Assembly (NCBI GenBank): GCA_041659465.1
Contig: JBAZYD010000007.1
Location: 5,670-69,669, forward strand
DNA length: 64,000 nt
Direction: 5' to 3'
From: Candidatus Micrarchaeia archaeon
GTDB lineage: Archaea; Micrarchaeota; Micrarchaeia; Anstonellales; Anstonellaceae
In this document: in pieces, positions 1 through 64,000 of the stretch
Layout of the letters: each line of letters begins with the position of its first letter
Numbering within the stretch: the first letter of the stretch is position 1
Made by a program: the position numbers and the translations under genes
The notes under the pieces: model-generated
Seen by the model: only the letters and a program-made list of their open reading frames with translations
Databases searched by the model: none
Told to the model about the DNA's origin: nothing

Positions 1-3000
1 GCATGCGGACAGGCTGCAGTCGACATAATCGTTGTTGCCGTTGTTTTCCACCCCGCAGTTGCCGGTGTAGCCGTCCAGCCTGCACTGCTCAGGGCACTGC
101 TTGCATGAGTCGCGGTAGCTGTACGCGTTGGGGTTCTCGCCGCCGCGGTCGTTTATTTTTGAGTAGGCAACGGTTTGCGTCCATGTGCACGCGCCGGTGC
201 ATGCGCCCTCGGCCAGCCCAGGGCAGCCAGAGCCGTCGCAGTACCCGCCCTCGTCGTTCCAGGCGCAGCCGCTCTGGGCACTGCAATCGCCGGAGTTGGA
301 GTTCACGCTGCATGCCAGGCTGTGGCAGGCTGGACCCCCGTTGCCCAGGTATTCGCTGCAGACAGGCCATGTCTGGGCAGGCGCCACAAAGCACTCCGGG
401 TGGTCAGCGCGGAAAGTCGCGCATGGCGCGCAGAGCACCGGGTCAAGGTATGCCGCGGCAGGCCCGCCCACCCTGCAGCCAAACGGGCAGAGGGTGCATC
501 CCTCATCATAGCAGGCGCCGCCGGTGGGAAGGTCCACCACGATGGGGTCCCTCATGCACGCTGCGCCGCATTTGCCGGAGTCGCAGTTGTACTGGGAAGC
601 GAGCACGAGCGGGATGGAGGGCGGCGGGTTGATGATGGTGGAGATGGGGCTGGCAAGCGGGGCGCTTGCCAATGATGCGTCATAGGCGGTGCAGGTGAGC
701 GTCCATGTGTCCCCCACGGTGAGGGCTGATGCTGGTATTGAGCCTACGTTTACCTCGGTCCCCTGCAGGGCAGGCACAGTGGTGCTGCCGCTTGCATAGA
801 GATACTCTTCGTTGATTTCCCATGTGTAGGAATATGTCAGCATGTCATCCGCGTTCGCATCGCTTGCCTTGCAAAAGCCAGTGATGCCTGTCGAATACGC
901 CGGGGACGATATCCTGGAAGACGCCATGATGGGGGCGGCTGGCACGCCGGAGAGCCGTATTGCGCCTTGCGCGCCCAGGAACAGTATTGCGCTGCCGCCA
1001 GGGGGGGACGCCTGGGCGTTGCCGCAGGTCGCGCTGTACTCGCCAGGCACATAGCGCACCCTGAAGCGCGCAGCCTCGGGGCATGCGCGGCAGAGCTCCT
1101 GCGGCTGGCCGGCGGATACGTCAAGCGTGCGGCACATGAGCGGGGTCGTCGGGTCTGTCCTGCAGCTCGCGTCGCATGCAGGGGGTGCTCCGGTGGTGTC
1201 GCAGTTTATGTCCGGGTTCACCGCCTTGTCGCACACTGCAGGCTTGCTGGTCGAGGGGTCGCGCTCCACATTGGAATCTGCAATGAACATCCCGCCAAAG
1301 CTCGTGCGCCTGCAATAGTCAGGGCACGCCAGGCACATTTGGGGGGCATCGTTGACTATGGGGTAGGAGGAGCAGTTTTCCGGAGGGGGACCGGCAACTA
1401 TCAGGCACTCGGGGTGCGCCTTGCAGATGTCGCAGGCTGCTATGATTTCCGGCGACGAGCTGCATATCTTGGCAAAGTTTGGCGGGTCTATGTCATAAAG
1501 GCCCATCCAGGCAGGGTCGTTGAGGGCCTCGTCCACCCTGCACTCCGCAGGGCAGACTGTGGCCTGCCCGTTGGCATTCTTCACGCTGCATATCGAGTCG
1601 CAGGTTGCCGTAGCCCCTATCCGCGATGTGTAGAAGCACGCCTTGGGGCACGTCAGGTCTGTGTCAAGGTTCTTGCACGCAATGTTGATTTCGTCGCCGC
1701 TGTCGGTTACGGTGTATGGGTATACCAATGAGTAGCTGCCCACTGGCTCCTCCCGCATGAAGCGGCACCATGCTGGGTATTTGCCGCAGCCTCCGCAGCT
1801 CACTGACAGGTTGGCAGGCATCACCCCGCCCTTTTCATCGTTGAAGCATTTGTTCTCCGTCGGGACATTGGTGCGGCAGATGTCCGGGCACTTGCCCTTG
1901 CAGTCCGGGTCGGTCTGGCAGTTGAGCCTCTGGCGCACAATCTTGCATCCCGGGTTGCAGCTTGCGCACTTTGCTATGTCGCATCCGGGCATGCTCGATG
2001 GGAAAGGCACGTCGCGGCAGTAGTCCGGGCATTCTGAGCATGAGTTTGGCGCGATTACCGGGGCAGATGGGTTCTGGGGGTCAGTCTCGCTTCGTATCCC
2101 TATGCTGGTAAGGCTGCGGCATGCCACAAGGCCGGGGAAGTCGGACTTGCCGTCCCCGTTGAGGTCAGGCGCAGTCTGGGAATTCCAGTTGTCCTTGTTG
2201 ATGCCTGCGCGCACAATGGACTGTATGGTCGGGAACTGCACGAGCTGGCCTGTCGACGGGTCGGTGAAAAATGCCGCCGGGTATGTGGCGGTGCATTCGT
2301 TGGGGCAGAACGGGTCTGCCACGGCCAGCGTGCGCTCGCCATACACCGTGACATTGAGGGTGTACCAGGCAAAGGCATACGTGAGGGGGTAGACTATGAA
2401 GAGCGAGACCGCGACTGCGAGCAGCAGGCCGCCCAGCTTGCGCGTGAAGAAGAAGGTGCGGAGCACAATGCCAAGCAAAATGAAAAGCGGCGCGATGCCG
2501 AATGCCACCACGTCTATGAAATACCGCTGGGCGGTGAGGCTTGCAAGTATCTTGCTCGTCTGCGAGAAGAGCGCGCCGTGGCGCTCTGCCACCAGCGACT
2601 CGCCTGCGTTGAAGCGGATGGAAAAGCCGGCGTACGCGAAGTAGATGAGGTTCATGTTGACATTGTAGCCGTATGTTGCGCGCCTCATCTTCTCGATGGA
2701 CTCCTTCAGGTTGTCACGCGAATAGCCCTTGCCTATGTCGATGATGGTGGTGAGGTAGGCCTTTGCCGCTGCGACATAGCATGGCTCTGGGACGTTGCAG
2801 TCCACCGGCAGGTCAGAGGCATGTATTGCATAGGTGGCTGTCTGGTCGAAGAATGCCACCAGCGCGATGAGCGTGGCTATGAGCAGCACCGAAATCACGG
2901 CCTGCTTGATTTCGTTGTTTGCAAACGCCTTTATCTCCGGCAGGTTGAATGCTTTTCCGACCATTGCCGCGATTGCGATGATGGAGCAGACAATGGCAAC

Positions 3001-3693
3001 GCCTATCAGCCCCGCCGCCCTCCAGTCGGAGAACCAGCCCACGTTGTAGACGCCGGATGTGCCGTTGCTTTTCAGCACCGCGTTCCCCGTGCCTGCTTCC
3101 AGGCTGCCAATCGCGCTTACAGGGTTCTCGCTCCCGTATGTGGCTGTGCTTGACGGGGGGGGCATCACATAGGCGGCAGGCGAGTTGGTGCATACGCCGG
3201 GAATCTGGGTGCACTTGTAGGATGGGCTGTTGCCGGCGTCGTCGCATGCCAGGCACCTGGCGCACTGCGCGGTCGAGGCGCAGCCTTCCCCGTAGCCTGA
3301 GAGCCCGTCGTTGGAGCCGCATTCTCCCGGGCCAGGCACGTGCGGGGTCCATTTGCAGTCAGCCCAGGCGCAGCCCACCTGGTTGTTGTCGAACTGGCTG
3401 CAATAGGCAAGCCGCGAGCCGCCGCTGCAGGCCTTGGCGCCGTGCCCCTCCACAGCCTCGCCCCAGTTGCAGCCCATCACGCCGCAGCATCCCGAGTCCG
3501 GCATGTTTTCGCAGGATATCAGCGAAGAGCCGCTGCCATCCGCGGAGGTGCACGTCCCGGTGGGCGTGGCGCTCACTTCGCCGCAGGTGACAGACGCATG
3601 CACCGCTGGCATGCACAGGATGAGGAAGGCGATGCTGAGGGAAAGCGCAATGCCGCGATTGGATTTCCCGCCGTGCTTGGTTGCCATTGCCAT
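1..3693 (-). CDS. Giant Cys-rich secreted/polytopic membrane protein, 3'-partial (>=1231 aa visible); long paralog of the next two genes
   Basis: Not in the supplied ORF track. Checked line by line: plus-strand triplets starting at positions 1,4,7... contain no tta/cta/tca from 1 to 3702. ATG at 3693. Starts MAMATKHGGKSNRGIALSLSIAFLILCMPAVHA (signal-like), then a Cys-rich region, a TM core, and a >750-aa Cys-rich ectodomain. Confidence 0.85.
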   Translation of the reverse strand, partial: MAMATKHGGKSNRGIALSLSIAFLILCMPAVHASVTCGEVSATPTGTCTSADGSGSSLISCENMPDSGCCGVMGCNWGEAVEGHGAKACSGGSRLAYCSQFDNNQVGCAWADCKWTPHVPGPGECGSNDGLSGYGEGCASTAQCARCLACDDAGNSPSYKCTQIPGVCTNSPAAYVMPPPSSTATYGSENPVSAIGSLEAGTGNAVLKSNGTSGVYNVGWFSDWRAAGLIGVAIVCSIIAIAAMVGKAFNLPEIKAFANNEIKQAVISVLLIATLIALVAFFDQTATYAIHASDLPVDCNVPEPCYVAAAKAYLTTIIDIGKGYSRDNLKESIEKMRRATYGYNVNMNLIYFAYAGFSIRFNAGESLVAERHGALFSQTSKILASLTAQRYFIDVVAFGIAPLFILLGIVLRTFFFTRKLGGLLLAVAVSLFIVYPLTYAFAWYTLNVTVYGERTLAVADPFCPNECTATYPAAFFTDPSTGQLVQFPTIQSIVRAGINKDNWNSQTAPDLNGDGKSDFPGLVACRSLTSIGIRSETDPQNPSAPVIAPNSCSECPDYCRDVPFPSSMPGCDIAKCASCNPGCKIVRQRLNCQTDPDCKGKCPDICRTNVPTENKCFNDEKGGVMPANLSVSCGGCGKYPAWCRFMREEPVGSYSLVYPYTVTDSGDEINIACKNLDTDLTCPKACFYTSRIGATATCDSICSVKNANGQATVCPAECRVDEALNDPAWMGLYDIDPPNFAKICSSSPEIIAACDICKAHPECLIVAGPPPENCSSYPIVNDAPQMCLACPDYCRRTSFGGMFIADSNVERDPSTSKPAVCDKAVNPDINCDTTGAPPACDASCRTDPTTPLMCRTLDVSAGQPQELCRACPEAARFRVRYVPGEYSATCGNAQASPPGGSAILFLGAQGAIRLSGVPAAPIMASSRISSPAYSTGITGFCKASDANADDMLTYSYTWEINEEYLYASGSTTVPALQGTEVNVGSIPASALTVGDTWTLTCTAYDASLASAPLASPISTIINPPPSIPLVLASQYNCDSGKCGAACMRDPIVVDLPTGGACYDEGCTLCPFGCRVGGPAAAYLDPVLCAPCATFRADHPECFVAPAQTWPVCSEYLGNGGPACHSLACSVNSNSGDCSAQSGCAWNDEGGYCDGSGCPGLAEGACTGACTWTQTVAYSKINDRGGENPNAYSYRDSCKQCPEQCRLDGYTGNCGVENNGNNDYVDCSLSAC

Positions 3694-3702
3694 ATCATCA
3701 CT

Positions 3703-4710
3703 TCATACCGCGATTGCGCGAAGCGCCTTGGAAAGCGCCATGATGGAAGTCACCGTCACTATTATCACGAGGTTAGGGATGAAGATAGCCTGCGGAAGCA
3801 CCGAGCCTATGCGGTAGAACATCGTGGTCTTGATGTCGGGCGGGTAATACTGGCTGTTGTCAAGCCCGTAGGACTGGAACTTCTGGAGGCCTGTGACCGA
3901 GTATGGCGAGGAGACGTTCTGCACCTGGTCGGCGAACACCTGCGCGCTCATCGCATACATCGTGGGCGCGATTATGTACATCCCGAAGAAAAGCGCGAGC
4001 AGCATGTTGCCGAAATCGCGCGTGGGCGGCACCAGGCGGAGCACGAACGCGAACGGAAGCAATACGGACGCGCCCATCCATGCTATGCCCTGAAGGACGT
4101 ACTTCTGGGCTGTGAGGCTCGCCACGATGGGGAGGTAAAGGTCGATGAGGTATTCGCGCTGCGCGGAATACGCCTTGCGGTTCGCCCTCATCGCAACCCC
4201 GTCGCCCCAGAATGGCGTGAGCCCGAGGTAATAGTACTTGGTGGCGTCCATCTGGTTTCGGAGGCTGTCCGCCGTGAGCTCCTTGAGCACGTTGAGGCCG
4301 TTTGACTGCAGGAGCGAGTCCAGGTACATCTGCGACGCTGTTATCGGGCTTTGGTTGCCCGCGTAGCCCTGCGCAATCACGCAGGCGCCCGAGAAGAACA
4401 GCAGGATGCACGCGAAAAGGATGAGCGAGATTATGAGGTTGTAGGCTTCGTCCTTTGCCCACACGCCGGTTGCAGGGTCCTGCCGCACTTTCGAGTACAT
4501 GTATGCAAGCCCTAGGGCGAACGAGACAATGGCGAACGTGATTGCTATGAACGACACAGCCCCGCCGTTGCCGGCATCGGCAAAGCTTTCCACGCTGCAA
4601 GTCGAGCCCGGGCCCGTGTAGCCTGGCAGCGGGGGCGCTGTGGCAAAGCACGCCGAAACGGCAAGCGCGAAAAGCGCGAACAGAGCCCTTGTTTTTGCAC
4701 CCATGCTCAT
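3703..4710 (-). CDS. Polytopic membrane protein (about 5 TM), minimal paralog of the Cys-rich trio
   Basis: 335-aa ORF with an N-terminal signal-like segment. Shares the core motif ASLTAQKYVLQG...FVLRLVPPTRDFGNMLLALFFGMYIIAP with both neighbours. Its start ATG overlaps the upstream stop (ATGA at 4707-4710). Confidence 0.8.
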   Translation of the reverse strand: MSMGAKTRALFALFALAVSACFATAPPLPGYTGPGSTCSVESFADAGNGGAVSFIAITFAIVSFALGLAYMYSKVRQDPATGVWAKDEAYNLIISLILFACILLFFSGACVIAQGYAGNQSPITASQMYLDSLLQSNGLNVLKELTADSLRNQMDATKYYYLGLTPFWGDGVAMRANRKAYSAQREYLIDLYLPIVASLTAQKYVLQGIAWMGASVLLPFAFVLRLVPPTRDFGNMLLALFFGMYIIAPTMYAMSAQVFADQVQNVSSPYSVTGLQKFQSYGLDNSQYYPPDIKTTMFYRIGSVLPQAIFIPNLVIIVTVTSIMALSKALRAIAV

Positions 4711-6386
4711 ACCAGCTTGGACAGCCCGTAAAGCTGCGGCTCGCCGCCGAAAGAGATGGCAAGCGCGCGCAGCAGCGCGAGCGTGATTATTATCGGTATC
4801 AGGAACGTGAAAAGCGAGATGACCGTGAATTTCGCAACCCCGGGAAGGGCGTAATCCGCAATGGGCGTGTAATACTTGTCAATGAGCGCCCCGGGCTGGG
4901 TGCCCTGGTCCATGGTGGAAAACACCGAGGCATAGATGATTATCGGGAAGACCGCCTTGACTATTGCGAAGATGATTTTGATGACGTATTTGCAGGTGAT
5001 AGAGTAGCATGTCCCGAAGTCAATGGCGCCCAAGGAAGCCGCCGAAAGGATGGCGCACAGCGGCAGGCACACCACGATATGCCAGCCGTTCTCCCCGCCG
5101 ATGAGGGGGATGGGGCTTTGCACAAAATACTTCATGGTCTCGCTGCACACGATGTTTGTCATGGGGGGGTTGCCCACGTCGTCCACCTTCACATTCGCAG
5201 TGCTTGCCACCAGGTCCGGCTGGAATGTCTTGTAGATTTCGCTTGAAAGCTGCACGGACGACGGGTAGACCACCGATGACGCGATGGTTGCCGCAAGCAA
5301 TGTGCCTCCCAGCCTGCGCGTGAAGGAGAACGAGCGCAGGAAAATGCCCACGGGAAGCATCACCACCGAGGCGGTTGCGAAGAACTGCAGGAACGCAGCC
5401 TGCGCCGAGGCGAGCATCATGTAGCCTGCCACCGCGTCAAGCGCAGCGCCCACCTCGGCAACCAGCGGGGAAAGCCCTGCGCCTGGGGATGCCGAATAGG
5501 AGAACGAGACGAACACCAGCATGGACGTGCCGGCGGTGTACGAATAGCCGGCTATCTTTGCGAGGTTGAAATAGACCTTGGCAAGGTTCATGTAAAGGGC
5601 GTGCGCGTCGCCGTAGAGCATCTTCATGGAGTTTTGCGCATTGGCTATCACGTTGGCAGCGCCGCCCTCGCCGGCCAGGAACTGGGATGCCGAGTTGACC
5701 GTTGCAATCAGGGCGATGCAGAAAACCGCAATCACTATGCTTTTCATGAGCTCGCCAAGCTCCACCTTCACCCAGGCCTCCAGCATCTGGAGCTCGAAGA
5801 GCTTGGCTGCCATGTAGGCAAGGCCCAAGAACGAGGCGGCCACCGCCACCGCAAGCGCCAGCCATCCGTAGAGGCTAAAGTCGAACCAGCTCCCCTGCGA
5901 GCCGCCGCCGGAAGCGCCTCCGCAGAAGCCGTTTGTGCAGGAAATGCCGCCGCAGCATGCATTGGGGTTGTCCCCGCACGCGGTTCCGCGGGGGATGCAG
6001 GCAACGCAGTGGGTCCCGCTGCACACCCCGCTGCAGCAATCGGCCCCTGCGCTGCAGGAAATGTCAGGTGAGCAGACGATTTTGCTTGCCGGGACGTCAG
6101 GGCATGTGCATGAGTTGCATTTTCCGTTCAGGCATACCGAGCCCGAGCAGCAGTCGGCGGTGCTTGAGCACCCGAGCACGCCAGGGTCGAGGCAGTCAGT
6201 GCAATACTTCAGGACCTGCTCGCCATGCGCTGCCGGCTCTTCCTGGCAGAGATTGCTGCAGCATTCCCCATTGCCGCTGCACGCAAGCCCGCTTTGGGTG
6301 CATGTGAGTGCGTATGCCGTGCCAGCGAGGGAGAGCGCAAGAAATAAGGTAAGAAAAATATGCCTTGGTGCTAGTGCCCCTCCCAT
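4707..6386 (-). CDS. Polytopic membrane protein with an N-terminal array of four knottin-like Cys modules
   Basis: 559-aa ORF. Signal-like N-terminus, then 26 Cys (my count) in about 130 aa with a repeated C-x6-C-x5-CC-x3/4-C-x4-C spacing. TM core carries the motif FLRSFSFTRRLGGTLLAATIASSVVYP, shared with its paralogs. Confidence 0.85.
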   Translation of the reverse strand: MGGALAPRHIFLTLFLALSLAGTAYALTCTQSGLACSGNGECCSNLCQEEPAAHGEQVLKYCTDCLDPGVLGCSSTADCCSGSVCLNGKCNSCTCPDVPASKIVCSPDISCSAGADCCSGVCSGTHCVACIPRGTACGDNPNACCGGISCTNGFCGGASGGGSQGSWFDFSLYGWLALAVAVAASFLGLAYMAAKLFELQMLEAWVKVELGELMKSIVIAVFCIALIATVNSASQFLAGEGGAANVIANAQNSMKMLYGDAHALYMNLAKVYFNLAKIAGYSYTAGTSMLVFVSFSYSASPGAGLSPLVAEVGAALDAVAGYMMLASAQAAFLQFFATASVVMLPVGIFLRSFSFTRRLGGTLLAATIASSVVYPSSVQLSSEIYKTFQPDLVASTANVKVDDVGNPPMTNIVCSETMKYFVQSPIPLIGGENGWHIVVCLPLCAILSAASLGAIDFGTCYSITCKYVIKIIFAIVKAVFPIIIYASVFSTMDQGTQPGALIDKYYTPIADYALPGVAKFTVISLFTFLIPIIITLALLRALAISFGGEPQLYGLSKLV

Positions 6387-6407
6387 GCAAAAACGTCGCC
6401 AATGAAG

Positions 6408-6415
6408 TTTATAAT
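6408..6415 (-). promoter_or_regulatory. TATA-like box for the 559-aa gene (leaderless geometry)
   Basis: Plus-strand tttataat (minus ATTATAAA) lies 22-29 nt upstream of the ATG at 6386. Confidence 0.5.
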
Positions 6416-6437
6416 GCTTTTCGCAGGGGTGCGCGCA

Positions 6438-6890
6438 TCATTTTCCAAACGAAGGGAAATAGTAGAAGAAGGGGAGCACTGCGATGATGATGGCGCCCAG
6501 GAGCGCGGGCATGAAAAGCCTGAATTCGCCATTCCCGAAATAGAACCCGCCAGCAACGACCAGCACGAAAAACAGCGCCGCCGCAAGCAGGTAATCACGC
6601 ACTTTTTTTTCGAACCTTGCGCGCCTTGCGCTTGCCTCCCCCAAATGCTCGCTGCATGCGACCGTATGCCTTGCAGGCTGGCGGAAAAGCGCGCGAAGCT
6701 TCCTTGCGGCGATGATTGGGAATTCCGGCTTGGCAGGGGCGCCTGCGCGGGCCGAGCCGCAGATTATGCATATCCCTTTTTCCAGAGAGCGCGCGCCTTG
6801 CCCCTGCGGGCGTGCGCCAATTCCCTGCGCCCGCGCGCCTTTTGCCTGCTTATCCGCGCGCTTTCTCCCCTTGGCATGGTTCGTTGCCAT
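6438..6890 (-). CDS. Small basic protein with a CxxC...CxxH motif and two C-terminal TM helices, hypothetical
   Basis: The ORF extends to 6947, but the ATG at 6890 (MATNHAKGRKR) sits about 25 nt downstream of a TATA-like box at 6913-6919. Contains ICIICGS...VACSEHL and a hydrophobic C-terminus. Confidence 0.5.
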   Translation of the reverse strand: MATNHAKGRKRADKQAKGARAQGIGARPQGQGARSLEKGICIICGSARAGAPAKPEFPIIAARKLRALFRQPARHTVACSEHLGEASARRARFEKKVRDYLLAAALFFVLVVAGGFYFGNGEFRLFMPALLGAIIIAVLPFFYYFPSFGK

Positions 6891-7048
6891 GGCGCAATTT
6901 CCCCACTTCCCCTTATAAAGCTGAGGATGCCAATTCATGCGCAACAACTACGGGCTAAATCCCCGTAGATTGCAGGCTGGTGGCTTTAGGCGGATGCGCC
7001 TGGATGGCAAGCAAATGTGCCGCGCACCCGCAGTTGATGGTGATATTT

Positions 7049-8032
7049 ATGGCTGATGATGACATTTCCCAAGACGTGGAAGGGCACGAGGAACATGCCC
7101 ACACCCACGGGCATGACGAGCCAACCGAGGAGGACATCGCGCAGATGTACGCGAATTTCGAGAAAGCCGGGAAAATCGCCGCCTCTGTCCTGAAGGAGGC
7201 GCCCAAGCTCGTGCTCCCCGGCGAGTCCTACTTCGACATTGCCGAGTCGCTTGAAAAGATGATAGTGGACGCAGGCGGGAGGCCTGGCTTCCCTGCAAAC
7301 ATCTCGATAAACGAGATTGCCGCGCACTTCACGCCAGAGGCTGACAATGCCATACTCATTGGCGAGACCGACTTGGTGAAGATAGACATCGGCGCCCAGA
7401 TAGACGGGTGCATCGGCGACACCGCGGTCACGGTTGACCTGTCAGGCGAGCACGGCAAGCTTTGCGAGGCAAGCTTTGCTGCGCTCGACGCCGCGCTTGC
7501 CCTCATAAGGCCGGGCGTATATGTCGGGGACATCGGGGCGGCGATAGAAAAGGAAATCGTGTCGCGCGGCTACAAGCCAATTGAGAACCTGACGGGCCAC
7601 AAGATAGAGCCCTACCTTCTCCACGCGGGGGTGGACATACCGAACATAAGCGGGCACAAGGGGTACATGGTGCAGGAGGGGGACATCTTCGCAATCGAGC
7701 CGTTCGCCTCCACCGGGAGCGGGCATGTTGCGGACACATCGCAAGTGGAGATATTCGCGCTCCAGGCGACTCCTAAGCTTCGCATGAAATACTCGCGCGA
7801 GCTGATGGAATACATCGTGGGCAATTACTTCTCGCTCCCGTTCGCCGAGAGGTGGCTGCGCGGCGTGTTCCAGTCGCGCCTCACGCTCTCCACTGCGCTT
7901 CGCGAGCTCCTGAATTCCGGCGCGCTGCACCCATACCCGGTGCTGCGCGACACGGGCAAGGGCATGGTGTCGCAGTTCGAGCACACCGTGATTGTGGAGC
8001 ACGACTCGGCAAAAGTGACCACGAAGATTTGA
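7049..8032 (+). CDS. map: Methionine aminopeptidase, type 2 (archaeal M24)
   Basis: Translation has the pita-bread fold pattern: HFTPE..., DLVKIDIGAQIDGCIGDTAVTVDL, GHKIEPYLLHAG, FAIEPFAS. Start chosen at MADDDIS. Confidence 0.9.
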   Translation: MADDDISQDVEGHEEHAHTHGHDEPTEEDIAQMYANFEKAGKIAASVLKEAPKLVLPGESYFDIAESLEKMIVDAGGRPGFPANISINEIAAHFTPEADNAILIGETDLVKIDIGAQIDGCIGDTAVTVDLSGEHGKLCEASFAALDAALALIRPGVYVGDIGAAIEKEIVSRGYKPIENLTGHKIEPYLLHAGVDIPNISGHKGYMVQEGDIFAIEPFASTGSGHVADTSQVEIFALQATPKLRMKYSRELMEYIVGNYFSLPFAERWLRGVFQSRLTLSTALRELLNSGALHPYPVLRDTGKGMVSQFEHTVIVEHDSAKVTTKI

Positions 8033-8041
8033 GGCGCCGCC

Positions 8042-8809
8042 ATGCATGCCAAATTGGGGCAGAACTTCCTCGTCGATGAGAACGTCCTTGCCTACGAGGC
8101 GGAATGCGCGGACGTGCGCAGCAATTCCGTCCTGGAAATAGGCGCGGGGGACGGAAGGCTCACGGCAAAGCTCCTCTCCTGCGGCGCCGGGCACATCACC
8201 GCGGTGGAGTTCGACCCCAAGCTTGCAAAGCAGCTCCGCATGAGGTTTGCCACATACAAGCGCGTGAGGGTGCACGAAGGCGACTTTCTCGAGTATGACG
8301 AATCGGCGCGCTTCGGCAGGATTGTGGGGAACATCCCGTATTACATCACCTCGCCCATCCTCATCAAGCTCTCCCGCATGAATTTCGACAAGGCAGTGAT
8401 TTGCATCCAGAAGGAAGTGGCTGCGCGCATGATGGCCGAGCCCGGAAGCCCCGAGTACGGGAGGCTCTCGGTCTTTTCCCAGCTCACGTACAAAACGGAA
8501 ACGCTGGCGCTTGTGGAGAGGACGGCGTTCCTGCCTGTCCCAAAAGTCGATTCGTGCATAATCTCGCTTGAGAAGACGGGCTTTTTGATGACAGGATGCG
8601 AGGAGAAGGCGATAGGCGCGATTTTTTCCCACAAGAAAAAGAGCCTGAGAAACGCCGTGGTGGACGCGCGGGCGAGCCTGTTCGGGGGCAGCGACAAGAA
8701 ATCGGCCGCGCAGGCCGCGCAAACGCTTAAATACAATGGGAGGAAAGTCTTTTCGCTGTCGCCGCCCGAGGCTCTCGAGGTTGCGCGGCAGCTTTGTGCA
8801 GCAAGGTGA
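8042..8809 (+). CDS. rsmA: 16S rRNA (adenine1518/1519-N6)-dimethyltransferase KsgA/Dim1
   Basis: LGQNFLVDENV...VLEIGAGDGRLTAKL (SAM motif), GNIPYYITSPIL. Confidence 0.9.
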   Translation: MHAKLGQNFLVDENVLAYEAECADVRSNSVLEIGAGDGRLTAKLLSCGAGHITAVEFDPKLAKQLRMRFATYKRVRVHEGDFLEYDESARFGRIVGNIPYYITSPILIKLSRMNFDKAVICIQKEVAARMMAEPGSPEYGRLSVFSQLTYKTETLALVERTAFLPVPKVDSCIISLEKTGFLMTGCEEKAIGAIFSHKKKSLRNAVVDARASLFGGSDKKSAAQAAQTLKYNGRKVFSLSPPEALEVARQLCAAR

Positions 8810-8814
8810 CGCCC

Positions 8815-9171
8815 ATGTGCGCAGAATACCATTCCAAAAGGAACGACGCAGCGGACAGCATGCTTGTGGCGATGATAGCCGAAGTGCTGCTAGTGTGCGC
8901 AACCGCGCTCGGCTTTTTCGTGCAGTTCGACCTTCCGGTGTCGGTGGCGACGGGCGGCGCGCTCGCCGTGCTTTTCATAGGCTCAGTCCTCTGCTGGAAA
9001 AGCCAGGCGGCAGCAAGCGCCATAATCGCAATCTCCCTCCTTTCCGTGCAGGCAATGCTCACATTGCGGTTTTCCATACTCCTCCTTCCCTTTGCGCTTG
9101 CCGACGTCATACTTGTGATGGTGGTGGTGGGGGGCTACCGCGCCGGGGAGGAAACCCGCCCGCACGATTAG
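8815..9171 (+). CDS. Small 4-TM membrane protein, hypothetical
   Basis: First ATG after the ksgA stop. The whole sequence is hydrophobic helices. Its 3' end overlaps the convergent gene by 4 nt. Confidence 0.45.
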   Translation: MCAEYHSKRNDAADSMLVAMIAEVLLVCATALGFFVQFDLPVSVATGGALAVLFIGSVLCWKSQAAASAIIAISLLSVQAMLTLRFSILLLPFALADVILVMVVVGGYRAGEETRPHD

Positions 9172-9881
9172 GGATTGCTTTTTGCCAGTTTCCTCGCTTC
9201 GCCCCTGTTTTTCCCGGCCCCCTTTTGCAGGCGCGCGCCGCCCGGGGTTGCGCCTGAAACAAGCGATATTTCCCCTTTTTTGCATTTTGCGGACAAGGCG
9301 GCGCCTTGCAGCGGCCCGCCGTTGCTTTCATATTCCCAGCCCCATTCCTGCCCGGCAGCAAGGTGCGGGATGGAAAGCTCAAGCGGCGCGCCATCCTCCC
9401 CGCCCTGGGGGTCGCTTATCCTTATCCCGTGCAAATCCTCGCCGGCGCGCAGGAAAAGCGACACGCGCCCGCTGCTTTCTGACTTTGAAAACACCGTGCA
9501 GGGCTTTTGGAAAAACCTTGCGGCAAGGCAAAGCGCGGCAATGAATGCGATTGCCGCCCCGGCAGCAATGAAGGTGCTTTCCGCGCCGGAATATGCGCCC
9601 TGGCCGGCAGCGCCAGGAAGCGACACCCTGATTGTGATTGTCTCATTGCCGCACTGGAAGGTATAGGGGCCGGGCATGGCAGGGGAGAATCTTGCCTGCG
9701 AATCTGGGCCAAGGGGCAGCGCCTCAAGCCCGCCGGACGGGAGCGAGACGAATGCAGCGCCCTGCCCTTCGCAGAGTATGGAGATGTCGCCGCCCTGCTC
9801 GGATTGCCCTGCAAGGAACAGCGCATTTGCTGGCAGGGAAAGAAGGAGGCATGCTACCAGGAACGGGCAGGCATTACCCAA
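9168..9881 (-). CDS. Signal peptide + single-TM protein, hypothetical
   Basis: 237-aa ORF with a TTG start at 9881, only 10 nt downstream of the tRNA-Arg 3' end. N-terminus CPFLVACLLLSLPANA is signal-like, with a central TM. Confidence 0.5.
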   Translation of the reverse strand: MGNACPFLVACLLLSLPANALFLAGQSEQGGDISILCEGQGAAFVSLPSGGLEALPLGPDSQARFSPAMPGPYTFQCGNETITIRVSLPGAAGQGAYSGAESTFIAAGAAIAFIAALCLAARFFQKPCTVFSKSESSGRVSLFLRAGEDLHGIRISDPQGGEDGAPLELSIPHLAAGQEWGWEYESNGGPLQGAALSAKCKKGEISLVSGATPGGARLQKGAGKNRGEARKLAKSNP

Positions 9882-9891
9882 ATTTTCACCA

Positions 9892-9991
9892 CGGGCCCGG
9901 AGGGATTCGAACCCTCAACCGTCTGGTGTCTTCCAGGCAAATCAATATGCCAGTTCGAAGCCAGCTACTCTATCCATTGAGCTACGGGCCC
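9892..9991 (-). tRNA. tRNA-Arg (anticodon TCG) with a 27-nt canonical 37/38 intron (9928-9954)
   Basis: Hand-folded cloverleaf: GGGCCCG/CGGGCCC acceptor, GCTC..GAGT D arm, loop CTTCGAA, T arm GAGGG-TTCGAAT-CCCTC, discriminator G. Bulge-helix-bulge motif: CTTC/GAAG helix flanked by 3-nt bulges GAA and ACA. No encoded CCA. Confidence 0.9.
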
Positions 9992-10052
9992 ACTCTGATA
10001 TGCTTGACACTAAACGAATAAAAAATGAGAGTTGCTCGCCGTTGCCGGCTGC

Positions 10053-10616
10053 CTAGAACTCGTCGTAGTGCTTGGAGGGGGGTCGCACGAACAGGTAGTA
10101 TTTCGATGCGCCGCCCAGCTCCTCGTTCACGCGCGAGACTATGAGGTTCGCCGGGTCAGGGAGGAGCGAGACGCGGGACTGGATGTCCTTGAAGCTTTCA
10201 AACGGCTTTTCCTCGCGCGCGGAAAGTATCTCCTGGAGGTGCTTCTTGCCGATGCCGGAGAGGAGCTCGAGCTGGTGCAGCCTCATGGAGATTGGGCCTG
10301 ACTTGTTGAAGAACGCAACGAAATCCGCCTCGCGGTCGGAGATTATGTTCCTCGCCGCGATGGGAAGCTCGCTTCGAGACGTTGCCGACAGGTCCTGGAA
10401 CTCGAGCCTTTTCTTTATCTTCTCCACTTCCACCCTCCCTTCCTTGCCTATGCACAGGCGCTGGCCAAGCGCGCAGGCCGAGCCGCGGATAATGGAGACT
10501 TCCAAAAGCGTGAAGAACTTCTCGCCCACAAGCTGCGCTATCGGCTCGCGCATGCGGTCGGCAGGCCTGCCATCGGGCATGAAGTCGATGACGCGGGCGT
10601 ACAGTTCCATTTCCAT
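10053..10616 (-). CDS. DUF655-family protein (OB + helix-hairpin-helix), conserved archaeal neighbour of rpoF/ksgA
   Basis: MEMELYARVIDFMPDGRP...IGKKHLQEILSAREEKPFESFKDIQSRV (HhH-like). Sits in the classical L21e-RpoF-DUF655 gene order. Confidence 0.8.
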   Translation of the reverse strand: MEMELYARVIDFMPDGRPADRMREPIAQLVGEKFFTLLEVSIIRGSACALGQRLCIGKEGRVEVEKIKKRLEFQDLSATSRSELPIAARNIISDREADFVAFFNKSGPISMRLHQLELLSGIGKKHLQEILSAREEKPFESFKDIQSRVSLLPDPANLIVSRVNEELGGASKYYLFVRPPSKHYDEF

Positions 10617-10624
10617 AAAATCCA

Positions 10625-10722
10625 CTTTTTTGGAAATAGGTTGTCGAAGACAACCGTGTTTCCATATTTCCAATCCCCTAAATATGGAAATAAGCCGCCA
10701 GAGCGGCTGTGTTTCCATATTC
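10625..10722 (-). promoter_or_regulatory. Two tandem nested hairpins in the rpoF-DUF655 spacer (candidate structured leader or operator)
   Basis: Unit A: tggaaa-ta-ggttgtc-gaa-gacaacc-gtg-tttcca (10631-10664). Unit B: aatatggaaa-ta-agccgc-caga-gcggct-gtg-tttccatatt (10681-10721). Outer stem and ta/gtg internal loop are the same in both; the inner stems are unrelated. Confidence 0.5.
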
Positions 10723-10740
10723 ATTACCTACGTTAACGTT

Positions 10741-10767
10741 GATTATATTTAAGGCAATATAAAATGC
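10741..10767 (-). promoter_or_regulatory. A/T-rich TATA-like region just downstream of the rpoF stop (possible internal promoter for the DUF655 gene)
   Basis: Minus strand reads GCATTTTATATTGCCTTAAATATAATC. If used, it gives a 5' leader of at least 100 nt that contains the hairpins. Confidence 0.35.
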
Positions 10768-10773
10768 TATGCG

Positions 10774-11232
10774 TCAGTCTGCCTTTTTCTTTTCCTTCGC
10801 GTCCTCGGCAGGCGCATCGGAGGGTTTGGCCTCGGCTGCAGGCGCATCAGGCAGCACTTCCACTTTCGGCTCGAACTTCCTTGCCTTCTTGGAGTATTCC
10901 GCGATGAGCGCCTCCACCTTCTCCATCTTCTTCTCGGCAAGCTCGACTTTGTCCTTCACCAGTATGAGCATGAGCTGGCTCTTGTTCTTCGGGAGGATGT
11001 CCACGATTTTCACCGCGGTTTCCGTCTTTACCTCGAGCTTCCCAAGCTCGTCGAGCATCTCCTTCGCATCGTTGTACTTCAGGTGGGAAAATCGCTTTGC
11101 GTACTCAAGGGAGGTCTGCTGCTCGAAGCCGAACTCGCCTGCCGTGCCCTGCCTCTTGTCGAGTATCTTCTCCACTTCGGCAAGCATTGCCGGGCGGATT
11201 TCGTTTGCGCCTTTTCCTATCATTTGAACCAC
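10774..11232 (-). CDS. rpoF: DNA-directed RNA polymerase subunit F (Rpo4)
   Basis: MLAEVEKILDKRQ...FGFEQQTSLEYAKRFSHL...AVKIVDILPKN is the HRDC-like Rpo4 pattern. Lies directly downstream of L21e. Confidence 0.85.
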   Translation of the reverse strand: MVQMIGKGANEIRPAMLAEVEKILDKRQGTAGEFGFEQQTSLEYAKRFSHLKYNDAKEMLDELGKLEVKTETAVKIVDILPKNKSQLMLILVKDKVELAEKKMEKVEALIAEYSKKARKFEPKVEVLPDAPAAEAKPSDAPAEDAKEKKKAD

Positions 11233-11235
11233 CGT

Positions 11236-11520
11236 TTATTTCTTCCCCACTGCCTGGAGGTGCACCGGGGGGATGATAAGCCTCTTTGTGGCGTTCATGT
11301 CGGAAATCTCCACCACGTATGACTTGCCGCGCTGCGCCACAATCGTGCCTGTCCTTCCGCGGTAGCGCGGGTGCGGCATCCCGGAGTACTTCGACTGCGA
11401 GTCGATTGCCACGCAGTCGCCGACGGAGTAGCCGCTTATAAGCCCGGGTATCGTGAGCTTGCGCTTGGACATCCCAAGCAGCCTGCTTCTTTTTGACATT
11501 TTTCCAAGTGAGCGCCTCAT
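11236..11520 (-). CDS. rpl21e: 50S ribosomal protein L21e
   Basis: SKRSR...GDCVAIDSQSKYSGMPHPRYRGRTGTIVAQRGKSYVVEI is the L21e signature. The true start may be the internal ATG at 11499. Confidence 0.9.
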   Translation of the reverse strand: MRRSLGKMSKRSRLLGMSKRKLTIPGLISGYSVGDCVAIDSQSKYSGMPHPRYRGRTGTIVAQRGKSYVVEISDMNATKRLIIPPVHLQAVGKK

Positions 11521-11632
11521 GTTTCATCACCTTAATAGCATCCGATGGCGTCTTGCGGCCAAGCGCCGCAGCCAGGGGATGATTACCCTGCGTCTAGTTT
11601 AAATACCTTGCCCTTTTAAATATCTCAGACGG

Positions 11633-11640
11633 TTTAAAAA
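11633..11640 (+). promoter_or_regulatory. TATA box for tbp
   Basis: tttaaaaa lies 24-31 nt upstream of the ATG at 11664. It overlaps the first in-frame ATG at 11640, which argues against that start. Confidence 0.5.
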
Positions 11641-11663
11641 TGTTTGTATGGGGCTGGTTCTAT

Positions 11664-12290
11664 ATGAAAAAGAGCATGAAGAAAAAGAAATCCAGGAAAG
11701 GCAGCATGCCCCAGATTGCCATAAAGCCGACATTCAAGATAGAGAACATCGTCGCCTCGTCCGAGCTTGGCCTCGAACTTGACCTTTACACCATCGCATA
11801 CAAGCTCCACGACGTGGAATACGAGCCGGAGCAGTTCCCCGGCGCCATATTGAAGCTGAAGGAGCCGAAAACCTCGCTGCTGCTTTTCAAGAACGGCAAA
11901 ATCATCTGCGCAGGCGGGAAGAACGAGAGGGACGTGACCGAGGCGATTGCAAAGACCATGCAGATGCTCGAGAAATACTCGAAAATCACGCCCCCGAAGA
12001 ACTTCAAGCCGAAATTCGTCATCCAGAATATTGTAGCATCCGCTGCATTGGGCGTGGAGCTTGACCTGTACGGGATAGCGTCCGAAGTTCCCGACGTGGA
12101 ATACGAGCCTGAGCAGTTCCCCGGAGCAATCCTCAAGTTCCTTGTCCCGAAAACCTCGCTGCTGCTTTTCAAGAACGGGAAAATCATCTGCACAGGAGGA
12201 AGGAGCGAGGCCGACGTGTCAGCCGCGCTCCACCAGGCCGCAAAGCTGCTCGCGCCCTATTCCTCGCCGCTGCCGATAAAGAAGGACTGA
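11664..12290 (+). CDS. tbp: TATA-box binding protein
   Basis: Two direct repeats: IENIVASSELGLELDLYTIA...EYEPEQFPGAILKL...LLLFKNGKIICAGG, and IQNIVASAALGVELDLYGIA...LLLFKNGKIICTGG. Confidence 0.92.
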   Translation: MKKSMKKKKSRKGSMPQIAIKPTFKIENIVASSELGLELDLYTIAYKLHDVEYEPEQFPGAILKLKEPKTSLLLFKNGKIICAGGKNERDVTEAIAKTMQMLEKYSKITPPKNFKPKFVIQNIVASAALGVELDLYGIASEVPDVEYEPEQFPGAILKFLVPKTSLLLFKNGKIICTGGRSEADVSAALHQAAKLLAPYSSPLPIKKD

Positions 12291-12308
12291 GGCTTGCCGC
12301 GCAGGGGC

Positions 12309-12599
12309 ATGAGCATGATGTTTCGCGCTTGTTTCATAGCGTCAGGCCGCGTGCAGGGCGTGGGCTTCAGGGATTTCGTTTGCCGCATAGGCACGTCCAT
12401 TGGCCTCACAGGCTATGCAAAAAATCTTCCCGACGGCACGGTGGAAATCGTCGCAGAAGGCGAGGCTGCGAAAATCGAGGAGCTCGCGCGGCGCGTGTCG
12501 GTGCGCATGCTAAACGGCATACACGTAGACAAAATGGAGGAGAAAGAGAAAATTGAAATCGCGCGCAGGCAATTCGCTTCTTTTGGAGTGCAGTACTAA
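12309..12599 (+). CDS. acyP: Acylphosphatase
   Basis: GRVQGVGFRDFVCRIGTSIGLTGYAKNLPDGTVEIVAEGE is the classical acylphosphatase motif. Confidence 0.85.
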   Translation: MSMMFRACFIASGRVQGVGFRDFVCRIGTSIGLTGYAKNLPDGTVEIVAEGEAAKIEELARRVSVRMLNGIHVDKMEEKEKIEIARRQFASFGVQY

Positions 12600-13232
12600 C
12601 TACAGGAAAGCCAAGCCGCACACCGCGCCGAAGATTGCGCATATCGCGTTCGTGGTCGCCTTGCTGCCGATGCCGCGCTCCTCGAGCACGCCGACAATGC
12701 TGTCCACCATGCTGCCGCCGAACCCGACCAGGCCTATTGCAACGACCTTGCGCAGGTCAAGCCCTGGGATGAGGAACATTGCCGCAAGGCCTATGAGAAG
12801 CGCGCCGTCAAGGGACATCAATGTGCCGAAGATGGTGATTGCGCCGTTCCTTCCCGCCTTTGTCTTCTTGAAGTTCAGAAGCGAAATCGGCTCGCCGCCA
12901 AGCACGCCAAGCTCGGACGCGAACTTGTCAGCTGTGATTGCCGCGATGGAGCCCACATAGGCGCCCCACCCTATCCAGGGGCTTGCAACCGCGCATATTG
13001 TCGGGATGAGCCCGTTTGCCAGCACGTTTTCCCAGCTCCTCTCGTGCTCGTAAAGCCCTAAGTCGCGCTTTTTCTCAAACCCGTAGCGGGTGACAAGCAC
13101 GGAAAGCACGAGGAATATGAGCATTATTGCAAGGAAAACAGGGTTGGCAAGCGCAACGATTATGCCCATTATGGCGGCAAGGCCCAATCCTGCGAAATCC
13201 AAGAGTGCGACGTTTGCCTTCGTTGCCATCAT
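12600..13232 (-). CDS. DUF92/TMEM19-family integral membrane protein
   Basis: Polytopic protein with ADKFASELG, GAITIFGTLMSLDGA and GGSMVDSIVG motifs, recalled from DUF92 proteins. Abuts the acyP stop. Confidence 0.65.
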   Translation of the reverse strand: MMATKANVALLDFAGLGLAAIMGIIVALANPVFLAIMLIFLVLSVLVTRYGFEKKRDLGLYEHERSWENVLANGLIPTICAVASPWIGWGAYVGSIAAITADKFASELGVLGGEPISLLNFKKTKAGRNGAITIFGTLMSLDGALLIGLAAMFLIPGLDLRKVVAIGLVGFGGSMVDSIVGVLEERGIGSKATTNAICAIFGAVCGLAFL

Positions 13233-13238
13233 ACCACC

Positions 13239-14366
13239 TTATCCTTCGACCTTGGCAACCCTGTCACTGCCAAAGGTAATATTCCTTCCTGTCATGGCGC
13301 GCATTACATCGGCGTTTGTCAAAAGATGCGGGGAAAACGCCGGCGTGGAAAACTCCGTTTTCCCCTCCGCGAGCACGGCGTGGATGAGGAGCTGGTCAGC
13401 CAAATGCGAGTCAACCGAGCAGCCCGGCTGCAAAATTGCGCCCTGCCGCGCGCCATCGCCCGCCTGCATCCCGCGCATGAGCTCCGCGCATGCCTCCTGT
13501 GCCACTTTTTCCGCGGGCTTTCCCCTTTCGCCAAGCGCAGATGCGCCGAATGCGCCGCTCCAAACCGTGAGTGCGTTGCCTGCGCATGATGCTTCCACTG
13601 CGCGTGCGCCGCCTGTTGCGCCGGGGAAGAGTTTTTTCACTTCCGCCTCCTCGCGCTGCAGGACGTGCGGGGGAAGCGAGGAGGCGAGGATGGAATACTT
13701 CACCTGCTGCGCCTCGGGCAGGAATTTGCAGCCGCGAAGCTTTGATGGCTCAGCCTTCAGCGAAACGATGCCGCCGCCTTTGGGGTAAAAGCCCGCGCGC
13801 TGCATCTTTGCCTCTGCGCGCACGCCGAACTTGCGGGCAGCAGGCAAAAACACCTCGGAAAAATACTCAAACGATGGCGAGTGCGACACGTGCGTGCCGC
13901 CAATTACCTCAAGGGAGCTCGGGTGCGCTGCGTGCGCAAGCACGGGAAGCGCCGCCTGAAGGAGAAGGGTGCATGAGCCTGCCGTTCCGATGTCGAATTT
14001 GTAGTCCCCGCCGGAAATTTTCCCAGGCAAGAATGTCAGCTCCGTGGAGCCAAGCGTTGCACCATGCATGCGCGCGCCGCAAATTTCGGATAGAAGATTG
14101 CACACCGTAAGATGCTGCGCGGCAAGGCCGGGCTTTGGCCTGCCTGCGCGGATGTTTGTGATGCGCACGGGCGCCTGGAGCACGCAGGAAAGGGAAAGCG
14201 CGGTGCGCAGCACCTGGCCGCCGCCCTCGCCCTGCGAGCCGTCAACTACTCGGGCCTGAAGGCCCGTATGCGCAGCCCAAGCGCCTTCAGCCTCGGCGCG
14301 CCCGGCTTCCGCCGCTCTGCCCGATGAGGGCGGGCGCGCCCGAGTAGTTGAGTCTATTTCAAGCAT
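13239..14366 (-). CDS. rtcA: RNA 3'-terminal phosphate cyclase
   Basis: DGSQGEGGGQVLRTALSLS...ITNIRAGRPKPGL..., GGTHVSHSPSFEY, VDSHLADQLL. Start taken at MLEIDS (ATG 14366); a GTG just before VVDGSQGEGGG is an alternative. Confidence 0.85.
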   Translation of the reverse strand: MLEIDSTTRARPPSSGRAAEAGRAEAEGAWAAHTGLQARVVDGSQGEGGGQVLRTALSLSCVLQAPVRITNIRAGRPKPGLAAQHLTVCNLLSEICGARMHGATLGSTELTFLPGKISGGDYKFDIGTAGSCTLLLQAALPVLAHAAHPSSLEVIGGTHVSHSPSFEYFSEVFLPAARKFGVRAEAKMQRAGFYPKGGGIVSLKAEPSKLRGCKFLPEAQQVKYSILASSLPPHVLQREEAEVKKLFPGATGGARAVEASCAGNALTVWSGAFGASALGERGKPAEKVAQEACAELMRGMQAGDGARQGAILQPGCSVDSHLADQLLIHAVLAEGKTEFSTPAFSPHLLTNADVMRAMTGRNITFGSDRVAKVEG

Positions 14367-14430
14367 GGAAAATGTAGAGGGGAGAAGGAATAAAACGCCC
14401 ACAGCCCGTCCGCGCGCGCAAACTGCAGCA

Positions 14431-15723
14431 TCATAGCCACGCCAGGCGGCGCGCAAGCGCCGCGGCGCCAATGGCAAACGGGAGGGCGAATGCAGCCGCG
14501 ACAATCGAGAAGTCCGGGAACGCCCCCTGCTGCTGCCGCGACGGGTAGGCCGCCGCAGCCACCCCGTCGCTTGCCTGCCTTTTTGCCATTGCGCCAATGC
14601 TGCCGCCTGGTGCGCCAGGCGATGAGAAAGGCGCTGGCTCGCGCACGGAAAATTCGCGCGGGAATTCCTGCTTGCGGGAGAATGCGTCCTCGATGATGAT
14701 TGTGAAGTTCGCCTTGCCTGCTGAGGCGTGCCAGGGGAATTCCAGGTAGAACGGCACATAGGACGCGTTTTTGTCCACAAGCTGATATGGGAAAATTGGC
14801 GCGCCTGCGTTGATGAAAACGCCTGATGCGGCTTGGGGCGGCGGTGAAAATTCCCTGCCCGCGATAGCCTCCCCGCACGGGCCCGTGCCTGCAGAAAACA
14901 AATAGGGCTGCACTGATGCGATTTCCCTGCCGTTGGAAACAAGGGAGATGCTTGCAGGCAGGCGGCGGGCAAACAGCGCCACCCTGCCGGTCCCATTCCC
15001 GCTCAGGCGCGAGGAAAGGGGAGGGTTCAGCCAAAGGACTGAGTCCGGCCCCACTTCCACGGAAAAATTGCGCGCGTCGGAAACGGTGCGATGGAATGCG
15101 CGGATGCCCTGGCTGTAATCAACCTCGCAGCCGCACCCAGTATATCCACCCATGCTGGTGCAGCGGTAGGAGTAGCCGCTTTTTGCAAATGAATAGGAAA
15201 CCGAGATGGTGGCTGAGAGGGAGAGGGAAAGGGGGGCAAAAGGCTGCAGGAAGTCCGCGCCGGCCAGCTTTGCAGAGGATAGGTTCAGGGGCGCGGGGTT
15301 TGGCCCCGAGGAAGAAAGCAAGAGCGCGGTTGTCGAGTTCCCATACCGGTAGGAAAGCTCGCCTGACAGCGATGGGGAGGAGGGCGCAAAATAGCGGATT
15401 TCCCCGGCTGGGCAGCGCATATCGTCCCTGATGGAAAAACGCGCGCTTGGCGGGAAAGATGCCGACCATGACCAGATGGCGGAGGCGTTTTGCAGGTCGG
15501 TTGTCGCATTGCTAACCTGCGGGACAAGGGAGACGATGCGGGCATCCGCCACGGAAAAGATGTCGCCTGCGGAAGGCAGCCGCTCTGGCGCGCCGCATGC
15601 GTTTGCGGCGCCAAGCAGGGAAGGGGCAAGCGCGATGTTTTGGGAGGATGCCTGCCCGACAGCAGCGGCTGCGAAGATGGGCGCGCAGAGCAGGAGCAGT
15701 GAAAAGTAAAGGGCGTTTCCCAT
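14431..15723 (-). CDS. Secreted protein with a C-terminal hydrophobic anchor, hypothetical
   Basis: MGNALYFSLLLLCAPIFAAAA is signal-like. Many N-x-S/T sequons. C-terminus is PDFSIVAAAFALPFAIGAAALARRLAWL. Starts 7 nt after the upstream stop. Confidence 0.6.
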   Translation of the reverse strand: MGNALYFSLLLLCAPIFAAAAVGQASSQNIALAPSLLGAANACGAPERLPSAGDIFSVADARIVSLVPQVSNATTDLQNASAIWSWSASFPPSARFSIRDDMRCPAGEIRYFAPSSPSLSGELSYRYGNSTTALLLSSSGPNPAPLNLSSAKLAGADFLQPFAPLSLSLSATISVSYSFAKSGYSYRCTSMGGYTGCGCEVDYSQGIRAFHRTVSDARNFSVEVGPDSVLWLNPPLSSRLSGNGTGRVALFARRLPASISLVSNGREIASVQPYLFSAGTGPCGEAIAGREFSPPPQAASGVFINAGAPIFPYQLVDKNASYVPFYLEFPWHASAGKANFTIIIEDAFSRKQEFPREFSVREPAPFSSPGAPGGSIGAMAKRQASDGVAAAAYPSRQQQGAFPDFSIVAAAFALPFAIGAAALARRLAWL

Positions 15724-15730
15724 GACACCA

Positions 15731-17734
15731 CTAGGGCAGAATCCCCCCAAGCCCGTTCCTGCTTGCAACCGTGAAAACAAGCTTGTCGTTTTCCAAGGCG
15801 AGCAGCACCTGGCTGTTCTCAAAGCCGGGCACGGCAAGCTCCTCGGTGAACTTCCCGAGCTCTTCGCTGCTTTCAAACACCACCGCGCGGCACGCCTTCC
15901 CAATCCCGGGCAGCAGCTGCTTCTTCCCCCTGAAAAGCGCAAGCTCAAGCTCCCCTTTTTTCACCGTGATTGCCGGCTTCCTTGAAAAGCGCAATCCCCG
16001 CTCAAGCATGCATTCGTGGATGGTGCGGAGCATCATAAGCTCGCGCGCGGAGAACCCGCCCATCCGCGCCCTTGGGATGAACGCCCCATCATGCTCTGCA
16101 AAAAACCCGTCGGATGACAGCTTGCAAAGTATGCGCTGCACGCTGTGCGCGTTCACGGGCAATGCGCCTTGCCCGCCATTTCCCGGCAGGAGCCCTGCTG
16201 CGATTTCATGGGGATGGCAGGGCAGGGAAAAGCCGCCGAGCTTCTTGTCCGCGCGGACGTAGGCCGAGGCGACCTCCCTGGCGCCTACGCAGAGCACCTT
16301 CGGGTCGGAAAGCGCGACTTCCGGGAAGGAGATGGAGTATTTCGTGCGCTTGCCTGCGCGCAGGAGAAGGAAAACCGCGAGGACAAAAATCGCCGCTGGC
16401 ACGCCAAAGCGCAGGTAGGTGTCGATGAGCGCGCCCATGCCCGATTGCTGCGGCACGAACGGGTAATCCGCCCTCGAGCCTGAAAGCCCGAACCCGAAGG
16501 TGTGGTTGCCCGGAGGGGGCGCGGACCAGATGACAAGGCGGCCTTCATGCACGGAATAGTTTTTTGGCGCCCCGCCGTCAAGCCTTGCCGACATGGCGCC
16601 TTCAGCAGGAACATTGTCAAGAAGCGCCAGGAATTCGTACCTGTTGCCGTCCGCGGACACGGGCATGACGGAAAGCATGGGCACGGACACAAAGGCGGAA
16701 GCGTGCACGCGGGCGAACTGGTCCATCACGCGCACCACATACCTGCCGCCCCTAGGAAAGCCCATGGAGAACCTGCTTGCAAAGCCCTGCCTTACCTCCC
16801 CGCCGGCAATTTTGCGGCGGAACGCCTCCCCTTCAGGCAGGAATGCCACTGCGGAAAAGCTGAGGTTCCTGCCCACCTCGCCCCCGCCGAGGAGCGAAAA
16901 TTCGTAAATGCCATCCTGCCCTGCCGCAAGATGCGCAGGCCCGATTAAGCTGCCAGGCGTGGGGGATAGTTTTCCGCTGTCGGAAAACCTGTAATTGCCC
17001 ATGCCTGCCTCGCACACTGCGCGGCAATAGGCGGCGCTTGAGTTTACCGGCACCGCGAGCGTGGCGTTGCCAGGCAAGGATAGGGAGCGCACGGTTTGGG
17101 CGCCTGCCAGGAAAATCGCGCGCCTTGCCGTTTCCGCCATTGCGCCCCCGTCGTTGGAAGGCGGCAGGCGCACCAGCTCGAAATTTCCCGGAAGGCTTCC
17201 GTTCATCTGCGCAAGGTTGCCGTTTTCATCCATTGTTTTCCCTGGCAGCGCCTCAAGCACGATTACGCGGGTATTTTGCGACTCAAGCGCAAGGGCATCT
17301 TGAAGGAGGGGAAGCGGGATTGCGCCTGCCGGGGAGATTATGAGCGTGTTTTCCGAAGAGAGCGCATCCGCAAGGGATGCAGCACGGGAGGAAAGCCCGC
17401 TCTTCATGAGCGCGGCGGATATTTTCAAGGGCAGGCCTGCATCCACGCCGGGCGCGGACGGGAATGCGAGCAGGAGGATGTTGTTTTGCAGGGGGCGGGG
17501 CGAGCAATAGGCGGACAGGTTGCGCGCGGAATCCGAGGCGAGGTAGAGCCGCAGCACTGCAGATTGCGATGCGTTTGCGCCAGCGTCCGCGATTTCCGCC
17601 GAGCGGATGCCGAATGCCGCCTGCGCGCGCTCGCCCGCCTGCGCCTGCTGCGGCGGCGCGCCAGGGAAAGGGATGAGCAAAACGAGGAAAAAGGCGATAA
17701 AGAGAAGCGCGATGGCTCCCACCAGCCTGCGCAT
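15731..17734 (-). CDS. Bitopic envelope protein with a cytoplasmic C-terminal domain, hypothetical
   Basis: Start at MRRLVGAIALLFIAFFLVLLIPF (ATG 17734). About 430-aa external part, a second TM (VPAAIFVLAVFLLLRAG), and an about 190-aa C-terminal domain. No family recognised. Confidence 0.6.
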   Translation of the reverse strand: MRRLVGAIALLFIAFFLVLLIPFPGAPPQQAQAGERAQAAFGIRSAEIADAGANASQSAVLRLYLASDSARNLSAYCSPRPLQNNILLLAFPSAPGVDAGLPLKISAALMKSGLSSRAASLADALSSENTLIISPAGAIPLPLLQDALALESQNTRVIVLEALPGKTMDENGNLAQMNGSLPGNFELVRLPPSNDGGAMAETARRAIFLAGAQTVRSLSLPGNATLAVPVNSSAAYCRAVCEAGMGNYRFSDSGKLSPTPGSLIGPAHLAAGQDGIYEFSLLGGGEVGRNLSFSAVAFLPEGEAFRRKIAGGEVRQGFASRFSMGFPRGGRYVVRVMDQFARVHASAFVSVPMLSVMPVSADGNRYEFLALLDNVPAEGAMSARLDGGAPKNYSVHEGRLVIWSAPPPGNHTFGFGLSGSRADYPFVPQQSGMGALIDTYLRFGVPAAIFVLAVFLLLRAGKRTKYSISFPEVALSDPKVLCVGAREVASAYVRADKKLGGFSLPCHPHEIAAGLLPGNGGQGALPVNAHSVQRILCKLSSDGFFAEHDGAFIPRARMGGFSARELMMLRTIHECMLERGLRFSRKPAITVKKGELELALFRGKKQLLPGIGKACRAVVFESSEELGKFTEELAVPGFENSQVLLALENDKLVFTVASRNGLGGILP

Positions 17735-17836
17735 GGCAAAATGTCGCAGGCAAAACATAAAACCCTGCCTTTCCGCCTGCCTGCAACAGGATGGTTTATA
17801 TACCTTTCTTAACATATCAAACCACAGGTGATATTG

Positions 17837-18304
17837 ATGGCGTTTGCTCAAACTAGAAGTCTGGCGGGTGCAGCACAGGGACAAGCCGCACTATTGACAC
17901 CGGTTGTTCAGCGGACAACTATGAGGGACATAATCCTCAGAGGGCAGAGGAAGGTTGACGAGGTAAGAAAAACTGCGCCTCCGCTGTTCATAGAAAGAGA
18001 TATTTTGAGCCTGATAGCTAGTAATTATCGCTATGAAGACAGGTTACTTAATGATGTTGACGACCGGATACATTACAATGACACTAAGATACTGTTTAAC
18101 CACTCGCCAGAAGGGATTTTTAGAAATTTGCCTGAAAAAAACTATATGAAAAGTATTAATGCGCTCAACGCAGCAAGGCAACACCTCGTGTGTGAAAATA
18201 GCGAAAAGCACGACGAAGCCATAAAAAAGCTCGAGGAAGTTGGTGAGAGACTCAGGACGCTAGAACGGATTTTCGATAACAATCTTTGTTATGCCCTGAG
18301 ATAA
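17837..18304 (+). CDS. Hypothetical protein in a low-GC islet
   Basis: ATG at 17837 follows the TATA-like tttatata at 17795-17802. GC drops to about 33% at 18001-18060. No family recognised. Confidence 0.45.
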   Translation: MAFAQTRSLAGAAQGQAALLTPVVQRTTMRDIILRGQRKVDEVRKTAPPLFIERDILSLIASNYRYEDRLLNDVDDRIHYNDTKILFNHSPEGIFRNLPEKNYMKSINALNAARQHLVCENSEKHDEAIKKLEEVGERLRTLERIFDNNLCYALR

Positions 18305-18717
18305 TCACTACCAATGTTTTAACCAAGGCGAGGGGCAAACGGGTCTCTTCAGGTGCGGGTTTTATATACCCCCAAAACCATATATCCGTGCTGCGCGTGG
18401 ATGGCAGAAGGAGCTTCCAGCTGTGAATTGCCTGTCAACAGCGCGCCGCACACACGAAGCATAGGAAAAATTGACATTAACGCTCCGGGAAAAAAGTTCC
18501 CGGTTTCAAGAAAACAGAAGGAACATCATTGCCCGCGCATGCGCGGGCTGGCATCACAAGGATTTCACGCTCATTTCCCGGCGCACGATTGCGCTGAGGG
18601 GCGGCTTATGGCCGCTGAACAACCGGCGACAGCCGGCTTGAGCAGGCAAATCTTTTCGATGGAATATGTGCCGCATTGCGCGTTTGCGCTGCGCGGCATG
18701 GTTTCGGAGAAAATGCA

Positions 18718-18984
18718 ATGGCAACGGTATTTTCAGTCCGCGCGCACCCTGGCGCCAAGAGGCTTCGCCTCTGCCTGGTGTCGGAGTCGCCACTCGTGCT
18801 GAAAGCAGACATACCCGAAGCGCCCGAGGATGGGCGCGCCAACCGGTTCCTTCTTCTGGAGCTTGAAAAAGCGCTAGCCTGCCGCGTTGAATTGCGGTCA
18901 GGGCACACGAGCAAAAGGAAAACCCTGGCTGCAGAGTGTGACGCAGCCAGAATAATCGAAGCAATCAAAGCACAAGAAAGATGA
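18718..18984 (+). CDS. DUF167 (YggU/UPF0235) family protein
   Basis: FSVRAHPGAKRLRL...LKADIPEAPEDGRANRFLLLELEKAL...VELRSGHTSKRKTL matches the YggU pattern. Start at MATVF. Confidence 0.75.
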   Translation: MATVFSVRAHPGAKRLRLCLVSESPLVLKADIPEAPEDGRANRFLLLELEKALACRVELRSGHTSKRKTLAAECDAARIIEAIKAQER

Positions 18985-19005
18985 ATGCAAAAATAAGGTG
19001 AAATT

Positions 19006-20403
19006 ATGGGAAAGACATACATTGACACGGTAAAGTACCTGGTTTACGCTAATCTTGAGATTGACGGATTGGTGGAAAAGCCCGACGTCGTCGGCGCAAT
19101 CTTCGGGCAGACCGAAGGGCTGCTTGGCGACGAGCTGGACCTCCGCGACCTGCAGAAGAACGGCAGGATTGGCAGGATTGAGGTGGACCTCAACCCGCGC
19201 GGCGGAAGGAGCGTGGGCAAGATAAAGCTGCCCTCCTCGCTTGACATGGTGGAGACCTGCATACTTGCCGCTGCGCTTGAGACGGTGGACCGCGTAGGGC
19301 CATGCGAGGCGAAAATCGGCATCGAGAAGGTGGAGGACACCAGGAATGCCAAGCGCAAGATTCTCGTTGACAGGGCAAAGACGCTGCTCAAGAGCATGCT
19401 CATGCACGAGATACCCGAGAGCAAGGAAATCTCCGAGATGGTGCGCCAGGAAGTCAAGGTCGCGGAAATCTCCGAGTACGGCCCAGAGAAGCTTCCCTGC
19501 GGCCCTGGCATCGAGAAAGTTGATGCCATAGTCATAGTGGAGGGCAGGGCGGACGTGCTCAACCTCCTCAAGAACGACGTGCAGAACGTGGTCGCAGTGG
19601 GAGGCGCAAACGTCACCAATGCGATTGCAAAGCTTGCGCGCGAGAAGGAAGTCACGGTCTTTTTGGACGGCGACCGCGGAGGGGACATCATCCTAAACGA
19701 GCTTGCGCGCGTGGCCGACATCGACTTCGTTGCGCGCGCGCCTGTGGGCAAGGAAGTTGAGGAGCTGTCAAGGAAGGAGCTCATCAAGTGCCTGAGGTCA
19801 AAGGTGCCATACGAAACCAGCCAGCCCATGAGCCAGGTGGGAGAGGACAGGAAGGACAAGTACCCCACATACGGGCGCGAGCGCGACAGGAACCAGCGGG
19901 GGGGCAGGTATGACGACCGCCACCGCCAGAGGCGCGACGACAGGCAGGACGTGATGCCGCCGCTGCCGGAAACGCAGCAGCAGGCAGCGCCGCAGCAATC
20001 GGCGATGGCAACGCAGGCAACCCCGATGGAGCAGCAAAGCATGCCCCAGCAAGCGCCAATGCGCGAGCAGGCGCCTGTTGCGCAGGCCGCGCCAGCAGCT
20101 CCTGTTGCGCAAAAGCCCGCCGAAGTGCCGCCCGCGCTCCTCGCCTCGCTTGACGAGCTTGAGAACACGCTGCGCGCGCGCTTCTACAACGCAGAGCTTG
20201 CAGCGACGAAAGAGATGCCCGTGCGCGAGATGATGAAAAGCCTTGAGGACGAGCGCGACATATACTCCATCGTCTTCGACGGAATCATCACGCAGAGGCT
20301 TGCCGACATGGCCGAGAACAAGAAAATCGGCATACTGGTGGGCATCAAGCTCGGGAACGTGTTCCGCAAGCCCGCAAGCGTGCTGATACACACCAAGACT
20401 TAA
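19006..20403 (+). CDS. dnaG: Archaeal DnaG primase-like protein (TOPRIM, exosome-associated)
   Basis: YLVYANLEIDGLVEKPDVVGAIFGQTEGLLG (archaeal DnaG N-terminus), TOPRIM IVEGRADVLNLL...FLDGDRGGD. Contains a long Q/R/P-rich insert. Confidence 0.9.
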   Translation: MGKTYIDTVKYLVYANLEIDGLVEKPDVVGAIFGQTEGLLGDELDLRDLQKNGRIGRIEVDLNPRGGRSVGKIKLPSSLDMVETCILAAALETVDRVGPCEAKIGIEKVEDTRNAKRKILVDRAKTLLKSMLMHEIPESKEISEMVRQEVKVAEISEYGPEKLPCGPGIEKVDAIVIVEGRADVLNLLKNDVQNVVAVGGANVTNAIAKLAREKEVTVFLDGDRGGDIILNELARVADIDFVARAPVGKEVEELSRKELIKCLRSKVPYETSQPMSQVGEDRKDKYPTYGRERDRNQRGGRYDDRHRQRRDDRQDVMPPLPETQQQAAPQQSAMATQATPMEQQSMPQQAPMREQAPVAQAAPAAPVAQKPAEVPPALLASLDELENTLRARFYNAELAATKEMPVREMMKSLEDERDIYSIVFDGIITQRLADMAENKKIGILVGIKLGNVFRKPASVLIHTKT

Positions 20404-20405
20404 GT

Positions 20406-20450
20406 TGGCGCATTTGCGCCATTCTTTTTCTTTTCTTCTTTTATTTTTTG
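20406..20450 (+). terminator. Hairpin plus T-tract downstream of dnaG
   Basis: ggcgcatttgcgcc hairpin followed by ttctttttcttttcttcttttatttttt. Confidence 0.5.
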
Positions 20451-20471
20451 GGCTAATGTGAATAAGATGAA

Positions 20472-20563
20472 TGGGCCCACGAGGATGGAGCGCGAAGCGC
20501 GACAGATTTTGCGCGCAGCGCAAAACGTGGGCACACGAGCAGCAGCGAGTGGGCCCACGAGGA
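20472..20563. repeat. 14-nt exact direct repeat tgggcccacgagga (20472-20485 and 20550-20563)
   Basis: The second copy is the 3' acceptor strand plus T-stem of tRNA-Val. The first copy lies 64 nt beyond the tRNA 3' end. The spacer contains the perfect hairpin TTTTGCGC-TGC-GCGCAAAA. Confidence 0.8.
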
Positions 20564-20693
20564 ATCGAACCCCGAGTCTTCTGCACGTCAAGCAGACGTC
20601 TTACCATTGTCGAACCCATTTGCACTTTTCCGTTGACGCTTTTGCGAGCGTGCCCATCTGGAGCGAGCAAAAGGGTCATTCGACTATAGGCCC
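20550..20693 (-). tRNA. tRNA-Val (anticodon GAC) with an about 70-72-nt intron in the D-loop (about 20605-20677)
   Basis: Exon 1 is GGGCCTA-TA-GTCG-AAT(G). Exon 2 is (AT)GGTAAGAC-G-TCTGC-TTGACGT-GCAGA-AGACT-CGGGG-TTCGATT-CCTCG-TGGGCCC-A. BHB-like: TCGA/TCGA 4-bp helix flanked by 3-nt bulges ATG and CAA, then an ACCC/GGGT helix. Confidence 0.8.
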
Positions 20694-20751
20694 CTGTAAA
20701 ACTGTTTTCTGCTGCCTAAGCTTTAAGAAGGTTCAGGGAGCAAGGGGGAAT

Positions 20752-21564
20752 ATGGCAGCAACAGCGTCTTGCCCCGCGTACGTGACAGGCTTATTCCTGA
20801 TTGGGGACAAGGACGCGGTTGGCGCTGGTTTCGGGATAGGCAAGCACCTCACCACCATTGTGTCAGAGAAGAAAAGCGGAAGGACTACGATAACGCTGAA
20901 CGGGCAGGAGGGCGCGCTCCCGGTTTCCAAAGCAGTGCTGCGCCGCTACATGGAGAAAGGCTGCAGGCTCGGGCTCCTCGACATACAGCACGCCACAGAG
21001 GTGCCTGTGGGCTTCGGGCTTGGCATGAGCGCGGCTGGCGCGCTTTCGCTTTCCCTTGCCCTAAATGAGCAGCTGGGCGCGGGGCTGCCGCGCGAGGAGT
21101 GCATCAAGATAGCGCATGATGCAGACGTGGAGTGCGGCACGGGCCTGTCAGGGGTGGATGCAGCCGCAATAGGGGGCATGCTTGCGAGGAGGAGCCCGTC
21201 CGAGCAGCCGCTGCAGCTTCCTTTCGAGGAGCGTGCGCTTGAAATCGCATTCTACACGCCCATAAAGACATCAAGCGTGATCAATTCCGCCGAATGGAAA
21301 AAAAGGGTGAACGCCGCCGGGAAAGAGGCGCTTGACCTGCTTTTTGTGAACAGGAACTGGGAAGGGCTGGTGGCATCGTCCCGGCAATTTGCCCAAAAAT
21401 CCGGCCTGGCGGACTGGTGCGCGCACGAGATGGGGTCGAACCCGCGCGCAAGCATGGCAATGCTCGGGCACACCCTTTTCTCCGACATCCCGATGTTCCT
21501 TTCGCGCAAGCCTTTTATGCTCATGAAGGCAAAGACCGCTCAAGACGGGGCAAAATTGCTGTAG
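20752..21564 (+). CDS. Pantoate kinase (archaeal CoA pathway, GHMP family, COG1829)
   Basis: CPAYVTGLF..., GHMP motif PVGFGLGMSAAGALSLSLAL, AHDADVECGTGLSGVDAAAIGG, NPRASMAMLG. Resembles my recollection of T. kodakarensis PoK. Start at MAATAS, after the tRNA. Confidence 0.75.
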   Translation: MAATASCPAYVTGLFLIGDKDAVGAGFGIGKHLTTIVSEKKSGRTTITLNGQEGALPVSKAVLRRYMEKGCRLGLLDIQHATEVPVGFGLGMSAAGALSLSLALNEQLGAGLPREECIKIAHDADVECGTGLSGVDAAAIGGMLARRSPSEQPLQLPFEERALEIAFYTPIKTSSVINSAEWKKRVNAAGKEALDLLFVNRNWEGLVASSRQFAQKSGLADWCAHEMGSNPRASMAMLGHTLFSDIPMFLSRKPFMLMKAKTAQDGAKLL

Positions 21565-21572
21565 GTGCTTTG

Positions 21573-22286
21573 ATGGCGAAAAAAAGAGTTGACATATCGG
21601 TGATAGTCCCTGCTTACAACGAGGAGAAATACATCGGCGCGTGCCTTGCGGCGATAAAGAGGCAGAGGTTCACTGGCACCTACGAGATAGTGGTGGGCGA
21701 CGGCCACAGCACCGACCACACCGGGAGGATCGCCCGCGACTATGGCGCGCGCGTGGTCGAGGAGAAATTCGGGACACCCTCCGGCGGCAGGTACATTGCA
21801 GCCAAGGGCGCCCGCGGCAGGATATTCGCATTCACAAGCTCGGACGTCCAGCCGTGCCAGGACTGGCTCCAGAGCATCTGCGACGCGTTCGAGGACAAGG
21901 ATGTCGCATGGGTGGTGGGGGGAGTAAGGCCTTTCGAGGGCAACCTGCTCGAGTACGCAGGGGCAGGCATCCTCAACTTCCTGGCAGCCACCCTGAACCG
22001 CGTGGGGCTTGCATACGTCAACGGGGACAATGTCGCCGCGAGGGCGGATGCGTACAGGAAATGCGGCGGCTTCAACCCCAGGCTCATGACTTCGGAGGAC
22101 ACCGACCTGGGCATGAAGCTCATGCATTGCGGGAAGTTCCGCTATGCCTGGAGGGCGAGCGTGTTCATCTCGATGCGCCGCGTGCGCAAATGGGGCTACC
22201 TGAACTTCGCGCTCTTCCACACGGGCAATTTCGTTTCCACGCACTTCCTGCGCAGGCCTGCCAGCATGTACGCACCCATAAGATAG
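21573..22286 (+). CDS. Family 2 glycosyltransferase
   Basis: ISVIVPAYNEEKYIGACLAAIKRQ...YEIVVGDGHSTDHT...TSEDTDLGMKL is the GT-A DxD/ED pattern. Confidence 0.85.
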   Translation: MAKKRVDISVIVPAYNEEKYIGACLAAIKRQRFTGTYEIVVGDGHSTDHTGRIARDYGARVVEEKFGTPSGGRYIAAKGARGRIFAFTSSDVQPCQDWLQSICDAFEDKDVAWVVGGVRPFEGNLLEYAGAGILNFLAATLNRVGLAYVNGDNVAARADAYRKCGGFNPRLMTSEDTDLGMKLMHCGKFRYAWRASVFISMRRVRKWGYLNFALFHTGNFVSTHFLRRPASMYAPIR

Positions 22287-22352
22287 CGCATTGTCAACAC
22301 GGGGGGTTTGGGCGGTGCCGGACTAAGGGGGCGCAGCCCCCTTGGGCTGGCA

Positions 22353-23186
22353 TCAGAAGAAAGTGCCCACTTTTTTCCTCATGTTCACTGCAAAGTGCCT
22401 GCCGAGGCCCGACTTGAAAAGGAGTATCTCGCCTTTTGCGCCAAGCACTTCGCCTATTATCGTGTGCGTCTCGTCCGCGCGGGGCACTCGCGGGTAGCGG
22501 GAGGCGAATTCCTGTATGTCCGGCGTGAAATCCGGTACCGCGCCCGAGTGCTGCACGAGCTCGACATGCGCCGTGAAGTTGTCGCGCGCAAAGCCGTGGT
22601 CGAACTCAAGGCGCCTCATTTTCTGCGAAAGCCTCACCGAGTTCGAGAAATTGAAGCGCGACTGGACGGATGATTCAGCCGCATAGATTTTGTCAGGCCC
22701 GGCAAATTGCGCGATGATGCAGCCGAAGTCCGCGCCCTGCTCCAGCATCCTGTGCAGGAAGCGCTCCTTCCTCGTCACCCCGCATTTGACGATGTCGTCT
22801 CCGAAACCTGCCAGGTAAAGCGCGTATTCCTCCTTTTTCGCCTCCTCGTAAAGCAAAGGGTAGCCCGAGAAATCGCCTTTCGTGTATGCACGGGACATGT
22901 CAAGCGCGCTGCATGTGGGGCATTGGCGCGTGTGTATCGCGCTGTTTTTGCATTCGTGGTAGCCGTCGGGCGCCCTGTAGCCTATGCAGGAGAGCCTTTC
23001 GGTGAAGTTGATGTCCTGGCTGCCCTCAAGCTCCAGCGTGCCGATTGCCCCATCCTGCCGGAACAGCAGGGTGGGCTTTGCCTCGCCCGAATAGAAACGC
23101 AGCAGGTGCCTTTGCATAAGGCAGTAAGCCGCGCAAACTGCTTTTAAGCGTTTCCCAAGCTTGGTGCCGGTGCACTTCCAGTGCAC
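22353..23186 (-). CDS. Hypothetical protein with a Cys/His cluster
   Basis: 277-aa ORF containing CIGYRAPDGYHECKN...CPTCS and YALYLAGFGDDIVKCGVTRKERFLHR. No confident family. The start may be an internal Met. Confidence 0.5.
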   Translation of the reverse strand: MHWKCTGTKLGKRLKAVCAAYCLMQRHLLRFYSGEAKPTLLFRQDGAIGTLELEGSQDINFTERLSCIGYRAPDGYHECKNSAIHTRQCPTCSALDMSRAYTKGDFSGYPLLYEEAKKEEYALYLAGFGDDIVKCGVTRKERFLHRMLEQGADFGCIIAQFAGPDKIYAAESSVQSRFNFSNSVRLSQKMRRLEFDHGFARDNFTAHVELVQHSGAVPDFTPDIQEFASRYPRVPRADETHTIIGEVLGAKGEILLFKSGLGRHFAVNMRKKVGTFF

Positions 23187-23230
23187 TGCACGCCAAATTC
23201 ATTGGAATTTGGCTGTGCCGGTGGCAGGGA

Positions 23231-23947
23231 TTATGGGACATGCGGCGGCTTTGCATCGGCTATCGCGTGGTTTCCGCTGGCGCGCTTCCCCTCAAGCGCG
23301 CCTGCCACGGCATCAAGAATTTTCTTCGAGTAGCGCCCTTGCAGGCCCGCCATGCCACGACCTGCGAATATGCGGCTGCCTGCGCCAAACGACGCGCCCA
23401 GGAAGGAGGCTGTCCAGAGAATGAGGACCGCGGCGTTGTTCTCGAAATGTAACTGGAGGAATGTTGCCAGCGCAAGCAGGGGCACAAAAACGGCCATGAT
23501 GATTTTCGGAATGCGGAATTTGGAAACCGCCCTGGACAGGAAGCGCGCATCATCAGACTCGGTTGGCATGCCGCTCATGAGATGGGTTTCATTCCTGTAG
23601 GCCTTTGAAGACGGGAACGCCTTGTATGCCTGCAGGGCGGCAGCGTCCATGTCGCTTGGGAAGCGGATTGGGGAGCCTGCAAGGGCAGTGGCGGAAACCG
23701 CTTTCTCGAATTCTTCCACGCGCCTTTCATAGAGGGCGACTTGGGGGCTATTCGCGCCTTTCCCTTCCGAGGCAGGGTGGAGCGATTCGAAGTAGTGGAG
23801 CGGATCCATGCCTGCCTTTTTTGCAGCCCGGGAAAGCCGGCAGTGCGCAAGCGCAAGCTTGTGGAAACCCTTGCGCGAGAATGGCGCGCCATCTGGCGAA
23901 TTCCCTGCAATGCCCGCCTGTGGCAGGATGTGCTGTAAGTTGCTCAT
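23231..23947 (-). CDS. Hypothetical membrane protein (C-terminal TM pair)
   Basis: Start set at MSNLQH (ATG 23947), because the longer ORF would overlap the kbl start and promoter region. Confidence 0.45.
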   Translation of the reverse strand: MSNLQHILPQAGIAGNSPDGAPFSRKGFHKLALAHCRLSRAAKKAGMDPLHYFESLHPASEGKGANSPQVALYERRVEEFEKAVSATALAGSPIRFPSDMDAAALQAYKAFPSSKAYRNETHLMSGMPTESDDARFLSRAVSKFRIPKIIMAVFVPLLALATFLQLHFENNAAVLILWTASFLGASFGAGSRIFAGRGMAGLQGRYSKKILDAVAGALEGKRASGNHAIADAKPPHVP

Positions 23948-24101
23948 AATCTTGCCCTTGCTCGCATTGTGGTTACATGTGTGTATAAAAGTTTGCCATG
24001 CCAGTTCGATATTAAGCGCACACTCTTGTCGGAGCATCGACAATCGGACAAAACGGTTTATATCATGTGCGGCTGCAAGCGTTAGGATAAGAGGTGGAGA
24101 C

Positions 24102-25292
24102 ATGTCATTGGACGCGTTTTTGGCATCGGAAGTGAAGGCAATCCGCGACAAGAACCTGGACTGGAAGCTGCGCGAGCTCCAGGGGCCCTCAGTCCCGCGT
24201 GCGCGCGTGAACGGGAAGGACGTAATCATGTTCTGCTCGAACAATTACCTCGGGCTTTCCAACCGGCCGGAACTCAAGAAAGCCGCCATCGAGGCTGTTG
24301 AAAAATACGGCGCAGGTTCAGGCTCGGTGCGCGCGATTGCAGGCTCGCAGGATTTGCACTTCAAGCTTGAGCGCGCGATTGCGCATTTCAAGCACACAGA
24401 GGCAGCGATTTACTTCCAGACCGGCTTTGCCGCAAATGCAGGCGCCTTGCCGCAGCTTGTGGTGGAGGGCGACCTTGCGATTTCGGACGCGCTCAACCAT
24501 GGCAGCATAATTGACGGCGTGCGGCTTTCAAAATGCGAGCGCGCGATTTTCAAGCACAAGGACATGGCCGACCTTGAGAGAGTGCTGAAGGAGGCGAAGG
24601 CAAAGACGCCTGCCTACAACAAGATATTCATCATCACCGACGGCGTGTTTTCCATGGACGGGGACATTGCACCGCTGGACAAGATACATGAATTGGCGCA
24701 GCAATACGGCGCATACGTGTATGTGGACGACGCGCACGGCGACGGGGTGCTGGGCGACCACGGCAGGGGCATTGTGTCGCACTTCAAGCTTGAGAAGAAA
24801 ATAGAGTGCGACATGGGCACGTTCTCGAAAGGGTTTGGAGTGGTGGGCGGCTCCATTGCGGGCTCGCAGCACCTCTATGATTTCCTGCAGAACAAGGCGC
24901 GCACATGGCTGCTGTCAGGCTCAGCCCCGCCGGCAACCGTTGCGGCATGCACCGCGGCGCTGGAATTGCTGGAGCGCGACGACACGCTTGTGCGCCAGCT
25001 CTGGGACAACACAAAATACTTCAAGAAGGAAATGCAGGCGCTTGGCTTCAACACCGGCGAGTCGGAGACGCCAATCACGCCCATCATGCTTGGAGAGAGC
25101 AAGCTCGCGCAGGACTTTGCGGCGGAGATTTTCAACGAGGGCGTGTTCGCGCTGCCAATCGTTTTCCCCATGGTGGCAAAGGACAAGGCAAGGATACGCG
25201 TGATGGTGACTGCCGCGCACACGAGGGAAGACCTCAACGACGCGCTCGCGATTTTCGAGAAGGTCGGGAAGAAATTGTCAGTTCTGAAGTGA
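24102..25292 (+). CDS. kbl: 2-amino-3-ketobutyrate CoA ligase / 8-amino-7-oxononanoate synthase family (PLP)
   Basis: FCSNNYLGLS, DALNHGSIIDG, ITDGVFSMDGDIAPL, VDDAHGDGVLG, GTFSKGFG (PLP lysine). Confidence 0.85.
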   Translation: MSLDAFLASEVKAIRDKNLDWKLRELQGPSVPRARVNGKDVIMFCSNNYLGLSNRPELKKAAIEAVEKYGAGSGSVRAIAGSQDLHFKLERAIAHFKHTEAAIYFQTGFAANAGALPQLVVEGDLAISDALNHGSIIDGVRLSKCERAIFKHKDMADLERVLKEAKAKTPAYNKIFIITDGVFSMDGDIAPLDKIHELAQQYGAYVYVDDAHGDGVLGDHGRGIVSHFKLEKKIECDMGTFSKGFGVVGGSIAGSQHLYDFLQNKARTWLLSGSAPPATVAACTAALELLERDDTLVRQLWDNTKYFKKEMQALGFNTGESETPITPIMLGESKLAQDFAAEIFNEGVFALPIVFPMVAKDKARIRVMVTAAHTREDLNDALAIFEKVGKKLSVLK

Positions 25293-25296
25293 ACTT

Positions 25297-26064
25297 ATGG
25301 CTGCAACCACCAGGCAGGAAAAGGAAAGGATTTCAGCCGAGGCGCAGAGGCACATCGACGCCGAGCAGGGAAAGGGCAAAGGCGCGCTCCTGTCTGACGT
25401 GATACTGGGCGGGCAGGACGGGCTTGTCAATGTGCTTGGCATTGTGCTTGGCGTGGCATCGGCAACGAATGACAGGTTCATTGTCCTTATCGCAGGGCTC
25501 GTTGCCACTTTTGCGGAATCCGTTTCCATGGCTGCGGTTGCCTATGCCTCGGTGCGCGCAGACGAAGACCACTACAACCGCGAGCTTGCGAACGAAAGGT
25601 GGGAAATGAAGCATTTGCCAGAGGTGGAACGCGAGGAGATACGCCTCATCTACATGAAAAAGGGCTACCGCGGGAAAAAGCTCGAGCAGATGGTGGACAA
25701 CACCTGCTCCAACGACGAGATGTGGCTGCACATGATGATGACTGATGAGCTGGGGCTCACCCCGCCAGAGGCGGCAGCCCCGCTTCGCGCTGCGACCATA
25801 GTGGGCGTTTCCGCGCTTGTGGGCTCGTTTGTGCCCCTTATCCCTTTTGTTTTCCTATCCGTGTCGGACGCGCTCATTCCTTCCCTCATCCTTTCCACGC
25901 TCGTGCTTTTCGGCGTTGGGGTGTACAAAGCGCGCATAACTGTGGGCAGCTGGTGGAAGTCAGGCATTGAGATGGCGGCTGTCGGCATGATTGCCGCGCT
26001 TGTGGGCTATTTTGTAGGGAAAGTGCTTGGCGACTGGTTCGGCTTGAAAAATCTCCCGGCCTGA
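25297..26064 (+). CDS. VIT1/CCC1-family iron/manganese transporter
   Basis: GGQDGLVNVLGIVLGVASAT plus C-terminal TM helices, typical of the VIT family. Confidence 0.8.
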   Translation: MAATTRQEKERISAEAQRHIDAEQGKGKGALLSDVILGGQDGLVNVLGIVLGVASATNDRFIVLIAGLVATFAESVSMAAVAYASVRADEDHYNRELANERWEMKHLPEVEREEIRLIYMKKGYRGKKLEQMVDNTCSNDEMWLHMMMTDELGLTPPEAAAPLRAATIVGVSALVGSFVPLIPFVFLSVSDALIPSLILSTLVLFGVGVYKARITVGSWWKSGIEMAAVGMIAALVGYFVGKVLGDWFGLKNLPA

Positions 26065-26140
26065 GATTTTTCAGGATTTGAATGAGGGCGGGCCCGAATT
26101 CAGATAAGATGAAGAATGTGCCAGCCTAGATAAAACGAAA

Positions 26141-26479
26141 TTAAGCGAGCTTTGCGCCGTTTTTCACTTTCCTTTCAGGCATTGCAAGCACGATTTCCCC
26201 GTTCTCCTCCACAAAGCCGCAGGTGAGGCACTCCGAGGTGAAGTTTGCAACCTGCTTGGGAGGGAAGTTGATGCAGCAGAGCACCTGCTTCCCAAGAAGC
26301 TCCTCTTTTCTGTAAAGCTTGGTGTACTGGCCGCTTGACTTTTTGGTGCCGATTTCCGGGCCGAAGTCTATCCAAAATTTGTAAGCCGGCTTTTTTGCCT
26401 CCGGAAAATCCTCGACCTTGATTATCGTGCCGATTCTCAGCTCGACTTTCTCAAAATCCCCCCATGTGATTTGTTCCAT
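26141..26479 (-). CDS. csaA: tRNA-binding protein CsaA/Trbp111 (EMAP-type OB fold)
   Basis: DFEKVELRIGTIIKVEDFPEAKKPAYKFWIDFG...QVLCCINFPPKQVANFTSE. Confidence 0.85.
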   Translation of the reverse strand: MEQITWGDFEKVELRIGTIIKVEDFPEAKKPAYKFWIDFGPEIGTKKSSGQYTKLYRKEELLGKQVLCCINFPPKQVANFTSECLTCGFVEENGEIVLAMPERKVKNGAKLA

Positions 26480-26489
26480 GGAGTTTCAC

Positions 26490-28136
26490 CTAATTTCTCT
26501 TCTTGTCCAGCTGCGCAAGCTTCTTGTCGATTTTCTTCTCGGATTCCAGCCTTTCAAGCGCGTAAGAAGAATAATCCACGAACTTCATTCCCGATGCAAG
26601 GAGAGGGTGCGTTTCCTTGAGAAGCTTGTGCATGTCCTGCGCCACGCGCCTGTAGTCGATGTGCCCCTGGCGCATGGAGCGCAGCTCGCAGAAGTGGTAT
26701 GCCTCGCGCAGGTTCATCTTCATGTACCAGCGCATGCGGAAGCCAAGCGGAACGACGTACTGCGCTTCATAGGGCATTTCCTTTTCCATCTCGCGGAAAA
26801 GCGCGTCTGCAGGCGCAAGAGCGTCCTGGATTTGCCTGCCAAAGCCCGCATCAAGAAGCTCTTGCGGCATGTCAAATCCGTGGCGTGTGGTGAGAAGCTG
26901 GCGCTCCTGCGTGAGTATCCTGTGCCTGTGCAGGTCGCGGTACATGCCGAAGTTCCCTGTGACGCAGAAAGTATAGAAGGCGTTCTCGAACGCCCTGCCT
27001 GGCTTTTGCCTCCTGTTTGCGCGATTGCCGATGTAGGCGCGGATGATTTCCTCGCGCTCTGCTTGCGGCAGGCGCTTGGCGATTGATTGCGCTTCTTTGT
27101 ATGAGCAGTGGAGCTGAGGGAAGATTATGGCTGCGAGAACCTTGTCCTCGGCGTCCGAGTCAAAGTCGACAAGTGTGGTGTGCGAAACGTCATCCTTTGC
27201 CTCGCTTGCATGCTTTGCGGCGATTGCCGCTATTCTGTTGCGGTTTTCCATCATGTAGCCCTGCATTTCCTTGCCGTATTTGTCGTTTGCGCGTTTCACG
27301 AACGACGGGATGACTTTTGAGAGCTCGGACTGCGCCTGAGGCGCGATTGCGCGCGTTTCAGAGAGGGGGGAAGAGTACATTTTTGCAAGCAGGTACTCAA
27401 ACGCCCTGCCGTTGCCGTAAAAGCCGGCGTTTGTGAGCGTTGCTGCGGGGAGTATGCCGCGCAGCAAATCGCACACCTTTGCGCGTATGGTGGATGCATA
27501 TGCCCTCTCGCTCACGTCGGAGGCGCGCGGGTTTTTTTCCTCTTCTATTTTTGTGAGCTTTGGGATGAGGGATGCATAAGTGTCAAACAGGAGGTCCGAG
27601 GCTGCGATGTACTTTTCTGCAAAGCGGGAGGACATTATCTTCTCTTCGCGCAAGTACCTGTACTTGCCGTCCTCTTTCTGGTCAAAGTACACATAGCGGG
27701 TGGACTTTTCCAAAGGCGAGATGCCAATCCTCGCGTCCTGCATGAATTTTGTCGCCAGATTGGAGATGTTCTCCGCAGCCAGGTGCGCGCCGCCCAATTC
27801 AGCCACGGAATCGTCGCCGTAGCCGACAAGCACCCTGTCATAGAAGTCCTCGGCTTTCTTGGTGGCGACGATTTGCGACTCGCCGCGGTTTTTCATCTCG
27901 CCCACAATGGCATCAAAGCCGGATTCAGGGTTCAGTATGAATTCGTCCAAAAGCACGCGGCGAAGCGATTTGCTTGAGCGAGAGTAGCGTGAGAAAAGCG
28001 CGCCCTTGACCGCCTCGGGAAGGTTCATGAGGCAGAAGACGTCGGACGTGGTGCTGGTGCAGAACTGCGAGAGTATGCCCTGTTCGCTTGGAGTAAAAGT
28101 TTCCACGCACCCACCGCTTGAAAGATGACGTACCAT
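26490..28136 (-). CDS. thyX: FAD-dependent thymidylate synthase ThyX, long form
   Basis: YRDLHRHRILTQERQ (a variant of the ThyX RHR motif), plus a second ThyX-like N-terminal half (FSRYSRS). Confidence 0.7.
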   Translation of the reverse strand: MVRHLSSGGCVETFTPSEQGILSQFCTSTTSDVFCLMNLPEAVKGALFSRYSRSSKSLRRVLLDEFILNPESGFDAIVGEMKNRGESQIVATKKAEDFYDRVLVGYGDDSVAELGGAHLAAENISNLATKFMQDARIGISPLEKSTRYVYFDQKEDGKYRYLREEKIMSSRFAEKYIAASDLLFDTYASLIPKLTKIEEEKNPRASDVSERAYASTIRAKVCDLLRGILPAATLTNAGFYGNGRAFEYLLAKMYSSPLSETRAIAPQAQSELSKVIPSFVKRANDKYGKEMQGYMMENRNRIAAIAAKHASEAKDDVSHTTLVDFDSDAEDKVLAAIIFPQLHCSYKEAQSIAKRLPQAEREEIIRAYIGNRANRRQKPGRAFENAFYTFCVTGNFGMYRDLHRHRILTQERQLLTTRHGFDMPQELLDAGFGRQIQDALAPADALFREMEKEMPYEAQYVVPLGFRMRWYMKMNLREAYHFCELRSMRQGHIDYRRVAQDMHKLLKETHPLLASGMKFVDYSSYALERLESEKKIDKKLAQLDKKRN

Positions 28137-28197
28137 GTTTAAAACGTTTACATACCGAAAAAAGCCACCCTATTTAATTTTTATGGAGGTGGGGTTC

Positions 28198-28422
28198 ATG
28201 ACAGAGAAAAGGCCGTTTGACATATTGAATGCAGCGCTCAACAACAACGTGGTCGTGGGGCTGAAAGGAGGGCGGGACATCCGCGGGCTCATGGTCTCAT
28301 ACGACGTGCACATGAACATCGTGCTTGAGAAGGCGGAAGAGCTTGCCAATGGCGAGGTGAAGCGCGGGATAGGGACAGTGCTCCTGCGCGGCGACTCGGT
28401 TGTGTACATTTCGCCTGCTTAG
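28198..28422 (+). CDS. Sm-like protein (archaeal LSm/SmAP)
   Basis: PFDILNAALNNNVVVGLKGGRDIRGLMVSYDVHMNIVLEKAEE...GTVLLRGDSVVYIS contains the Sm1 and Sm2 motifs. Confidence 0.9.
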   Translation: MTEKRPFDILNAALNNNVVVGLKGGRDIRGLMVSYDVHMNIVLEKAEELANGEVKRGIGTVLLRGDSVVYISPA

Positions 28423-28438
28423 TTTGTTTTTTTTTTCC
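28423..28438 (+). terminator. T-tract after the Sm gene
   Basis: tttgtttttttttttcc immediately after the stop. Confidence 0.4.
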
Positions 28439-28443
28439 AATCG

Positions 28444-28547
28444 GTGTCGTGCTTGCGCACGACATCTACCGAAAACCTGCGGGTTTTCGCTATCAGTGCC
28501 GTGCTCGTGCACGGCATCTGGCAAAAATCCTCTGGGATTTTTACCAT
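28444..28547 (+). repeat. Two tandem 52-nt units, each with two 8-bp hairpins, ending at tRNA-Ala position +1
   Basis: Unit 1 (28444-28495): TGTCGTGC-ttgc-GCACGACA, atct, CGAAAACC-tgcg-GGTTTTCG. Unit 2 (28496-28547): TGCCGTGC-tcgt-GCACGGCA, atct, AAAAATCC-tctg-GGATTTTT. Four base pairs differ between the units and all four changes are compensatory. Confidence 0.75.
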
Positions 28548-28658
28548 GGGCTTGTGGCGCAACGGTAGCGCGCCTGCATGGCATGCAGGAGGCTGGGGGT
28601 TCGAAAGCTTTCGTCGGCGAAAATTTGCCGGCTATCGCCGTCAATCCCCCCGAGTCCA
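28548..28658 (+). tRNA. tRNA-Ala (anticodon GGC) with an about 39-nt intron in the T-loop (about 28606-28644)
   Basis: GGGCTTG/CGAGTCC acceptor with G3:U70, GCGC-AACGGTA-GCGC, CCTGC-ATGGCAT-GCAGG, GGGGG-TTCGAA[intron]T-CCCCC, discriminator A. T-tract follows. Confidence 0.85.
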
Positions 28659-28733
28659 TTTTTTCTTTTCAACCTCTACTTCCGGGAAGGCGCGCAAAGG
28701 CAGGCTTTTAACCCTTAACTGGAAAATCGCCAC

Positions 28734-28934
28734 ATGGCATCGGACAAGATGAGGGCGCTTGTAAGCTTCGCCAAGGTGCTAGTGGCGCTCGGCGTGGGCT
28801 ATGCGATTGCGTACGTGTGGAACGACACGCGCGGCGCAATCGACGACATCTGGGTCCCTTACGCCGCAGGCCTGGTCTCGGCGGTCATGGTCTTTGTGCT
28901 GCTTTCCAGGCTCAACAAGGGAAGCGGCGACTGA
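28734..28934 (+). CDS. Possible small 2-TM protein
   Basis: 66-aa ORF with two hydrophobic helices. Its stop codon overlaps the predicted 5' end of RNase P RNA. Could be spurious. Confidence 0.3.
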   Translation: MASDKMRALVSFAKVLVALGVGYAIAYVWNDTRGAIDDIWVPYAAGLVSAVMVFVLLSRLNKGSGD

Positions 28935-29242
28935 GGGCAGGCAGAAGGGGAAGCTTTTTAATCAGGCTCAACAGGAACGTTAGCGGGAGCGGCGGAAGGA
29001 CGGCCAACCAAGGCGCGAGACGCGCCGACGGAGGAAGCTCTGCCCACCGCAAGAGTCCTATCCCCTTAAGGGGGAATCGGGAACAGAAACGAAACTTTTC
29101 CGCGCGGATGAGGATGACGAAAGGAGACGCGCGAGAATTGGTGAAACGGCCCGTGTATGGATGCCATGCGCGGTGCAAGGCCTTTGTGCCGCTTAGTCCA
29201 ATGCCGTCTGAAACAGAAGGCAGGCTACTACCTGCCGCTCCC
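28933..29242 (+). ncRNA. rnpB: RNase P RNA (archaeal type A-like)
   Basis: P4 strands GGAGGAAGCUCUGCCC and AACAGAAGGCAGGCUA, GGUGAAACGGCCCGUG element, terminal P1 pairing GAGGGCAGG / CCUGCCGCUC. The overlapping ORFs are Arg/Gly-rich junk. Confidence 0.8.
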
Positions 29243-29308
29243 AACTAATTTCCCCCAGCCCGAAGGCTGCCCCCCGTTTTTAATCCTTCCTCATCAAATT
29301 AGCCTCGT

Positions 29309-29529
29309 GCCAAGGTAACTCAGAGGCTGCGATGTGCGCATCCAGCCGAGGAATTTGGTTAGAGTGCCAGACTCATAGAACCCAACTGCGCATTGCAGGC
29401 GGGAAACCGATGAGTGATGAGTGCGCGCCCGCGCACGATGATATACAAAGGCAATCTGAGGGAAAATGTTCCCTGAAACCAGCATCCGGAGAAATCTGGA
29501 AGTCGTGTGTTCAAATCCCACCCTTGGCA
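29309..29529 (+). tRNA. tRNA-Met or tRNA-Ile2 (anticodon CAT) with two introns: D-loop (about 29324-29353) and 37/38 (29378-29493, 116 nt)
   Basis: GCCAAGG/CCTTGGC acceptor, ACTC-AG[intron]TTTGGTTA-GAGT, CCAGA-CTCATA[intron]A-TCTGG, AAGTC, GTGTG-TTCAAAT-CCCAC (one U.C mismatch), discriminator A. Not initiator-like. Confidence 0.85.
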
Positions 29530-29620
29530 CATCTTACAAATGGCTAGCCTTGCCAATGAGCCGTGCATTAGCACGCATTAAAGCACTTTCTGACAATAAT
29601 GTGCGCTTGGGAGAAGCGGT

Positions 29621-29887
29621 ATGGCGCAAACGGCATTGCTGGGAGGGTTCTATTCCAGGGGGCTCAAGGCCGGCGCTGAAAAATCGCTGAAAGGCCTTTC
29701 CGAGAAGCTGGAAGCCGTGAAAGGGGGCGGGAAAGGGCTGGAAAAAATAAGGCTGGAGCTTGGCGCCATTCGCACGGAGCTTTCCAGGGCAACCAGGTGC
29801 AATGAGCTTTGCTACCTCATTGCGCGGCTCGGCACAGCAGAGCGCGACCTTGCGCTGCTTGAGTTTGGCGGGCAGAAAAAGGATTAG
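29621..29887 (+). CDS. Hypothetical small protein
   Basis: 88-aa ORF with a coiled-coil-like composition. No family recognised. Confidence 0.35.
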   Translation: MAQTALLGGFYSRGLKAGAEKSLKGLSEKLEAVKGGGKGLEKIRLELGAIRTELSRATRCNELCYLIARLGTAERDLALLEFGGQKKD

Positions 29888-29943
29888 CGCACCGTTTTCG
29901 CAGGTTTTTCCATATTCTTATAAGAATAATTCTCTCAGGCTTA

Positions 29944-29955
29944 TTTATATATAAA
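29944..29955 (+). promoter_or_regulatory. TATA box for the 29974 gene
   Basis: tttatatataaa lies 19-30 nt upstream of the ATG at 29974. Confidence 0.5.
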
Positions 29956-29973
29956 GAATAATGCAACACTGCC

Positions 29974-30342
29974 ATGCAAACACGCAGCGCAACGCCCAAG
30001 GGCAAGGCAGAGCGGCTTTCGGCAATAGCCAGCTCGTATTTTTTCCTGGCCCTTGAGCACAGGAGAAATGGCAAATTCGTGCATTTCCTGGAGCGCGCCG
30101 AGGCGCTCCACGGCCTTGCGGCGAAGGAGGAGCCGTCCTCGCCGGTGCACCTTAACAACCGCGCGCTTGTGCGCGAGGCAAGGGAAGACTTCGAGGGGGC
30201 ATTCCTGGATTTCAAGGCTGCAGAGAAGCTCTGCAACGGCAATGACCGCCTCCGCGCGGCAGTGGAGAATAATGCCTTGAAGACGGAGACGAGGCTTGGC
30301 ATTGAAAAACAGGGGCCCATTGCCGAGCCGAGGCTCCAATGA
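29974..30342 (+). CDS. Hypothetical protein (possibly TPR-like helical)
   Basis: 122-aa ORF with a consistent promoter geometry. No confident family. Confidence 0.45.
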   Translation: MQTRSATPKGKAERLSAIASSYFFLALEHRRNGKFVHFLERAEALHGLAAKEEPSSPVHLNNRALVREAREDFEGAFLDFKAAEKLCNGNDRLRAAVENNALKTETRLGIEKQGPIAEPRLQ

Positions 30343-30425
30343 GGGGAAAATGCCGCGGGCGGGCTTTCCAGGATTGGAGCTGGAATTCCGATAAGAATAT
30401 ATAGTGATTCTCATTATTCCTAGCC

Positions 30426-30968
30426 ATGGAAGAGGCAAAATTCATAGGGGAGCAGAGGAGGAAGCTTGGCATGACGCAGCACGCCCTTGCGCGCGCGGCA
30501 GGGGTATCGCAATCGCTTGTGGCAAAGGTGGAGGCTGGAAGCGTGGATGCCGCGTATTCCAAGATAAAGGCGATAATGGAGGCGTTGGAGCGCGCGTCGC
30601 TTTCAGGCGAGAGGACTGCGCGCGACATCATGCACACCGGCATAAAGTCGGTGCTGCCCTCGGATACGCTGCACGCCGCATCCGCTGCGATGAGGAAGCT
30701 CTCCATTTCCCAGCTTCCCGTGATGGAAGGCGGGCGCGTGGTGGGGAGTCTCACCGAGGCGTCCATACTTGCCTGCTTTTCGGACAAGAAGGACATCGCA
30801 AAGGTGCGCGTCTCCGAGGTGATGGACGAGGCGTTCCCCAACGTGCTCCCATCCACCCCGATATCGTCGGTCGCGTCGCTCCTGCGCCACCACCCCGCCG
30901 TGCTTGTCCTGGAAAGGGGGGAGGTGGCAGGCATCATCACCAAGGCGGACATCCTGCGCGCAATCTGA
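30426..30968 (+). CDS. Transcriptional regulator, XRE-type HTH fused to a CBS domain pair
   Basis: IGEQRRKLGMTQHALARAAGVSQSLVAKVE (HTH), followed by ARDIMHTGIKSV...LPVMEGGRVVGSLTE and VSEVMDEAF...GIITKADILRA (CBS). Confidence 0.85.
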   Translation: MEEAKFIGEQRRKLGMTQHALARAAGVSQSLVAKVEAGSVDAAYSKIKAIMEALERASLSGERTARDIMHTGIKSVLPSDTLHAASAAMRKLSISQLPVMEGGRVVGSLTEASILACFSDKKDIAKVRVSEVMDEAFPNVLPSTPISSVASLLRHHPAVLVLERGEVAGIITKADILRAI

Positions 30969-31065
30969 GTCGAAACCGGCAAATGCGCGGATGGCAATCC
31001 TGGCGCAGGCGGCATCGCGTGGCTATGAAGGCAGGAATAAAAATGCTCGCGGCTTATTTTCCGCC

Positions 31066-31740
31066 ATGGCTGACAAATCAAAGCTTGCATGCGCAAGGAT
31101 GGCGCTCTCTTTCGTGAAGCAGGGCATGTCAGTGGGGCTCGGCACAGGAAGCACTGCTGAGATTTTCATAGACCTGCTTGGGAAGAAGAACATGGAGGAC
31201 GACCTTGACCTCACGTGCGTGGCGACCTCGCGCGCCTCTGACGGGCAGGCAAGGAAGCTGGGGCTGAAAGTCGTGGAATTCCCGAAGATAGATTCCCTTG
31301 ATGCGGCGTTTGACGGGGCAGACCAGGTTGACCCGAAGCTCAACCTCATAAAGGGGCTGGGGGGCGCGCTGGTGCGCGAAAAGATTGTTGACTACCGCGC
31401 GCGCAGGTTTTACGTGATGGTCGGCGAGAACAAGCTGGTCAAGGCATTGTCAGGCATCGTGCCGGTGGAGACAATCCCCATGTCGGAGGAGCACGTGAGG
31501 CGCGAGCTTGTGGGCATGGGGGCCGCATCTGCGCAGACCAGGATGGACGGGGCGGAAAAATTCGTGTCGGACAACGGCAACCTGATACTTCACGCAGCCT
31601 TCCAGAAGATTCCCGACCCGGAGTGGCTGGACGCCCAGATAACCAGGCTCCCCGGCGTGCTTGAAAGCGGGATTTTCACTTCCAGAAACGTCACCGCCGT
31701 GGTGGGAAAGCCGGATGGCACCGGCAGGCTGCTGGAGTGA
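31066..31740 (+). CDS. rpiA: Ribose-5-phosphate isomerase A
   Basis: VGLGTGSTAEIFIDLLG, FDGADQVDPKLNLIKGLGGALVREKIV, PVET. Confidence 0.9.
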   Translation: MADKSKLACARMALSFVKQGMSVGLGTGSTAEIFIDLLGKKNMEDDLDLTCVATSRASDGQARKLGLKVVEFPKIDSLDAAFDGADQVDPKLNLIKGLGGALVREKIVDYRARRFYVMVGENKLVKALSGIVPVETIPMSEEHVRRELVGMGAASAQTRMDGAEKFVSDNGNLILHAAFQKIPDPEWLDAQITRLPGVLESGIFTSRNVTAVVGKPDGTGRLLE

Positions 31741-31744
31741 GCCC

Positions 31745-32248
31745 ATGCTTGCCCTACCCGAGAAGATGCGAGAGGATGTGAGGAAGCCCTTCGGCAGGGT
31801 GTTTTCAGGGAGCGCATCGCTTGCGGCCTGCAGGAAGGGGAAGCGCCCGCTCATCAGCGTGGGCGACCAGTGCGCATCGGACCTCATCGACGCCGGGCTG
31901 GCGCCGGACATACTCATTTTCGACTTCAAGATAAAGCGCGTGGAAATCCCCCTGGGCATGAAGAAAAAGCTCGCCCCGCATGCCGCATCCGCGTTCGTGG
32001 TGCTTTCGGCTGCAGGCGTGATAAGCGACGAGCTTGAGATTGCCGTACTGCGCGTGCTTGGGGAAGGGAAGGGCGCGGTGATGGTGGTGGGCGAGGACGA
32101 CCTGTCGTCGCTTTTGGTGATGGCGCACGCAAAGCAGGGCACGCTCGTTTACGGCCAGCCTGGCGAGGGCGCGGTCGTGGTGCCATTGGGCGGGAAGAAA
32201 ATAATGGAAACTGCGCGCGCTTTCCTTTCGAGAATGGAAAAACGATGA
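31745..32248 (+). CDS. GTP-dependent dephospho-CoA kinase (DUF359/COG1909, archaeal)
   Basis: LISVGDQCASDLIDAGLAPDILIFDFKIKR...VVGEDDLSSL matches the UPF0218/DUF359 pattern. Confidence 0.75.
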   Translation: MLALPEKMREDVRKPFGRVFSGSASLAACRKGKRPLISVGDQCASDLIDAGLAPDILIFDFKIKRVEIPLGMKKKLAPHAASAFVVLSAAGVISDELEIAVLRVLGEGKGAVMVVGEDDLSSLLVMAHAKQGTLVYGQPGEGAVVVPLGGKKIMETARAFLSRMEKR

Positions 32249-32260
32249 AGCGCCAGGCGC

Positions 32261-34981
32261 TCAATACTGCGTCGTCTTCGGAAGGAACTTCTTCTTCATT
32301 TCCTCGACGGCTATGAGAAGCGCCGCGGAGCCTGCGATGATGGCAAGGTCCTGCGCCTCGAGGGGCACTGTCTTGAAGATGCCCTCAAGGGGCACCAGGT
32401 AGACGATGGCAAGCTGCAGCGCGGCCGAGATTATTATGGCTGACAGCAGGTAGGAGTTGCCGAAAAAGCGCGTGAATATCGAATGCTTGCCGGAGCGGCA
32501 GTTGAGGGAGTTTGCAAGCTGGAGGAAGACGAACAGCGTGAACACCGCGGTGAACGACTTTTCAGGCTCGAACGACTGGTAGTAGGAGAACACCGTGAGG
32601 GATATCGCCGCCATCATGGCGCCAAGGAAGAGTATGGACACCACCAGGTTCCTGCTCAGGAACCGCTCCTTGGAGTCGCGCGGGAGCACCTCCATTTCGG
32701 TGTGCTTGGGCGGCTCCGCGCCAAGCGCGAGCGCCGGCGGGCCGTCCACCATGATGTTTATCCAGAGTATCTGGAGGGGGAGGAGGGGTATGGGGAGCCC
32801 GAGCACCGGCGTGCCGAACATGAGGAGGAGCGCCGCGACGTTCGTGGATATCTGGTAGCGCACGAAAGACTTTATGTTGTTGAAGGTGGTCCTGCCATAG
32901 CGCACCGCGTGCATGATGGAGGCGAAGTTGTCGTCGGTAAGGACGATGTCGGACACCTCTTTTGTGACGTCTGTGCCAGATATGCCCATGGCAATGCCTA
33001 TGTCCGCCTTGCGCATGGCAGGCGCGTCGTTCACGCCGTCCCCGGTGACCGCCACCACCTCGCCGCATTTCATGAACATTTCCACTATCCTGTACTTCTG
33101 CTCCGGCGTGACCCGCGCAAACACCGCAGCGGAATAGATTGCCTTGCGGAGCTCCTCGTCGGTCATGCCCTCGATTTCGGAGCTGTCGTATGCCTTCTGC
33201 CCGGGGGAGAGGAGCCCGATGTCGGACGCGATTGCGCGCGCGGTGGAAATCGAGTCGCCCGTGAGCATCACCACGCGTATTCCCGCGGACTTGCAAAGCT
33301 CGATTGCATGGGGCACCTCGGGGCGCGGCGGGTCGTGCATTGCCACGAGGCCCACAAGCACCAATTCGCGCTCGGTGTTCTGCGGCGTGTACTTTTTCTT
33401 CGCCCCTATCGGCCGGTAGGCAAGCGCAAGCACGCGCATGCCGTCGTTGCCCAGGGCCTGCGCCTCGTCGGCCATTTTCTTGCGATGCTTGAGCGAGTAA
33501 GGCACCTCGCCCCCCTGGAGCAATATCCTCTTGCAGTGCCTGAACATCTGCTCGGGCGCGCCCTTCACGAACGCCATCCTTATCTTCCCGTAGCTCCGCA
33601 CCGAGCTCATCATCTTGCGGTCAGAATCGAACGAAAGCTCCGCCACCTGGTCGTATGACGACCTGGCGGGCCTGTCGTCCCCGCAGCAGGTAAATACCGC
33701 GGACAGGAGCGCGGTTTCCGTCGGGTCGCCCGAGGGTATCTCCTTCCCGTCCTCCTCCACGACAATCGCGTCGTTGCACAAAGACATTATCTCCATGGCC
33801 CTGCGGAAGACACAGTCATTGTTGAATGTGGAATACGGGGGCTTGCCCCATCCGATGCTGTATGCCTTCTCGGCAAGCACTATTTCCCGCACCACCATCC
33901 TGTTCTGCGTGATGGTGCCCGTCTTGTCGGTGCAGATGACCGTCGCCGAGCCCAGTGTCTCGACGGAAGGCATCTTCCGCACTATGGCGTTTTTCTTGGC
34001 CATTTTCTGGACGCCGATTGCAAGCGTGATTGCAAGCACTGTCGGAAGCCCCTCGGGAATCACAGCCACTGCGAGAGTGACCGCCACCACGAACATGTCC
34101 ACCGCGGTCTCGCCGCGCATCATCCCGATGATGAAGAACGCCGCGGCAAGCGCGATGCCGGCATACCCCAGGGTCTTCGAAAGCGAGGACAGGCTCTTCT
34201 GGAGGGCGGTCTCCTTGTCCTCGGGCTGCGCCACGAAGCCCACAATCTTTCCGAACTCGGTGCGCATGCCCGTCTCCACCACTATGCCGCGGCAATGCCC
34301 GCGCACCAGGGTGGTGCCTGAAAACAATAGGTTAACCCTCTCCGAAAGCACTGTTGATTGCAAAAGCGCGCAGGGCTCCTTGTCGCTGTGGTGCGACTCG
34401 CCGGTGAGCATGGACTGGTCCGCTGCGAGGTTGGTGGACTCTATGATGCGAATGTCCGCAGGCACGCGGCTGCCTTCCTTGAGCACCACCACGTCGCCCG
34501 GCACCAGCATGGTGGAGTCTATCATCACGTCCTTGCCCGCGCGCACCGCCACGCACCGCTGCACCACCATCCTTTTCAGCGCCTCCATTGCCCTCTCGGC
34601 CTTGTACTCCTGGAAAAAGCCGAAGAATGCCGCGATGAGTATGGCGACCGTGATTGCCGTGCCGTCGATGAGCTTTCGCGGGTCCACGGTGAGGCCTATC
34701 GAAAACGAGATTGCCGCCGCGGCAAATAGCATGATTATAGGGAGGGAATTGAACTGCCGCAGGAGCATGGTGTACCAGGGGTCGCGCCTCAGCTCGACTA
34801 GCTTGTTCTGGCCCGTCTTTGCGAGCCTCTCCCTCACAACGCCCTCATCCAGCCCCGCATGCCCGGAGCCCAGCTTGAGAAAAACGTCGTCGAGCTTGAG
34901 GGAATGCCATTTTTGCTGGTCCATGGAGGAGAAAGGCAAAGCAGAATTAAAAGGCATGGGGGCGGCAACGGAATTGGACAT
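32261..34981 (-). CDS. P-type cation-transporting ATPase (P2, Ca2+/SERCA-PMCA-like)
   Basis: ICTDKTGTITQNRM (phosphorylation site), MLTGDSISTA, VTGDGVNDAPAMRKADIGIAMG, TGES. About 10 TM. Confidence 0.95.
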   Translation of the reverse strand: MSNSVAAPMPFNSALPFSSMDQQKWHSLKLDDVFLKLGSGHAGLDEGVVRERLAKTGQNKLVELRRDPWYTMLLRQFNSLPIIMLFAAAAISFSIGLTVDPRKLIDGTAITVAILIAAFFGFFQEYKAERAMEALKRMVVQRCVAVRAGKDVMIDSTMLVPGDVVVLKEGSRVPADIRIIESTNLAADQSMLTGESHHSDKEPCALLQSTVLSERVNLLFSGTTLVRGHCRGIVVETGMRTEFGKIVGFVAQPEDKETALQKSLSSLSKTLGYAGIALAAAFFIIGMMRGETAVDMFVVAVTLAVAVIPEGLPTVLAITLAIGVQKMAKKNAIVRKMPSVETLGSATVICTDKTGTITQNRMVVREIVLAEKAYSIGWGKPPYSTFNNDCVFRRAMEIMSLCNDAIVVEEDGKEIPSGDPTETALLSAVFTCCGDDRPARSSYDQVAELSFDSDRKMMSSVRSYGKIRMAFVKGAPEQMFRHCKRILLQGGEVPYSLKHRKKMADEAQALGNDGMRVLALAYRPIGAKKKYTPQNTERELVLVGLVAMHDPPRPEVPHAIELCKSAGIRVVMLTGDSISTARAIASDIGLLSPGQKAYDSSEIEGMTDEELRKAIYSAAVFARVTPEQKYRIVEMFMKCGEVVAVTGDGVNDAPAMRKADIGIAMGISGTDVTKEVSDIVLTDDNFASIMHAVRYGRTTFNNIKSFVRYQISTNVAALLLMFGTPVLGLPIPLLPLQILWINIMVDGPPALALGAEPPKHTEMEVLPRDSKERFLSRNLVVSILFLGAMMAAISLTVFSYYQSFEPEKSFTAVFTLFVFLQLANSLNCRSGKHSIFTRFFGNSYLLSAIIISAALQLAIVYLVPLEGIFKTVPLEAQDLAIIAGSAALLIAVEEMKKKFLPKTTQY

Positions 34982-35048
34982 GCAGTCAGCCAGCCCATTC
35001 TGAGGTCAAAGTAGTATTTTTATTCCTTCTGGAAGCATCATCTATACT

Positions 35049-35435
35049 ATGGTTCCCTGGTTTAAAAAATTCGGCTCAAAGTGGTGGAATAGAAAGATAT
35101 CCGGAGAACCGTTAGCCATCTGGATCGCTATCTTAAGTTTTTTAGTTGCTCTGGGCAGTCTATATATCCAATATGATAAAATTGGTGGTGGCATTCAAAG
35201 TGCCAATATGACTCTTACTGCTGGTATCTCAGATATCAATGCTAATCTCAAAAGTATTAGCTTCACGCTCCACAACACTACTATAATTCAAAAAAATGGC
35301 ACTGGGACTAGTTTTTACGACACCAATTCGACCTGTGCGTGGTGGTGTTTTAATGATACAATAAATCGCTATTGTATCAGACAAGGTCCTTGCTGTGGAA
35401 ATAGCTCGCCCTGTAACGATACAGTTCCTGCTTAG
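35049..35435 (+). CDS. Small membrane-anchored, sequon- and Cys-rich protein in a low-GC islet, hypothetical
   Basis: N-terminal TM (LAIWIAILSFLVALGSLYI), 7 N-x-S/T sequons, C-terminal CAWWCFNDTINRYCIRQGPCCGNSSPC. GC about 38-48% in the sampled lines. Confidence 0.5.
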   Translation: MVPWFKKFGSKWWNRKISGEPLAIWIAILSFLVALGSLYIQYDKIGGGIQSANMTLTAGISDINANLKSISFTLHNTTIIQKNGTGTSFYDTNSTCAWWCFNDTINRYCIRQGPCCGNSSPCNDTVPA

Positions 35436-35490
35436 GTGTTGGTTACTTATCGGCTTGTTTATGGTTATTTTGTAGCTCTATTAATCACAA

Positions 35491-37065
35491 CTAGAAGTCG
35501 GTGATTTTCTTCTGTTCCTCCTTTGCTTTCCTTCTTTTCCTTTCCCTTGATGCGCCGGATGCAGGCGCGCCGCCTGAAGCTGCAAGACTCCCATCCGCCG
35601 CAGCAGGCGCAGATGCTTGGGAATGCGCAAACTGCCGCTTCATCCTGCCAACAATCTTTTTCATGTTCTCCTCCTTCTTCCTAGACGAGTGCAAATGCCC
35701 CTCGTCGCGCGTGCCTTCGGCGACCAGCACCACCACTTTCCCGGCGCGCAGCCTGCCGGCCCTGCCGCGGCGCTGTATGGAGCGGATTTCGGAAGGGATG
35801 GGCTCGAAGAAGACCACGGTGTCCACTGACGGGATGTCGAGGCCTTCCTCACCTATGGAAGTTGCCGCCATCACGGAGAATTCCCCGTGCGCAAAGCGCT
35901 CAATTGTTTTCCTCTGCTCCTCCGCAGTGACGCCTTCCTTCTTGCCTACGAAGCGCTCCGTGGAGAACCCTTTTGCGCGGAGGTACTCCACAATCGCCTT
36001 CACGGTGTCGCGGTATTGCGCGAACACGAGCGTTTTCTCATCCTTCGCAGAAGGGGCGGACAAAAGCTCGCACAGCTTCTCAAGCTTGGGGTGCGCCTCG
36101 GCGGCCCCGCAAATCCTCACGGCTTCCATAAAGCGCCTGTCTGCGAATATCCTGTGCCTTGCCTTGGTGTCCTCGCGCGCCTCCATTTTTTTCACATAGG
36201 AAAGGAACGGCGCAGGCCCCTGCGTCTCGATGAGCTCCAGCATGTGGGACAGGTTGAACACGGTTGCATAGAAGGAAAGCGCGGTGTAGCGGCTTTTCTC
36301 GCTCATGCGCAGTATCCTGCCGCGGAGCTCGACGAGCGCGCGCTTGGAGCGGAAAGGCACGTGCATGCCGAAAGAGGACAGGCGGTCTGCGGCCTCGTGG
36401 AGCATTTCCTCGAGGAGCAATCGCGCGGACGTGAAGCTCTTCCCCAATGGCACGCGGATGTAGGTGACGTCGAGGGGCATCATATAGGGCAGCACGTCGG
36501 GGTCTTCCGCCGTCCGGATTTCTATGTTCTTTATGCCCAGGATTTCCACTATCTCCTCAATACGCGCCTTGTTGCCCCCAGGCGAGGCAGTGAGCCCGAG
36601 CACGAGCGCGCCGGCTTTTGCGCACTCGGTTGCGACATAGGTGTAGGCGTAGCTGCCCACGGCGCGGTGCGCCTCGTCCACTACCACAAGCGCAATGCCT
36701 GCGTTCGCCCTGCCTTTTTTCAGGTCGTTCTGAAGCGTCTGCGGGGTGGAAAAGCACGCTTTTCTTTTCCACATCCCCTCGCGCTTTTTCGGGGCGACTT
36801 CGCCCGTTATCAGCGCGGTGCCTTCCTCGGGAAAATTTGTCATCTCAAGAAAAGTTTTATGGTGCTGGCGCACCAATGGCTTTGTCGGGGCAAGGAACAC
36901 CACGCGCCCTGCTTTCAGCCGCTCTTCCATCACCAGGAATGCGACAAGCGTCTTTCCAAGGCCGGTTGGAAGCACCACTAATGTGTTGCCGCGCGCAAGC
37001 GCGGATGCTGCGATTGCAGACTGGTAGGCGCGGGGGATTATGCCCTCGCGCAGGAATGGCGCCAT
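35491..37065 (-). CDS. hef: Hef/FANCM-like SF2 helicase (COG1111) without an ERCC4 nuclease domain
   Basis: PRAYQ...VVLPTGLGKT (motif I), VVDEAHRAVGSYAY (DEAH), GLTASPG, ATSIGEEGLDIP, QRRGRAGR. K/R-rich tail. Confidence 0.85.
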   Translation of the reverse strand: MAPFLREGIIPRAYQSAIAASALARGNTLVVLPTGLGKTLVAFLVMEERLKAGRVVFLAPTKPLVRQHHKTFLEMTNFPEEGTALITGEVAPKKREGMWKRKACFSTPQTLQNDLKKGRANAGIALVVVDEAHRAVGSYAYTYVATECAKAGALVLGLTASPGGNKARIEEIVEILGIKNIEIRTAEDPDVLPYMMPLDVTYIRVPLGKSFTSARLLLEEMLHEAADRLSSFGMHVPFRSKRALVELRGRILRMSEKSRYTALSFYATVFNLSHMLELIETQGPAPFLSYVKKMEAREDTKARHRIFADRRFMEAVRICGAAEAHPKLEKLCELLSAPSAKDEKTLVFAQYRDTVKAIVEYLRAKGFSTERFVGKKEGVTAEEQRKTIERFAHGEFSVMAATSIGEEGLDIPSVDTVVFFEPIPSEIRSIQRRGRAGRLRAGKVVVLVAEGTRDEGHLHSSRKKEENMKKIVGRMKRQFAHSQASAPAAADGSLAASGGAPASGASRERKRRKAKEEQKKITDF

Positions 37066-37177
37066 GGAAGGAAGATAGGGCGCAGGGTTTAATTACTTGA
37101 CGCGAGTAGTATGCCAGTGGTGCGGCAGGCGATGCTGCCCAGGAAAAATTGATGCCTGTGGCGCAGGATGCCTTGCA

Positions 37178-37390
37178 TTGAACGGTGATTGTGTGATTCT
37201 TCCAAAAGCCCCTGTCGAGAAGCTGATACGCGAGGCCGGCGCGCGCAGGGTGAGCGACGGCGCGGCAGTGGAGCTTGCGGAAGTGCTTGAGAAGATAGGC
37301 ACTGACATTTCGGTGCGCGCGCTTCGGCTTGCCAAGCACGCAGGAAGGAAGACCATTACCGCGGCGGACATCAAGCTTGCCAAGCCCTGA
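37178..37390 (+). CDS. Archaeal histone (HMf-type histone fold)
   Basis: LPKAPVEKLIREAGARRVSDGAAVELAEVLEKIGTDISVRALRLAKHAGRKTITAADIKLA. The ORF opens at TTG 37097, inside the divergent hef TATA region. Shorter starts at TTG 37178 or GTG 37193 fit a 66-71-aa histone. Confidence 0.85.
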   Translation: MNGDCVILPKAPVEKLIREAGARRVSDGAAVELAEVLEKIGTDISVRALRLAKHAGRKTITAADIKLAKP

Positions 37391-37432
37391 TTTTCTTCGT
37401 CGCCTGGTTTGTGACCGAACGATAACCAAACG

Positions 37433-37441
37433 ATTTATAAT
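37433..37441 (+). promoter_or_regulatory. TATA box for the 37464 gene
   Basis: atttataat lies 23-31 nt upstream of the ATG. Confidence 0.5.
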
Positions 37442-37463
37442 CACATTTTCCACAGGTTAAACC

Positions 37464-38294
37464 ATGAAAAAAATGCTATCGTTCGCGCTATTGCTCATGC
37501 TCGCGCTTCCGCTTGCCTTTGCAACAAGCTCTGCCTCGTTTTCCACAGGCTCGGCCAGCCTGCCGGAGAATATCGAGATGGCAGGGCATTTCGGCAACTA
37601 CACGCTTGTTGCATTCTCATCGGGCGGGAAAGTGACGGTGGCAATTTTCGGCGAAAACGAGAGCCAATCTTCCCTTGCCTCGGAAATAAATTGGCTGGTG
37701 CAGAACGGGAAATTCTACACTATTTGCGATATTGGCGCAATGCCTGCGCCTGCCAGGGAGCAGGAGGCATATTGCAACATGAATGGGATGTGGGCGGAGG
37801 AGAGCGCAATCGCGCCAACCCAAGCGCCTGCGCCCACAGGCAGCGCGGCCACGCAGGACAACGGGGCCGGAAGGACTGCAATGTCAGCAGCAGGCGCACC
37901 CCAGGAAAAGTCATTGCAGGCGCCAGCCGCGCAGACAGCGCCTTCGGGAATCGGCTTCGAGCAGACGCTTCAGCTCCTTGGCGCATTCCTTGCGGTCCTT
38001 GTGGCATCCTACCTGATATTGCAAAGCAGGCACGAGCCAGTGCTTGATGCCGCGACTGAAAAGCTGCTGGACAACCCCACGCGCGCAGGCATAATGGAGG
38101 AATTGTCCTCTGCGGACAAGATACCGACAGACATCTCCAACAAGCTTGGCAAGAGCAAGGCCGCCGTGGTGGAGCATTTGGCGGCATTGTCCGAGGCAGG
38201 GCTTGTGGAGCGCATTGCCACGCCTGGCAAGAAGTTCGTTTTCTACAAGCTCACGCAGAAAGGCAGGCAGGCTCTTTTGAGAAGGGCTGGCTAG
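37464..38294 (+). CDS. Membrane-tethered ArsR-like winged-helix protein
   Basis: Signal-like N-terminus, about 150-aa external part, TM (LLGAFLAVLVASYLIL), then LLDNPTRAGIMEELS...IPTDISNKLGKSKAAVVEHLAALSEAGLVERI...FYKLTQKG (wHTH). Confidence 0.7.
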   Translation: MKKMLSFALLLMLALPLAFATSSASFSTGSASLPENIEMAGHFGNYTLVAFSSGGKVTVAIFGENESQSSLASEINWLVQNGKFYTICDIGAMPAPAREQEAYCNMNGMWAEESAIAPTQAPAPTGSAATQDNGAGRTAMSAAGAPQEKSLQAPAAQTAPSGIGFEQTLQLLGAFLAVLVASYLILQSRHEPVLDAATEKLLDNPTRAGIMEELSSADKIPTDISNKLGKSKAAVVEHLAALSEAGLVERIATPGKKFVFYKLTQKGRQALLRRAG

Positions 38295-39079
38295 GCGTTC
38301 CTTGTCCGCCGCTTTTTCGCTTCCCTCATCACTGCGTGCGCCGCGCGGAGGAAAAGTCGCCTTGCCTTTGCTTTCCTAAGCACGCGCAGCCCGTGGAACG
38401 TTATCCCGTTCTTCGTTGCCACCATTTTTTCCAATTCAGGCGGCCGTATCCCCTTTTCCAGTATGAGCGCGCCTGCGCCTTCAGCCGCTTTTGCGGATAG
38501 AGTGAGCGCCTGCCCATAGGAAAGCCCGTGGCGCTCCCCTGCCTTTGCCATCCCTTCGATTGCAGCGAGGAAAAACGCTATGCCTGAGCTGTGCAGGAAT
38601 GCGGTGTCCATGTCGCTTTCCCTCCTCGCCCTGATGACCGCGCCCGTGGGCGCCAACAGCGCCTCTACCTCGTTGGCATCCATGCGCGACTCGGCAAAAT
38701 ACATCGTGGCGCCCTTGCCTATCTGCACGGCAAGGTTGGGCATGATGAGCGCCACGCGGCAGCTTCTTGGCACGCGCTTCTTGAAGTATGAGAAGGGGAG
38801 GCCTGCGACAACGGAGATTATCAGCGTTTCGCCCAGCTCCTTTTGTATTTCCTCCAAAAGCGCAGGCGTGGCATCTGGCTTGACCGCGATTATTATGGCG
38901 TCCGCACCTTCCACAGCCTCCTTTGCGGTCCTTGCAACCCCTGCGCCTGTTTTTCTTGCAAGCGCTGCGGCTTTTGCGTGCGAGTGGTCGCACAGGACAA
39001 GCTTTGCCCCTTTGCCGCGCGCGATGCCGATTGCAAGCGCGCCGCCCATCTTTCCAGCGCCTAAAATGCACACTTTCAT
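38291..39079 (-). CDS. proC: Pyrroline-5-carboxylate reductase family oxidoreductase
   Basis: MKVCILGAGKMGGALAIG (Rossmann), AVKPDATPALLEEI, and a ProC-like C-terminal dimerisation region. TATA-like element at 39102-39109. Confidence 0.75.
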   Translation of the reverse strand: MKVCILGAGKMGGALAIGIARGKGAKLVLCDHSHAKAAALARKTGAGVARTAKEAVEGADAIIIAVKPDATPALLEEIQKELGETLIISVVAGLPFSYFKKRVPRSCRVALIMPNLAVQIGKGATMYFAESRMDANEVEALLAPTGAVIRARRESDMDTAFLHSSGIAFFLAAIEGMAKAGERHGLSYGQALTLSAKAAEGAGALILEKGIRPPELEKMVATKNGITFHGLRVLRKAKARRLFLRAAHAVMREAKKRRTRNA

Positions 39080-39254
39080 GTGCCTTATTTTTCCCTAGGG
39101 GTATATAATGGCTTTCCAGGCGTTTTCAGCCATTTCCAGCGCAAAAGCAACGAAAAACGCCCACCCTTGCCGAAAAACACCAGCCGCGCGCCATGGTTTG
39201 ACAGGGCAAACCATTAAAAATCACGCACGTCATAACTACTGACGAAGACCAGAA

Positions 39255-40298
39255 ATGAGCAAGGAAGTTATGCACATGGGTACGCAAGGGCATCTAAAAC
39301 AGAAAACAAGGAAGCAATCCGACAGTCCAACTACTACCAAAAGGCCAGGAAAATTCGGCAGGTTTGCCCGCCGGGCCGTGCTGTTTGCCGGACTCGCGGC
39401 AGGAATCATCGCTCCTTCCCTTTCAAGCGCGCAGGGAAAAGACATTGCCAAGGCGTTCCCTTCGCAGGATGGCGACAAGAACAAGATTGCGCTCACAACG
39501 GCAGGCGAAAAGCTCCTTCCGAAAAACACGCTTGTGCTTCCCGACACCGCGCCCGTGCCGTCATACACGCGCAATGTGACGCCTGTCGGCGGGGTTCCGG
39601 AGAATGCCACGGCAGATGGCAAGGATGCAAAGAAGATAGAGCCCGACCCGAACGGACCATTCAAAGTTGAAGGTGGATGGGCAGAGAGCGTGGAGATAAG
39701 GAATGATAGTTTGATTTTTAATAAAGTTGAAGTGAATGGAAAAAAGGCTACTTATGGTGGTGCACCGATCGGAGAATTTCTAATGTCAAGGGGGATTGTT
39801 CCTGAGAACCGTTCGATAAAAAGTAGCGAACTAAGAGAGATTAATGCAGATAACCGATGTGGTGCAATAGTATTTGTATCGAATGGAAAAAGCCTGCTCT
39901 ATTATTTGACAACAAATTTGACTAAAAATGATTTTGGAGCCGTAGCTGTAAGCGCATCAGACGGTTCAGTTCCATTCGAGCACAAAGAAGCATTGATAGT
40001 GAGTCTCGACGGATCGGCATTTACATTGACACCAACTACATTCCTTGGCTTAATACCAGTGAAAGACAAATTCCTAAAGATAGATATGACATTTAGCGAG
40101 ATTGTTGGACAGACAATCCCCCCATTTGAAAAGCCAGTTATTGACATTAAAAATGGGAAAGTAAGAATCCGAGATAGAACAATAAGTGATGAAGCTGGAA
40201 AGAAATATGATCTGCTCATTAATCCATTTACTATCATGTTAAATCCAAAGGGAAGCATTGAGCTTGTTGAAAGTGGCGAACCATTGACAAAAAATTAA
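39255..40298 (+). CDS. Secreted hypothetical protein (possible twin-arginine signal), compositionally chimeric
   Basis: GRFARRAVLFAGLAAGIIAPSLSSAQG. GC is high up to about 39680, then falls to about 35%. Confidence 0.6.
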   Translation: MSKEVMHMGTQGHLKQKTRKQSDSPTTTKRPGKFGRFARRAVLFAGLAAGIIAPSLSSAQGKDIAKAFPSQDGDKNKIALTTAGEKLLPKNTLVLPDTAPVPSYTRNVTPVGGVPENATADGKDAKKIEPDPNGPFKVEGGWAESVEIRNDSLIFNKVEVNGKKATYGGAPIGEFLMSRGIVPENRSIKSSELREINADNRCGAIVFVSNGKSLLYYLTTNLTKNDFGAVAVSASDGSVPFEHKEALIVSLDGSAFTLTPTTFLGLIPVKDKFLKIDMTFSEIVGQTIPPFEKPVIDIKNGKVRIRDRTISDEAGKKYDLLINPFTIMLNPKGSIELVESGEPLTKN

Positions 40299-40313
40299 TT
40301 TCAAGGTGAATAA

Positions 40314-41129
40314 ATGTTCTTATTCCAGGGGACAGGATCAGTTTGGGGAAAAGCGACAATTGAAAAGGTCAGTAAACAACAAATCCAAGCAGAAACGATT
40401 GTTTCTGATGCAGTGGCAAAAGGCAAATCAAACAACGAAATAGTACAAGGCCTAAAGAAGAACGGATTTGAAGTTGAAGTCAAGGATAAAGCAGGCGTAG
40501 TATTGTATCCGCCGGGATTTGTACCTAAACAAGAAGAGTTCAATAAAAACAAAGAACTTTCTCTGAATGTAATCCAGAATGAAAAGAAAATAGCAATGTT
40601 AGAAATTGATAAAGAAAAAGGGACAATAAATGGCAAACAAGCTGAAAAAATAGAGGCAGTCGAGGAGAGACTGAATGGGGCTTTGGCAGTTGTTAATGAT
40701 CTTTTTACGGGTAAATATGGAAAAATTGAAGAACTTGCAGAGTTTATATCCGCAAATGCTAATGATCCAACTTTGGCAAAAGTAGTAATAGAAATTAAAC
40801 AGACAGATAAGATGGCAATGGGATTCATGCAGCAGCCAAACTCGCAAGAGATACTGAACCAACCAGAAAATGCAGAGACAAAGAAACTATATGAAACTAA
40901 CCAAATATCTGCAACAGAAGTGGTCAGACGATTGGGCTTGGAAAAGGATTTCAAGAACTGGCTCCAGGAACAGCTTGACGCGATTGGGGGCATTAAGGAC
41001 GCAGGAACCACTTCAGCACCGATGGGGCGAATAATTTCATATCAGTGGCAAGGCATCATAAACCGAAAGGATGAAGATAACATGGCTGAAGTTCAGAAAA
41101 GGGACGAGGACGCCATCAAGAAGGGTTAA
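40314..41129 (+). CDS. Hypothetical K/E-rich protein in a low-GC islet
   Basis: 271-aa ORF at about 33-38% GC. No signal peptide and no family recognised. Confidence 0.55.
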   Translation: MFLFQGTGSVWGKATIEKVSKQQIQAETIVSDAVAKGKSNNEIVQGLKKNGFEVEVKDKAGVVLYPPGFVPKQEEFNKNKELSLNVIQNEKKIAMLEIDKEKGTINGKQAEKIEAVEERLNGALAVVNDLFTGKYGKIEELAEFISANANDPTLAKVVIEIKQTDKMAMGFMQQPNSQEILNQPENAETKKLYETNQISATEVVRRLGLEKDFKNWLQEQLDAIGGIKDAGTTSAPMGRIISYQWQGIINRKDEDNMAEVQKRDEDAIKKG

Positions 41130-41151
41130 TGCTGGAACTTCTTTTTCATCC

Positions 41152-41751
41152 TTATTGCATCGCAAAGTAGAGGAACCTCTGCCCGAATGTTATCGCCGCC
41201 AGCACTGCCCCTGCGAAGAGCAGGAAGGATGCGCAGCTTAGGCAGAAGGGGACAAGCGCGAGCGCGATGAAGAGAAGGATGAGGCGCTCTGCGCGCGGGA
41301 AGATGCCGGGCTGTGATGCGAGCTTGCGCGCGTTAGCGACCTTTCTGTGGTCTGCGTACGCGGTGGCAAAGCTTGTCATGCACGAGCCGAAGAAAAGGAA
41401 TGCGATTATCCATGCCGCAGCCGGAAGGATGAATGGAGGGAGCGCGTAGAAGAAAAACGAGCAGGCGAACAGGAATTCCACCAGCCTGTCTATCATGCCG
41501 TCTATGTAGGCGCCGCGCGTGGAAACCTCCTTCCTTGCGCGCGCAACCGCGCCGTCGATTGCGTCGGTGGCGCCTGAAAGGATGAAAAAGAGCAGGGAAA
41601 GGAGAGGCTGCTGCGCGTAGGCGAAATAGAAGCCCACAAGCGCGAGAAGGAGCGCGCACACAGTAATCTGATTCGCCGAGAGGGGAAGGCAGGAGAAAAG
41701 CCTTCCTGCCTCTTGCTGGAAGCGCACGCCAATGCTTGTTTTTTTGAGCAT
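41152..41751 (-). CDS. CDP-alcohol phosphatidyltransferase, probable archaetidylinositol-phosphate synthase
   Basis: DAIDGAVARARKEVSTRGAYIDGMIDRL is the D-G-x2-A-R-x8-G-x3-D-x3-D motif. Lies immediately downstream of MIPS. Start at MLKKTS. Confidence 0.75.
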   Translation of the reverse strand: MLKKTSIGVRFQQEAGRLFSCLPLSANQITVCALLLALVGFYFAYAQQPLLSLLFFILSGATDAIDGAVARARKEVSTRGAYIDGMIDRLVEFLFACSFFFYALPPFILPAAAWIIAFLFFGSCMTSFATAYADHRKVANARKLASQPGIFPRAERLILLFIALALVPFCLSCASFLLFAGAVLAAITFGQRFLYFAMQ

Positions 41752-41753
41752 GG

Positions 41754-43085
41754 TTACACCTTGCCTGTCCCCCAGTAGTCGTAATACTCTATTCCAAGGT
41801 GCGTTATCAGCTCCTCGCCCATGAGGTAGCGCAGCGTGTTTTTCAGCTTCATGTGCTGGATGAACAGGTCGTGCTCGGGATGCACCGAAGGGGCGTGCAT
41901 GGGCGCCTTGAAGTAAAAGGACAGCCACTCCTGCATGCCGGACATGTGTGCGCGCGCAGCAAGGTCCATGAAAAGCGCAAGGTCAAGCACAATGGGCGCG
42001 GCCAAAATGCTGTCCTTGCACAGGAAATTTATCTTCAGCTGCATGGGGTATCCCATCCAGCCGAATATGTCTATGTTGTCCCAGCCCTCCTTGTCGTCGT
42101 TTTTCGGGGGATAGTACTCGATGCGCACCTTGTGGTACATGTCCTTGTACAATTCAGGGTACATGTCCGGCTGGAAGATGAACTCCAGCGAGGATTTCTT
42201 GCTCATTTCCTTGCTCTTGAAAGAGCCTGCGTCGTCAAGCACCAATCCGTCTCGGTTTCCCAATATGTTTGTGGAAAACCATCCGCGCACGCCAAGCATC
42301 CTTGCCTTGAACATGGGAGCAATGGCGGTTTTCACCAATGTTTGCCCTGTCTTGAAGTCCTTGCCAGCTATCGGGATGCCTTTTTTTCTTGCAAGGTCTG
42401 TAAGCGCAGGTATGTCAAGCGTGAGCTGCGGGGAGCCGTTGGTATAGGGGACGCCTTCCATTATGGCGGCGTAGGCGTAAATCATCGAGGGGGAAATTGA
42501 GGGGTTGCTTTCAACAAGACCCTTTTCAAACGCCTCGAGGCTTTCGTGCACAGGCTGGAGCGTCATGTAGGATTCAGTGCTTGCGCACCAGACGACAACC
42601 ATCCGAGAGAGGTTTTTCTCTTTTTTGAAGTTTTTGATGTCCTCGCGCAATTGATTTGCCAAGTCAAGCTTGTTTTTCCCTTTTTTCACGTTCGGGCCGT
42701 CTATGTTCTTGATGAAATTATGGTCAAACACCGCCTTCATGGGCTTGATTTTCTCGAGCTCGTCTTTTACGATGTCAATGTGCTCGCGCGTCAGCACGCC
42801 TGCTTTTACCGCAGCCTCGTAGGCGTTGTCTGGGAAAATGTCCCATGCGGCGAATTCAAGGTCGTTCAATGAAGCGAGCGGCACAAAGTCCTTGATGAGC
42901 GGCGCCTTTTTCGCATCGCGCTTGCCAAGCCGTATTGTCTGCATCTGGGTGAGGCTGCCGACGGGAAGCAGTTTTTTCCTGCGCGCAAGCATCACGCCCG
43001 CGATGAACGTGGTGGACACCGCGCCCAGGCCGGGAAGCAGTATGCCGAGCTTGCCTTTTGCTGGCTCTATTTTCACGTTTGCCAT
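41754..43085 (-). CDS. myo-inositol-1-phosphate synthase
   Basis: GILLPGLGAVSTTFIAG, VVWCASTE, NGSPQ, SKEMSKKSSLE..., typical archaeal/bacterial MIPS. Start at MANVKIE. Confidence 0.9.
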   Translation of the reverse strand: MANVKIEPAKGKLGILLPGLGAVSTTFIAGVMLARRKKLLPVGSLTQMQTIRLGKRDAKKAPLIKDFVPLASLNDLEFAAWDIFPDNAYEAAVKAGVLTREHIDIVKDELEKIKPMKAVFDHNFIKNIDGPNVKKGKNKLDLANQLREDIKNFKKEKNLSRMVVVWCASTESYMTLQPVHESLEAFEKGLVESNPSISPSMIYAYAAIMEGVPYTNGSPQLTLDIPALTDLARKKGIPIAGKDFKTGQTLVKTAIAPMFKARMLGVRGWFSTNILGNRDGLVLDDAGSFKSKEMSKKSSLEFIFQPDMYPELYKDMYHKVRIEYYPPKNDDKEGWDNIDIFGWMGYPMQLKINFLCKDSILAAPIVLDLALFMDLAARAHMSGMQEWLSFYFKAPMHAPSVHPEHDLFIQHMKLKNTLRYLMGEELITHLGIEYYDYWGTGKV

Positions 43086-43182
43086 ATTAAGCACCTCGAT
43101 GACTATTATATGAAATCTATAATAGTATAGGATTATAAGAATAGCGCTTGCCGGCAGCCACGCCACGAGGTTAACCTACTGC

Positions 43183-43190
43183 TTTTAAAC
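43183..43190 (+). promoter_or_regulatory. TATA box for tRNA-Leu
   Basis: ttttaaac lies 23-30 nt upstream of tRNA position +1. Confidence 0.45.
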
Positions 43191-43212
43191 CTCAATTTTC
43201 AGAAATTGACCC

Positions 43213-43369
43213 GCAGGGGTGGCGGAGCCCGGTTTAACGCGCCAGACTCAAGATCTCCGCGCTTCGGCGCGGCATGCGTTATCTGGTGACTTAGGTCTTC
43301 GGGAGTTCGAACGCCGTTGTTTGGCAACAACGTGTTGCCAGCCTTCGGCTGACAATCTCCCCCCCTGCA
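43213..43369 (+). tRNA. tRNA-Leu (anticodon CAA) with two introns: anticodon loop (28 nt, about 43253-43281) and T-loop (about 43 nt, about 43312-43354)
   Basis: GCAGGGG/CCCCTGC acceptor, 3-bp D stem GCG/CGC with a 13-nt loop, CCAGA-CTCAAGA[intron]-TCTGG, long variable arm TGACTTAGGTCTTC, GGGAG-TTCGAA[intron]T-CTCCC, discriminator A. Confidence 0.85.
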
Positions 43370-43410
43370 CTCCTATTTCTAAAGAAGACTTGCCACAGTC
43401 AAAGCAGGCA

Positions 43411-44241
43411 TCACTTTATGCGCAGCTTGCCGTGGCTTATGACGACTTTTTGCCCGGGAGAAAGGAGCCTGGCCATGTTCCTGAGCGTGAGCGGAACCGG
43501 CTTGTCGGTTGCAGCGCCCATCTTTTCCAGGGTTTTTTCGATTTTTGCCCTGAAGTCGGAGTACTTGGCGGCGTCCAGCTTCAAGTATGCCTCCAGCGGC
43601 TTGCGCATGGAATTCTCATAGCATTGCTCAATTATGGAATGGACAAAAAGCCGGGATGTGACGGCTTCCGAGTTGGAATGCTCCTTCAGTATGTCAAGTA
43701 TCAAACCTGCGTTCCCAGCCTTGAGCGCTGCGCTTACCTTGACCTGGTCCGTGTTCACAAGCCATTGGACGATGCAGTCTTTGAGCTCGTTCGAAGAAAG
43801 GAGGCGCTTGTCTGCCAATGCGAGGCGAAGGGGCTCGGCCCATCTCTCCTCAAAGCAGCCATATATCGCCATCATGGATAGCATTACCGGATAGTAAGCA
43901 GTCTCATATATCCCTTGCAATTCTCTTGCTTCTTCAGCCGCTTCCTTTATACATGGTGATTTCGAGCTTCTGCCCGACTTTAGCTCTTCAAAGCGTTTCA
44001 GGCCAGCGAGTGCGCCAAGGATGATATTCAGCACGCCGAAGGTATTCCTGGCCCCGACTGCTTTGTCAAGATGTGAGAGCTGGCTTCTCAGGCCAGGGTA
44101 TTGGTCAGGGCCTGTTTGTTCAATTTCATTCCGCCATTGCCCAAGGTCAGAGGGGCTAAGGAACGAGGTTCTGACAACCATCACCTGCCCGGGAGTGTAT
44201 GGGTTAATCTCATGCTCTATGCCGATATCAAAAAGGAACAT
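43411..44241 (-). CDS. Hypothetical protein next to tRNA-Leu
   Basis: ORF with start at MFLFDIGIEHE. GC looks lower than its neighbours by eye. No family recognised. Confidence 0.5.
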   Translation of the reverse strand: MFLFDIGIEHEINPYTPGQVMVVRTSFLSPSDLGQWRNEIEQTGPDQYPGLRSQLSHLDKAVGARNTFGVLNIILGALAGLKRFEELKSGRSSKSPCIKEAAEEARELQGIYETAYYPVMLSMMAIYGCFEERWAEPLRLALADKRLLSSNELKDCIVQWLVNTDQVKVSAALKAGNAGLILDILKEHSNSEAVTSRLFVHSIIEQCYENSMRKPLEAYLKLDAAKYSDFRAKIEKTLEKMGAATDKPVPLTLRNMARLLSPGQKVVISHGKLRIK

Positions 44242-44316
44242 TCTGCCACCTCTCCAGCCGTTTTCTGCCACAACGTGGTTATAAATGTTTCTTTGCCCTC
44301 GGCGATGCACGGTGTG

Positions 44317-45180
44317 CTAAAGCAGGCTCGCCGCATACCCCGCCAGCCCAACGCCAAGCGCGAGAAGGGACGCCTTGCGCAGCGAGATGAGGGTGGCTTG
44401 GTCTTTGCCGGATGCGCGCGCTGCCATGAATGCCATTGCAGCAAATGAGAATGCGGTGAGAAGCACTAAGCCCAGTGAGAGTATGTTTGCGCGAAGCCCG
44501 AAAGCAAAAGGCGCGAGCGAGAGGGGCACGAGCGCGGCGTAGAGGGCAGATGCGAGGAGAATTGCGTTTCTCTTGCCTATGACGACCGGAAGCGTGCGCG
44601 CGTTCCGGTGTTTCACGTCGCCTTCCATGTCCTCGGCGGACTTGATTATCTCGCGCCCAAGCCCAGCGACAAATGCCACGAGCGCGATTGCCAATATGTG
44701 CGGGTAGAGGATGGGCGCGACCACGAGGTTGCCGAAAAGGAAGGGGATTGCCATGGAGGCAGCGATGTACTTGTTGCCCACGAGGGGAAGCTCTTTCAGC
44801 TTGAAGTTGTAGGCGATTGAGAGCGCTGCGAATATGAGCGTGATGAAAAGCGCGGCTGGAGGGAGAGGGAGCGCGGCTGCGATGCCTATTATGTAGCAGG
44901 CTGCCGATGCCAGGAGCGCGCGCGAGGGGGAGATTTCACCTGATGCGATGGGCCTGTCTGCGCGTTTGTTCGCCTTGTCTGCCTTCACGTCAAAGTAGTC
45001 GTTGAGGGCGAATGAGCCCATTTCTATGAACACGGGAACTGCAAGGGAGCATAGAAGCAGTGGAAGCGCCGGAAGCGCGCCTGAGAGAAGCTCACCCAGA
45101 AGCACTGCCACGGCTAGCAGGAGCGCGTGCTCTATGCGAAAGAGGCGCGCGTATGATGAAATGGAAGGCATGGCAATCAC
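44317..45180 (-). CDS. UbiA-family prenyltransferase, probable DGGGP synthase
   Basis: NDYFDVKADKANKRADRPIASGEIS (NDxxDxxxD), about 8 TM, and a second Asp-rich region in GREIIKSAEDMEGD. Confidence 0.7.
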   Translation of the reverse strand: MIAMPSISSYARLFRIEHALLLAVAVLLGELLSGALPALPLLLCSLAVPVFIEMGSFALNDYFDVKADKANKRADRPIASGEISPSRALLASAACYIIGIAAALPLPPAALFITLIFAALSIAYNFKLKELPLVGNKYIAASMAIPFLFGNLVVAPILYPHILAIALVAFVAGLGREIIKSAEDMEGDVKHRNARTLPVVIGKRNAILLASALYAALVPLSLAPFAFGLRANILSLGLVLLTAFSFAAMAFMAARASGKDQATLISLRKASLLALGVGLAGYAASLL

Positions 45181-46757
45181 TTGCAGCCGATGCTATATAT
45201 GCTTAACTTCAGGCTTTTCTTCTCTTCAAGCTGCTTGGAGATGCGCGCGAGGAGCGCTTTTTTCACCTCGAGGTATTCTTCCTTGGGAAGCTCGCGGTTG
45301 CCCACGGCGTACTTCAGGTTCTTGGCATTGAAGCAGAAAAGGCAGTCGTGGCAGTTCTCGCAGTTGTGGCAGAAATAGCAGTCTGAGCAGGAAAGAGAGG
45401 CACTCACCTCGAGGCAGCGCGCGAGGTAGTTTGAGCTGTAGCATTTGAGGCAGAATTTCGAGTAGAACACGAGGTCCGAGCCGAAAATGCACTCCCCGTC
45501 GCGTATCCAAAAGTCATATGCGCAATTCTTCGAGGTCCAGTAAACCGAGCCTGCCCAGCAGTTCATGGTGCTTCCGTAGTCCACTGATTCGCCCACATTG
45601 AAGTTGTCCCCGCTTTTCGTTTCAGGCGTGAGGAAGGCAAGAGGCTCCAGGAGCTTTCCCATGTTGCCGATGCATAGCTTTTCCAGCTGCTCCTCGGAAA
45701 GCGACAGCTTGCCTGCCTCTTCGCATTCCTCAAGCAGTATGGAGCGGTGCGAGAGCTTGGGGGAGAAGAAAAGCGGGACAAGGTAAAGCGGCTTTCCGCT
45801 TGCTGCAGATGCAAAGCGCGAAGGCATGCGCACGTTCCTGGCAAGCCAGCTTTCGTAATCCGCGAGGTTGGAGAGCCTCCTGCCAAGGAGCAGTTGCGTG
45901 GTGGAGGAGAATGCCTCCTCTATCTGGCGCGGGAAGGGATGGTGCGCGAGGTCGAAGATGCTGTTGCCTTGCTTTGCCTGCGCCTGCTTTGGGGGCGCCT
46001 GCCTTGCAGGAAGGGAGGAAAAAAGCCCTATAATGCCCGGGATTTTCTTCTTTGAGGAAAGCTCGTCCCTTATCTGCGCAACGAGGCTGCTGCGGAGGGA
46101 GGCGTATTTTTCCTTTGAAAGCTGGCAGTTGCCTATGCAGAAGTTCCTGTTTTTCAGGTTGAATGAGAACATGCAGCTGGTGCAGCCCTCCAGGCTGGCG
46201 CAATAATAGCAGTCAGAGGAGTACATGGTGCGGATGCACTCAAAGCACCGCACAGGGCGGAATGCGTAAAAGGTCTTTATCAGGTGCGACGCCTCGCCCA
46301 GGAAGCCCGAGCCGAAGATGTGGTCGCAGCTGCGGGTGAGGAAGGAATATGCGACATACTTGCTGCCTGATACGTTGTGCGAGCGCTCCACAAAGTGCAC
46401 GTCGGAGCACTGGTCGCACTTGGCGCAGGCGGAGGAATTGCCAAGCACGATGTTGCCAGCATAGCATGCCTGCTCGGAAACAGCCTCCAATATGGAGTCC
46501 AGGTCGCGCATCTGCTTTTCTTCCAGCTTGAATGCGCCGGACGCATCCTTGCCCAAAAGCTCGTCGCAGGAGGCGAACCGCGCAGCCTTGCAGGCGCCGC
46601 GCATTGAAGTGTATACGTCAGAGCCTGAGAGGCACGAGGTTTTTTTCTCGGATAGCTCGCCGTGCCCGGACAAATAGCCTGAGCAGTCGGAAAGCTTCCC
46701 GATTTCGCCGCCCAAGAGCACCTTGCATGTGCTGCGCCATGCACCGTCAATGTCCAT
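45177..46757 (-). CDS. Internally duplicated Cys-rich protein, unknown function
   Basis: 526 aa. Two modules end in CYYCASLEGCTSCMFSFNLKNRNFCIGNCQLSKEKYASL and CYFCHNCENCHDCLFCFNAKNLKYAVGNRELPKEEYLEV. Overlaps the downstream prenyltransferase start by 4 nt. Confidence 0.7.
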   Translation of the reverse strand: MDIDGAWRSTCKVLLGGEIGKLSDCSGYLSGHGELSEKKTSCLSGSDVYTSMRGACKAARFASCDELLGKDASGAFKLEEKQMRDLDSILEAVSEQACYAGNIVLGNSSACAKCDQCSDVHFVERSHNVSGSKYVAYSFLTRSCDHIFGSGFLGEASHLIKTFYAFRPVRCFECIRTMYSSDCYYCASLEGCTSCMFSFNLKNRNFCIGNCQLSKEKYASLRSSLVAQIRDELSSKKKIPGIIGLFSSLPARQAPPKQAQAKQGNSIFDLAHHPFPRQIEEAFSSTTQLLLGRRLSNLADYESWLARNVRMPSRFASAASGKPLYLVPLFFSPKLSHRSILLEECEEAGKLSLSEEQLEKLCIGNMGKLLEPLAFLTPETKSGDNFNVGESVDYGSTMNCWAGSVYWTSKNCAYDFWIRDGECIFGSDLVFYSKFCLKCYSSNYLARCLEVSASLSCSDCYFCHNCENCHDCLFCFNAKNLKYAVGNRELPKEEYLEVKKALLARISKQLEEKKSLKLSIYSIGCK

Positions 46758-46927
46758 ATCCTCGCACCATAAAATGCTTGTGAATGGGGAGGTTTAAAAG
46801 GTGTATTTGCCTCTAATTCGCGGGAGAAAATATGGATATATTTCACATAGGTTTGCCCAGGACGTTCCTTGGGGTGAAAAATTCCGACAGGAATTTTTCA
46901 GAAGTGGAGCCCAGAGGCTCCACTAAG

Positions 46928-47755
46928 ATGCCGAATGACGAAAAAAGCGCGAGATACGTCGTGCTTTCCTCGCCCTACGAGGGAACGGTGTCATACGGCA
47001 CCGGCACAAAGAAAGGCCCTGCGGCGATAATAGAGGCATCGCGCCAGATCGAAACGTACGACATCGAGCTTGCGCGCGATTTTGCCGAATGCGGAATCTA
47101 CACCGCAGACGAGCTGGAAGTGAGCCATTCCTCGCCTGAGAAGAACTGCGGATACGTGCAGGAAGCTGTGAGCGCGGTGCTGGCTGAGGGAAAAGTGCCT
47201 GTATTGCTTGGCGGGGAACACTCAGTCTCTGTTGGCGCTTTCAATGCCATTGCCGCAAGGAAAGGCGCGGAAAACGTGTCGGTGCTTCATTTGGATGCGC
47301 ACGCGGACATGCGCCAGGAATACGAGGGAACTGCTTGCAACCATGCCTGCGCAATGAGAAGGTGCCGCGAGAAGCTGCATGCTGTTTCCGTCGGAGTGCG
47401 TAGCTATTCCGCGGAAGAGGCTGAGGAAATAAAGAAGAAAAAATGCGACATTTTCGGCGTGGAGTTTGACGAGGCGGCTGTGGTGAAGAAGCTCCGAAAG
47501 GATGTTTACATTACAATTGACCTGGATGCATTTGACCCGTCCGAATGCCCGGGCGTGGGAACGCCAGAGCCTGGCGGCATGAGGTGGAAGCAGGCACTTT
47601 CGCTTTTGAAGAAAGTGTGCGAGACGCGGCGCGTGGTTGGGTTTGACGTGGTGGAGCTTGCGCCTGTGCCAGGGCAGATTGTGTCTGACTTCCTGGCGGC
47701 AAGGCTGGTTTACAAGTTGATTTGTTACATCGAGGCGAGCAGGAAAGGGCAGTGA
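46928..47755 (+). CDS. speB: Agmatinase (arginase/ureohydrolase family)
   Basis: LGGEHSVS, LHLDAHADM, ITIDLDAFDPSECPGVGTPEPGG, DVVELAP (Mn ligand motifs). Confidence 0.85.
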   Translation: MPNDEKSARYVVLSSPYEGTVSYGTGTKKGPAAIIEASRQIETYDIELARDFAECGIYTADELEVSHSSPEKNCGYVQEAVSAVLAEGKVPVLLGGEHSVSVGAFNAIAARKGAENVSVLHLDAHADMRQEYEGTACNHACAMRRCREKLHAVSVGVRSYSAEEAEEIKKKKCDIFGVEFDEAAVVKKLRKDVYITIDLDAFDPSECPGVGTPEPGGMRWKQALSLLKKVCETRRVVGFDVVELAPVPGQIVSDFLAARLVYKLICYIEASRKGQ

Positions 47756-47760
47756 TTGGC

Positions 47761-49041
47761 ATGGCAGAAGAAGGGAAAACATCCGCAATATCAGGCTTTT
47801 ACAAGCTGTCGCGCAGTGAAAGGATTGCAAAGGTGGCGGAGATGGCAGGCTTGTCCGGCGAGCAGAAGAAGCAGCTTGCCTCGGACTCGCCGCTTGGCTT
47901 TGAAGTGGCGGGGCGGATGGCAGAGAACGCGCTTGGCTTGCACTCGCTTCCGCTTTGCGTGGCAACGAACTTTTTGGTGAACGGCCGCGAATTGCTGGTG
48001 CCCATGGCGATAGAGGAGCCATCTGTAGTTGCAGCCGCCAGCAATGGCGCCAAGCTTTGCAGGGACACTGGCGGGTTTTTCGCGGTTGCGGATGCGCCCG
48101 TCATGGTGGGGCAGGTCCAGATTGTTGCTTTGAAAGACGCTGGAAAGGCGGTGCGCGAGCTCAACTCCAAGAAAGCCGAGATAATCAGGGCGGCGGAGCC
48201 ATATGCTGCAGGCATTGCAAAATACGGCGGCGGCATAAGGGGATTTTCCGCGCGCACGCTGCCGACTGAGCGCGGCGAGATGGCGATTGCGGAGTTCGAC
48301 GTTGACGTGCGTGACTCCATGGGCGCAAACACCATAAACACCATACTTGAGGGCGTGGCGCCGAAGATAGAAGAGGTCTCCGGAGGGAAAGTGAGGCTTC
48401 GGATACTTTCCAACCTGGCCGTGAAGAGGCTGGTGAGGGCAAAAGCGGTGTGGAAGCGCGACACCATTGGCGCAGACGCGGTGGATGGCGTGCTGGACGG
48501 ATGGGCTTTTGCTGATGTTGACATTTTCAGGGCGTGCACGCACAACAAGGGCATAATGAACGGCATTGACGCGGTTGCAGTGGCAACTGGCAATGACTGG
48601 CGCGCGGTCGAGGCAGGGGCGCATGCATTTGCAGCTACAGGGGGAAGGTACCGCTCTCTCACGCGCTTTCGGAAGCTTCCGAACGGGGATTTGGAAGGGG
48701 AGATTGAGCTTCCAATGGCTGTTGGAACTGTGGGCGGCGCAACGCGCTCGCTTCCCTCGGCGCAGGCTGCGCTTGCAATATTGGGCGTGAAGACGTCGCA
48801 GGAGCTCGCATGCATAATTGCCGCTGTGGGCCTGGCGCAGAATTTTGCGGCGCTGCGCGCGCTTTCAGGAGAGGGAATACAGAAGGGGCACATGGCGCTC
48901 CATGCGAAAAATCTGGCGATTGCATCAGGCGCAACGGGAGAGGAGGCGGACAAGGTTGCATCGCTCATGATTTCTGAGAATGACATTTCTGCGAAAAAAG
49001 CGGCAGAGCTGCTATCAGGCATGAAGAAAGGGAAGAAGTAG
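47761..49041 (+). CDS. hmgA: HMG-CoA reductase (class II-like)
   Basis: SGFYKLSRSERI, MAIEEPSVVAAASNGAK, DSMGANTINT, THNKGIMNGIDAV, GTVGGAT. Confidence 0.9.
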   Translation: MAEEGKTSAISGFYKLSRSERIAKVAEMAGLSGEQKKQLASDSPLGFEVAGRMAENALGLHSLPLCVATNFLVNGRELLVPMAIEEPSVVAAASNGAKLCRDTGGFFAVADAPVMVGQVQIVALKDAGKAVRELNSKKAEIIRAAEPYAAGIAKYGGGIRGFSARTLPTERGEMAIAEFDVDVRDSMGANTINTILEGVAPKIEEVSGGKVRLRILSNLAVKRLVRAKAVWKRDTIGADAVDGVLDGWAFADVDIFRACTHNKGIMNGIDAVAVATGNDWRAVEAGAHAFAATGGRYRSLTRFRKLPNGDLEGEIELPMAVGTVGGATRSLPSAQAALAILGVKTSQELACIIAAVGLAQNFAALRALSGEGIQKGHMALHAKNLAIASGATGEEADKVASLMISENDISAKKAAELLSGMKKGKK

Positions 49042-49050
49042 GTGCTTTTG

Positions 49051-50844
49051 ATGAAATTTGATACCAAGGAAATTATCGCAATCCTGATTGTTTTTCTCCT
49101 GCCGCTGGGCTTGGGGCAGTTCGTGGCAAAGTCCACGCTTCCGGAATATGGCACGGCGGTGGCGATGATGCAGGCCGCATCGGGCGCAGCAGGCGGCGCG
49201 CCTTTGCATATTGCAGTGGCAGCTTCGCTTGAGAAAGCTTATGCGCCGCTCCTGGGAATGCCAGCCGCATCCGCACCTGCGATTGCCGGCTTCCTGCTCA
49301 TTTTCCCCCCGCTGCTCCTTGCATTAAGCTCGGTGCTGCTTTACCTTGCCTGCAGGCAGATGGCGTACAAGAAGACGCAGTCTGTGTTTGCAGTGGCGCT
49401 CTTTGCCCTTTGCGCAACAGTGGCGCTTCCCAACATGCCAGGCGTTTACGGGAGCGCACAGCTTGCCATGTTCCTTTTTGCCGCGTTTGCCGTGCCGTTT
49501 GCAGCGTTTGTCCATAAGCCTGGCAGGATGGAAATGCTTGGCGCAGCGGCGCTGACTGGCTTTTCCGCAGGCTATGTGAATGCTGCGTTTGCGCTTGCCG
49601 GCGTGGCGATGGTTGCGGCGTTTGCCTTTGCCCACCATGGCAAATTTCGCAGAAATTTGGCAGCGGTTGAGGGCGAAGCCCACAACACCGCTAAGAAAAG
49701 GGAGGAGAAGAACTATTTGGCGCTACTTGGCGCCCTCGCGCTCGTTTTCGCAGCGGCGGGCTTTTTGTCGCCGGACAAAACCCTGCTCGCTTTCTCCGCA
49801 GGCAGCCTGTCGCAGGTTGCCAGCGGCATGCCGTTCCTTTTTGCAGGGGCGGCAGTCTGCCTCGGGCTTTTCTTCTTCGGCACGCGCGATTCGGAGTATT
49901 TTGCGCTGATATTGCTCGCGCTGGCGCTTTCTGGCTTTTCGCCGCTTGCCGCCGCCATCCTCCTTGCCTTCCCGGTTGCAGAGGGCGCCACCAGGATGAT
50001 GGAGGACATTCCAAAGGGGGCAAAGCTCGCGGCGGTGTTCGCCTGCGCGTTCTTCGTGGTGTTCGGGCTCATGTACGGCGGCCTGGAAATCTACCCTGCG
50101 CTTGGCGCTGCTGCGATGCTTGGCGTGCTTGCGCCGCTCGTGCTCCATTTCTACGACTACAATGCGCGCGCGGTTTTCACGGTCATGGGCGCCTCGCTTT
50201 TGCTTTTCTCGCTTTTCTTCGCAGTGTTCATCCAGATGCCGCCGGCAAAGGCAGGCTACCCCGACTACACCGACCCTGCGCTGGTGCAGGCGCTGTCCTA
50301 CCTTTCGGAAAGCCATGCGCAGAAGCTGTCCACGCTTGAGAGGGTGGATGCGCTGGCGTTCTACCTGCCAGGGGTGTCGCGCACGCCCCCTGCTGATGTT
50401 GAGGGGATGCTGCTTTCCGGCAATGCAAGCGCGGAATCCGGCAGCTACCTCCTGCTTTCATTGCCCTCGCTTCAGGCGCTTTCGCAGAAAGGCGGGTTTG
50501 ACGTCTATTACTATGCGCAGAACTACACCAGCAACGGCGCCACCTATGCGCTCTTTGTCTCGCAGCAGGGAAGGCTGGTTTCGCGCGAGCTTGCAAGCAA
50601 CGGGAAATTCGCCCTCAAGGACGGCGCTGCGCTTGACGGCTACGGAAGGTATTATGCGCCGATTTCGCTTCCGCGCATGGTGATGCTCTCGGATTCAAAG
50701 CCCATAGGCAGCAAGTCGAACAGGATGCTCCTGCTGCCCGACGGCGGCGTGCCCCCGCGCGTGGCAGCCATATATTCGGGCAAGGATTCCGGCCTTGCGC
50801 TTGTGAAGGAAATCGGGGACGTTTCCCTCTACAAGGTGAACTGA
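49051..50844 (+). CDS. Large polytopic membrane protein with a C-terminal soluble domain, possible GT-C-type glycosyltransferase
   Basis: About 13 predicted TM then an about 190-aa soluble tail. First gene of the glycosylation cluster. GTG at 49042 is an alternative start. No WWDYG motif seen. Confidence 0.65.
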   Translation: MKFDTKEIIAILIVFLLPLGLGQFVAKSTLPEYGTAVAMMQAASGAAGGAPLHIAVAASLEKAYAPLLGMPAASAPAIAGFLLIFPPLLLALSSVLLYLACRQMAYKKTQSVFAVALFALCATVALPNMPGVYGSAQLAMFLFAAFAVPFAAFVHKPGRMEMLGAAALTGFSAGYVNAAFALAGVAMVAAFAFAHHGKFRRNLAAVEGEAHNTAKKREEKNYLALLGALALVFAAAGFLSPDKTLLAFSAGSLSQVASGMPFLFAGAAVCLGLFFFGTRDSEYFALILLALALSGFSPLAAAILLAFPVAEGATRMMEDIPKGAKLAAVFACAFFVVFGLMYGGLEIYPALGAAAMLGVLAPLVLHFYDYNARAVFTVMGASLLLFSLFFAVFIQMPPAKAGYPDYTDPALVQALSYLSESHAQKLSTLERVDALAFYLPGVSRTPPADVEGMLLSGNASAESGSYLLLSLPSLQALSQKGGFDVYYYAQNYTSNGATYALFVSQQGRLVSRELASNGKFALKDGAALDGYGRYYAPISLPRMVMLSDSKPIGSKSNRMLLLPDGGVPPRVAAIYSGKDSGLALVKEIGDVSLYKVN

Positions 50845-51836
50845 TGGCTGACCTTGCATTCCTTGCCGCGATACTTGCGACAGCTTTCTGCCTCACCTCA
50901 TTTGCCATGCCGGCAGTGGTCAGGAAGATGAAGGCTGCGGGGATTGTGGGGAACGACGTCAACAAGCCAGGGCGGCCTGAAGTTGCGGAAATGGGGGGGT
51001 TGGGCATCGTGATGGGCGTGATAGGCGCGCTCCTGCTTGCGATTGCAATGAACACGTTCCTTGGCTACTCGCTCAACCTCAACGAGATAATGGCCGCCAT
51101 GCTCACCATGGCGATAATAGCGCTCATCGGCATCTTCGACGACCTGTTCGACATGAGGAAGGACGTGAAGGCGCTGCTGCCCATGGTGGCAGCCCTGCCG
51201 CTCGTGGCATTGGCGGCTGCGGGAAGCACCTCGGTGGCGCTCCCGTTCATAGGCCCGTTCGACTTCGGCATATTCTACATCATCGTGCTCATCCCGCTTG
51301 GCGTGACGGTCGCAGCAAACCTGACGAACATGCTTGCTGGCTTCAACGGCATGGAAGCCGGCATGGGAAGCGTGATGTTTGCGTGCGTGGCGCTCCTTGC
51401 TGTGGCAAACGGCTCGACTGAGATGGGCCTGATTTCGGTTGCGATGCTTGGCGCGCTTCTTGCCTTCCTGCGCTTCAACTGGTACCCGGCAAAGGTGTTC
51501 ATAGGCGACATCGGCACGCTTCTTATCGGCGGCGCGCTTGCTGTCGCGGTGATACTGGGCAACCTGGAGTCGGCAGGCGCGATACTGGTGGTTCCCTACC
51601 TTCTTGACTTTGTGATAAAGGCGGCGAACCGCTTCCCAAGCAGGGAATGGTGGGGCGAGTGCGGCAAGGACGGCAAGCTCCGCCCGCTTGGCGGCCAGGT
51701 GCGCGGGCTTTGCCAGCTTGTGATGAAGCAGGCTGGTGGCATAAGCGAGAGGAGGCTGGTGCTGCTGTTCATCGCAGCGGAAGTGTTATTTGCCTTGCTT
51801 GCGATTTTCCTGTATGGAAGGGGCCTTTTCCCCTGA
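50844..51836 (+). CDS. aglH: UDP-GlcNAc:dolichyl-phosphate GlcNAc-1-P transferase (GT4, MraY/WecA/AglH family)
   Basis: GIFDDLFDMR, NLTNMLAGFNGMEAG, IGDIGTLLIGGALA. Confidence 0.85.
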   Translation: MADLAFLAAILATAFCLTSFAMPAVVRKMKAAGIVGNDVNKPGRPEVAEMGGLGIVMGVIGALLLAIAMNTFLGYSLNLNEIMAAMLTMAIIALIGIFDDLFDMRKDVKALLPMVAALPLVALAAAGSTSVALPFIGPFDFGIFYIIVLIPLGVTVAANLTNMLAGFNGMEAGMGSVMFACVALLAVANGSTEMGLISVAMLGALLAFLRFNWYPAKVFIGDIGTLLIGGALAVAVILGNLESAGAILVVPYLLDFVIKAANRFPSREWWGECGKDGKLRPLGGQVRGLCQLVMKQAGGISERRLVLLFIAAEVLFALLAIFLYGRGLFP

Positions 51837-51845
51837 GGCGATTAT

Positions 51846-52769
51846 GTGATTGTGGTGACCGGCGGCTCTGGCTTCATAGGCACGCACCTGTGCGGCAGGC
51901 TGCAGGAGGGCGGGTATGATGTAAGGATATTGGACATCTCCCCGCCAAAGGCAGGCGTCAAGGCCGAGTTCGTGCGCGCATCCGTGCTTGATGCCGCGCG
52001 CCTCACGAAGATGCTGGAGGGCGCGGAGGGGGTGGTGCACCTTGCGGCGCTTATCGACGTTGCGGCATCGGTTTCCGACCCGTTTTCCGACTTTTCGGTG
52101 AATGCAACGGGGACCATGAACGTGCTTGAGGCTGCAAGGCATGCGTGCGTGAAAAAAGTGGCATTTGCCTCCTCAGCGGCGGTGTATGGCGAGCCTGAGA
52201 GGCTGCCTGTGGACGAGGAGCACCCGACAAGGCCGCTCTCGCCTTATGGCGCATCAAAGCTTGCCGCAGAGAGGTATGTGCTCCTGTACGGCTCGCTTTA
52301 CGGCATGGAAACCACTGCGCTTAGGCTCTTCAACGTCTACGGGGAAGGGCAGAATGCTTCCAGCCCGTATTCCGGCGTGATAACGAAGTTCGCGGATGCC
52401 ATTTCCGAGGGCAGGCAGCCCATCATTTTCGGCGACGGCGAGCAGACGCGCGACTTCGTGCACGTGGACGACGTGTGCGAGGCGTTCGTGCGCGCCATCG
52501 ACGGCCAGGGGTGCGAAACGCCCCTGAACATCGCATCCGGCGTGGAGACCTCGGTGGCTGAGCTCCTTGAGACCATGTGCGGGATATGCGGCGCTGACTT
52601 CTCGCCCACCTACATGCCTGAGAGGCAGGGGGAGATAGCGCGCTCTGTTGCGGACATAAAGCTTGCGAGGAAGAGGATAGGCTACTCGCCGCGCATGGCG
52701 CTGTCGCAGGGGCTGCGCGAGATGCTTGAGGCAAAGACGGGGCCAAAGTCCATTTTTTCGCCCAAGTAG
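51846..52769 (+). CDS. NAD-dependent nucleotide-sugar epimerase (GalE-like SDR)
   Basis: VVTGGSGFIGTHL, ASSAAVYG, YGASKLAAE (YxxxK). GTG start. Confidence 0.85.
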   Translation: MIVVTGGSGFIGTHLCGRLQEGGYDVRILDISPPKAGVKAEFVRASVLDAARLTKMLEGAEGVVHLAALIDVAASVSDPFSDFSVNATGTMNVLEAARHACVKKVAFASSAAVYGEPERLPVDEEHPTRPLSPYGASKLAAERYVLLYGSLYGMETTALRLFNVYGEGQNASSPYSGVITKFADAISEGRQPIIFGDGEQTRDFVHVDDVCEAFVRAIDGQGCETPLNIASGVETSVAELLETMCGICGADFSPTYMPERQGEIARSVADIKLARKRIGYSPRMALSQGLREMLEAKTGPKSIFSPK

Positions 52770-52773
52770 GCAT

Positions 52774-53760
52774 TCACTCTTTCTTTTCCGAGTCCCGGAT
52801 CGCCATGCCGATTATCTTGGCTGCCAGCTCGGTGTTGTGGAAAAAGCTGTCCACTGCCCTGCTGAAGAATCTTTCCGACTGGATGGAGGCCCCATTCGGC
52901 ATGGAGCACTCGCGCATCAGGGATGCGTCGCGCCTGAAATACGCCTCAACGTCATGTATGCTGTTTTTCGCGCCCACTTCGCCTGTTTTGAAATTCAGAT
53001 AGCCCTCCTCTATGCCTGCAATGACTGAGTTGTAAAGGTGGATGGAAAATGCGTGCAGGTTGTGCCTTGCCACCATATCGGCAGCGCCCAGCTTTTCCTG
53101 CTCTGAGAACTTCTGCCTCTGCGCGTAATAATCCCTCGCAGCTTGCGCCACCACTTCGCCTGCAAAGCCTGAGTCTCGGAAGAACTGGAGGATGATCATC
53201 TTGAAGCCAAATCCGTTTTTCATCTGCTTTCCGCCCATGGTTTGGAAGAGATGTGTATTGAGGCCTGTGACGCCGGCGCAGAGCCCATGAATGAGCGAAA
53301 GGCCGCGGTTGGAGGCAATGCACGTCCTGTCAAGCGGCAGGTAAACGCCGTCCTTGATTGCAGACTGCACCAAATGCCTGACTGCCAAAACCATGGTCTC
53401 GAGATTCTTGCCGTGCCGCAGCGACCTTTCCTGGGCATAGCCCCTGGCTTCCACGTGGGCGCGCGAGTAGGCGTGACCTTCCACTGCAACCGAGATTGTG
53501 GGAATCTCTTTGCGCTCCTTGACCACCAGGATTGATTTGCGCCAGGCTTCAAGCTTGAGGCGCCTACCCCTTTTCTTATGCGTCAATCTTATGCGCCTCC
53601 CGGTTTCTTCATAGTTGACCTGAAGGTCGAATTCCTTGTTTTTCCCCCTTGGAACCTTGATGAGAATGCTTTCGCTCTGGACAGGCGCCACATCGGGGAT
53701 TTCCATCCGCTTGCCATCTTTTTTGATTTGCTTCCTTATTGCCATCATTTCAATCACCAT
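52774..53760 (-). CDS. Hypothetical protein downstream of the repeat protein
   Basis: 328-aa ORF with a basic N-terminus. No family recognised. Confidence 0.5.
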   Translation of the reverse strand: MVIEMMAIRKQIKKDGKRMEIPDVAPVQSESILIKVPRGKNKEFDLQVNYEETGRRIRLTHKKRGRRLKLEAWRKSILVVKERKEIPTISVAVEGHAYSRAHVEARGYAQERSLRHGKNLETMVLAVRHLVQSAIKDGVYLPLDRTCIASNRGLSLIHGLCAGVTGLNTHLFQTMGGKQMKNGFGFKMIILQFFRDSGFAGEVVAQAARDYYAQRQKFSEQEKLGAADMVARHNLHAFSIHLYNSVIAGIEEGYLNFKTGEVGAKNSIHDVEAYFRRDASLMRECSMPNGASIQSERFFSRAVDSFFHNTELAAKIIGMAIRDSEKKE

Positions 53761-53817
53761 TTTCCTGAATTGCCAAACCTATAAGCATTTGCCATGTCCG
53801 CACCTAGAACGGAATCT

Positions 53818-55539
53818 TCATCTGGTTGGCATCGATCTTCCGATTGGGCTCTCTATTGCCCCTGTCTTGATGTCATATTCAATTGCCTGTTTTCTTGCCT
53901 CGGAAACATGCTGCCTGAACTGCTCGAATGTGAGGGCCTCATAGTATGGAGGGAGCTTGCTCTTGATTTGAGGAAGCATGAGGAATTTCTCGAAGAGCTG
54001 CTCCACCTTCCAGATGTGTACGAATGGAAGCCCGGTGTAATCGGGGTTGGTTATTGACTGGCGCTTGCGCTCACCGGATTGCTGCACAGTCAGGCTGTCC
54101 CGGATGTCGAGTATTGATAATGGATGATACTCAAGAAAAGTGCCGTTAATAAGAAAATCAATGGAGTGCCGCCTTTGCCCGTTCACGCGGACATGGAGGT
54201 TGAGATCCTCCCTGAATGAATTGGCCAGTCCGTATTTGTTCAAAAGGATGGCGATTGCCCTTTCAGATGCTGAATCGAATTTTACTAGCTCGTTTCCGAA
54301 GGAAAACAGAGATGTACCTTTCTTGGGAGGGAAAACAGTGTATGTGTAGGCAACAGAGTGCTCCCTGTTTTCTGGTCTCTTCCTCCATTTAACAAAGGCA
54401 TGGTAAAAGGAAGATGCTCCGCTTTTTTTATCAGACCTGAAATCAGATATTGCGTAGTTGCGCCATTCTTCGTGGGATCTCTTTTCAAGAACCCAGTCGC
54501 CGATTGTGAGCAAGTTTGAGTGATTCTTGTATTGGGGGGGAAAGACCGCGTCAGTGTATGCTTTCAAGAAAATTTTGTTCTTTGGCCGCCCCACCCATTT
54601 GCGGAAAGTGTAATAGAACGACCTGGCTTTGCCATTGTTTGCATTGTCGAAATCAGTCACAGTATAGCTGTCCCATTCCCCGTGGTTGTTTCGCTCGCGA
54701 ACCCAGTCATCAATAGTAACTAGGTGGGAGTAATCGCAGTACTTCGAAGGGAATAGTGTTTTATGGTATTCTTCCTGTTTACCGATGTTTTCTATCCTGT
54801 GCGCCCACTCATAAAAAGCATTGTAAAATTGTCTGGCATATAGGTCTTGACCAGATTGGAAATCGGTTGTAGAAAAGTCTGCCCATTCTTTGTGGGCGTT
54901 TTTCTCGCAGACCCAATCAGCAAACGAAACAAGATGGGAATAGCTTTTACGCGCGCAGGACAGGACGGCGTCTGCATAAGCCTTCTTGTACCCGATATTC
55001 TCAGGCTTGTTAAGCCATTTGTAAAAAGCCTTGTAAAAAGATTGGGCGGGGAGAAACTCTTTGAAATTCTTTGGCGTAAAACCGTCCCATTCTTTGTGTT
55101 TCTTGCGCTCAGCAACCCAGTCGCTGATTGTAATAATATGAGAATAAGAAATGAACCTAGGAGGGAACAGCTGTTCTGTAAGGGTTTTTTGCCCTCTCTT
55201 ATCGTTTGTTTGCTTTGCCCGCCATGTCTCGAATTGCCTATAGAACGATTTGGCGCCGTTTTCAGCGTTTTTAACGAAATCTTTTGTGCTGTAGTCATTC
55301 CATTCTTTGTGCCGGTTGCGTTCTGCGACCCAATCCCCGATTTGAGTATCCATTAGATGCGGCCATAGGCCCAAACGCCCTCTTTTTGGTGAATCGCGCA
55401 GAGCAGGAACAAGGGAAATGCCACTGGCATTGGAAATGGCAAGACTGCCTTGCTTGCCGCTTTGCATATGGACTATGCGCATGCAGGGGGAAATGCCAGG
55501 TGACCTGCTAACATTAGTGGTAATTGCTGCATTAATCAT
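53818..55539 (-). CDS. Low-GC protein with five tandem about 68-aa repeats and a possible PD-(D/E)xK-like C-terminal domain
   Basis: Repeats share DWV-E---H-EW--(Y/F)---DF...(S)FY--F--W. Tail has FDSASERAIAILLNKYGL...HSIDFLINGTFLEYHP. TATA-like tttataaa at 55562-55569. Confidence 0.7.
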   Translation of the reverse strand: MINAAITTNVSRSPGISPCMRIVHMQSGKQGSLAISNASGISLVPALRDSPKRGRLGLWPHLMDTQIGDWVAERNRHKEWNDYSTKDFVKNAENGAKSFYRQFETWRAKQTNDKRGQKTLTEQLFPPRFISYSHIITISDWVAERKKHKEWDGFTPKNFKEFLPAQSFYKAFYKWLNKPENIGYKKAYADAVLSCARKSYSHLVSFADWVCEKNAHKEWADFSTTDFQSGQDLYARQFYNAFYEWAHRIENIGKQEEYHKTLFPSKYCDYSHLVTIDDWVRERNNHGEWDSYTVTDFDNANNGKARSFYYTFRKWVGRPKNKIFLKAYTDAVFPPQYKNHSNLLTIGDWVLEKRSHEEWRNYAISDFRSDKKSGASSFYHAFVKWRKRPENREHSVAYTYTVFPPKKGTSLFSFGNELVKFDSASERAIAILLNKYGLANSFREDLNLHVRVNGQRRHSIDFLINGTFLEYHPLSILDIRDSLTVQQSGERKRQSITNPDYTGLPFVHIWKVEQLFEKFLMLPQIKSKLPPYYEALTFEQFRQHVSEARKQAIEYDIKTGAIESPIGRSMPTR

Positions 55540-55670
55540 GGTATTAATTGGCGCCTAAGGGTTTATAAAGATTGTGGCTAACTTTGGATAAAAATGTAGA
55601 AAAGAAAGGATTGGCATGCAAGCGGCGAGCGCGCACCTGCGCGAGATGCTTGGGCAAAGGGCGGTGCGCT

Positions 55671-56378
55671 TCACTTCATGCCAAGCGCGAGGTCTATCAC
55701 GGATATGAACTGGTTTATGTGCTCATAGTCCGTCGTCCTGCCGATGTCAAGCCAGTAGTCGGTGAAGACGTAGCCCCCTATCCTCTGCTTCGCCTCCAAC
55801 AGGCGCGGGAAGACGTGGTTCGCAAAATCCTCGTTCGGGCGGATGAAGTCGAATATCTCAGGCTCGAAAACGTACACGCCGGTGTTGACATAATTCTCAA
55901 CGATGGGCTTTTCGCGGAAGCGGATGACATTGCCGCCTGCATCAAGGTCTGCGACGCCGTATTCCAGCGGCACGCCCTTCTTGTTGAGCGCAATGGTGGC
56001 GATGTTGCCGCTCTTCCTGTGCGCGTCGACCACAGCTGCAATGTCGAGGTTGGACAAGTGGTCGCCCATCATCACCACGAACGTGCCGTCCATTTTCCCC
56101 ATGAGCGGGATTATGGAGCCGGCAGTGCCAAGCACGGACGTTTCCACCGAGTAGTGGAGCTTGAGCCCGAATTTGCTGCCGTCGCCGAAATACGCCTCTA
56201 TCTGCTCGTGCAGGTAGCCAACCGTGAGGTATGCGTCGGTGATGCCGGCGCGCGACAGCGAGGAGAGCACGTACTGCAGTATGGGCTTCTTGCCAAGCGG
56301 CAGCATGGGCTTTGGTATGGTGTAGGTGTAGGGGCGCAATCTTGTGCCCTTTCCGCCGCAAAGTACGATTGCCTTCAT
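55671..56378 (-). CDS. Sugar-1-phosphate nucleotidylyltransferase
   Basis: MKAIVLCGGKGTRLRPYTYTIPKPMLPLG is the nucleotidyltransferase signature. Sugar specificity is not assignable. Confidence 0.85.
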   Translation of the reverse strand: MKAIVLCGGKGTRLRPYTYTIPKPMLPLGKKPILQYVLSSLSRAGITDAYLTVGYLHEQIEAYFGDGSKFGLKLHYSVETSVLGTAGSIIPLMGKMDGTFVVMMGDHLSNLDIAAVVDAHRKSGNIATIALNKKGVPLEYGVADLDAGGNVIRFREKPIVENYVNTGVYVFEPEIFDFIRPNEDFANHVFPRLLEAKQRIGGYVFTDYWLDIGRTTDYEHINQFISVIDLALGMK

Positions 56379-56407
56379 GTCATCACACTGTTTTTTTGCC
56401 TGCCAAA

Positions 56408-56923
56408 TCATTTAAATGAAATTGCCTGTACGTCAAGCGAGCGAAGCTCCTCCACCGCCTTCCTCGGGAGCCTGCCCTGGACGACCACCATCATCTTGGG
56501 CTCGGGGTAGAGGTCCGGATCGTCGGTGATTATCTGGCGTATGCCCACCTTGTGGCGCGCAAGCACGGACGCCACCTTGGCGGTGAGCCCCACGGTGTTG
56601 GGGTCTGCGTCAATCTCTATTACGTCGTGCCCGAAGTGCTTTGCCGCGCGGCTTACGTTCGAGATGGGGAAAAGCGAGGAGAATATCTCGAACAGCTTGG
56701 GGTCTGCGGCGATTTCCCGCGCGGTCTCGATGACCACTCGCCTGTCCACGCCCAGCGCCCTGCCTATCTTTGCAGGCGCAAGCCCTATCTGGTCGCAGTA
56801 GAGGTTGCCTTTCTCATCGACGCGCACGCCAATCCTAAGCATGGTGGAGACCACGCGCAGCTTGGCGCGCTGCCCGGCGAAGCGTTCCTCAAGGTATTGG
56901 AGCATATGTACAATATTGAACAA
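56408..56923 (-). CDS. ACT-domain regulator (COG2150-like, archaeal)
   Basis: N-terminal HTH-like region (IGLAPAKIGRALGVDRRVV) plus a C-terminal ACT-like domain (DVIEIDADPNTVGLTAKVASVLA). Confidence 0.7.
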   Translation of the reverse strand: MFNIVHMLQYLEERFAGQRAKLRVVSTMLRIGVRVDEKGNLYCDQIGLAPAKIGRALGVDRRVVIETAREIAADPKLFEIFSSLFPISNVSRAAKHFGHDVIEIDADPNTVGLTAKVASVLARHKVGIRQIITDDPDLYPEPKMMVVVQGRLPRKAVEELRSLDVQAISFK

Positions 56924-56970
56924 AAATGTTTAAAAAGGGACACCATCATAAGAAAATACAGGTGATACTC

Positions 56971-57246
56971 ATGAAGAACTCAACAATTGCAATTAAGGGA
57001 GAGCCATTGGAGAAGCCCCCTGTGCTCACTGTTTTGAAGGGGGGCGGCGGCAAGCGGAAGAAGTTCAGGGACAGCCCCCCGCTGCTGGCTGCGCCTGGAA
57101 ATGATGGCAAGCGGGAAAAAGCGGTGGCTAAAAAGGACGAGCCCCAGGCAAACGGCCAGCAATATCCGAGCATGGTCGGCCCAACCCAGGATGGCCCTAG
57201 GGCGAGATTTGAGGATTTCACGCCTTTCACAAGCGGCCTTTGCTGA
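56971..57246 (+). CDS. Possible small disordered protein
   Basis: ORF from MKNSTIAIKG. K/G/P-rich. Weak support. Confidence 0.2.
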   Translation: MKNSTIAIKGEPLEKPPVLTVLKGGGGKRKKFRDSPPLLAAPGNDGKREKAVAKKDEPQANGQQYPSMVGPTQDGPRARFEDFTPFTSGLC

Positions 57247-57253
57247 CCTTTTG

Positions 57254-58618
57254 CTAGCTTGAAACCGCAGCGCGCACGATTTCCCCGTATTCATTCATCA
57301 GCGAGTCCGCGCGCTTTTTCGTCTTTCCCTCGGCAAACACGCGCATGCAGTCCTCGGTGCCTGATGCGCGCGCGATGACCCAGCCGTCGTCAAAATCGCA
57401 GCGCACGCCGTCTATGAGGGTAAGCCGCGCGCCGCTCCCCTTTGCATGCGCCTTTGCTGCATTGAGCCCCGCGGCCTTTGCCTGGCTGCCTCTTGCCTCT
57501 ATTTTCGCCTTGCTGTTGAAGTATTCGGGCAATCCGCCCACCAGCCCGGAAAGCGGCGAATCGCACAGCATTTCGCATATTTTGGCCGTGGCGAAAATGC
57601 CGTCCTTGGCAGGTGAGAAGCGCGGCCATATTATCCCGCCCACCTCCTCGCCGCCTGACACCGCGCGGCTGCCCAATGATGCCATCTTTTCAGAGAGGTA
57701 AGGCGCGCCAACCGCGGTGTAAACAGTTTTTGCGCCAAGGGAAGCGCATGCCTCCTCCACGCACCTGCTGGTCGCCACCGTGGTGACAATGAGCTTGCCC
57801 TTCTGCTTCCTCGCCTCGCGGCATGCCTGAGCTGCGGATATTGCGAATCCCTTGTCGCCCACAATCCAGTTCCCTTTTTCATCCGCAAAGACCACGCGGT
57901 CCGAGTCGCCGTCCCAGGCAACGCCCAGGTCGCACCCCTTGCTTTTCACTGTTTTGAGAAGCAGCTGCACGTTTGCCTCGGACGGCTCTGACGGGCGGCC
58001 GGGGAAATTGCCGTCGATGTTTTCATTGAGCGCGATGACCTCGCAGCCAAGCGAGGCAAAGACGGCGCGCGAGAGTGCGGACGTGCCGTTGCCAAAGTCC
58101 AATGCGATGCGAAGCTTGCGCTTGCGTATTTTCGCCGCGGAAACTCCGGCAAGCACTGCCTTTGCATGCACGCCTGTCGCATCCGGGAGCGGGATGCTTT
58201 TCCCGACAGACTGCCAGCCTGCGCACGCATATGTCATTGCAAGCGCGGATTGCTCGATAAGAAGGCCGCGCTCGCGAGAAACCGCCACGCCTTTTTCATC
58301 CACGAACTTCAGAGCGTTCCATTCTGGCGCATTGTGCGAGGCGGTCACTATCACCAGCCCGCCTGCCTGCTGCTGCGCGAGGGTGAATTCCGCGACAGGG
58401 GAGGAGGCAAGCCCAATGTCGATAACGTCCTTGCCAGCAGCCATGATGCCTGCCGCGGCTGCTGAATGGAGCATGGGGGAGGTGAGGCGCATGTCGCGCG
58501 CAAGCACGATGGATTGCCCCCTGCTCCAGCTGGCAAAGGATGCGCACAGGCCGAATGCAAGATTGGGCGTGAGCACGTCCAGCCTTGCGCGCACGCCATT
58601 GGTACCGAATAATGCCAT
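57254..58618 (-). CDS. Phosphoglucosamine/phosphomannomutase family enzyme
   Basis: MALFGTNGVRA, TASHNAPEWNALKF (active-site Ser), GVAWDGDSDR (Mg site), GGEEVGG. Confidence 0.85.
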   Translation of the reverse strand: MALFGTNGVRARLDVLTPNLAFGLCASFASWSRGQSIVLARDMRLTSPMLHSAAAAGIMAAGKDVIDIGLASSPVAEFTLAQQQAGGLVIVTASHNAPEWNALKFVDEKGVAVSRERGLLIEQSALAMTYACAGWQSVGKSIPLPDATGVHAKAVLAGVSAAKIRKRKLRIALDFGNGTSALSRAVFASLGCEVIALNENIDGNFPGRPSEPSEANVQLLLKTVKSKGCDLGVAWDGDSDRVVFADEKGNWIVGDKGFAISAAQACREARKQKGKLIVTTVATSRCVEEACASLGAKTVYTAVGAPYLSEKMASLGSRAVSGGEEVGGIIWPRFSPAKDGIFATAKICEMLCDSPLSGLVGGLPEYFNSKAKIEARGSQAKAAGLNAAKAHAKGSGARLTLIDGVRCDFDDGWVIARASGTEDCMRVFAEGKTKKRADSLMNEYGEIVRAAVSS

Positions 58619-58765
58619 GCAAAACACCTTGAACACTTTTTCCTCAGACGCTATTGCCACCCGTCTGCAATGCCATGGGAACACCCATTCATTTCATGCC
58701 GGTTCATTGGCTTGCCTTTGCCTCGCTTTCCACGCCCATCTTCCAGCCATGCAGCAAGCCTGCGC

Positions 58766-60418
58766 CTAATCCTTCTTTCCCTCGGCCTCGACGCCCAGCC
58801 TGGCGATTTTCTCCGCGATGGAGACCAGCTGCAGAGGGAGGTTGGCCTTTTTCGCTGCATTGTGCAGCAGGTCTATGTCCTCGTGCTTGAAGGTGCGAAG
58901 CAAAAGCGCCACCGCGCCGAATATCGCCATCCCGATGCATCCCATCACGCAAAGCACCGCCAGGTATGCGAATTTCGACGAATAGACCGCAAGCTCGCCT
59001 GCCCCTATGGGCGGGATGAGGGGCACTGCGAATGCGGCAAGGGGCTTGAGGAGGATTATCGCGGCAAATGCGACCGCGCCTGCAGCGAACAGCTTGTAGA
59101 TGCCGCTGGGCGTGCGGTAGCCCAGGTATTGCCTGCCATAGCGCTCGAACATCCATGCCGAGAGGAGGAATGCGACGGCTGAAGCCGCAGATGCGCCTTC
59201 CATGCCGAACTGCGGTATGAGAAGCACGTTGAGCGCCGTGTTTGCGGCAGCGCACACGATTGCCACATAAAGCTCAAGGCGCACCAGGCGCATGCCTGCA
59301 AGCGCAAGCGAGATGGGATAGGCTATGGTGGAGAACAGGAGGCCGAGTATGAATATGGACATTGCATTGGCGCCTGAGCGGTACGAGCTTCCGTAGAAGA
59401 CGGAGAGCATCTCGCCTGCGAATGCCATGGTGGCAAGCGCAATGGGGATTGTCACGAAAAGTATCCAGCGCTGGGAGGTCTGGATGACGCTCCGCATGGC
59501 GCCGTGCTCGTCCTTGCCTGCGAGCTTCGAAATCACAGGAAGGAAAATGCCGCCGAACGCGCCTGGGAAGACCATGATGGTGAGCGCGAGCTGCGACGCG
59601 ATGGAATAGACCGCCACCACCTCGATGGAAGTGGCCGGGTCCCCGAAATACCCCAAAAGCGCGCGGTCGGTGGAGGAAATCAGTATCCAGAATGACTGGA
59701 CTATGGTGAGCGTGACGCCGAACGGGAGTATCTCGCGCAGGACCTCGCGGGTGGAGACCTCCCCGCCGGATCTGGGCACGTCCTTCACCCTGCGCGAAAG
59801 GAAAGGAAGCGTCATTAGGAACACCGCGATGTACGAGAGTATGAACGCCGCGGAAAGCGTGAAGAGGGTGGCGCCGAACAGCGTGAAGAAGAGCACGGTG
59901 ACCGCCAGTTTCACGACGTTTTGCGCATTGTTCAGGAACTGGCACACCTTTATGTCCCGCCTGCCAAGCAAATAGCCGTTTGCCGCGCTGTAGAGGTTGT
60001 CGAAAAGCACGTACACCGCAAGCAGCCGTATGCCGTCGGAAAGCCCGGGGCTTTGGTAAAGCGCGCCTATGGGGTCTGCAAGGAGGAACAGGATGGCTAT
60101 CAGGAGAACCCCCAGGAGCACGCTTGCCGCAAAGCCTATCTTCAAAAGCGAGACGCCCTTCCCGTCCTGCTTTTTCGCCTCGAAATACGGGACATAGCGC
60201 TGGAGGGAGGCGGGCAGCCCCAGGTTGCGCCAGAAGCCCACCAGCGCTATCACCGAGATTGAGAGGTAGAAAAGCCCGACGTTTTCCTGGGAGAACGCGC
60301 GGGCTACGTAGATTGCGTATGCGAACGAAACGAGCTTGAGGGCGAACGTGCCGACAAGCCCCCAGAAGCTGCCCCACGCCACCTCGTGGGAATGCTCCGA
60401 TGCGTCTTCTCCTGCCAT
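58766..60418 (-). CDS. Oligosaccharide/polysaccharide flippase (MOP superfamily, Wzx-like)
   Basis: About 14 TM and typical Wzx/RfbX composition. TATA-like element at 60441-60448. Confidence 0.75.
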   Translation of the reverse strand: MAGEDASEHSHEVAWGSFWGLVGTFALKLVSFAYAIYVARAFSQENVGLFYLSISVIALVGFWRNLGLPASLQRYVPYFEAKKQDGKGVSLLKIGFAASVLLGVLLIAILFLLADPIGALYQSPGLSDGIRLLAVYVLFDNLYSAANGYLLGRRDIKVCQFLNNAQNVVKLAVTVLFFTLFGATLFTLSAAFILSYIAVFLMTLPFLSRRVKDVPRSGGEVSTREVLREILPFGVTLTIVQSFWILISSTDRALLGYFGDPATSIEVVAVYSIASQLALTIMVFPGAFGGIFLPVISKLAGKDEHGAMRSVIQTSQRWILFVTIPIALATMAFAGEMLSVFYGSSYRSGANAMSIFILGLLFSTIAYPISLALAGMRLVRLELYVAIVCAAANTALNVLLIPQFGMEGASAASAVAFLLSAWMFERYGRQYLGYRTPSGIYKLFAAGAVAFAAIILLKPLAAFAVPLIPPIGAGELAVYSSKFAYLAVLCVMGCIGMAIFGAVALLLRTFKHEDIDLLHNAAKKANLPLQLVSIAEKIARLGVEAEGKKD

Positions 60419-60532
60419 GTCTTGGGGATAGGCATGATAGTAATAAAATGGTATTCAGGCGCGGCAGGGCGTGTTTTGCCACCCTGGCTTGCCGCGCCTG
60501 CCAATCGTAGGCGGCATGATAGGTGCGTTTTA

Positions 60533-61111
60533 TCAATCAAACTTTTCGCATTCCTTGAACGTGGGCCATTTCGAGTCCTTTTCGGAAAGCGTCACCTTTC
60601 CGGCTGATGGCCATTTGATGCCAAGCGCAGGGTCGCTGAATATTATGCCGCGCTCGTTTTGGGGCGAGTGGGCATTGTCGGCCTGGTAGACCATGGTGGC
60701 ATTGGCTGAAAGCGCCATGAAGCCGTGCGCAAACCCGCGCGGCACGTACAATGCGTGCATGTTCCTGCCCGAAAGCACGGCGGACGCGCATTTGCCGTAA
60801 GTCTCCGAGCTTTTGCGCAGGTCCACGATGACGTCGAACACCTTGCCAGATGGGCACCAGACAAGCCGCGCCTGGGAGAATTCCGCGCGCTGGTAGTGGA
60901 GCCCGCGCACCACGCCTTTTTTCGAGACGGACAGGAACTGCTCGGAAAAGAAAGGGGATACCCCCTTGCCGGAAAGCAGCTTTTCGGTGAAGATTTTGCG
61001 GAATGCCCCGCGCTCGTCATCAAACGCGTACGGCTTTATGAGGAATGCCCCGGCAAGGGGCAGGTCGACTGCTTCGTTTTGCTGCGTTGTCATATCATGC
61101 CTCCATCCCAT
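60533..61111 (-). CDS. rfbC: NDP-4-dehydro-6-deoxyhexose 3,5-epimerase (RmlC-like cupin)
   Basis: FDDERGAFRKIF, RGLHYQ, KVFDVIVDLR, YVPRGFAHGF, IKWP. Confidence 0.8.
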   Translation of the reverse strand: MGWRHDMTTQQNEAVDLPLAGAFLIKPYAFDDERGAFRKIFTEKLLSGKGVSPFFSEQFLSVSKKGVVRGLHYQRAEFSQARLVWCPSGKVFDVIVDLRKSSETYGKCASAVLSGRNMHALYVPRGFAHGFMALSANATMVYQADNAHSPQNERGIIFSDPALGIKWPSAGKVTLSEKDSKWPTFKECEKFD

Positions 61112-61130
61112 GCTTCAGTGCACGCCCGTT

Positions 61131-61997
61131 TCATGCCCCGGCTTGCACCTCGGTTTCCTCCTTAAGCCCCTTAATCTGTTCGGCAAGGCTTTTCACCTCG
61201 CACACTTTTCCCAGCTTGCTTATGTCAAGCTTCAGGTGCATGGGCACCTTTATTTTCCTGTCGGACGAGTGCACGCGCCTGATGATGCCTGCGTGCCCGA
61301 ATGAGGCGGCGAACAGGAGCGCGAGGCCATGCCTGGAAACATAGTCTGGCCCCACTGCGTTGTAGGTGCCGCTGCAGCCAGCCCCAGCAAGCTGCGCGGC
61401 AATGCGCGCAAGCTCGCCGGCGTAAATCGGCTGGGAGAACTGGTCGTCTGCTGCCGGGAAGGCGGCGCCTGACTTTGCTGCAGACATGAAACGGCTGAAG
61501 AAATCCATTTTGCGCGGGTCAAGCCCGAACACGCCGGTTGTGCGGAGTATCAGGTGCCTTGGGGCGAATGCGCGCACCTTTTCCTCGGCCACTGCCTTGG
61601 TGTGCGCGTAGAAGTTGAGCGGGCGCATGGGAGATTCCTCGGTGTAAGCCACGCCTTCCTTGCCTTCATACACCCAGTCCGAGCTTATGTGCACAAGGAG
61701 AAAGCCGTGCTCTTGCCCGAGCCGCGCCAGATTCTCAGGGGCGGAGACATTGGAGGACCAGGTGGAAAGCCTGCTGGTTTCCGACATGTCGGTTGACAGG
61801 CTGCTTTTGATGGCATTGAAAACAATGTCCGGCTTGGCAGCGGCAACATGTTTTGAGAGAGCGGAAAAATCCGATGCGTCCATCCCGCCTGGCGAAGAAG
61901 GCCCCAGCACCTTTGACACTGAATGGCCATTTGCCTTAAATGCGCGGCACGCATAGCTTCCCACCAGCCCGCCTGCCCCGAAAACAACAACCTTCAT
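61131..61997 (-). CDS. NDP-4-dehydro-6-deoxyhexose reductase (RmlD-like SDR)
   Basis: MKVVVFGAGGLVGS, ISSDWVYEG, YAHTKAVAE. Confidence 0.75.
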   Translation of the reverse strand: MKVVVFGAGGLVGSYACRAFKANGHSVSKVLGPSSPGGMDASDFSALSKHVAAAKPDIVFNAIKSSLSTDMSETSRLSTWSSNVSAPENLARLGQEHGFLLVHISSDWVYEGKEGVAYTEESPMRPLNFYAHTKAVAEEKVRAFAPRHLILRTTGVFGLDPRKMDFFSRFMSAAKSGAAFPAADDQFSQPIYAGELARIAAQLAGAGCSGTYNAVGPDYVSRHGLALLFAASFGHAGIIRRVHSSDRKIKVPMHLKLDISKLGKVCEVKSLAEQIKGLKEETEVQAGA

Positions 61998-62131
61998 CAA
62001 ATCAAGCCTTCGCCGCCGCATCGGCTATCTGCACTGCATGCCCGAAAATCATTGCGTTCCGGCCCTCGCTGCCATCCGCGCTGCCTGCCCAGAAAACCAT
62101 TGGCTGTAGGAGTATCCCCGAAAATCCCCTA

Positions 62132-63196
62132 CTAGCGCGCATGCCCGCTTATCTGGCGCAGCGTAAGCTCGGCGCAATCCTTGCCCGAGTAGTGCGCGCC
62201 GTACCATTCGAATGTCATCTCAAGCGCTTGTTTTATCCGAATCTTCTGCTCCCAGCCGAGCGAGGATATCGCCTTGCCTGCGTCCAGGCTCAGTATCTTT
62301 GTCTCTGGCTTGGAGGCGTCGGGCACGACATCGTAGCTTGCCTTGCCGATGATGGAGTCTGCAATGGAGAGGATTTGCCTCACGCTCACCATGTCCTTTG
62401 CCTGCGGGGCAAAGTTCCACGCGCCAGCGAACTCGGATTTTCCCTCGTAAAGCCCCTTGGAAAGGAGGAGATAGCCCGTGAGGGGGTCGAGCACATGCTG
62501 CCAGGGGCGAACCGCATCCGGGTTGCGGATGGTGAGCTTGCCTGCCTTGCCAAACCTGCTCCTGACAATGTCAGGCACCAGCCGGTCTTCCGACCAGTCG
62601 CCCCCGCCCACTACGTTCCCTGCGCGCGCAGAGGCAAAAAGCTGTCCGCGCTTTCCCGCGCCTTGGAAGAATGATTTCCTGTACGAGTGTATGGCAAGCT
62701 CGCAGCATGCCTTGGATGCGCTGTAGGGGTCGTCCCCGCCAAGCTCGTCGCCTTCCATGTGAGGCTTTGCGCCGCTAGAGGGCTTGTACACCTTGTCGGT
62801 TGTCACAAGCACTGCCGACTTCACGCCATTTTGCTGCCGCATGCATTCCAGCACATTCACCGTGCCCATGAGGTTGGCATCAAACGTGTAGCGGGGCTCG
62901 CTGTAGCTTTGGCGCACAAGCGGCTGCGCGGCAAGGTGGAAAACAATCTCGGGCCTGTGCTCGCGGAATGCGGACAGGAGGGAGTCAAGGTCGCGGATGT
63001 CTGAAAAGCGAGTGGCCATCTTCTTGTCCAGCCCTGTTTCGGAAAACATGTTGGGCTTTGTGTCAGGCCACAGCGAGTAGCCAAGCACGTCCGCGCCCAT
63101 GCCAAGAAGCATGTGGGAAAGCCAGCTGCCCTTGAAGCCCGTGTTGCCAGTCACCAGCACGCGCTTTCCCTTGAAAAAACCGCCCAAGCTTGCCAT
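62132..63196 (-). CDS. rfbG: CDP-glucose 4,6-dehydratase
   Basis: FFKGKRVLVTGNTGFKGSWLS is characteristic of RfbG; also YSASKACCE. Start at MASLGG. Confidence 0.85.
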   Translation of the reverse strand: MASLGGFFKGKRVLVTGNTGFKGSWLSHMLLGMGADVLGYSLWPDTKPNMFSETGLDKKMATRFSDIRDLDSLLSAFREHRPEIVFHLAAQPLVRQSYSEPRYTFDANLMGTVNVLECMRQQNGVKSAVLVTTDKVYKPSSGAKPHMEGDELGGDDPYSASKACCELAIHSYRKSFFQGAGKRGQLFASARAGNVVGGGDWSEDRLVPDIVRSRFGKAGKLTIRNPDAVRPWQHVLDPLTGYLLLSKGLYEGKSEFAGAWNFAPQAKDMVSVRQILSIADSIIGKASYDVVPDASKPETKILSLDAGKAISSLGWEQKIRIKQALEMTFEWYGAHYSGKDCAELTLRQISGHAR

Positions 63197-63198
63197 AA

Positions 63199-63987
63199 TC
63201 AAACCTTCCAGAATGCCTTGCCGGCCGACCAAAGGGAGTTGAGCTCCACAAAGTCGGCATAGGAGTCCATTGCGCAAAACTCGCCAGGGTGGCAATACGC
63301 GCTTATTTTCCCGTCAGCCGTGATTTTCGGGTAGATGTCCCTCTCCAGCATGTCGCCTTCCTTCACATTGGACAGGTAAGCGAAAAGCTCGGGCTCCAAT
63401 ACCATGTAGCCTATGTTTATCCATTCATGCACCACTGGCTTTTCCATGAAGCGCAGCACCTTGCCGCCACCGTCGATGTCCACCACGCCGAACTTGGAGC
63501 GCGGCTGCACTGCGCTTATGGTCACCACGGTATTGTGCTTTTTCCTGGAGGCCTCGTGCGTGGAAAGAAGCCTGGCAAGGTCGATGTCCGCAAGCCCGTC
63601 GCCGTACGTAAGTATGAAGCGGCGGCTGCCAATCTCATGCTCCACTTTTTTCACGCGCGCCGCAATGCCTGTCTTTTCGCCTGTGTCGATGAGGTGCACC
63701 GTGCAGCCCAGCTTGCCCTTGCGCTCGCCCTTTATTTCAAGGTCGGATACCGAGATTTTCCCGCTCCCCGAATAGCCCTTGTGCAGGAAATAGCGCTCCA
63801 CCTCCTCGTGCAAGTAGCCTGTGAGTATGTAGAATTCCCGGAAGCCCGCCTTCATAAACCACTTCATGATGTGCCAGATGATAGGCTCGTCTCCGATTTT
63901 CACCATGGGCTTGGGGGTGACGCCCGTAAGCTCGCCCAATCGCGTGCCCCTGCCGCCTGCGAGGATGACCACTGGAACGCCCTGCAT
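63199..63987 (-). CDS. rfbF: Glucose-1-phosphate cytidylyltransferase
   Basis: VVILAGGRGTRLGELTGVTPKPMVKIGDEPIIWHIMK..., WINIGYMVLEPE, FCAMDSY. Confidence 0.9.
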   Translation of the reverse strand: MQGVPVVILAGGRGTRLGELTGVTPKPMVKIGDEPIIWHIMKWFMKAGFREFYILTGYLHEEVERYFLHKGYSGSGKISVSDLEIKGERKGKLGCTVHLIDTGEKTGIAARVKKVEHEIGSRRFILTYGDGLADIDLARLLSTHEASRKKHNTVVTISAVQPRSKFGVVDIDGGGKVLRFMEKPVVHEWINIGYMVLEPELFAYLSNVKEGDMLERDIYPKITADGKISAYCHPGEFCAMDSYADFVELNSLWSAGKAFWKV

Positions 63988-64000
63988 TGCATCATCTCCC

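Follow-up and report, generated by a model that had tools for sequence, protein, structure and literature searches.

A conserved Micrarchaeota operon of six paralogous membrane proteins, proposed subunits of an envelope complex

Introduction

The window, a stretch of 64,000 nucleotides from a Candidatus Micrarchaeia archaeon, begins with three consecutive minus-strand genes, here called A, B and C. Which membrane system do they encode? A first-pass annotation, made from the sequence alone, saw in them a trio of coupled paralogous membrane proteins with hypervariable Cys-rich ectodomains and a loose likeness to VirB6/TrbL- and CedA-type channels. The questions are whether the genes are related, whether the trio is the unit and whether the likeness is real.

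Results

Gene A (4707..6386, minus strand; 559 aa) encodes a signal peptide, an N-terminal Cys-rich ectodomain, the family core and the C-terminal tail SFGGEPQLYGLSKLV. Its orthologs are P0108-P0137, and it belongs to orthogroup A in the best-hit matrix. Gene B (3703..4710, minus strand; 335 aa) is the minimal family member, with a signal, five predicted TM helices and a helical ectodomain of ~90 aa. Gene C (1..3693, minus strand) is represented by its first 1231 codons. Its translation contains no stop down to base 1; the window edge cuts the gene, and the 3' end lies beyond position 1.

The ORF coordinates place the start of B over the stop of A in a 4-nt ATGA overlap (4707-4710). The NCBI annotation of B (P0001) is two codons shorter (333 aa), which gives a 2-nt gap and no overlap. 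The coupling is tight under both start calls. The B-C spacer AGTGATGAT (3694..3702, minus strand), read directly from the sequence, has 9 nt, and its GTGAT may be interpreted as a candidate Shine-Dalgarno-like element. The promoter upstream of A (6408..6421, minus strand) comprises a purine-rich BRE-like AAAAGC followed by the TATA box ATTATAAA at 6415-6408, 21 nt from the ATG of A. This element recurs, equally far from the start codon, in L003, L010, L011, L013, L015, L001, L007, L005, L033 and L037. Judging by the promoter position, the operon transcript is probably leaderless or near-leaderless. Co-transcription and translational coupling of A, B and C from a conserved promoter are supported at the sequence level. 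The coordinates, the tight coupling and the TATA-like box in leaderless position were correctly described at first pass.

A neighbouring gene for 169 aa (6438..6947, minus strand) has an uncertain membership in the operon. The protein contains CxxC...CxxH and two C-terminal TM helices; the gene ends 51 nt upstream of A, beyond the promoter of A. Comparing position only, a small gene is found there in L003, L007 and L050 and is missing in L001 and L005.

The three proteins have a transmembrane core of ~220 aa in common, the TM1-to-TM4 region. BLASTP with composition adjustment aligned this region between A and C with E=4e-15 (26% over 222 aa), between B and C with E=1e-8 and between A and B with E=5e-5. 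A family HMM recovered this core from all paralogs in 40+ loci. By BLASTP against A and B and by the HMM, the core of C spans residues 224-445 (2359..3024, minus strand), including LRTFFFTRKLGG (residues 411-422; 2428-2460, minus strand). Family alignments show no variation at E88, R225, R231 and P249 (numbered as in B) and almost none at Y70, M71, Q202, P219 and G234. The cytoplasmic turn that links TM3 to TM4, a signature of the family, reads RSFSFTRRLGG in A (residues 351-361; 5304..5336, minus strand), with the invariant R...R and a near-invariant G in alignments A1 and A3. In B it reads RLVPPTRDFG (residues 225-234; 4009..4038, minus strand) and holds the invariant R225 and R231 (alignments A3 and A4). 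The previously noted motifs AYM and F-x-F-T-R-x-L-G-G are both present. The claimed paralogy survived the alignment statistics: E values and HMM indicate that A, B and C are true paralogs of one polytopic family, beyond chance.

The core is predicted to be a five-TM helical protein with N-out/C-in orientation, on the basis of signal peptides, Cys-rich parts outside and short K/R-rich loops inside (hydropathy and positive-inside rule). An AF2 model of B (pLDDT 81, pTM 0.71) shows five TM helices, an extracellular helical hairpin and a beta-hairpin. A contains 32 cysteines, of which 26 fall within its first 171 aa, whereas B contains 4 and C 89. The earlier statement that the paralogs differ only in what is grafted onto the outside is approximate. 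Loop 4 of A contains two additional hydrophobic segments, and the cytoplasmic LGG[DE] tail of all other paralogs is missing in B.

The trio proved to be part of a larger unit. In 29/29 complete related loci, one strand encodes six paralogs, A-F, in constant order, and the family HMM found exactly six on one strand wherever the locus sequence suffices. The best-hit matrix of the 29 loci resolved six clean orthogroups (812/812 each for C, E and F; 802/812 for D); cross-matches between A and B may stem from overlapping ORF calls. The junctions from A through G are overlaps of 1-4 nt or gaps of a few nt. On the source contig, D corresponds to P0143 (WC861_03255), whose locus tag is two away from that of B. 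Downstream of F, nearly all loci encode G, a Cys-rich protein of 1,300-1,700 aa whose homology extends across clades and which opens with a signal plus a lipobox-like [LIAV][AS]GC. In the three window-clade loci reaching past G, a further giant, H, follows: a TM segment and a long charged cytoplasmic protein. A, B and C make up the leading half of an operon conserved in Micrarchaeota, which are very small, symbiotic archaea, and the window cuts this operon in C; in place of the trio, the unit comprises six paralogs and the giant lipoprotein G, plus H in the three loci.

All labelled matches to the family came from Micrarchaeota-type DPANN MAGs. B has 107 orthologs, all Micrarchaeota-type and all annotated as 'hypothetical', with identities across loci down to 24-30%. 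Chromosomal housekeeping genes flank the cluster in the window clade. The cluster itself is the conserved unit, because its composition is constant in clades with different neighbours.

The extracellular parts are built differently. The N-terminal array of A (residues 29-171; 5874..6302, minus strand) comprises four six-Cys units with the ICK-like spacing C-x6-C-x5-CC-x3-C-x5-C. This domain is 21-41% identical to relatives, versus 63-80% in the TM parts, and is a lineage-specific graft. The label knottin-like reflects the Cys spacing: Pfam gave no significant match (Dickkopf_N was sub-threshold), and a regular expression for knottin-like spacing did not discriminate in a shuffle control. C has an N-terminal Cys-rich ectodomain (residues 34-223, 18 Cys; 3025..3594, minus strand; Cys counts, length statistics and identity), in place of which the L003 ortholog has CARDB repeats. 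It also has an extracellular insert between TM4 and TM5 (residues 446-1231, 68 Cys; 1..2358, minus strand), in which alignment A6 shows many invariant Cys. By motif scan, the insert repeats C-x2-C-P-x2-C-R at residues 552, 787, 1066 and 1197, and the copy at 868 is degenerate. Roughly residues 878-1022 (628-1062, minus strand) are predicted to form a beta-sandwich module (AF2 model, pLDDT 67), with weak Foldseek matches to FN3/CARDB-type sandwiches. Full-length C orthologs have 682-1534 aa and end with TM5 and LGGDIEIPGLG[KR]II; in L001-L044, the HMM matched two stretches, the core and the C-terminal TM. The loop-4 insert occurs in every C ortholog (277-1092 aa, 18-96 Cys).

N-terminal regions differ widely in length among orthologs: 6-1079 aa (A), 30-479 aa (B), 16-626 aa (D) and 11-631 aa (E). 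The median region is a signal peptide only; adhesin-type modules are confined to some lineages, and grafts on B and F are very rare. Grafts in orthologs include CARDB (E=8e-18, 5e-33), a right-handed beta-helix (Beta_helix/NosD, E=9e-28) and the ICK toxin-like Toxin_12. The term 'hypervariable', which describes a property that a single sequence cannot reveal, fits the N-terminal ectodomains in so far as they are 21-44% identical, versus 65-90% for TM regions. It does not fit the proximal half of the C insert, which is 55-58% identical among relatives with dozens of invariant cysteines. By these comparisons, the ectodomains are not hypervariable but modular, with lower conservation than in the core.

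The five-helix family matches no named family, as stated at first pass: searches of Pfam, NCBIfam, PADLOC, PDB sequences and Foldseek (PDB, BFVD) gave nothing significant, and neither profiles nor predicted structures connected the core with a characterised transporter or secretion family. Plasmid, phage and IMG/VR collections contained no relatives. Domain and profile searches gave no functional clue for the core, the C insert or G, and no S-layer domain was detected in any component. The cluster has no Pfam match to MCE/MlaD and encodes neither a permease nor an ABC ATPase. In Foldseek searches with the B model, TTYH proteins were the only membrane-protein matches with the same five-TM topology (E=0.6-1.5, probability ~0.1, TM-score <0.2).

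The suggested VirB6/TrbL/CedA likeness is unsupported. Pfam TrbL/VirB6 gave no match at E<=1, and hhalign of the family profile with four bacterial VirB6 proteins returned 0.6% probability. The pilin-like conjugal transfer protein NF045849 matched C residues 227-281 with a sub-threshold E=0.008 and 2/30 members in all (best E=0.003); CedA (NF041796) matched 1/30 members, also sub-threshold (E=0.018). Such matches are at the level that chance gives for 30 hydrophobic queries. With the C model, Foldseek placed a chain of the R388 T4SS inner-membrane complex at rank 34 (E=0.4, probability 0.21), not significant; no T4SS protein appeared when PDB sequences were searched by profile or when Foldseek was run on the confident B model. 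The flanks were searched for a VirB4/CedB/FtsK-type ATPase or a small pilin gene, and none was present within 10 kb in the five inspected loci.

Discussion

Tentatively, and with a probability just under even, A-F are proposed to form an envelope complex of fixed hetero-oligomeric composition in Micrarchaeota-type DPANN archaea, an adhesin-displaying surface platform for host or substrate attachment. Paralogy, gene order, orthogroups, operon and promoter, predicted topology, lack of known homologs and the nature of the grafts are shown. From these we infer that the subunits assemble physically, in which stoichiometry and as a ring, and what G and the whole complex do. Constant copy number and equimolar coupling are the typical pattern of an obligate hetero-oligomer; the mycobacterial Mce1A-F heterohexamer exemplifies this operon logic.

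A, B and C would be three of six ancient paralogous subunits in one membrane complex. Each would have five helices, N-out/C-in, with the extracellular two-helix hairpin between TM2 and TM3 forming a short stalk. The conserved acidic residue where TM2 meets the cytoplasm may, together with two arginines of the TM3-TM4 turn, form a cytoplasmic clasp, and the small-residue face GG-x-L-x-A-x3-G of TM4 may pack the helices. Five of the six subunits have the cytoplasmic LGG[DE] tail. A 1:1:1:1:1:1 assembly could, in the simplest form, be a pseudo-sixfold ring. The disulfide-rich insert of C and the lipid-anchored G would be the constant extracellular part, extending through the pseudo-periplasm in the direction of the S-layer. 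Lineage-specific binding modules would be grafted onto the N-termini of A, B, D, E and partly C: knottin-like arrays in the locus of the window; CARDB, beta-helix and Ig-like modules in others. The complex may thus attach to a host cell or substrate and possibly also act as a conduit.

An adhesion or host-contact apparatus, as first suggested, is a reasonable reading of the A-C family, because the variable parts are predicted to be extracellular and adhesin-type modules occur in orthologs. The conserved core function cannot be adhesion, since adhesin-type modules are limited to some lineages and the median N-terminal region is a signal peptide only. The conserved function must then sit in the core, the C insert and G. 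The conserved cytoplasmic tail and the window-clade giant H hint at an intracellular role outside the proposed model.

A structural scaffold is rather unlikely. The six subunits and G would anchor or space a hexagonal S-layer in a SlaB-like manner, with no direct host contact. The Micrarchaeum S-layer protein is without a clear membrane anchor, a second, membrane-bound stalk protein was suggested, and the pseudo-periplasm has a width of 20-25 nm (10.1101/2021.04.28.441871). The conserved C insert and G are big enough for this width, six subunits are compatible with a six-fold lattice, and the cluster is present in every complete Micrarchaeota-type locus examined, in housekeeping surroundings in the window clade. 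However, the components are devoid of detected S-layer domains, and a pure spacer does not obviously need six distinct subunits, lineage-specific adhesin grafts or a conserved cytoplasmic tail.

It is quite unlikely that the subunits form a hetero-hexameric tunnel or channel for uptake of host lipids or metabolites, an independent invention with Mce1A-F-like operon logic. Six paralogs in fixed order resemble mce operons, the extracellular helical hairpins of every subunit could line a tube, DPANN archaea rely on hosts for lipids and metabolites, and the TTYH matches, far below significance, share the topology. Yet the TM helices have few polar residues, the conserved charges lie at the cytoplasmic interface, and an energising component was not found among the genes of the cluster, which lacks MCE domain, permease and ABC ATPase.

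Six tandem adhesins or sensors acting separately, with only the membrane anchor in common, would explain modular variable ectodomains on one anchor type. Tandem contingency families vary in order and copy number. The one-to-one orthogroups in the same order in 29 loci, despite deep divergence and with overlapping stop and start codons, and the almost never grafted B and F make independent receptors very unlikely.

A highly divergent VirB6/CedA/TedA-type channel, left over or derived from a system for type IV secretion or for Ced-like exchange of DNA or protein, is most improbable: the general architecture is similar (N-terminal two-TM hairpin, more TM helices, large outside loop), and the N-terminus of CedA and VirB6 is reported to resemble a VirB2-type pilin hairpin (PMC9905601), but the NF045849, NF041796 and R388 matches are all at chance level, and profiles, the B model, the flanking genes of five inspected loci and mobile-element collections all argue against it.

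VirB6/TrbL and CedA/TedA are likewise polytopic inner-membrane proteins with an N-terminal two-helix hairpin, further TMs and a large loop on the extracytoplasmic side, and are regarded as the membrane platform of a cell-to-cell apparatus. The A-F family has no significant sequence, profile or fold similarity to them, has no VirB4/CedB ATPase or VirB2-type pilin nearby in the five inspected loci, and consists of six fixed paralogs instead of one gene; A-F are chromosomal, restricted to one lineage and not on mobile elements.

In Mce1-4, six paralogous MceA-F proteins form a heterohexameric lipid-import tunnel. The analogy, not homology, lies in six paralogs in constant order, variable distal domains and an implied 1:1:1:1:1:1 hetero-hexamer in the envelope. 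The Mce fold of one TM helix and an MCE beta-barrel is unrelated to five TM helices in an all-helical protein, and the A-F cluster has no counterpart of MlaD/MCE, the YrbE permease or the MceG ATPase.

The eukaryotic pentaspan proteins TTYH and prominin resemble the predicted N-out, five-TM, C-in topology, with extracellular helical extensions between TM2-3 and TM4-5. TTYH2 was among the top membrane-protein Foldseek matches, which were not significant; there is no sequence similarity to A-F, and the organisms are unrelated. Archaeal S-layer anchors such as SlaB of Sulfolobales are also membrane-anchored, extracellular and able to span the pseudo-periplasm. SlaB is a single-pass protein with coiled coil and beta-sandwich, whereas A-F are six polytopic subunits without detected S-layer domains. 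In Micrarchaeota, a membrane anchor for the S-layer has been postulated (10.1101/2021.04.28.441871).

Results

The three adjacent minus-strand genes at the start of the window, A, B and C, belong to a conserved operon of six paralogs (A to F), which is followed by a giant cysteine-rich protein, G. The first-pass annotation had presented the trio as the system. The three genes do belong together, but the trio is incomplete and makes up only half of the A–F plus G unit. ORF A (4707–6386, 559 aa) and ORF B (3703–4710, 335 aa) overlap in an ATGA formed by the stop codon of A and the start codon of B. The spacer between B and C at 3694–3702 is AGTGATGAT. Reading frame C begins at 3693 and has no stop in the 1231 codons down to base 1; it is therefore cut by the window edge. 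Upstream of A, a BRE/TATA element, AAAAGC-ATTATAAA, is located at 6421–6408, 21 nt from the ATG of A. Its sequence and spacing are kept across loci, which supports a single promoter for the operon and a predicted leaderless or near-leaderless transcript. Protein B is listed as 'hypothetical protein WC861_03265 [Candidatus Micrarchaeia archaeon]' (100% identity).

The paralogy claimed for A, B and C was borne out by composition-adjusted BLASTP, with E values from 4e-15 to 5e-5. Identities were 26% over 222 aa for A and C (E 4e-15), 26% over 239 aa for B and C (E 1e-8) and 24% over 225 aa for A and B (E 5e-5). All alignments span the same region, transmembrane (TM) helices 1 through 4. In alignments including the relatives, E88, R225, R231 and P249 (B numbering) are invariant, and Y70, M71, Q202, P219, G234 and A239 are near-invariant. 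The family signature reads AYM ... AK-x-E-x2-Q ... SL-x-AQ ... LP-x-G-x2-LR-x-F-x2-TR-x2-GG-x-LIA ... YP; the strings quoted in the first-pass annotation are parts of it. The signature is present in all three proteins of the window, which were assigned to the orthogroups A, B and C, respectively.

The topology was deduced from hydropathy, N-terminal signal peptides and the positive-inside rule. From an N-terminus outside, the predicted path runs through TM1, a short cytoplasmic turn and TM2 to an extracellular region of ~90–110 aa. It continues through TM3, a cytoplasmic R...TR...GG turn and TM4 to an extracellular region of variable size, and ends with TM5 and a cytoplasmic tail. The Cys-rich parts, for which surface exposure had been proposed, all lie outside in this prediction. 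In A, 26 of the 32 cysteines are within residues 1–171; C has 18 in residues 1–223 and 68 in residues 446–1231, and B has four. A confident AlphaFold2 model of B based on 42 sequences (pLDDT 81, pTM 0.71) is all-helical, with five TM helices and a two-helix extracellular hairpin bearing a beta-hairpin at its tip.

The gene string was identical in each inspected contig with a B ortholog, and the cluster was present in all complete related loci examined. The family HMM detected exactly six members on a single strand in a single order in every locus with enough sequence. Genes past base 1 in the source genome were deduced from NCBI locus tags and orthologous loci: P0143 ('WC861_03255'), two tags below B, is the D-type protein of the window's own contig. 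Operon junctions are 1–4-nt overlaps or few-nt gaps throughout, e.g., in locus L005 of the distant clade. A best-hit matrix of 29 non-redundant complete loci scored whether the best match in each other locus was located at the same operon position. This was so for C, E and F in 812 of 812 cases each, for D in 802, for B in 757 and for A in 732 of 812; cross-hits between A and B were putatively attributed to overlapping stop-to-stop ORFs. Judged by these best hits, A–F are six ancient orthogroups and not recent tandem copies. The neighbours of the cluster in the distant clade are quite different from those in the window's clade, despite the same cluster composition; the A–G block itself is therefore the conserved unit.

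G follows F in nearly all loci, and its homology extends over the deepest split in the locus set. It has 1,280–1,680 aa, is Cys-rich and does not contain the TM core. In about 20 orthologs, the signal peptide ends with LAGC, ISGC, AAGC, VSGC or LGC at residues 15–29, and G18 and C19 are nearly invariant in the G alignment (A5). This motif is lipobox-like and fits the archaeal pattern of a signal peptide ending in [LVI][ASTG][GAS]-C, and G is a predicted lipoprotein. It had no match in Pfam or the PDB. Three loci of the window's clade reach beyond G, and in each of them the end of G is overlapped by an eighth gene, H (L045 16547–20284; L050 18723–21023; L051 18871–21005). H encodes a signal peptide, an ectodomain of ~170 aa, a single TM helix (LCWPLMLI...GRNPFLAFD) and a cytoplasmic region rich in lysine and glutamate. 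At full length, the products have 1245–2026 aa; there was no Pfam match.

The N-terminal regions, compared in 29–30 orthologs per paralog group, range from 6 to 1079 aa in A, 30 to 479 aa in B, 36 to 398 aa in C, 16 to 626 aa in D, 11 to 631 aa in E and 16 to 120 aa in F. The median is about the length of a signal peptide in all groups but C (94 aa). With this spread in length versus a constant TM2–TM3 region (medians of 92–113 aa across the groups), the N-termini are therefore the grafting sites. Among the grafted modules, CARDB repeats were matched at E=8e-18 and 5e-33 and a right-handed beta-helix/NosD region at E=9e-28; paralog D of L007 carries an ICK toxin-like module (Toxin_12 above cut-off, E=8e-5). 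The N-terminal array of A has four six-Cys units with an ICK-like C-C-CC-C-C spacing. The knottin assignment of this array was confirmed neither by Pfam, which gave only Dickkopf_N (E=7e-4, below its cut-off), nor by a shuffle test, in which the regular expression was not discriminating.

A recurring module of ~90 aa, Ig-like by eye and without a Pfam family, is located just before TM1, sometimes in several copies. Its pattern is NCPP-x2-P-x-DPD-x-D-x-V-x3-Y-x-W ... C-x2-G ... L-x2-RACD. Carriers are long A, D and E forms, e.g., A of L021, D and E of L017, E of L015 and D of L024, as well as protein P0135.

All C orthologs have a large Cys-rich insert after TM4 (277–1092 aa, 18–96 Cys). In the alignment of 28 C-type proteins, dozens of cysteines are invariant, and the motif C-x2-C-P-x2-C-R is repeated. 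In the C insert of the window (1–2358), it occurs at residues 552, 787, 1066 and 1197, with a degenerate copy at 868; the number of copies per protein is 4–8 in the window's clade and 0–3 in distant clades. The motif could mark disulfide knots or metal sites. An extracellular Fe-S reading was set aside: a polytopic protein carries the domain in an exported loop, which makes putative disulfides or structural metal sites more likely. A weak AlphaFold2 model (pLDDT 67, pTM 0.36) points to small disulfide-knotted units in C and to a beta-sandwich at residues ~878–1022, with weak FN3/CARDB-like Foldseek matches only. Between the window and relatives with a B of 67–72% identity, the TM regions are 63–90% identical, the N-terminal ectodomains 21–44% and the first half of the C insert 55–58%. 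The earlier description of the ectodomains as hypervariable is overstated; they are better described as modular, with fast-evolving N-termini and a conserved C insert.

Named homologs are all annotated as 'hypothetical' and come from Candidatus Micrarchaeota/Micrarchaeia, Anstonellaceae, Burarchaeum or unclassified/uncultured archaea. The locus search used the alignment of B only; B-specific patterns revealed 36 loci in a scan of one genome per GTDB species. Labels of the loci are as above, apart from two loci marked 'ainarchaeum', which may be a garbled Iainarchaeum, one marked 'archaeon' and two marked 'uncultured archaeon'. A HMMER scan of 1.84 billion representatives yielded 3147 members at E≤1e-3 and 2690 at E≤1e-10, with the best 150 of the 3147 representative matches listed individually. 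No relatives were found in 72,556 plasmids and 50,697 phage records by tblastn or in a scan of IMG/VR contigs, and a mobile-element origin was rejected on this basis.

The remaining genes of the window are ordinary chromosomal genes: methionine aminopeptidase, KsgA, RtcA, a primase-like Toprim protein, ThyX, a P-type ATPase and a helicase. Directly 5' of A, a minus-strand ORF (6438–6947) encodes 169 aa, with CxxC...CxxH and, at the C-terminus, two TM helices. A small gene at this position is present in L003, L007 and L050 and absent in L001 and L005. An archaeal RNase P RNA (RF00373) was found in full length at 28988–29239 on the plus strand (93.7 bits), which confirms the archaeal origin of the window. 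An Rfam tRNA match at 9892–9991 on the minus strand (56.6 bits over 100 nt) is probably an intron-containing archaeal tRNA; ARAGORN reported zero tRNA in the whole window. A second tRNA match at 20550–20617 is borderline (32.5 bits). The G+C content is 0.47–0.48 at 40001–42000 and 54001–56000 versus ~0.58 elsewhere in the window. Large ORFs without a Pfam match are located at 15731–17884, 45177–46757, 49042–50844 and 53818–55539. In the distant clade, L005 has a divergently encoded 1399-aa protein without a Pfam match directly 5' of A (4510–8709, minus strand); 3' of G (20272–20613), it encodes a double zinc-ribbon protein of 113 aa (DZR, E=1e-10). The DZR protein and a conserved protein of ~189 aa have the same position after G in L033, L036, L037, L038, L043 and L044. 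The sole duplication of the whole unit was seen in MAG195, with two complete A–G clusters on separate contigs (L031, L044).

Pfam, NCBIfam and PADLOC gave nothing significant for A, B and C, nor for 30 family members scanned singly. Matches to an Anophelin signal peptide, Dickkopf_N and PRK12292 were spurious, hydrophobic matches. PDB sequences had no match in phmmer and family profile searches. The B model had no Foldseek match in the PDB and BFVD at E<0.2, with a best E of 0.3 in the PDB. The first-pass annotation had noted a loose resemblance to VirB6/TrbL- or CedA-type channel subunits. The Pfam model of TrbL/VirB6 (PF04610) was not matched at E≤1 by A, B, C or any of the 30 members. Comparison of the family profile A3 with VirB6 by hhalign gave a probability of 0.56%, with a thin VirB6 alignment of four sequences (TraD of plasmid R46 and three relatives). 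The top 50 Foldseek matches of the B model in the PDB contained no T4SS chains. The C model matched 8rtd_L only at E=0.4 with a probability of 0.21, and significant fold similarity to the solved VirB6 (R388 TrwI) was not detected. The CedA model (NF041796) matched one of the 30 members at E=0.018, below the curated cut-off, and none of the window's A, B and C. NF045849, a pilin-like conjugal transfer protein, matched the TM1–TM2 hairpin of C (E=0.008) and two of the 30 members (best E 0.003). With 30 hydrophobic queries, the matches to NF045849 and CedA are at about chance level. Within ±10 kb in L001, L003, L005, L007 and L045, neither an AAA+ or VirB4/CedB/TedB/FtsK-type ATPase nor a VirB2/CedA1/TedC-type pilin was encoded; the sole ATPase-like match in these five loci was a 174-aa AAA_18 protein upstream in L005. 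The VirB6/CedA analogy is therefore unsupported by profile, fold and gene neighbourhood.

Discussion

That A–F are an obligate hetero-oligomer with a fixed stoichiometry is suggested by four features: the one-to-one conservation and constant order of six orthogroups, the overlap of stop and start codons, the single conserved promoter and the giant predicted lipoprotein G as a constant partner. From the assembly onward, we infer the following scheme. A–F would assemble into one membrane complex, in the simplest form a pseudo-sixfold ring of ~30 TM helices, and the extracellular helical hairpins would form its collar. The C insert and G would build a constant extracellular superstructure, decorated by the N-terminal grafts as lineage-specific binding modules. 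A clasp, either inside one subunit or between neighbours, is probably made by the invariant glutamate, where TM2 ends on the cytoplasmic side, together with both arginines in the TM3–TM4 turn. An LGG[DE] tail, which is not in B, and the cytoplasmic giant H, where present, suggest a cytoplasmic connection. As these archaea depend on a host, the likeliest role would be surface attachment to it, possibly with uptake, a reading we hold at slightly under an even chance. More tentatively, A–F with G, and H where encoded, may form envelope machinery that defines the Micrarchaeota lineage and has not been described before. It would be a ring-shaped heterohexamer of five-TM subunits that bears a disulfide-rich extracellular tower for host docking, possibly uptake, and would be unrelated to T4SS, pili, Mce and other known contact systems.

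The complex could also be a scaffold that anchors the S-layer, which seems unlikely. Pfam detected no S-layer domain (e.g., PF05123) in A, B, C, G or long orthologs, and G as an S-layer protein was rejected at this domain level. The S-layer protein of Micrarchaeota is a different gene and carries PF05123. An uptake tunnel resembling Mce is distinctly unlikely. The Mce heterohexamer has an MCE domain in each of six paralogs and works with YrbE permeases and an ATPase. The MCE domain (MlaD, PF02470) was absent in the Pfam scans of A, B, C and the 30 members, and counterparts of YrbE and the ATPase are absent from the cluster; the six-paralog operon logic alone is common to both. That the paralogs act independently as six receptors is improbable beside their fixed order and overlapping stop and start codons, which favour the hetero-oligomer. 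A very divergent VirB6/CedA-type channel is highly improbable.

How DPANN archaea such as Micrarchaeota recognise and hold their hosts and draw material from them is an open question. Cryo-electron tomography has revealed contact structures in these archaea, and the genes behind them are not named in the literature found. Host-derived nanotubes have also been described. Many DPANN-specific families have been reported in general terms as membrane-bound or secreted and unannotated; a description of the A–G operon was not found in the literature searched. The operon is a concrete candidate for host contact, being present in all complete related loci examined, with a predicted membrane location and large parts outside the cell. 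It combines a fixed composition with exchangeable binding modules, and it has no counterpart in curated families. For antibodies, sub-tomogram averaging, cross-linking proteomics and multimer modelling, it offers defined targets in cultivated Micrarchaeota co-cultures. With ~3,000 representative clusters and a predicted new five-TM fold, the family would deserve a definition even if its function turned out to be structural.

The novelty proposed for the shared core held up: the core matches no known kind of protein at the level of sequence, profile and predicted fold. The best membrane-protein Foldseek matches of the B model were TTYH2/3, which have the five-TM N-out topology in common. With E=0.6–1.5, a probability of 0.06–0.12 and a TM-score of 0.09–0.20, the superposition on the TTYH/prominin pentaspan fold is not significant. 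For the organisation of six paralogs with a predicted lipoprotein, Mce is an analogue and no relative. If the proposed assembly is true, it would be a second, independent six-paralog heterohexamer design in the cell envelope, after Mce.

Follow-up and report, generated by a model that had tools for sequence, protein, structure and literature searches.

A cysteine-rich protein from a conserved six-paralog operon is probably part of the Micrarchaeota cell-surface machinery

At the molecular level, very little is understood of the envelope and host contacts of the Micrarchaeota, tiny symbiotic archaea with reduced genomes. The window, a 64,000-nucleotide stretch of DNA from a Candidatus Micrarchaeia archaeon, begins inside a very long minus-strand frame that is absent from the accompanying ORF track, which raises the question of whether this frame is a gene and, if so, what its product does. 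Translation of the minus strand of 1-3705 gave a single stop, the TGA at 3703-3705; from there the frame reads through 1,234 sense codons as far as base 1, or 1,231 codons when counted from the first ATG (3693-3691, minus). There are no internal stops in this frame, as an earlier note on this DNA had claimed for at least 1,231 codons in 1-3693; the two remaining minus frames contain 39 and 19. High-GC DNA (0.61-0.63 in the window, with the gene region the same as its flanks) yields long spurious ORFs and several plus-strand ORFs of more than 190 aa overlap the frame, as would be expected if the frame were fortuitous or non-coding in GC-rich DNA, or if it merely mirrored plus-strand genes. However, GC by codon position is 0.54/0.55/0.78, and a GC3 of 0.78 fits the 0.7-0.8 of neighbouring genes and is confined to this frame; the plus-strand ORFs at 967-1731, 2578-3153 and 3340-4305 have the inverse pattern (GC1 0.77-0.82, GC3 0.52-0.55) and so are antisense shadows, the status that the earlier note had given them. 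GC3, which that note had named among the measures that might favour another frame, supports this one. A chance or shadow frame is refuted by these values, by 64 homologues that share conserved Cys, TM segments and termini, and by a confident AlphaFold2 model, and it is given next to no credence. The frame is a genuine gene truncated by the window edge. Its absence from the track is simply an edge artefact, since the track omits ORFs running off the window end, and the gene is already in GenBank.

The final 180 codons fall beyond base 1, and the sequence across the edge that the earlier note had advised obtaining proved to be available in public records: the 180-aa C-terminus was recovered from public protein P0001 and from NCBI MFA5929878.1, the latter being identical to the 1,411-aa reconstruction, including all 1,231 window codons. 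MFA5929878.1 carries locus tag WC861_03260, derives from a Candidatus Micrarchaeia archaeon MAG and is annotated 'hypothetical protein'. Neither this deposit, nor the fifth, C-terminal TM helix, nor the six paralogs in fixed order described below had been part of the earlier note. From its GC3, homologues and NCBI identity, the gene (1..3693, minus; codons 1-1231 of 1,411) is assigned as paralog 3, here 'BIG', of a six-paralog operon. The 64 homologues were found at E<=1e-3, 59 of them at <1e-125, and are 28-65% identical to the window sequence in alignment A1 with the same architecture; none of them has been given a function, domain or family name. The true start is taken to be the ATG at 3693 (or 3687) because a Cys-rich N-domain is kept at the N-terminus of 13 homologues, and its conservation upstream of the internal Met177 rules out that residue (the JGI call) as the start.

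BIG opens with a Sec signal peptide and a Cys-rich N-domain; four TM helices and their extracellular helical bundle come next, then an ectodomain of ~920 aa and TM5. The signal-like peptide that had been noticed is, by hydropathy and sequence, of the Sec type (residues 1-35, MAMATKHGGKSNRGIALSLSIAFLILCMPAVHA followed by S; 3589..3693, minus), with its hydrophobic stretch at residues 13-35, no twin-arginine and the same N-terminus in P0002 and P0007. The extracellular N-terminal region (residues 36-227; 3013..3588, minus) consists of a domain with 17 Cys (36-176) and a linker that closes with a conserved WFSDW; the ~17 Cys previously estimated for the first ~170 aa come to 18 on counting, one of them within the signal peptide. 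BLASTP with residues 1-176 matched the N-termini of the 13 homologues at E 1e-13 to 3e-31. The family core follows (residues 228-443; 2365..3012, minus), with TM helices at 228-250, 265-287, 393-413 and 421-443, and TM5 lies at 1372-1394. The core runs from a TM1-TM2 hairpin through a ~100-aa extracellular helical hairpin, which carries a small beta hairpin and two invariant Cys (299, 305), to TM3, a cytoplasmic FFFTRKLGG in which the R and G residues are invariant, and TM4. In the AlphaFold2 model of BIG (pLDDT 78.7) the long TM helices run on into the extracellular bundle, and the long core helices have pLDDT 80-90. Each TM helix contains 0-2 strongly polar residues, and such helices, being nearly free of polar residues, are better read as an anchor or scaffold than as a solute pore. 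The cytoplasmic tail, encoded outside the window, is GGDIEIPGIGRII in P0001; it is >90% conserved in A1, is present in ~700-aa deep-lineage orthologues and carries the position-3 signature L-G-G-D-I-E-I-P-G-x-[GS]-[RK]-[IV]-[IF].

BIG is very rich in cysteine, with 105 in 1,411 residues (7.4%), 102 of which face outward in the predicted topology. The long CxxC-rich ectodomain described in the earlier note (residues 444-1231 in the window, 1..2364, minus, continuing to ~1371) holds 83 Cys in residues 444-1371, and in its modelled part 51 of 71 Cys are at least 90% conserved among 63 sequences, despite an overall identity of only 34-50%. Identity is highest in the core (0.76); the middle and distal ectodomain reach 0.45 and the Ig insert 0.31. 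Ectodomain pLDDT is mostly 75-95. The motif C-x2-C-P-x2-C-R occurs in six copies and the wider pattern CP-x2,3-C-[RK] at eight sites; there are only three N-glycosylation sequons in the ectodomain and only nine His in the 1,411 residues. A Tat-exported, cofactor-bearing redox protein (multihaem or Fe-S) is rejected, as the signal peptide lacks RR, the full sequence contains no CxxCH haem site and the recurrent motif is not the ferredoxin-type CxxCxxCxxxCP. The ~50 invariant Cys may form disulfides, or possibly metal sites, and so many extremely conserved extracellular Cys in organisms of largely anoxic habitats pose a biochemical puzzle as to which. Disulfides outside the cell are less obviously stable in the absence of oxygen, as in many of the source habitats, and this counts against the envelope complex proposed below.

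The structural statements of the earlier note all hold, two further ectodomain features among them at motif or model level only. The calcium-binding-like loop DLNGDGKSDF (residues 510-519) does fit the DxDxDG pattern in its first nine residues (510-518, DLNGDGKSD; 2140..2166, minus), with D-x-[ND]-x-D-G-x-x-[DE] present in about two-thirds of the 63 homologues and a gap in the rest; the additional FG-GAP match is sub-threshold (E 0.22), and at motif level the loop is best described as putatively calcium-binding-like. The Ig/PKD-like stretch corresponds to an inserted Ig/FN3-like beta-sandwich (residues ~922-1006; 676..930, minus; strands at AlphaFold2 model residues 746-829), which Foldseek superposes on FN3 and Ig domains in PDB and BFVD at E 2e-3 to 1e-2 and a probability of ~1.0, with TM-scores up to 0.62 relative to the target. 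However, no module of the kind of CARDB (PF07705) or its FN3/Ig relatives is matched by Pfam in the window BIG, even at E<=1, and the sandwich is limited to a clade (15/62 homologues). The insert is ~85 residues, or 6% of BIG, and being lineage-specific it cannot define the ancestral function.

No match to the core or Cys-rich parts was found in Pfam, NCBIfam, PHROGs, PDB sequences or Foldseek, and, Ig/FN3-like insert aside, the operon proteins are without detectable relative, domain or fold match elsewhere. A VirB2/TrbC-type conjugative pilin (NF045849, Mbov_0395 family) is rejected: the match of 15.9 bits (E 0.0078), against a 40-bit cut-off, is limited to the TM1-TM2 hairpin of BIG, and the model matches none of 65 family members. 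The top Foldseek match of the paralog 2 model was TTYH2. Tweety proteins (TTYH1-3) have the same gross topology as the family, namely an extracellular N-terminus, five TM helices that continue outside the membrane as a helical bundle, and a cytoplasmic C-terminus, but they are eukaryotic homodimers with no sequence similarity to it, and the match is not significant (best E 0.28, TM-score 0.10-0.19, rmsd >20 A). A mobile element or viral envelope gene is likewise rejected, given a GC equal to that of the flanks and the same housekeeping neighbours (MetAP/KsgA/TBP/L21e) in three genomes (the window, L002 and L049); there is no PHROGs match, and BFVD matches are confined to the Ig-like domain.

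The genomic setting is more informative. BIG is the third of exactly six tandem paralogs with a common 5-TM core, defined here by a signal peptide, TM1-TM2, a helical hairpin with two Cys, TM3, T-R-x-[LF]-G-[GN], TM4 and a C-terminal TM5, all of which BIG possesses. The core HMM, which detects all six paralogs, matches the window ORF at E 7.6e-131 and two upstream genes at E 4e-22 and 2e-15, in agreement with the family TM core of the earlier note. These genes are paralogs 1 and 2, so that the order before the edge is 1, 2, 3, as in the fixed array. Paralog 1 (559 aa; 4707..6386, minus; NCBI MFA5929880.1) has a signal peptide, a knottin-like Cys-rich N-domain, a core with FSFTRRLGG and C-terminal TM helices ending GGEPQLYGLSKLV. 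Paralog 2 (335 aa; 3703..4710, minus) is the minimal subunit, with a signal peptide, five TM helices and an extracellular four-helix bundle (AlphaFold2 pLDDT 84.1, pTM 0.73). Its start overlaps the paralog 1 stop in a 4-nt ATGA and a 9-nt gap separates it from BIG; on this spacing the operon is predicted to be translationally coupled. Among 49 loci fetched, every one long enough to span the run had exactly six core-family ORFs; with four duplicates set aside, the best-hit test used 37 non-redundant complete Micrarchaeota loci, all with the same gene order. Position was preserved in 86-100% of cross-locus best-hit comparisons (1,328 of 1,332 for position 3). The sequence comparisons therefore indicate that the duplications predate the radiation and that every position forms a separate orthologous group. 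Paralogs 2 and 6 consist of the core alone, whereas 1, 3, 4 and 5 bear ectodomains that vary between lineages, and a lipoprotein-like protein of ~1,100-1,500 aa follows the run at every locus checked. The core family numbers 1,913 representative clusters at E<=1e-3, with named members all from Micrarchaeota.

What, then, might such an operon build? BIG is probably part of the Micrarchaeota cell-surface machinery and may serve adhesion, envelope scaffolding or host contact. The specific reading favoured here, which is held to be reasonably likely, is that a conserved hetero-oligomeric envelope complex, with BIG as its large-ectodomain subunit, displays cross-linked surface modules that would bind partner cells or surfaces in adhesion and/or organise the envelope. 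The six paralogs would come together as a single hetero-oligomeric membrane platform; a six-membered ring, with each paralog present once, is a possible arrangement suggested solely by their fixed number of six. The BIG ectodomain would be a rigid stalk or spike in which the invariant Cys hold small modules together, reaching from the membrane toward or through the S-layer and, in BIG's clade, additionally bearing the DxDxDG loop and Ig-like insert, while the conserved cytoplasmic tail (GGDIEIPGxGRII) may dock some partner. No adhesion domain is detectable by sequence in the window BIG, which counts against this reading; as an observation in favour of the envelope complex, adhesion-type CARDB domains are recorded for Anstonella paralogs 4 and 5 and for two BIG homologues.

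Alternatively, BIG could be a stand-alone adhesin or S-layer-type wall protein, with its TM segment a mere anchor and the paralogs independent and redundant. Its large, variable, Cys-rich ectodomain with an Ig-like insert, the lineage-dependent ectodomain sizes, and its nature as a Sec substrate with a C-terminal TM helix, as in many archaeal surface proteins, all suit such a role. Yet redundant adhesins normally differ in copy number or order, both of which are invariant here, and conservation is highest in the core rather than the ectodomain, with the ectodomain-free paralog 2 the most conserved of all (83% vs 57% for BIG in the same genome pair). Archaeal S-layer proteins are, like BIG, large, Sec-exported and surface-located, and SLP_Mh of Micrarchaeum harzensis comes from the same phylum, but SLP_Mh has almost no sulfur amino acids, TIGR01564/01567-type domains and heavy glycosylation (10.1101/2021.04.28.441871). 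BIG, by contrast, has five TM helices, abundant Cys, few sequons and no NCBIfam match to TIGR01564/TIGR01567; an SLP_Mh-like S-layer protein is rejected, and the stand-alone role as a whole is considered unlikely. The SPEARE proteins of Nanohaloarchaeum antarcticus are giant surface proteins encoded by single genes, with recognisable protease, adhesion and nuclease domains. They resemble BIG as very large, lineage-specific surface proteins of a genome-reduced DPANN archaeon with a suspected role in host interaction, but BIG lacks recognisable domains, is built on a polytopic core and belongs to an operon of six paralogs.

The fixed set of six also invites comparison with mycobacterial Mce lipid importers, in which a MceA-F heterohexamer works with YrbE permeases and the MceG ATPase. 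Like the present operon, Mce loci encode six paralogous membrane-anchored proteins in tandem and fixed order, presumably one copy each in one envelope-spanning assembly, with long helical extracellular parts. By this analogy the paralogs might form a channel or extracellular tunnel for lipids, metabolites or macromolecules, with BIG as the distal receptor or docking subunit; the modelled extracellular helical bundles could line such a tunnel, the giant lipoprotein-like protein is always next in the operon at the loci checked, and DPANN archaea in general depend on imported building blocks. Against this, the gene lists of four loci contain no ATPase or permease, no substrate-binding protein was detected in or beside the operon at the loci checked, polar residues are nearly absent from the TM helices, and neither in sequence nor in fold do the proteins resemble MCE or any transporter. 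Furthermore, the source organism encodes HMG-CoA reductase and inositol-1-phosphate synthase, so lipid auxotrophy is not required. With no Pfam or NCBIfam MCE match in any operon protein scanned, five TM helices per subunit instead of one, Cys-rich ectodomains and an archaeal lineage, an MCE-type transporter is rejected and the resemblance is one of gene organisation only; a conduit of any kind seems improbable.

A cell-cell contact or membrane-fusion machine that builds the cytoplasmic bridges reported between DPANN archaea and their hosts, by analogy with multi-subunit, disulfide-rich viral entry-fusion complexes, is a still more distant prospect. In its favour, the proposed multi-subunit membrane complex would be invariant and specific to the phylum, with rigid ectodomains cross-linked through Cys and without enzymatic domains; the DPANN lifestyle is consistent with a need for such a complex, and we know of no other candidate for the bridge machinery. 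However, the analysis detected neither a fusion loop nor a heptad-repeat trimer nor a fusogen fold of class I-III, and in the ARM-1 co-culture it was the host rather than the Micrarchaeon to which the intercellular nanotubes were assigned (PMC11329633). Anstonellales lineages, which have been characterised as anabolically versatile and perhaps less dependent on hosts (PMC8561730, PMC12892359), carry the operon too, and this argues against any strictly host-contact role.

The envelope-complex reading can be extended, with rather little confidence, to a previously unrecognised, phylum-defining envelope machine made of the platform and its lipoprotein-like partner, with folds absent from the PDB and variable Cys-knotted ectodomains, that of BIG being the largest, which would recognise partner cells and physically couple to them at a contact, bridge or fusion site. 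If true, this would be the first molecular handle on how the Micrarchaeota, a DPANN phylum, attach to hosts. The predicted surface complex is an obvious candidate for envelope and host-contact biology because it is retained at all loci examined and expensive, its operon of six paralogs and giant Cys-rich partners taking up roughly 20-25 kb or an estimated 2-3% of a ~1 Mb genome, and cryo-ET, proteomics and multimer modelling would have a defined target in it. A minor observation concerns a small gene (6438..6947, minus; likely true start ATG near 6890) that has no Pfam match. Its product combines a cytoplasmic CxxC...C/H zinc-ribbon-like segment with two C-terminal TM helices. In 13 related loci tblastn puts the gene immediately upstream of paralog 1, one of the hits being cut at a contig end; 12 loci remain once the L002/L006 and L013/L049 duplicates are merged.

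The open minus-strand frame at window 1-3693, which the earlier note had flagged as absent from the supplied ORF track, is borne out by translation of 1-3705. The single stop is the TGA at 3703-3705, with none from there to base 1, and the overlooked in-frame stop that might have overturned the claim was not found (0 stops, where the other minus frames have 39 and 19). The first ATG of the frame lies at 3693, giving 1,231 codons up to the window edge. GC content by codon position is 0.54/0.55/0.78, a GC3 bias that matches the neighbouring genes, so that codon composition also speaks for this frame. The plus-strand ORFs at 967-1731, 2578-3153 and 3340-4305 have a GC1 of 0.77-0.82 and a GC3 of 0.52-0.55, and are therefore antisense shadows of it, as had been proposed. 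ORFs that run off an end are left out of the listing, and this fully accounts for the missing entry.

The "missing ORF" is thus an edge artefact, and its gene, referred to here as BIG, is already deposited at NCBI as a 1,411-aa "hypothetical protein" (MFA5929878.1 / WC861_03260); the contig, from a Candidatus Micrarchaeia MAG, is 74,825 bp long. The product in the JGI public record of the same gene (P0001) begins at the internal Met177 and is 1,235 aa long; when the window ORF and the C-terminus of P0001 are joined, the sequence is identical to MFA5929878.1. In 13 homologues the N-terminus resembles the 176 N-terminal residues omitted by JGI (E 1e-13 to 3e-31), and the true start is therefore that at 3693 (or 3687), 9 nt past the stop of the upstream gene and directly behind a GTGAT Shine-Dalgarno-like element. 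JGI and NCBI gene calls conflict across window 1-6386, and the gene at 4707-6386 (-) is given as 439 aa by JGI and 559 aa by NCBI. The longer NCBI call is favoured in both cases, for BIG by the homologue N-termini and for 4707-6386 by a 74%-identical full-length match (residues 1-561) in L001, a locus from a relative.

The layout of BIG was read from hydropathy and from an AlphaFold2 model built on a 63-sequence alignment (mean pLDDT 78.7, pTM 0.45), and the main features anticipated from the sequence, a signal-like and Cys-rich N-terminus, a family TM core and a long Cys-rich ectodomain, are all present. Residues 1-35 are a Sec signal peptide that lacks a twin arginine, which rejects a Tat substrate; a class III (pilin) signal peptide was considered and also rejected. 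A domain with 17 Cys follows at residues 36-176. The core, common to both upstream genes, consists of TM1 and TM2 (228-250 and 265-287), an extracellular hairpin of helices (288-392) that includes a small beta hairpin and two invariant Cys, TM3 (393-413), a cytoplasmic FFFTRKLGG with invariant R and G residues, and TM4 (421-443). The ectodomain, with 83 Cys, spans residues 444-1371 and leads into TM5 (1372-1394) and the cytoplasmic tail SPILGGDIEIPGIGRII. Under the predicted topology 102 of 105 Cys are extracellular, the highest K/R density falls in the short cytoplasmic loops, and each TM helix holds 0-2 strongly polar residues. BIG is a real polytopic membrane protein exported through Sec, and the predicted topology places its Cys-rich parts on the outside. 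It is not a cytochrome, since it has no CxxCH motif and His makes up 0.6% of residues, and an Fe-S redox protein was considered and rejected. The Micrarchaeota S-layer protein has few sulfur amino acids and contains S-layer domains (10.1101/2021.04.28.441871), and this identity was rejected for BIG, which is Cys-rich and without S-layer domains.

The modelled ectodomain is mainly short helices, strands and coil, yet is predicted with confidence. A C-x2-C-P-x2-C-R motif occurs six times within it, and the wider CP-x2,3-C-[RK] pattern gives eight sites. Conservation among the 63 sequences, the ectodomains of which are otherwise 34-50% identical, reaches at least 90% for 51 of the 71 modelled Cys. 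Two finer predictions for this region have backing at the level of motif or model. The proposed calcium-binding loop, DLNGDGKSD (510-518), does fit the DxDxDG calcium-loop pattern, but the FG-GAP match there is only sub-threshold; the loop is kept in about two-thirds of BIG homologues and is a gap in the others. The suggested Ig/PKD-like stretch corresponds to a beta-sandwich at residues ~922-1006 that has FN3/Ig matches in Foldseek (E ~2e-3 in both PDB and BFVD) but no Pfam match. This sandwich is the sole part of BIG with any structural match in those two libraries, and the insert is present in just 15 of 62 BIG homologues.

BIG does not stand alone. Its core is shared with the two genes upstream, paralog 1 at window 4707-6386 (-) (559 aa) and the core-only paralog 2 at 3703-4710 (-) (335 aa), which match it with E 1e-10 to 1e-22 in tblastn and HMM comparisons. 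The operon downstream of BIG was read in four relatives (L001, L002, L048 and L049), and in relatives three further core-bearing genes follow BIG. Core HMMs run on 49 fetched loci found exactly six tandem core genes wherever the locus was long enough, in constant order and constant size classes: 400-560 aa at position 1, 305-335 aa at position 2, 625-1,600 aa at position 3 (BIG), 330-990 aa at position 4, 350-1,040 aa at position 5 and 340-465 aa at position 6. Gene junctions within the array are ATGA overlaps or spacings of a few nt, and translation of the six invariant paralogs, BIG among them, is coupled. Best-hit analysis of 37 six-gene loci, with four duplicate loci left out, returned the same position in 86-100% of cross-locus comparisons, and the six are therefore separate orthologous groups older than the divergence of these lineages; overlapping ORF calls (e.g. 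in L032) probably account for part of the scatter between positions 1 and 2. Conservation is highest in paralog 2, which has no ectodomain: its identity is 83%, compared with 57% for BIG in the same genome pair. The phylum-wide parts of position 3 are the core, the opening ~170-290 residues of the ectodomain and a C-terminal module with a GGDIEIPG tail. The position-3 ancestor was ~700 aa; in the clade of the window it was enlarged by the N-terminal Cys domain and by about 570 residues within the chain, among them the Ig-like insert.

When 1.84 billion representative proteins were searched with a profile, 1,913 clusters matched at E<=1e-3, and all family members carrying names belong to Micrarchaeota, the phylum now called Microcaldota by NCBI. 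Occurrence outside the phylum was considered for two loci labelled 'Candidatus ainarchaeum', but these are 58-77% identical to Micrarchaeota-labelled loci and nested among them, and the label is therefore taken as a quirk. BIG is part of an uncharacterised, phylum-wide six-paralog membrane system.

The domain search that the earlier note had advised, run with Pfam, NCBIfam and PHROGs on BIG and on paralogs 1 and 2, produced just a spurious Anophelin match and a sub-threshold pilin-like one. Seven separate pieces of the BIG ectodomain searched against Pfam at E<=1 gave only sub-threshold FG-GAP, Dickkopf_N and Toxin_12 matches, and weak-hit voting with 55 and 65 family members against Pfam and NCBIfam found no meaningfully recurrent family. 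The pilin-like lead, to conjugative pilin NF045849 (15.9 bits, where the cut-off is 40), was matched by none of 65 relatives; it was dropped for want of recurrence, and BIG is not taken to be a conjugative pilin. Among the operon proteins of the loci scanned, the only Pfam domain was CARDB, in some large position-4 and -5 proteins. PDB sequence-profile searches with the alignment of BIG homologues (A1) and the broader family profile (A3) gave no match. Foldseek searches of the BIG and paralog 2 models against PDB, and of BIG against BFVD, matched the Ig-like insert alone. The paralog 2 model is confident (pLDDT 84, pTM 0.73) and had no significant match; the best, TTYH2 (E 0.28, TM-score at most 0.19), shares only gross topology with it, 5 TM helices and an extracellular bundle, and a TTYH relationship was rejected. 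In the libraries searched, neither the core nor the Cys-rich modules have a relative by sequence or fold, and no description of the family was found in the literature searched on Micrarchaeota/DPANN surface proteins and operons.

BIG would fit a known general kind among archaea, that of large, Cys-rich surface proteins or complexes anchored in the membrane. It is probably one subunit of a hetero-oligomeric complex, serving the envelope or contact, on which cross-linked surface modules are displayed. All six paralogs would assemble into a single platform, because their number and order are fixed, the positions are separately orthologous and conservation peaks in paralog 2, which lacks an ectodomain. 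Acting instead as an independent adhesin is improbable for BIG, as the invariance of the array contradicts it. Since the TM helices are apolar, they would serve as anchor or scaffold and not as a solute pore; their apolarity, together with the lack of an ATPase or permease in or beside the operon, likewise makes a conduit or Mce-like importer unlikely. On the platform reading, the variable ectodomains of positions 1, 3, 4 and 5 would be Cys-cross-linked mini-modules with occasional Ig/CARDB domains, shown as binding or structural elements on a constant base, BIG being the longest. A cell-cell contact or membrane-fusion machine is attractive but very doubtful: no fold supports it, and the nanotubes in the only Micrarchaeota co-culture imaged were attributed to the host (PMC11329633). 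The six-paralog platform may be an envelope machine of a categorically new type.

Carriers of the operon include Anstonellales lineages described as metabolically versatile (PMC8561730, PMC12892359). Furthermore, the window organism encodes HMG-CoA reductase, myo-inositol-1-phosphate synthase and a MurJ/Wzx-like flippase, with a phosphoglucomutase/phosphomannomutase-family enzyme (PGM/PMM domains) and a sugar epimerase/dehydratase in the same gene set (41754-43166 (-), 47722-49041 (+), 57254-63295), which suggests lipid and glycan biosynthetic capacity above that of the most reduced DPANN genomes. The versatile carriers and the first two of these enzymes call for caution against a purely host-parasitic function.

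MetAP, KsgA, TBP and L21e housekeeping genes flank the operon in the window, L002 and L049, and its GC content equals that of the flanks; the operon is therefore chromosomal and vertically inherited, and a mobile element was rejected on these grounds. In all seven loci inspected for it, a protein of 1,100-1,500 aa whose N-terminus is lipobox-like (L-x-G-C) comes after position 6; large genes lie at this place in L001, L048 and L049, and a second giant protein is often next. Genes for such a lipoprotein-like giant lie at L001 11029-15567, L028 16190-20143, L043 16126-19518 and L049 18260-22405. The lipoprotein-like giants contain 4-6% Cys without similarity to BIG, and a Pfam scan of the downstream giant proteins in five loci found no domain. 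Such a gene is predicted just past the window edge in this genome. One Micrarchaeota locus (L024) has an ORF6N/Rha-type phage regulatory-domain gene at 16710-17585, between the sixth paralog and the giant. Immediately upstream of the array, the small gene at window 6438-6947 (-), kept at this position in 13 related loci, encodes a protein with a basic N-terminus, then a zinc-ribbon-like CxxC...C/H segment and, at the C-terminus, two TM helices; this protein may serve the operon as regulator or assembly factor. The TTG listed as its start probably lies too far upstream, as homologues start near 'MATNHAKG'.

Elsewhere in the window, an archaeal RNase P RNA is present. Rfam gives a 100-nt tRNA match at 9892-9991 (-) (56.6 bits), probably an intron-containing archaeal tRNA, and a weak one at 20550-20617 (-) (32.5 bits), while ARAGORN called no tRNA over the whole window. 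The 526-aa ORF at 45177-46757 (-) has 34 Cys (6.5%) without a TM segment, signal-like start or Pfam domain, and looks like a second Cys-rich orphan protein, apparently cytoplasmic. Two stretches of low GC content, 40001-42000 and 54001-56000 (0.47-0.48 against ~0.59 elsewhere), may be acquired islands; their ORFs at 39255-40298 (+), 40314-41129 (+) and 53818-55539 (-), the last with a GC3 of only 0.53, have no Pfam domains. The RNA 3'-phosphate cyclase ORF at 13239-14996 (-) carries a ~255-aa extension ahead of its RTC domain, and in the ThyX ORF at 26490-28136 (-) the Thy1 domain is confined to residues 342-511 of 548; these two ORFs either are fusions or have been listed with starts too far upstream.

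Follow-up and report, generated by a model that had tools for sequence, protein, structure and literature searches.

A copy-variable array of start-site-mimicking hairpins directly upstream of the DUF655 (COG1491) gene in Micrarchaeia, a candidate decoy/anti-start leader

To our knowledge, archaea have few described cis-acting RNA regulators, and the literature that we searched yielded none for DPANN lineages. The array of hairpins described here lies upstream of the DUF655 gene in a 64-kb stretch of DNA from a Micrarchaeia genome (here called the window), and it resembles several described systems. Like the translational attenuation leaders of the erm/cat type, it contains one strand with two possible partners, one register of which buries the initiation region, and it has short open reading frames (ORFs) in the leader. 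It differs from those leaders in lacking a conserved leader peptide or stalling motif, in that the start site competes with a literal copy of itself rather than with an unrelated sequence, and in that its modules are repeated zero to three times, variably between strains, in a DPANN archaeon. REP/BIME elements are likewise short, imperfect intergenic palindromes in tandem whose number varies between strains, but a genome carries tens to hundreds of dispersed REP/BIME copies, whereas the array occupies one locus and is built from the start codon of the adjacent gene. Archaeal autoregulatory leaders, such as the k-turn in the 5' untranslated region of the L7Ae gene itself (PMC5539422, PMC6298567), provide a further parallel, being structured 5'-leader elements at the gene for a translation- or RNA-apparatus protein (annotated in the present case as nucleic acid binding). 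Unlike the L7Ae element, the array has no k-turn and no tandem G-A pairs, its internal loop being CAC/UA, and it is missing from most DUF655 genes, including those of close relatives. Finally, hairpins made by template switching share with the array a reverse-complement copy of a neighboring sequence, perfect arms, and apparently compensatory changes (PMC8794818). Template switching is a mechanism of origin, however, and predicts neither restriction to one gene nor persistence down to 70% protein identity.

COG1491/DUF655 is conserved in most Archaea. Its S1-like N-terminal domain led to an RNA-binding annotation in a 2008 prediction (PMC2584109), and the gene was reported in 2010 to be essential in Haloferax (PMC3017900). 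Of its two PDB entries, 2i5h and 27ae, the second bears the name "DNA-binding protein"; the literature on DUF655/COG1491 yielded no assigned function and nothing on its leader. In the window, the gene lies on the minus strand at positions 10053 to 10616 and encodes 187 amino acids, with its ATG at 10616 and the array directly upstream. The match to Pfam PF04919 (E = 9e-58) begins two codons past this ATG, the true start is AUGGAAAUGGAA at 10616-10605 (ATGGAAATGGAA spans these positions on the minus strand), and the orthologs begin with MEME. The upstream gene, rpoF (Rpb4-like; 10774-11232, minus strand), matches Pfam PF03874 at 25.5 bits, just below the 25.6-bit cutoff, and the rpoF-DUF655 gene order is kept in all related contigs. 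The spacer between the rpoF stop codon (10776-10774) and the DUF655 ATG is 157 nt long.

Two hairpin units occupy this spacer, at 10721-10681 and 10669-10631 on the minus strand. Unit 1 is an inverted repeat of the form AAUAUGGAAA / CAC / AGCCGC-UCUG-GCGGCU / UA / UUUCCAUAUU, with a predicted energy of -16.2 kcal/mol (z = -4.3). Its perfect 10-bp outer stem joins the 5' arm, which doubles as a decoy start (AAUAUGGAAA, 10721-10712, AUG at 10718-10716), to the 3' anti-start arm (UUUCCAUAUU, 10690-10681), and inside the CAC/UA internal loop the inner stem and its UCUG loop span 10708-10693. Unit 2, of the form UGGAAA / CAC / GGUUGUC-UUC-GACAACC / UA / UUUCCA, is predicted to fold at -14.3 kcal/mol (z = -4.4). 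Its 5' arm and decoy is AAAUAUGGAAA, with an AUG at 10665-10663, the internal loop is again CAC/UA, the inner stem with its UUC loop lies at 10655-10639, and the anti-start arm UUUCCA is at 10636-10631. The two units have in common a 13-nt perfect direct repeat, GTGTTTCCATATT, the copies of which are 53 nt apart. Linker 1 (UAGGGGAUUGGAAAUA, 10680-10665) includes an extra UUGGAAAUA copy at 10673-10665 that is perfectly complementary over 9 nt to the 3' arm of unit 2, a pairing used in the minimum-free-energy fold. Linker 2 (AAAAAGUGGAUUUU, 10630-10617), which joins unit 2 to the true start codon, is the homolog of the type-B linker of relatives, CAAAAUGAAGUGGAUUUU. When the 186-nt region was folded, the z scores were -3.7 for the minus strand and -5.2 for the plus strand, and 0 of 200 shuffles folded as well; hairpins on the antisense strand have lower predicted energies than those on the sense strand (-19.7 and -18.3 versus -16.2 and -14.3 kcal/mol).

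Two alternative hairpins compete with these units. In the first (10690-10659, minus strand; -9.0 kcal/mol), the 3' arm of unit 1 plus the linker (UUUCCAUAUUU, 10690-10680) pairs perfectly over 11 nt with the 5' arm of unit 2 (AAAUAUGGAAA, 10669-10659), and this pairing is incompatible with the outer stems of both units. In the second (10637-10609, minus strand; -8.3 kcal/mol), AUUUCCAAAAAA (10637-10626) pairs with UUUUAUGGAAAU (10620-10609), a 12-nt, 92% complement that includes the DUF655 AUG and would sequester it; the homologous pairing covaries in orthologs. A preliminary description of this DNA had pointed out tandem nested hairpins with a common outer stem and internal loop, different inner stems, and alternative pairings, and each of its statements about the sequence was confirmed. 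The pairing that it had noted to reach the start codon proved to be both conserved and covarying, with two folds that are close in predicted energy at most loci. Thus, as in an alternative-hairpin translational leader, the pairings are mutually exclusive and one of them covers the downstream start codon.

We tentatively favor a translational decoy/anti-start leader of DUF655, a reading to which we give slightly less than an even chance of being correct. The array would be a lineage-specific, copy-variable series of "start-site mimic" modules in the 5' leader of the DUF655 (COG1491) mRNA, each module comprising a decoy start copy (AUGGAAA), a GC-rich inner hairpin, an anti-start strand (UAUUUCCA), and a linker. 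In some lineages, the decoy duplicates not only the AUGGAAA of the translation start region but also the Shine-Dalgarno-like bases ahead of it. By pairing backwards with the decoy, the anti-start strand (UAUUUCCA plus a few linker bases) would form the nested hairpin and leave the next start free; by pairing forwards, it would capture the next copy, the last of which is the real start codon, which would then be buried in a 10- to 13-bp helix. The balance between the two registers would set how frequently ribosomes initiate on DUF655. Candidate triggers are the order in which the nascent transcript folds, the binding of a protein (perhaps DUF655), and ribosome loading on the decoy. We infer that the element acts as RNA, not DNA, and that it affects translation.

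The predicted energetics are compatible with two competing registers but vary widely. When the last anti-start arm was forced to pair upstream or downstream, the ensemble energy shifted by no more than ~2.6 kcal/mol at most loci, and in the leader of the window the decoy pairing is favored by +0.7 to +2.3. The helix containing the start codon is the minimum-free-energy register in 8 orthologous leaders. Predicted unpaired probabilities of the start region are 0.01 to 0.15 in 8 element-bearing leaders and 0.30 to 0.62 in all element-free leaders. Because the predicted balance among orthologs extends from -6.4 to +6.9 kcal/mol, a common energetic set point appears not to be conserved. An RNA thermometer (fourU/ROSE-like) was also considered; the predicted accessibility of the start region is nearly independent of temperature, shifting, by thermodynamic prediction only, by at most 0.11 between 15 and 37°C in the leaders tested.

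Comparison of orthologous leaders provided evidence that base pairing has been maintained. The preliminary description had made conservation in orthologous spacers the test of its proposed structure; the hairpin architecture was found upstream of DUF655 in 16 distinct related loci, with compensatory changes in the inner stem. In an alignment of 24 distinct units, 94% of cells are paired, compared with 29 to 58% in slid controls. Four inner-stem pairs are changed on both sides (AU/GC, 13:9; CG/UA, 12:11; UA/CG, 13:11; CG/UA, 22:2), and the covariation score was reached by 0 of 500 shuffles, with units counted as independent of phylogeny. The inner stems AGCCGC, GGTTGC, GGCTGC, and AGTTGC imply several independent compensations. 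Covariation also connects the linker with the bases immediately preceding the next AUG, and therefore the anti-start strand can pair with either a decoy or the true start. Four pairs of this anti-start/linker helix switch between AU and UA; variants of the pairing within the clade include UAAU/AUUA, UAUUU/AAAUA, and AAAAU(C)/(G)AUUUU, and relatives with 70 to 77% DUF655 identity (L171, L173, and L023) have CAUUUUC/GAAAAUG and CAUUUC/GAAAUG. In L173, the decoy repeats 22 nt of the start region perfectly, including a GGUGA Shine-Dalgarno-like motif. Although the unit hairpin and the anti-start helix both covary in relatives, template switching could mimic such changes; in palindromes it can produce compensatory-looking substitutions without selection (PMC8794818). 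The wobble pairs do not single out the sense strand, as there are ~3 sense G-U pairs versus ~5 sense A-C or C-A mismatches, the latter being G-U on the antisense strand. The DNA operator offered as an alternative in the preliminary description explains the inner-stem covariation poorly; the switch that it proposed remains a candidate role, for which either strand could be responsible.

A DNA operator would consist of TGGAAA/TTTCCA half-sites bound by a dimeric transcription factor acting on the DUF655 promoter. The hexamers are indeed the most invariant positions, with six or seven occurrences in ~120 bp in both orientations, and they lie downstream of a TATA-like box, a typical position for archaeal repressors. 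Nevertheless, the bases between half-sites would need no self-complementarity, yet they covary, and the hexamer is simply the start codon plus a Glu codon, together with its complement. Moreover, in the scans performed the motif is upstream of no other gene, giving no regulon, and a regulator gene is linked in none of the contigs examined. We therefore consider an operator very improbable.

The array was seen solely directly upstream of DUF655, in uncultivated Micrarchaeia whose DUF655 is 70 to 97% identical to that of the window, and 80 of the 167 reported metagenome relatives were taken into the comparison. Copy number ranges from 0 to 3. About half of the closest relatives have no unit, including some with DUF655 94 to 96% identical, and their leaders are 40 to 75 nt long; orthologs with 83 to 97% identical DUF655 carry 0, 1, 2, or 3 units, some of them from one metagenome. 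Thus, the hairpins are not a fixed feature of the L21e-rpoF-DUF655 locus, and because about half of the relatives lack the element, DUF655, an otherwise essential gene, can do without it. Direct repeats of ATGGAAA mark the boundaries of the units, as in a variable-number tandem repeat, and leader backgrounds were found both with and without units. Two unit types, A and B, occur in shuffled order among strains. The inner stems that the preliminary description called swapped belong to these two recurring types, which recombine among strains, and are not peculiar to the window genome. Lineages with only 70 to 77% protein identity retain the same architecture and an inner stem, (A)GTTGC(C)/(G)GCAAC(T), that is homologous; the rest of their leaders is unalignable. 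The idea that such an element accompanies DUF655 genes in general was rejected, since upstream of DUF655 in relatives with 44 to 77% protein identity no complement of the start region was found outside the clade. At the true start, ATGGAAATGG is present in 16 of 16 element-bearing loci and ATGGAGATGG in 6 of 14 element-free loci, a contrast for which a hand-worked Fisher estimate is ~0.005 with loci counted as independent of phylogeny. As a side observation, the older inner stem seems to be AGTTGCC/GGCAACT.

Some of these data are what would be expected of a near-neutral, self-propagating palindromic tandem repeat with incidental effects on expression. Such a repeat would have arisen by inverted duplication or template switching at the start region, yielding ATGGAAA...TTTCCAT; units would then be added, reordered, and precisely excised as the ATGGAAA repeats slip or recombine unequally, and quasi-palindrome correction would hold the arms complementary without selection on RNA. 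The mechanism is documented (PMC8794818), and patchy presence with 0 to 3 copies among near-identical strains, the shuffling of types A and B, and the wobble signal's indifference to strand are all consistent with it. In addition, each 3' arm, together with the start of its linker, is nearly the exact reverse complement of the following start region, as a template-switch copy would be. Locus L004 contains three perfectly identical 56-nt copies, which look like recent slippage rather than long-term selection; the apex in L018 tolerates a 56-nt insertion built of two more perfect palindromes. However, neutrality does not readily account for the survival of the architecture and homologous inner stem at 70 to 77% protein identity or for the closing C-G pair found in 22 of 24 units and the U that begins the loop in nearly all of them. 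Furthermore, a generic mutational process should build arrays at other start codons too, whereas the scans that we ran found them at one gene only. On balance, we regard a neutral repeat as unlikely, though it is the main rival.

The decoy/anti-start reading presupposes that the hairpins are transcribed ahead of DUF655. A TATA-like box, GCATTTTATATTGCC (10767-10753, minus strand; TTTTATAT at 10764-10757), lies 6 nt past the rpoF stop, and RCATTTTATAYTGCC or a close variant was found between rpoF and the hairpins in all 30 of the 30 orthologous loci compared. Judged by the archaeal TATA consensus, the box is a putative DUF655 promoter, from which we infer transcription of the minus strand. In element-free orthologs, 40 to 75 nt separate the box from the gene's ATG, and AGGTAAT sits 7 to 9 nt ahead of the real ATGGAAATGG; in the window, by contrast, it sits ahead of the decoy AUG, with a Shine-Dalgarno-like AGGU (10729-10726, minus strand) 7 nt upstream of the unit 1 AUG (10718). 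In element-bearing orthologs, the box is 39 to 86 nt from the first decoy ATG and 118 to 226 nt from the real ATG. Because the box is conserved between rpoF and the hairpins, DUF655 more probably has a transcript of its own, with the hairpins as its 5' leader, and an operon-internal spacer or processing site, as suggested earlier, is less likely.

The possibility that the hairpins stabilize the 5' end of the transcript against 5'-to-3' exonucleases, or mark an endonucleolytic cleavage that separates the rpoF and DUF655 transcripts, was considered in this context. REP/BIME hairpins play a stabilizing or processing role in bacteria. The array likewise has stable, GC-rich inner hairpins near the predicted 5' end, in tandem and in varying number, and the spacer between rpoF and DUF655 is an operon context. 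Such a role leaves unexplained why the arms copy and complement the start codon region and what ties the linker to the bases preceding the next AUG, with which it covaries. Given the conserved TATA-like box upstream, it is unclear why processing would be needed, and inspection of the sequence revealed neither bulge-helix-bulge nor k-turn geometry. Stabilization or processing as the main role thus seems to us improbable.

A coding function, in which the array specifies either leader peptides, in the form of upstream ORFs, or extra residues at the N terminus of DUF655, would also make use of the Shine-Dalgarno-like AGGU ahead of the first decoy AUG. In the window, the unit 1 AUG (10718) is in frame with DUF655 with no intervening stop, within an ORF at 10053-10724 of 223 amino acids; translation from a decoy AUG would continue into DUF655 at three loci (the window, L012, and L019), and one database protein (P0008, 204 amino acids) was called in this way. 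The frame, length, and peptide vary, however. One-nucleotide indels in the loop turn METRLLRQPISTK followed by a stop into a peptide beginning METRLPSATYFHKMKW, the AUG of unit 2 in the window opens a 155-codon out-of-frame ORF, and compensatory changes in the stems alter the peptide, while the Pfam domain and all orthologs begin at MEME. Since loop indels of 1 nt change both the frame and the sequence of the upstream ORF, it is base pairing, not coding, that appears to be kept, and we give a coding array very little credence. A leader-peptide attenuator of the erm/cat/trp type was rejected because the upstream ORFs share neither frame nor length nor sequence, some of them reading through into the gene and others running far out of frame.

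The locus specificity of the array was assessed with covariance-model and pattern searches. The covariance-model search advised in the preliminary description was carried out with a model built from 24 units and with filters off; it recovered only the two unit sites in the 64-kb window, at 57 and 50 bits (57.3 for unit 1 and 49.7 for unit 2), the next match having an E value of 0.22. The same model found no further copies in the sequence flanking 94 loci. When 185,579 species-representative genomes were scanned with a degenerate pattern, matches with complementary inner stems were returned for 6 Micrarchaeia genomes only, all of them directly upstream of the DUF655 start, and a scan of viral contigs gave one stray match. 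A regex scan likewise located copies only ahead of DUF655. With no second location in the 64-kb window, the 94 loci, or the 185,579-genome pattern scan, a mobile or dispersed repeat (MITE- or REP-like) was ruled out.

Known RNA classes were also compared with the element. Rfam 15, searched with the whole window at gathering thresholds, detected just RNase P RNA and two tRNAs, and a permissive search of 10560-10800 gave only matches far below gathering (the best at 25 bits against a 134-bit threshold); a known RNA family was therefore ruled out, Rfam being empty for the element at both gathering and permissive E values. A k-turn or L7Ae-binding element was rejected because the CAC/UA loop is flanked by Watson-Crick pairs and G-A pairs occur in 0 of 24 units. 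A bulge-helix-bulge was rejected because each unit has only one internal loop (3/2), and the 6- to 7-bp helix beyond it is closed by a 3- to 5-nt loop. The defining sequence features of a C/D box are absent on inspection, and a CRISPR array does not fit 1 to 3 units whose 14- to 24-nt linkers have complementary ends and are conserved from strain to strain. Separately, the type-A inner stem AGCCGC/GCGGCU was weighed against the base of 16S rRNA helix 45; there is no rRNA in the window. Helix 45 is the substrate of the ksgA product, and ksgA is usually linked to DUF655.

Taken as a decoy/anti-start leader, the array looks like a new and unstable RNA device that sets the amount of DUF655 protein, and gain or loss of modules by recombination between ATGGAAA repeats would retune that level between strains. 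In a more elaborate version, the array would be a modular, bistable "decoy start/anti-start" RNA relay read by DUF655 itself, which would bind the hairpins and shift the register of its own start, with the number of modules serving as a heritable, fast-evolving gain control. We hold this version to be distinctly improbable; binding of the hairpins by DUF655 or by any other protein is pure conjecture.

The logic of the array is unusual in that the anti-start strand has, as its regulatory partner, a literal duplicate of the site where translation of the gene itself begins, and with 0 to 3 interchangeable modules, natural strains already provide a dosage series. If the array is instead a neutral by-product of template switching, it would be a clean natural example of a process that builds and maintains nested hairpins at a start codon and would call for caution in covariation-based RNA discovery. 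A dedicated RNA element at DUF655 could help reveal what the protein binds. Should the relay read by DUF655 prove true, the array would be the first cis-regulatory RNA described in DPANN archaea, and its hairpin would give a first indication of which RNA COG1491 naturally binds.

The two hairpin units upstream of the DUF655 (COG1491) gene lie on the minus strand, unit 1 at 10721-10681 (AAUAUGGAAA-CAC-AGCCGC-UCUG-GCGGCU-UA-UUUCCAUAUU) and unit 2 at 10669-10631 (UGGAAA-CAC-GGUUGUC-UUC-GACAACC-UA-UUUCCA). A repeat finder confirmed a direct repeat of 13 nt without mismatches, unit 1's outer stem of 10 bp (also perfect), an 11-nt perfect complement between the 3' arm of unit 1 and the 5' arm of unit 2, and a 12-nt complement (92%) in which the 3' arm of unit 2 plus its A-run is opposed to UUUUAUGGAAAU, which spans the start codon. 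Against shuffled sequences, the region gave z scores of -3.7 and -5.2 and single units about -4.3 to -4.4. All the sequence features of the preliminary description (two nested hairpins with alternative pairing onto the start codon) were found again, and their folds far beat the shuffles. The units follow the minus-strand genes for L21e (11520-11236) and the Rpb4-like RpoF (11232-10774), identified, like DUF655, with Pfam. The DUF655 profile match begins at residue 39 of the 223-aa listed ORF (10053-10724, minus strand) and all orthologs have MEME as their N terminus, which places the real start at ATGGAAATGGAA (10616-10605); the spacer length of 157 nt proposed earlier agrees with a start at 10616. 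Named relatives of the protein are annotated as Candidatus Micrarchaeota or Micrarchaeia, a DPANN archaeal lineage.

We compared the region upstream of each start in orthologous loci drawn from metagenome and genome collections. A TATA-like box, RCATTTTATAYTGCC, lies a few bases past the rpoF stop in every one of them (10767-10753 in the window), and minus-strand transcription would presumably begin from it. The C-terminal coding region of rpoF itself carries an imperfect direct repeat of 23 nt with copies 30 nt apart (10796-10848) that encodes an Ala/Pro/Glu/Lys-rich low-complexity tail differing in length and sequence among orthologs. Further upstream, the divergent L21e/TBP intergenic region (11521-11640) contains the TATA-like boxes TTTAAATA (11589-11596) and TTTTAAATA (11614-11622). 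The TBP-side box precedes the first ATG (11640) by ~18 to 26 nt, a distance consistent with a transcript that has no leader or a very short one; between the L21e start and its box there are at least 70 nt, so the earlier remark that most genes here look leaderless is not true of every gene.

The same module was present in 16 distinct loci, as one copy (L088, L018, L171, and L173), two (the window, L005, L010, L012, L013, L023, and L102), or three (L004, L019, L030, L033, and L085). Many relatives had no hairpin, including L001, L006, L007, L008, L009, and L011 (DUF655 proteins 94 to 96% identical to that of the window) and also L002, L016, and L017 (88 to 89%). In element-free loci, the distance from the TATA-like box to ATGGA(A/G)ATGG is 40 to 75 nt, often with a Shine-Dalgarno-like AGGTAAT 7 to 9 nt upstream of the start. 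In element-bearing loci, the first module's ATGGAAA occupies that gene-start position (39 to 86 nt after the box) and the real start is displaced to 118 to 226 nt, so that the array has the appearance of having been inserted or duplicated at the start codon, with ATGGAAA direct repeats bordering it. Counted between successive ATGGAAA copies, a module is 49 to 59 nt long (112 nt in L018), and it consists of ATGGAAA, a copy of the gene's first seven bases; a 3- to 4-nt spacer and GC-rich stem of 6 to 7 bp; T(A/G)TTTCCA, the start-region complement; and a 14- to 24-nt linker ending in GAT(T/A)TT right before the next ATGGAAA. The shared start sequence extends to 13 nt in L171, and in L173 a 22-nt stretch is duplicated, including a Shine-Dalgarno-like GGTGA. 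The closing C-G pair of the inner stem is retained in 22 of 24 units, and U is the first base of its 3- to 5-nt loop in almost every unit. Type A units have the inner stem AGCCGC/GCGGCT and linker TAATGAAAAGTTGATATT, type B units GGTTGC/GCAACC and CAAAATGAAGTGGATTTT, and their order varies among strains; the window, in common with L005 and L102, has a type A inner stem whose linker belongs to neither type, followed by a type B unit. Three perfectly identical 56-nt tandem copies in L004 (2833-3000; DUF655 83% identical) suggest a very recent expansion or a short-read assembly with an uncertain repeat count. The single module of L018 (302-413) has a 56-nt insertion in its apex, made of two perfect hairpins (CATCGAGC-TCCC-GCTCGATG and TGCATTTTGCC-GC-GGCAAAATGCA), so that the unit is predicted to form a three-way junction; it was missed by the covariance model. 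The true start reads ATGGAAATGG in 16/16 element-bearing loci (10605-10616 in the window) and the synonymous ATGGAGATGG in 6/14 element-free loci (Fisher ~0.005, a hand estimate that ignores phylogeny), a bias for which pairing to the anti-start arm (the module's 3' arm) and homogenization among ATGGAAA copies are both possible causes.

Because an AUG opens every module, short ORFs are present, and those of window unit 1, L012, and L019 run on into DUF655. The 223-aa in-frame extension from ATG 10724 is a misleading product of decoy AUGs, and gene callers have likewise extended at least one ortholog (P0008, 204 aa) through a module. The unit 2 AUG opens a 155-codon out-of-frame ORF (10198-10665, minus strand). 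Single-base loop indels alter the frame, length, and sequence of module ORFs; what is conserved is the pairing and not a peptide, and we consider a coding function very improbable.

When 24 distinct units were aligned, standard pairs made up 94% of the nested-hairpin cells, and four inner-stem pairs changed on both sides (AU/GC, 13:9; CG/UA, 12:11; UA/CG, 13:11; CG/UA, 22:2; counts ignore phylogeny). In 500 column shuffles, neither the covariation score nor the percentage paired of the real alignment was ever reached; pairing fell to 29 to 58% when the 3' partners were slid by 1 to 3 columns; and a 19-unit alignment gave the same picture. A single event cannot account for the inner-stem combinations AGCCGC, GGTTGC, GGCTGC, and AGTTGC. 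A second helix, in which the 3' arm and linker start pair with the linker end and next ATGGAAA, was 90% paired, with four pairs switching between AU and UA (again ignoring phylogeny). In distant relatives this match is retuned to local sequence: ATTTCCATTTTC with GAAAATGGAAAT in L171, ATTTCCATTTC with GAAATGGAAAT in L173, and TTTCCATTTC with GAAATGGAAA in L023.

An arm-stem-arm regular expression found no units outside the DUF655 upstream site in the window and all fetched loci. The covariance model built from the 24 units, run over the window with filters off, returned the two sites alone (next match, E = 0.22); over 94 loci (395 kb) every match fell within the DUF655 upstream spacer, and relatives with identity under 70% had none. 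Across 185,579 species (one genome each), the degenerate pattern TGGAAAYRCNGNNGN{4,8}CNNCNTRTTTCC matched 85 stretches. The inner stem was complementary in eight: six from Micrarchaeia genomes, all directly upstream of DUF655, and two GC-rich bacterial sequences taken as chance matches, as was the one match in a viral collection. No start-region complement was found upstream of more distant DUF655 genes. In the collections scanned, the element is thus restricted to one gene in one clade and is not a MITE- or REP-type repeat; REP/BIME and MITE sequences are dispersed, and this element is not. Rfam has no family matching it. Elsewhere in the window, Rfam models identified minus-strand tRNAs at 9892-9991 (probably intron-bearing, since its 100 nt exceed the 71 positions of the model) and 20550-20617, although ARAGORN reported no tRNA anywhere in the window, and an archaeal RNase P RNA (RF00373, 93.7 bits) at 28988-29239 on the plus strand, 252 nt against a 288-position model.

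Sense-strand units in the window had predicted energies of -16.2 and -14.3 kcal/mol, and the forward hairpins, in which the anti-start arm pairs with the next ATGGAAA, -9.0 and -8.3 kcal/mol. When leaders were folded whole (starting ~30 nt past the TATA box and ending at gene position +36), the minimum-free-energy structure of eight element-bearing orthologs was the forward register: inner hairpins stood separately, each anti-start strand paired with the ATGGAAA that follows it, and the real AUG was buried by the final one. In these eight, start-region bases had a mean unpaired probability of 0.01 to 0.15, compared to 0.30 to 0.62 in every element-free leader, with the window intermediate (0.35 to 0.40). 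Depending on whether the last anti-start arm was made to pair upstream or downstream, ensemble free energies differed by -6.4 to +6.9 kcal/mol across loci, within ~2.6 kcal/mol for most; in the window the decoy register had the advantage, from 0.7 kcal/mol at 37°C to 2.3 kcal/mol at 20°C, and the predicted effect of temperature was small.

The most economical reading, which we favor tentatively, is a functional decoy/anti-start leader acting at the RNA level. The anti-start strand sits between two start-site copies; paired with the upstream copy, with the inner hairpin assisting, it would leave the downstream start open, and paired forward it would close it. With several modules, the choice of register would pass along the array, the last module setting the accessibility of the DUF655 AUG and so, presumably, influencing translation. 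A less probable but serious alternative is a near-neutral repeat produced by template switching together with recombination between ATGGAAA repeats, since replication template switching makes such inverted copies and can maintain complementary arms without selection (PMC8794818). The element is dispensable, being absent from half of the relatives; its copy number is unstable, as in the three identical copies of L004; it is composed wholly of one sequence and its reverse complement; and ATGGAAA recombination would gain, shuffle, and precisely delete units. Moreover, wobble pairs do not favor the sense strand (~3 sense G-U versus ~5 sense A-C), and the hairpins of the antisense strand have somewhat greater predicted stability. 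Against neutrality, however, the element and a homologous inner stem are retained across lineages with otherwise unalignable leaders, the inner-hairpin apex is kept in nearly all units, and the element is found at one gene only.

The decoy/anti-start leader resembles alternative-hairpin translational leaders in its structured 5' leader and mutually exclusive pairings, but it has neither the leader peptide of erm/cat-type leaders nor the k-turn of L7Ae leaders (PMC5539422, PMC6298567); it does qualify as a variable-number tandem repeat. The element contains no bulge-helix-bulge, and a role in mRNA stability or processing seems improbable. We give very little weight to a DNA operator, and a small remainder is left for explanations outside those considered. 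The earlier interpretation as a switch or processing site was upheld in part. DUF655/COG1491 has an S1-like N-terminal domain, is annotated as RNA binding (PMC2584109), and is reported to be essential in Haloferax (PMC3017900). One solved homologue, 27ae, bears the name "DNA-binding protein." Together, the RNA-binding annotation, the essentiality, and the name of that homologue make putative autoregulation by DUF655 conceivable. The motif is real, backed by covariation, previously undescribed, and confined to a narrow uncultivated clade, and it is unusual in its literal start-site decoys, its modular copy number, and its DPANN host.
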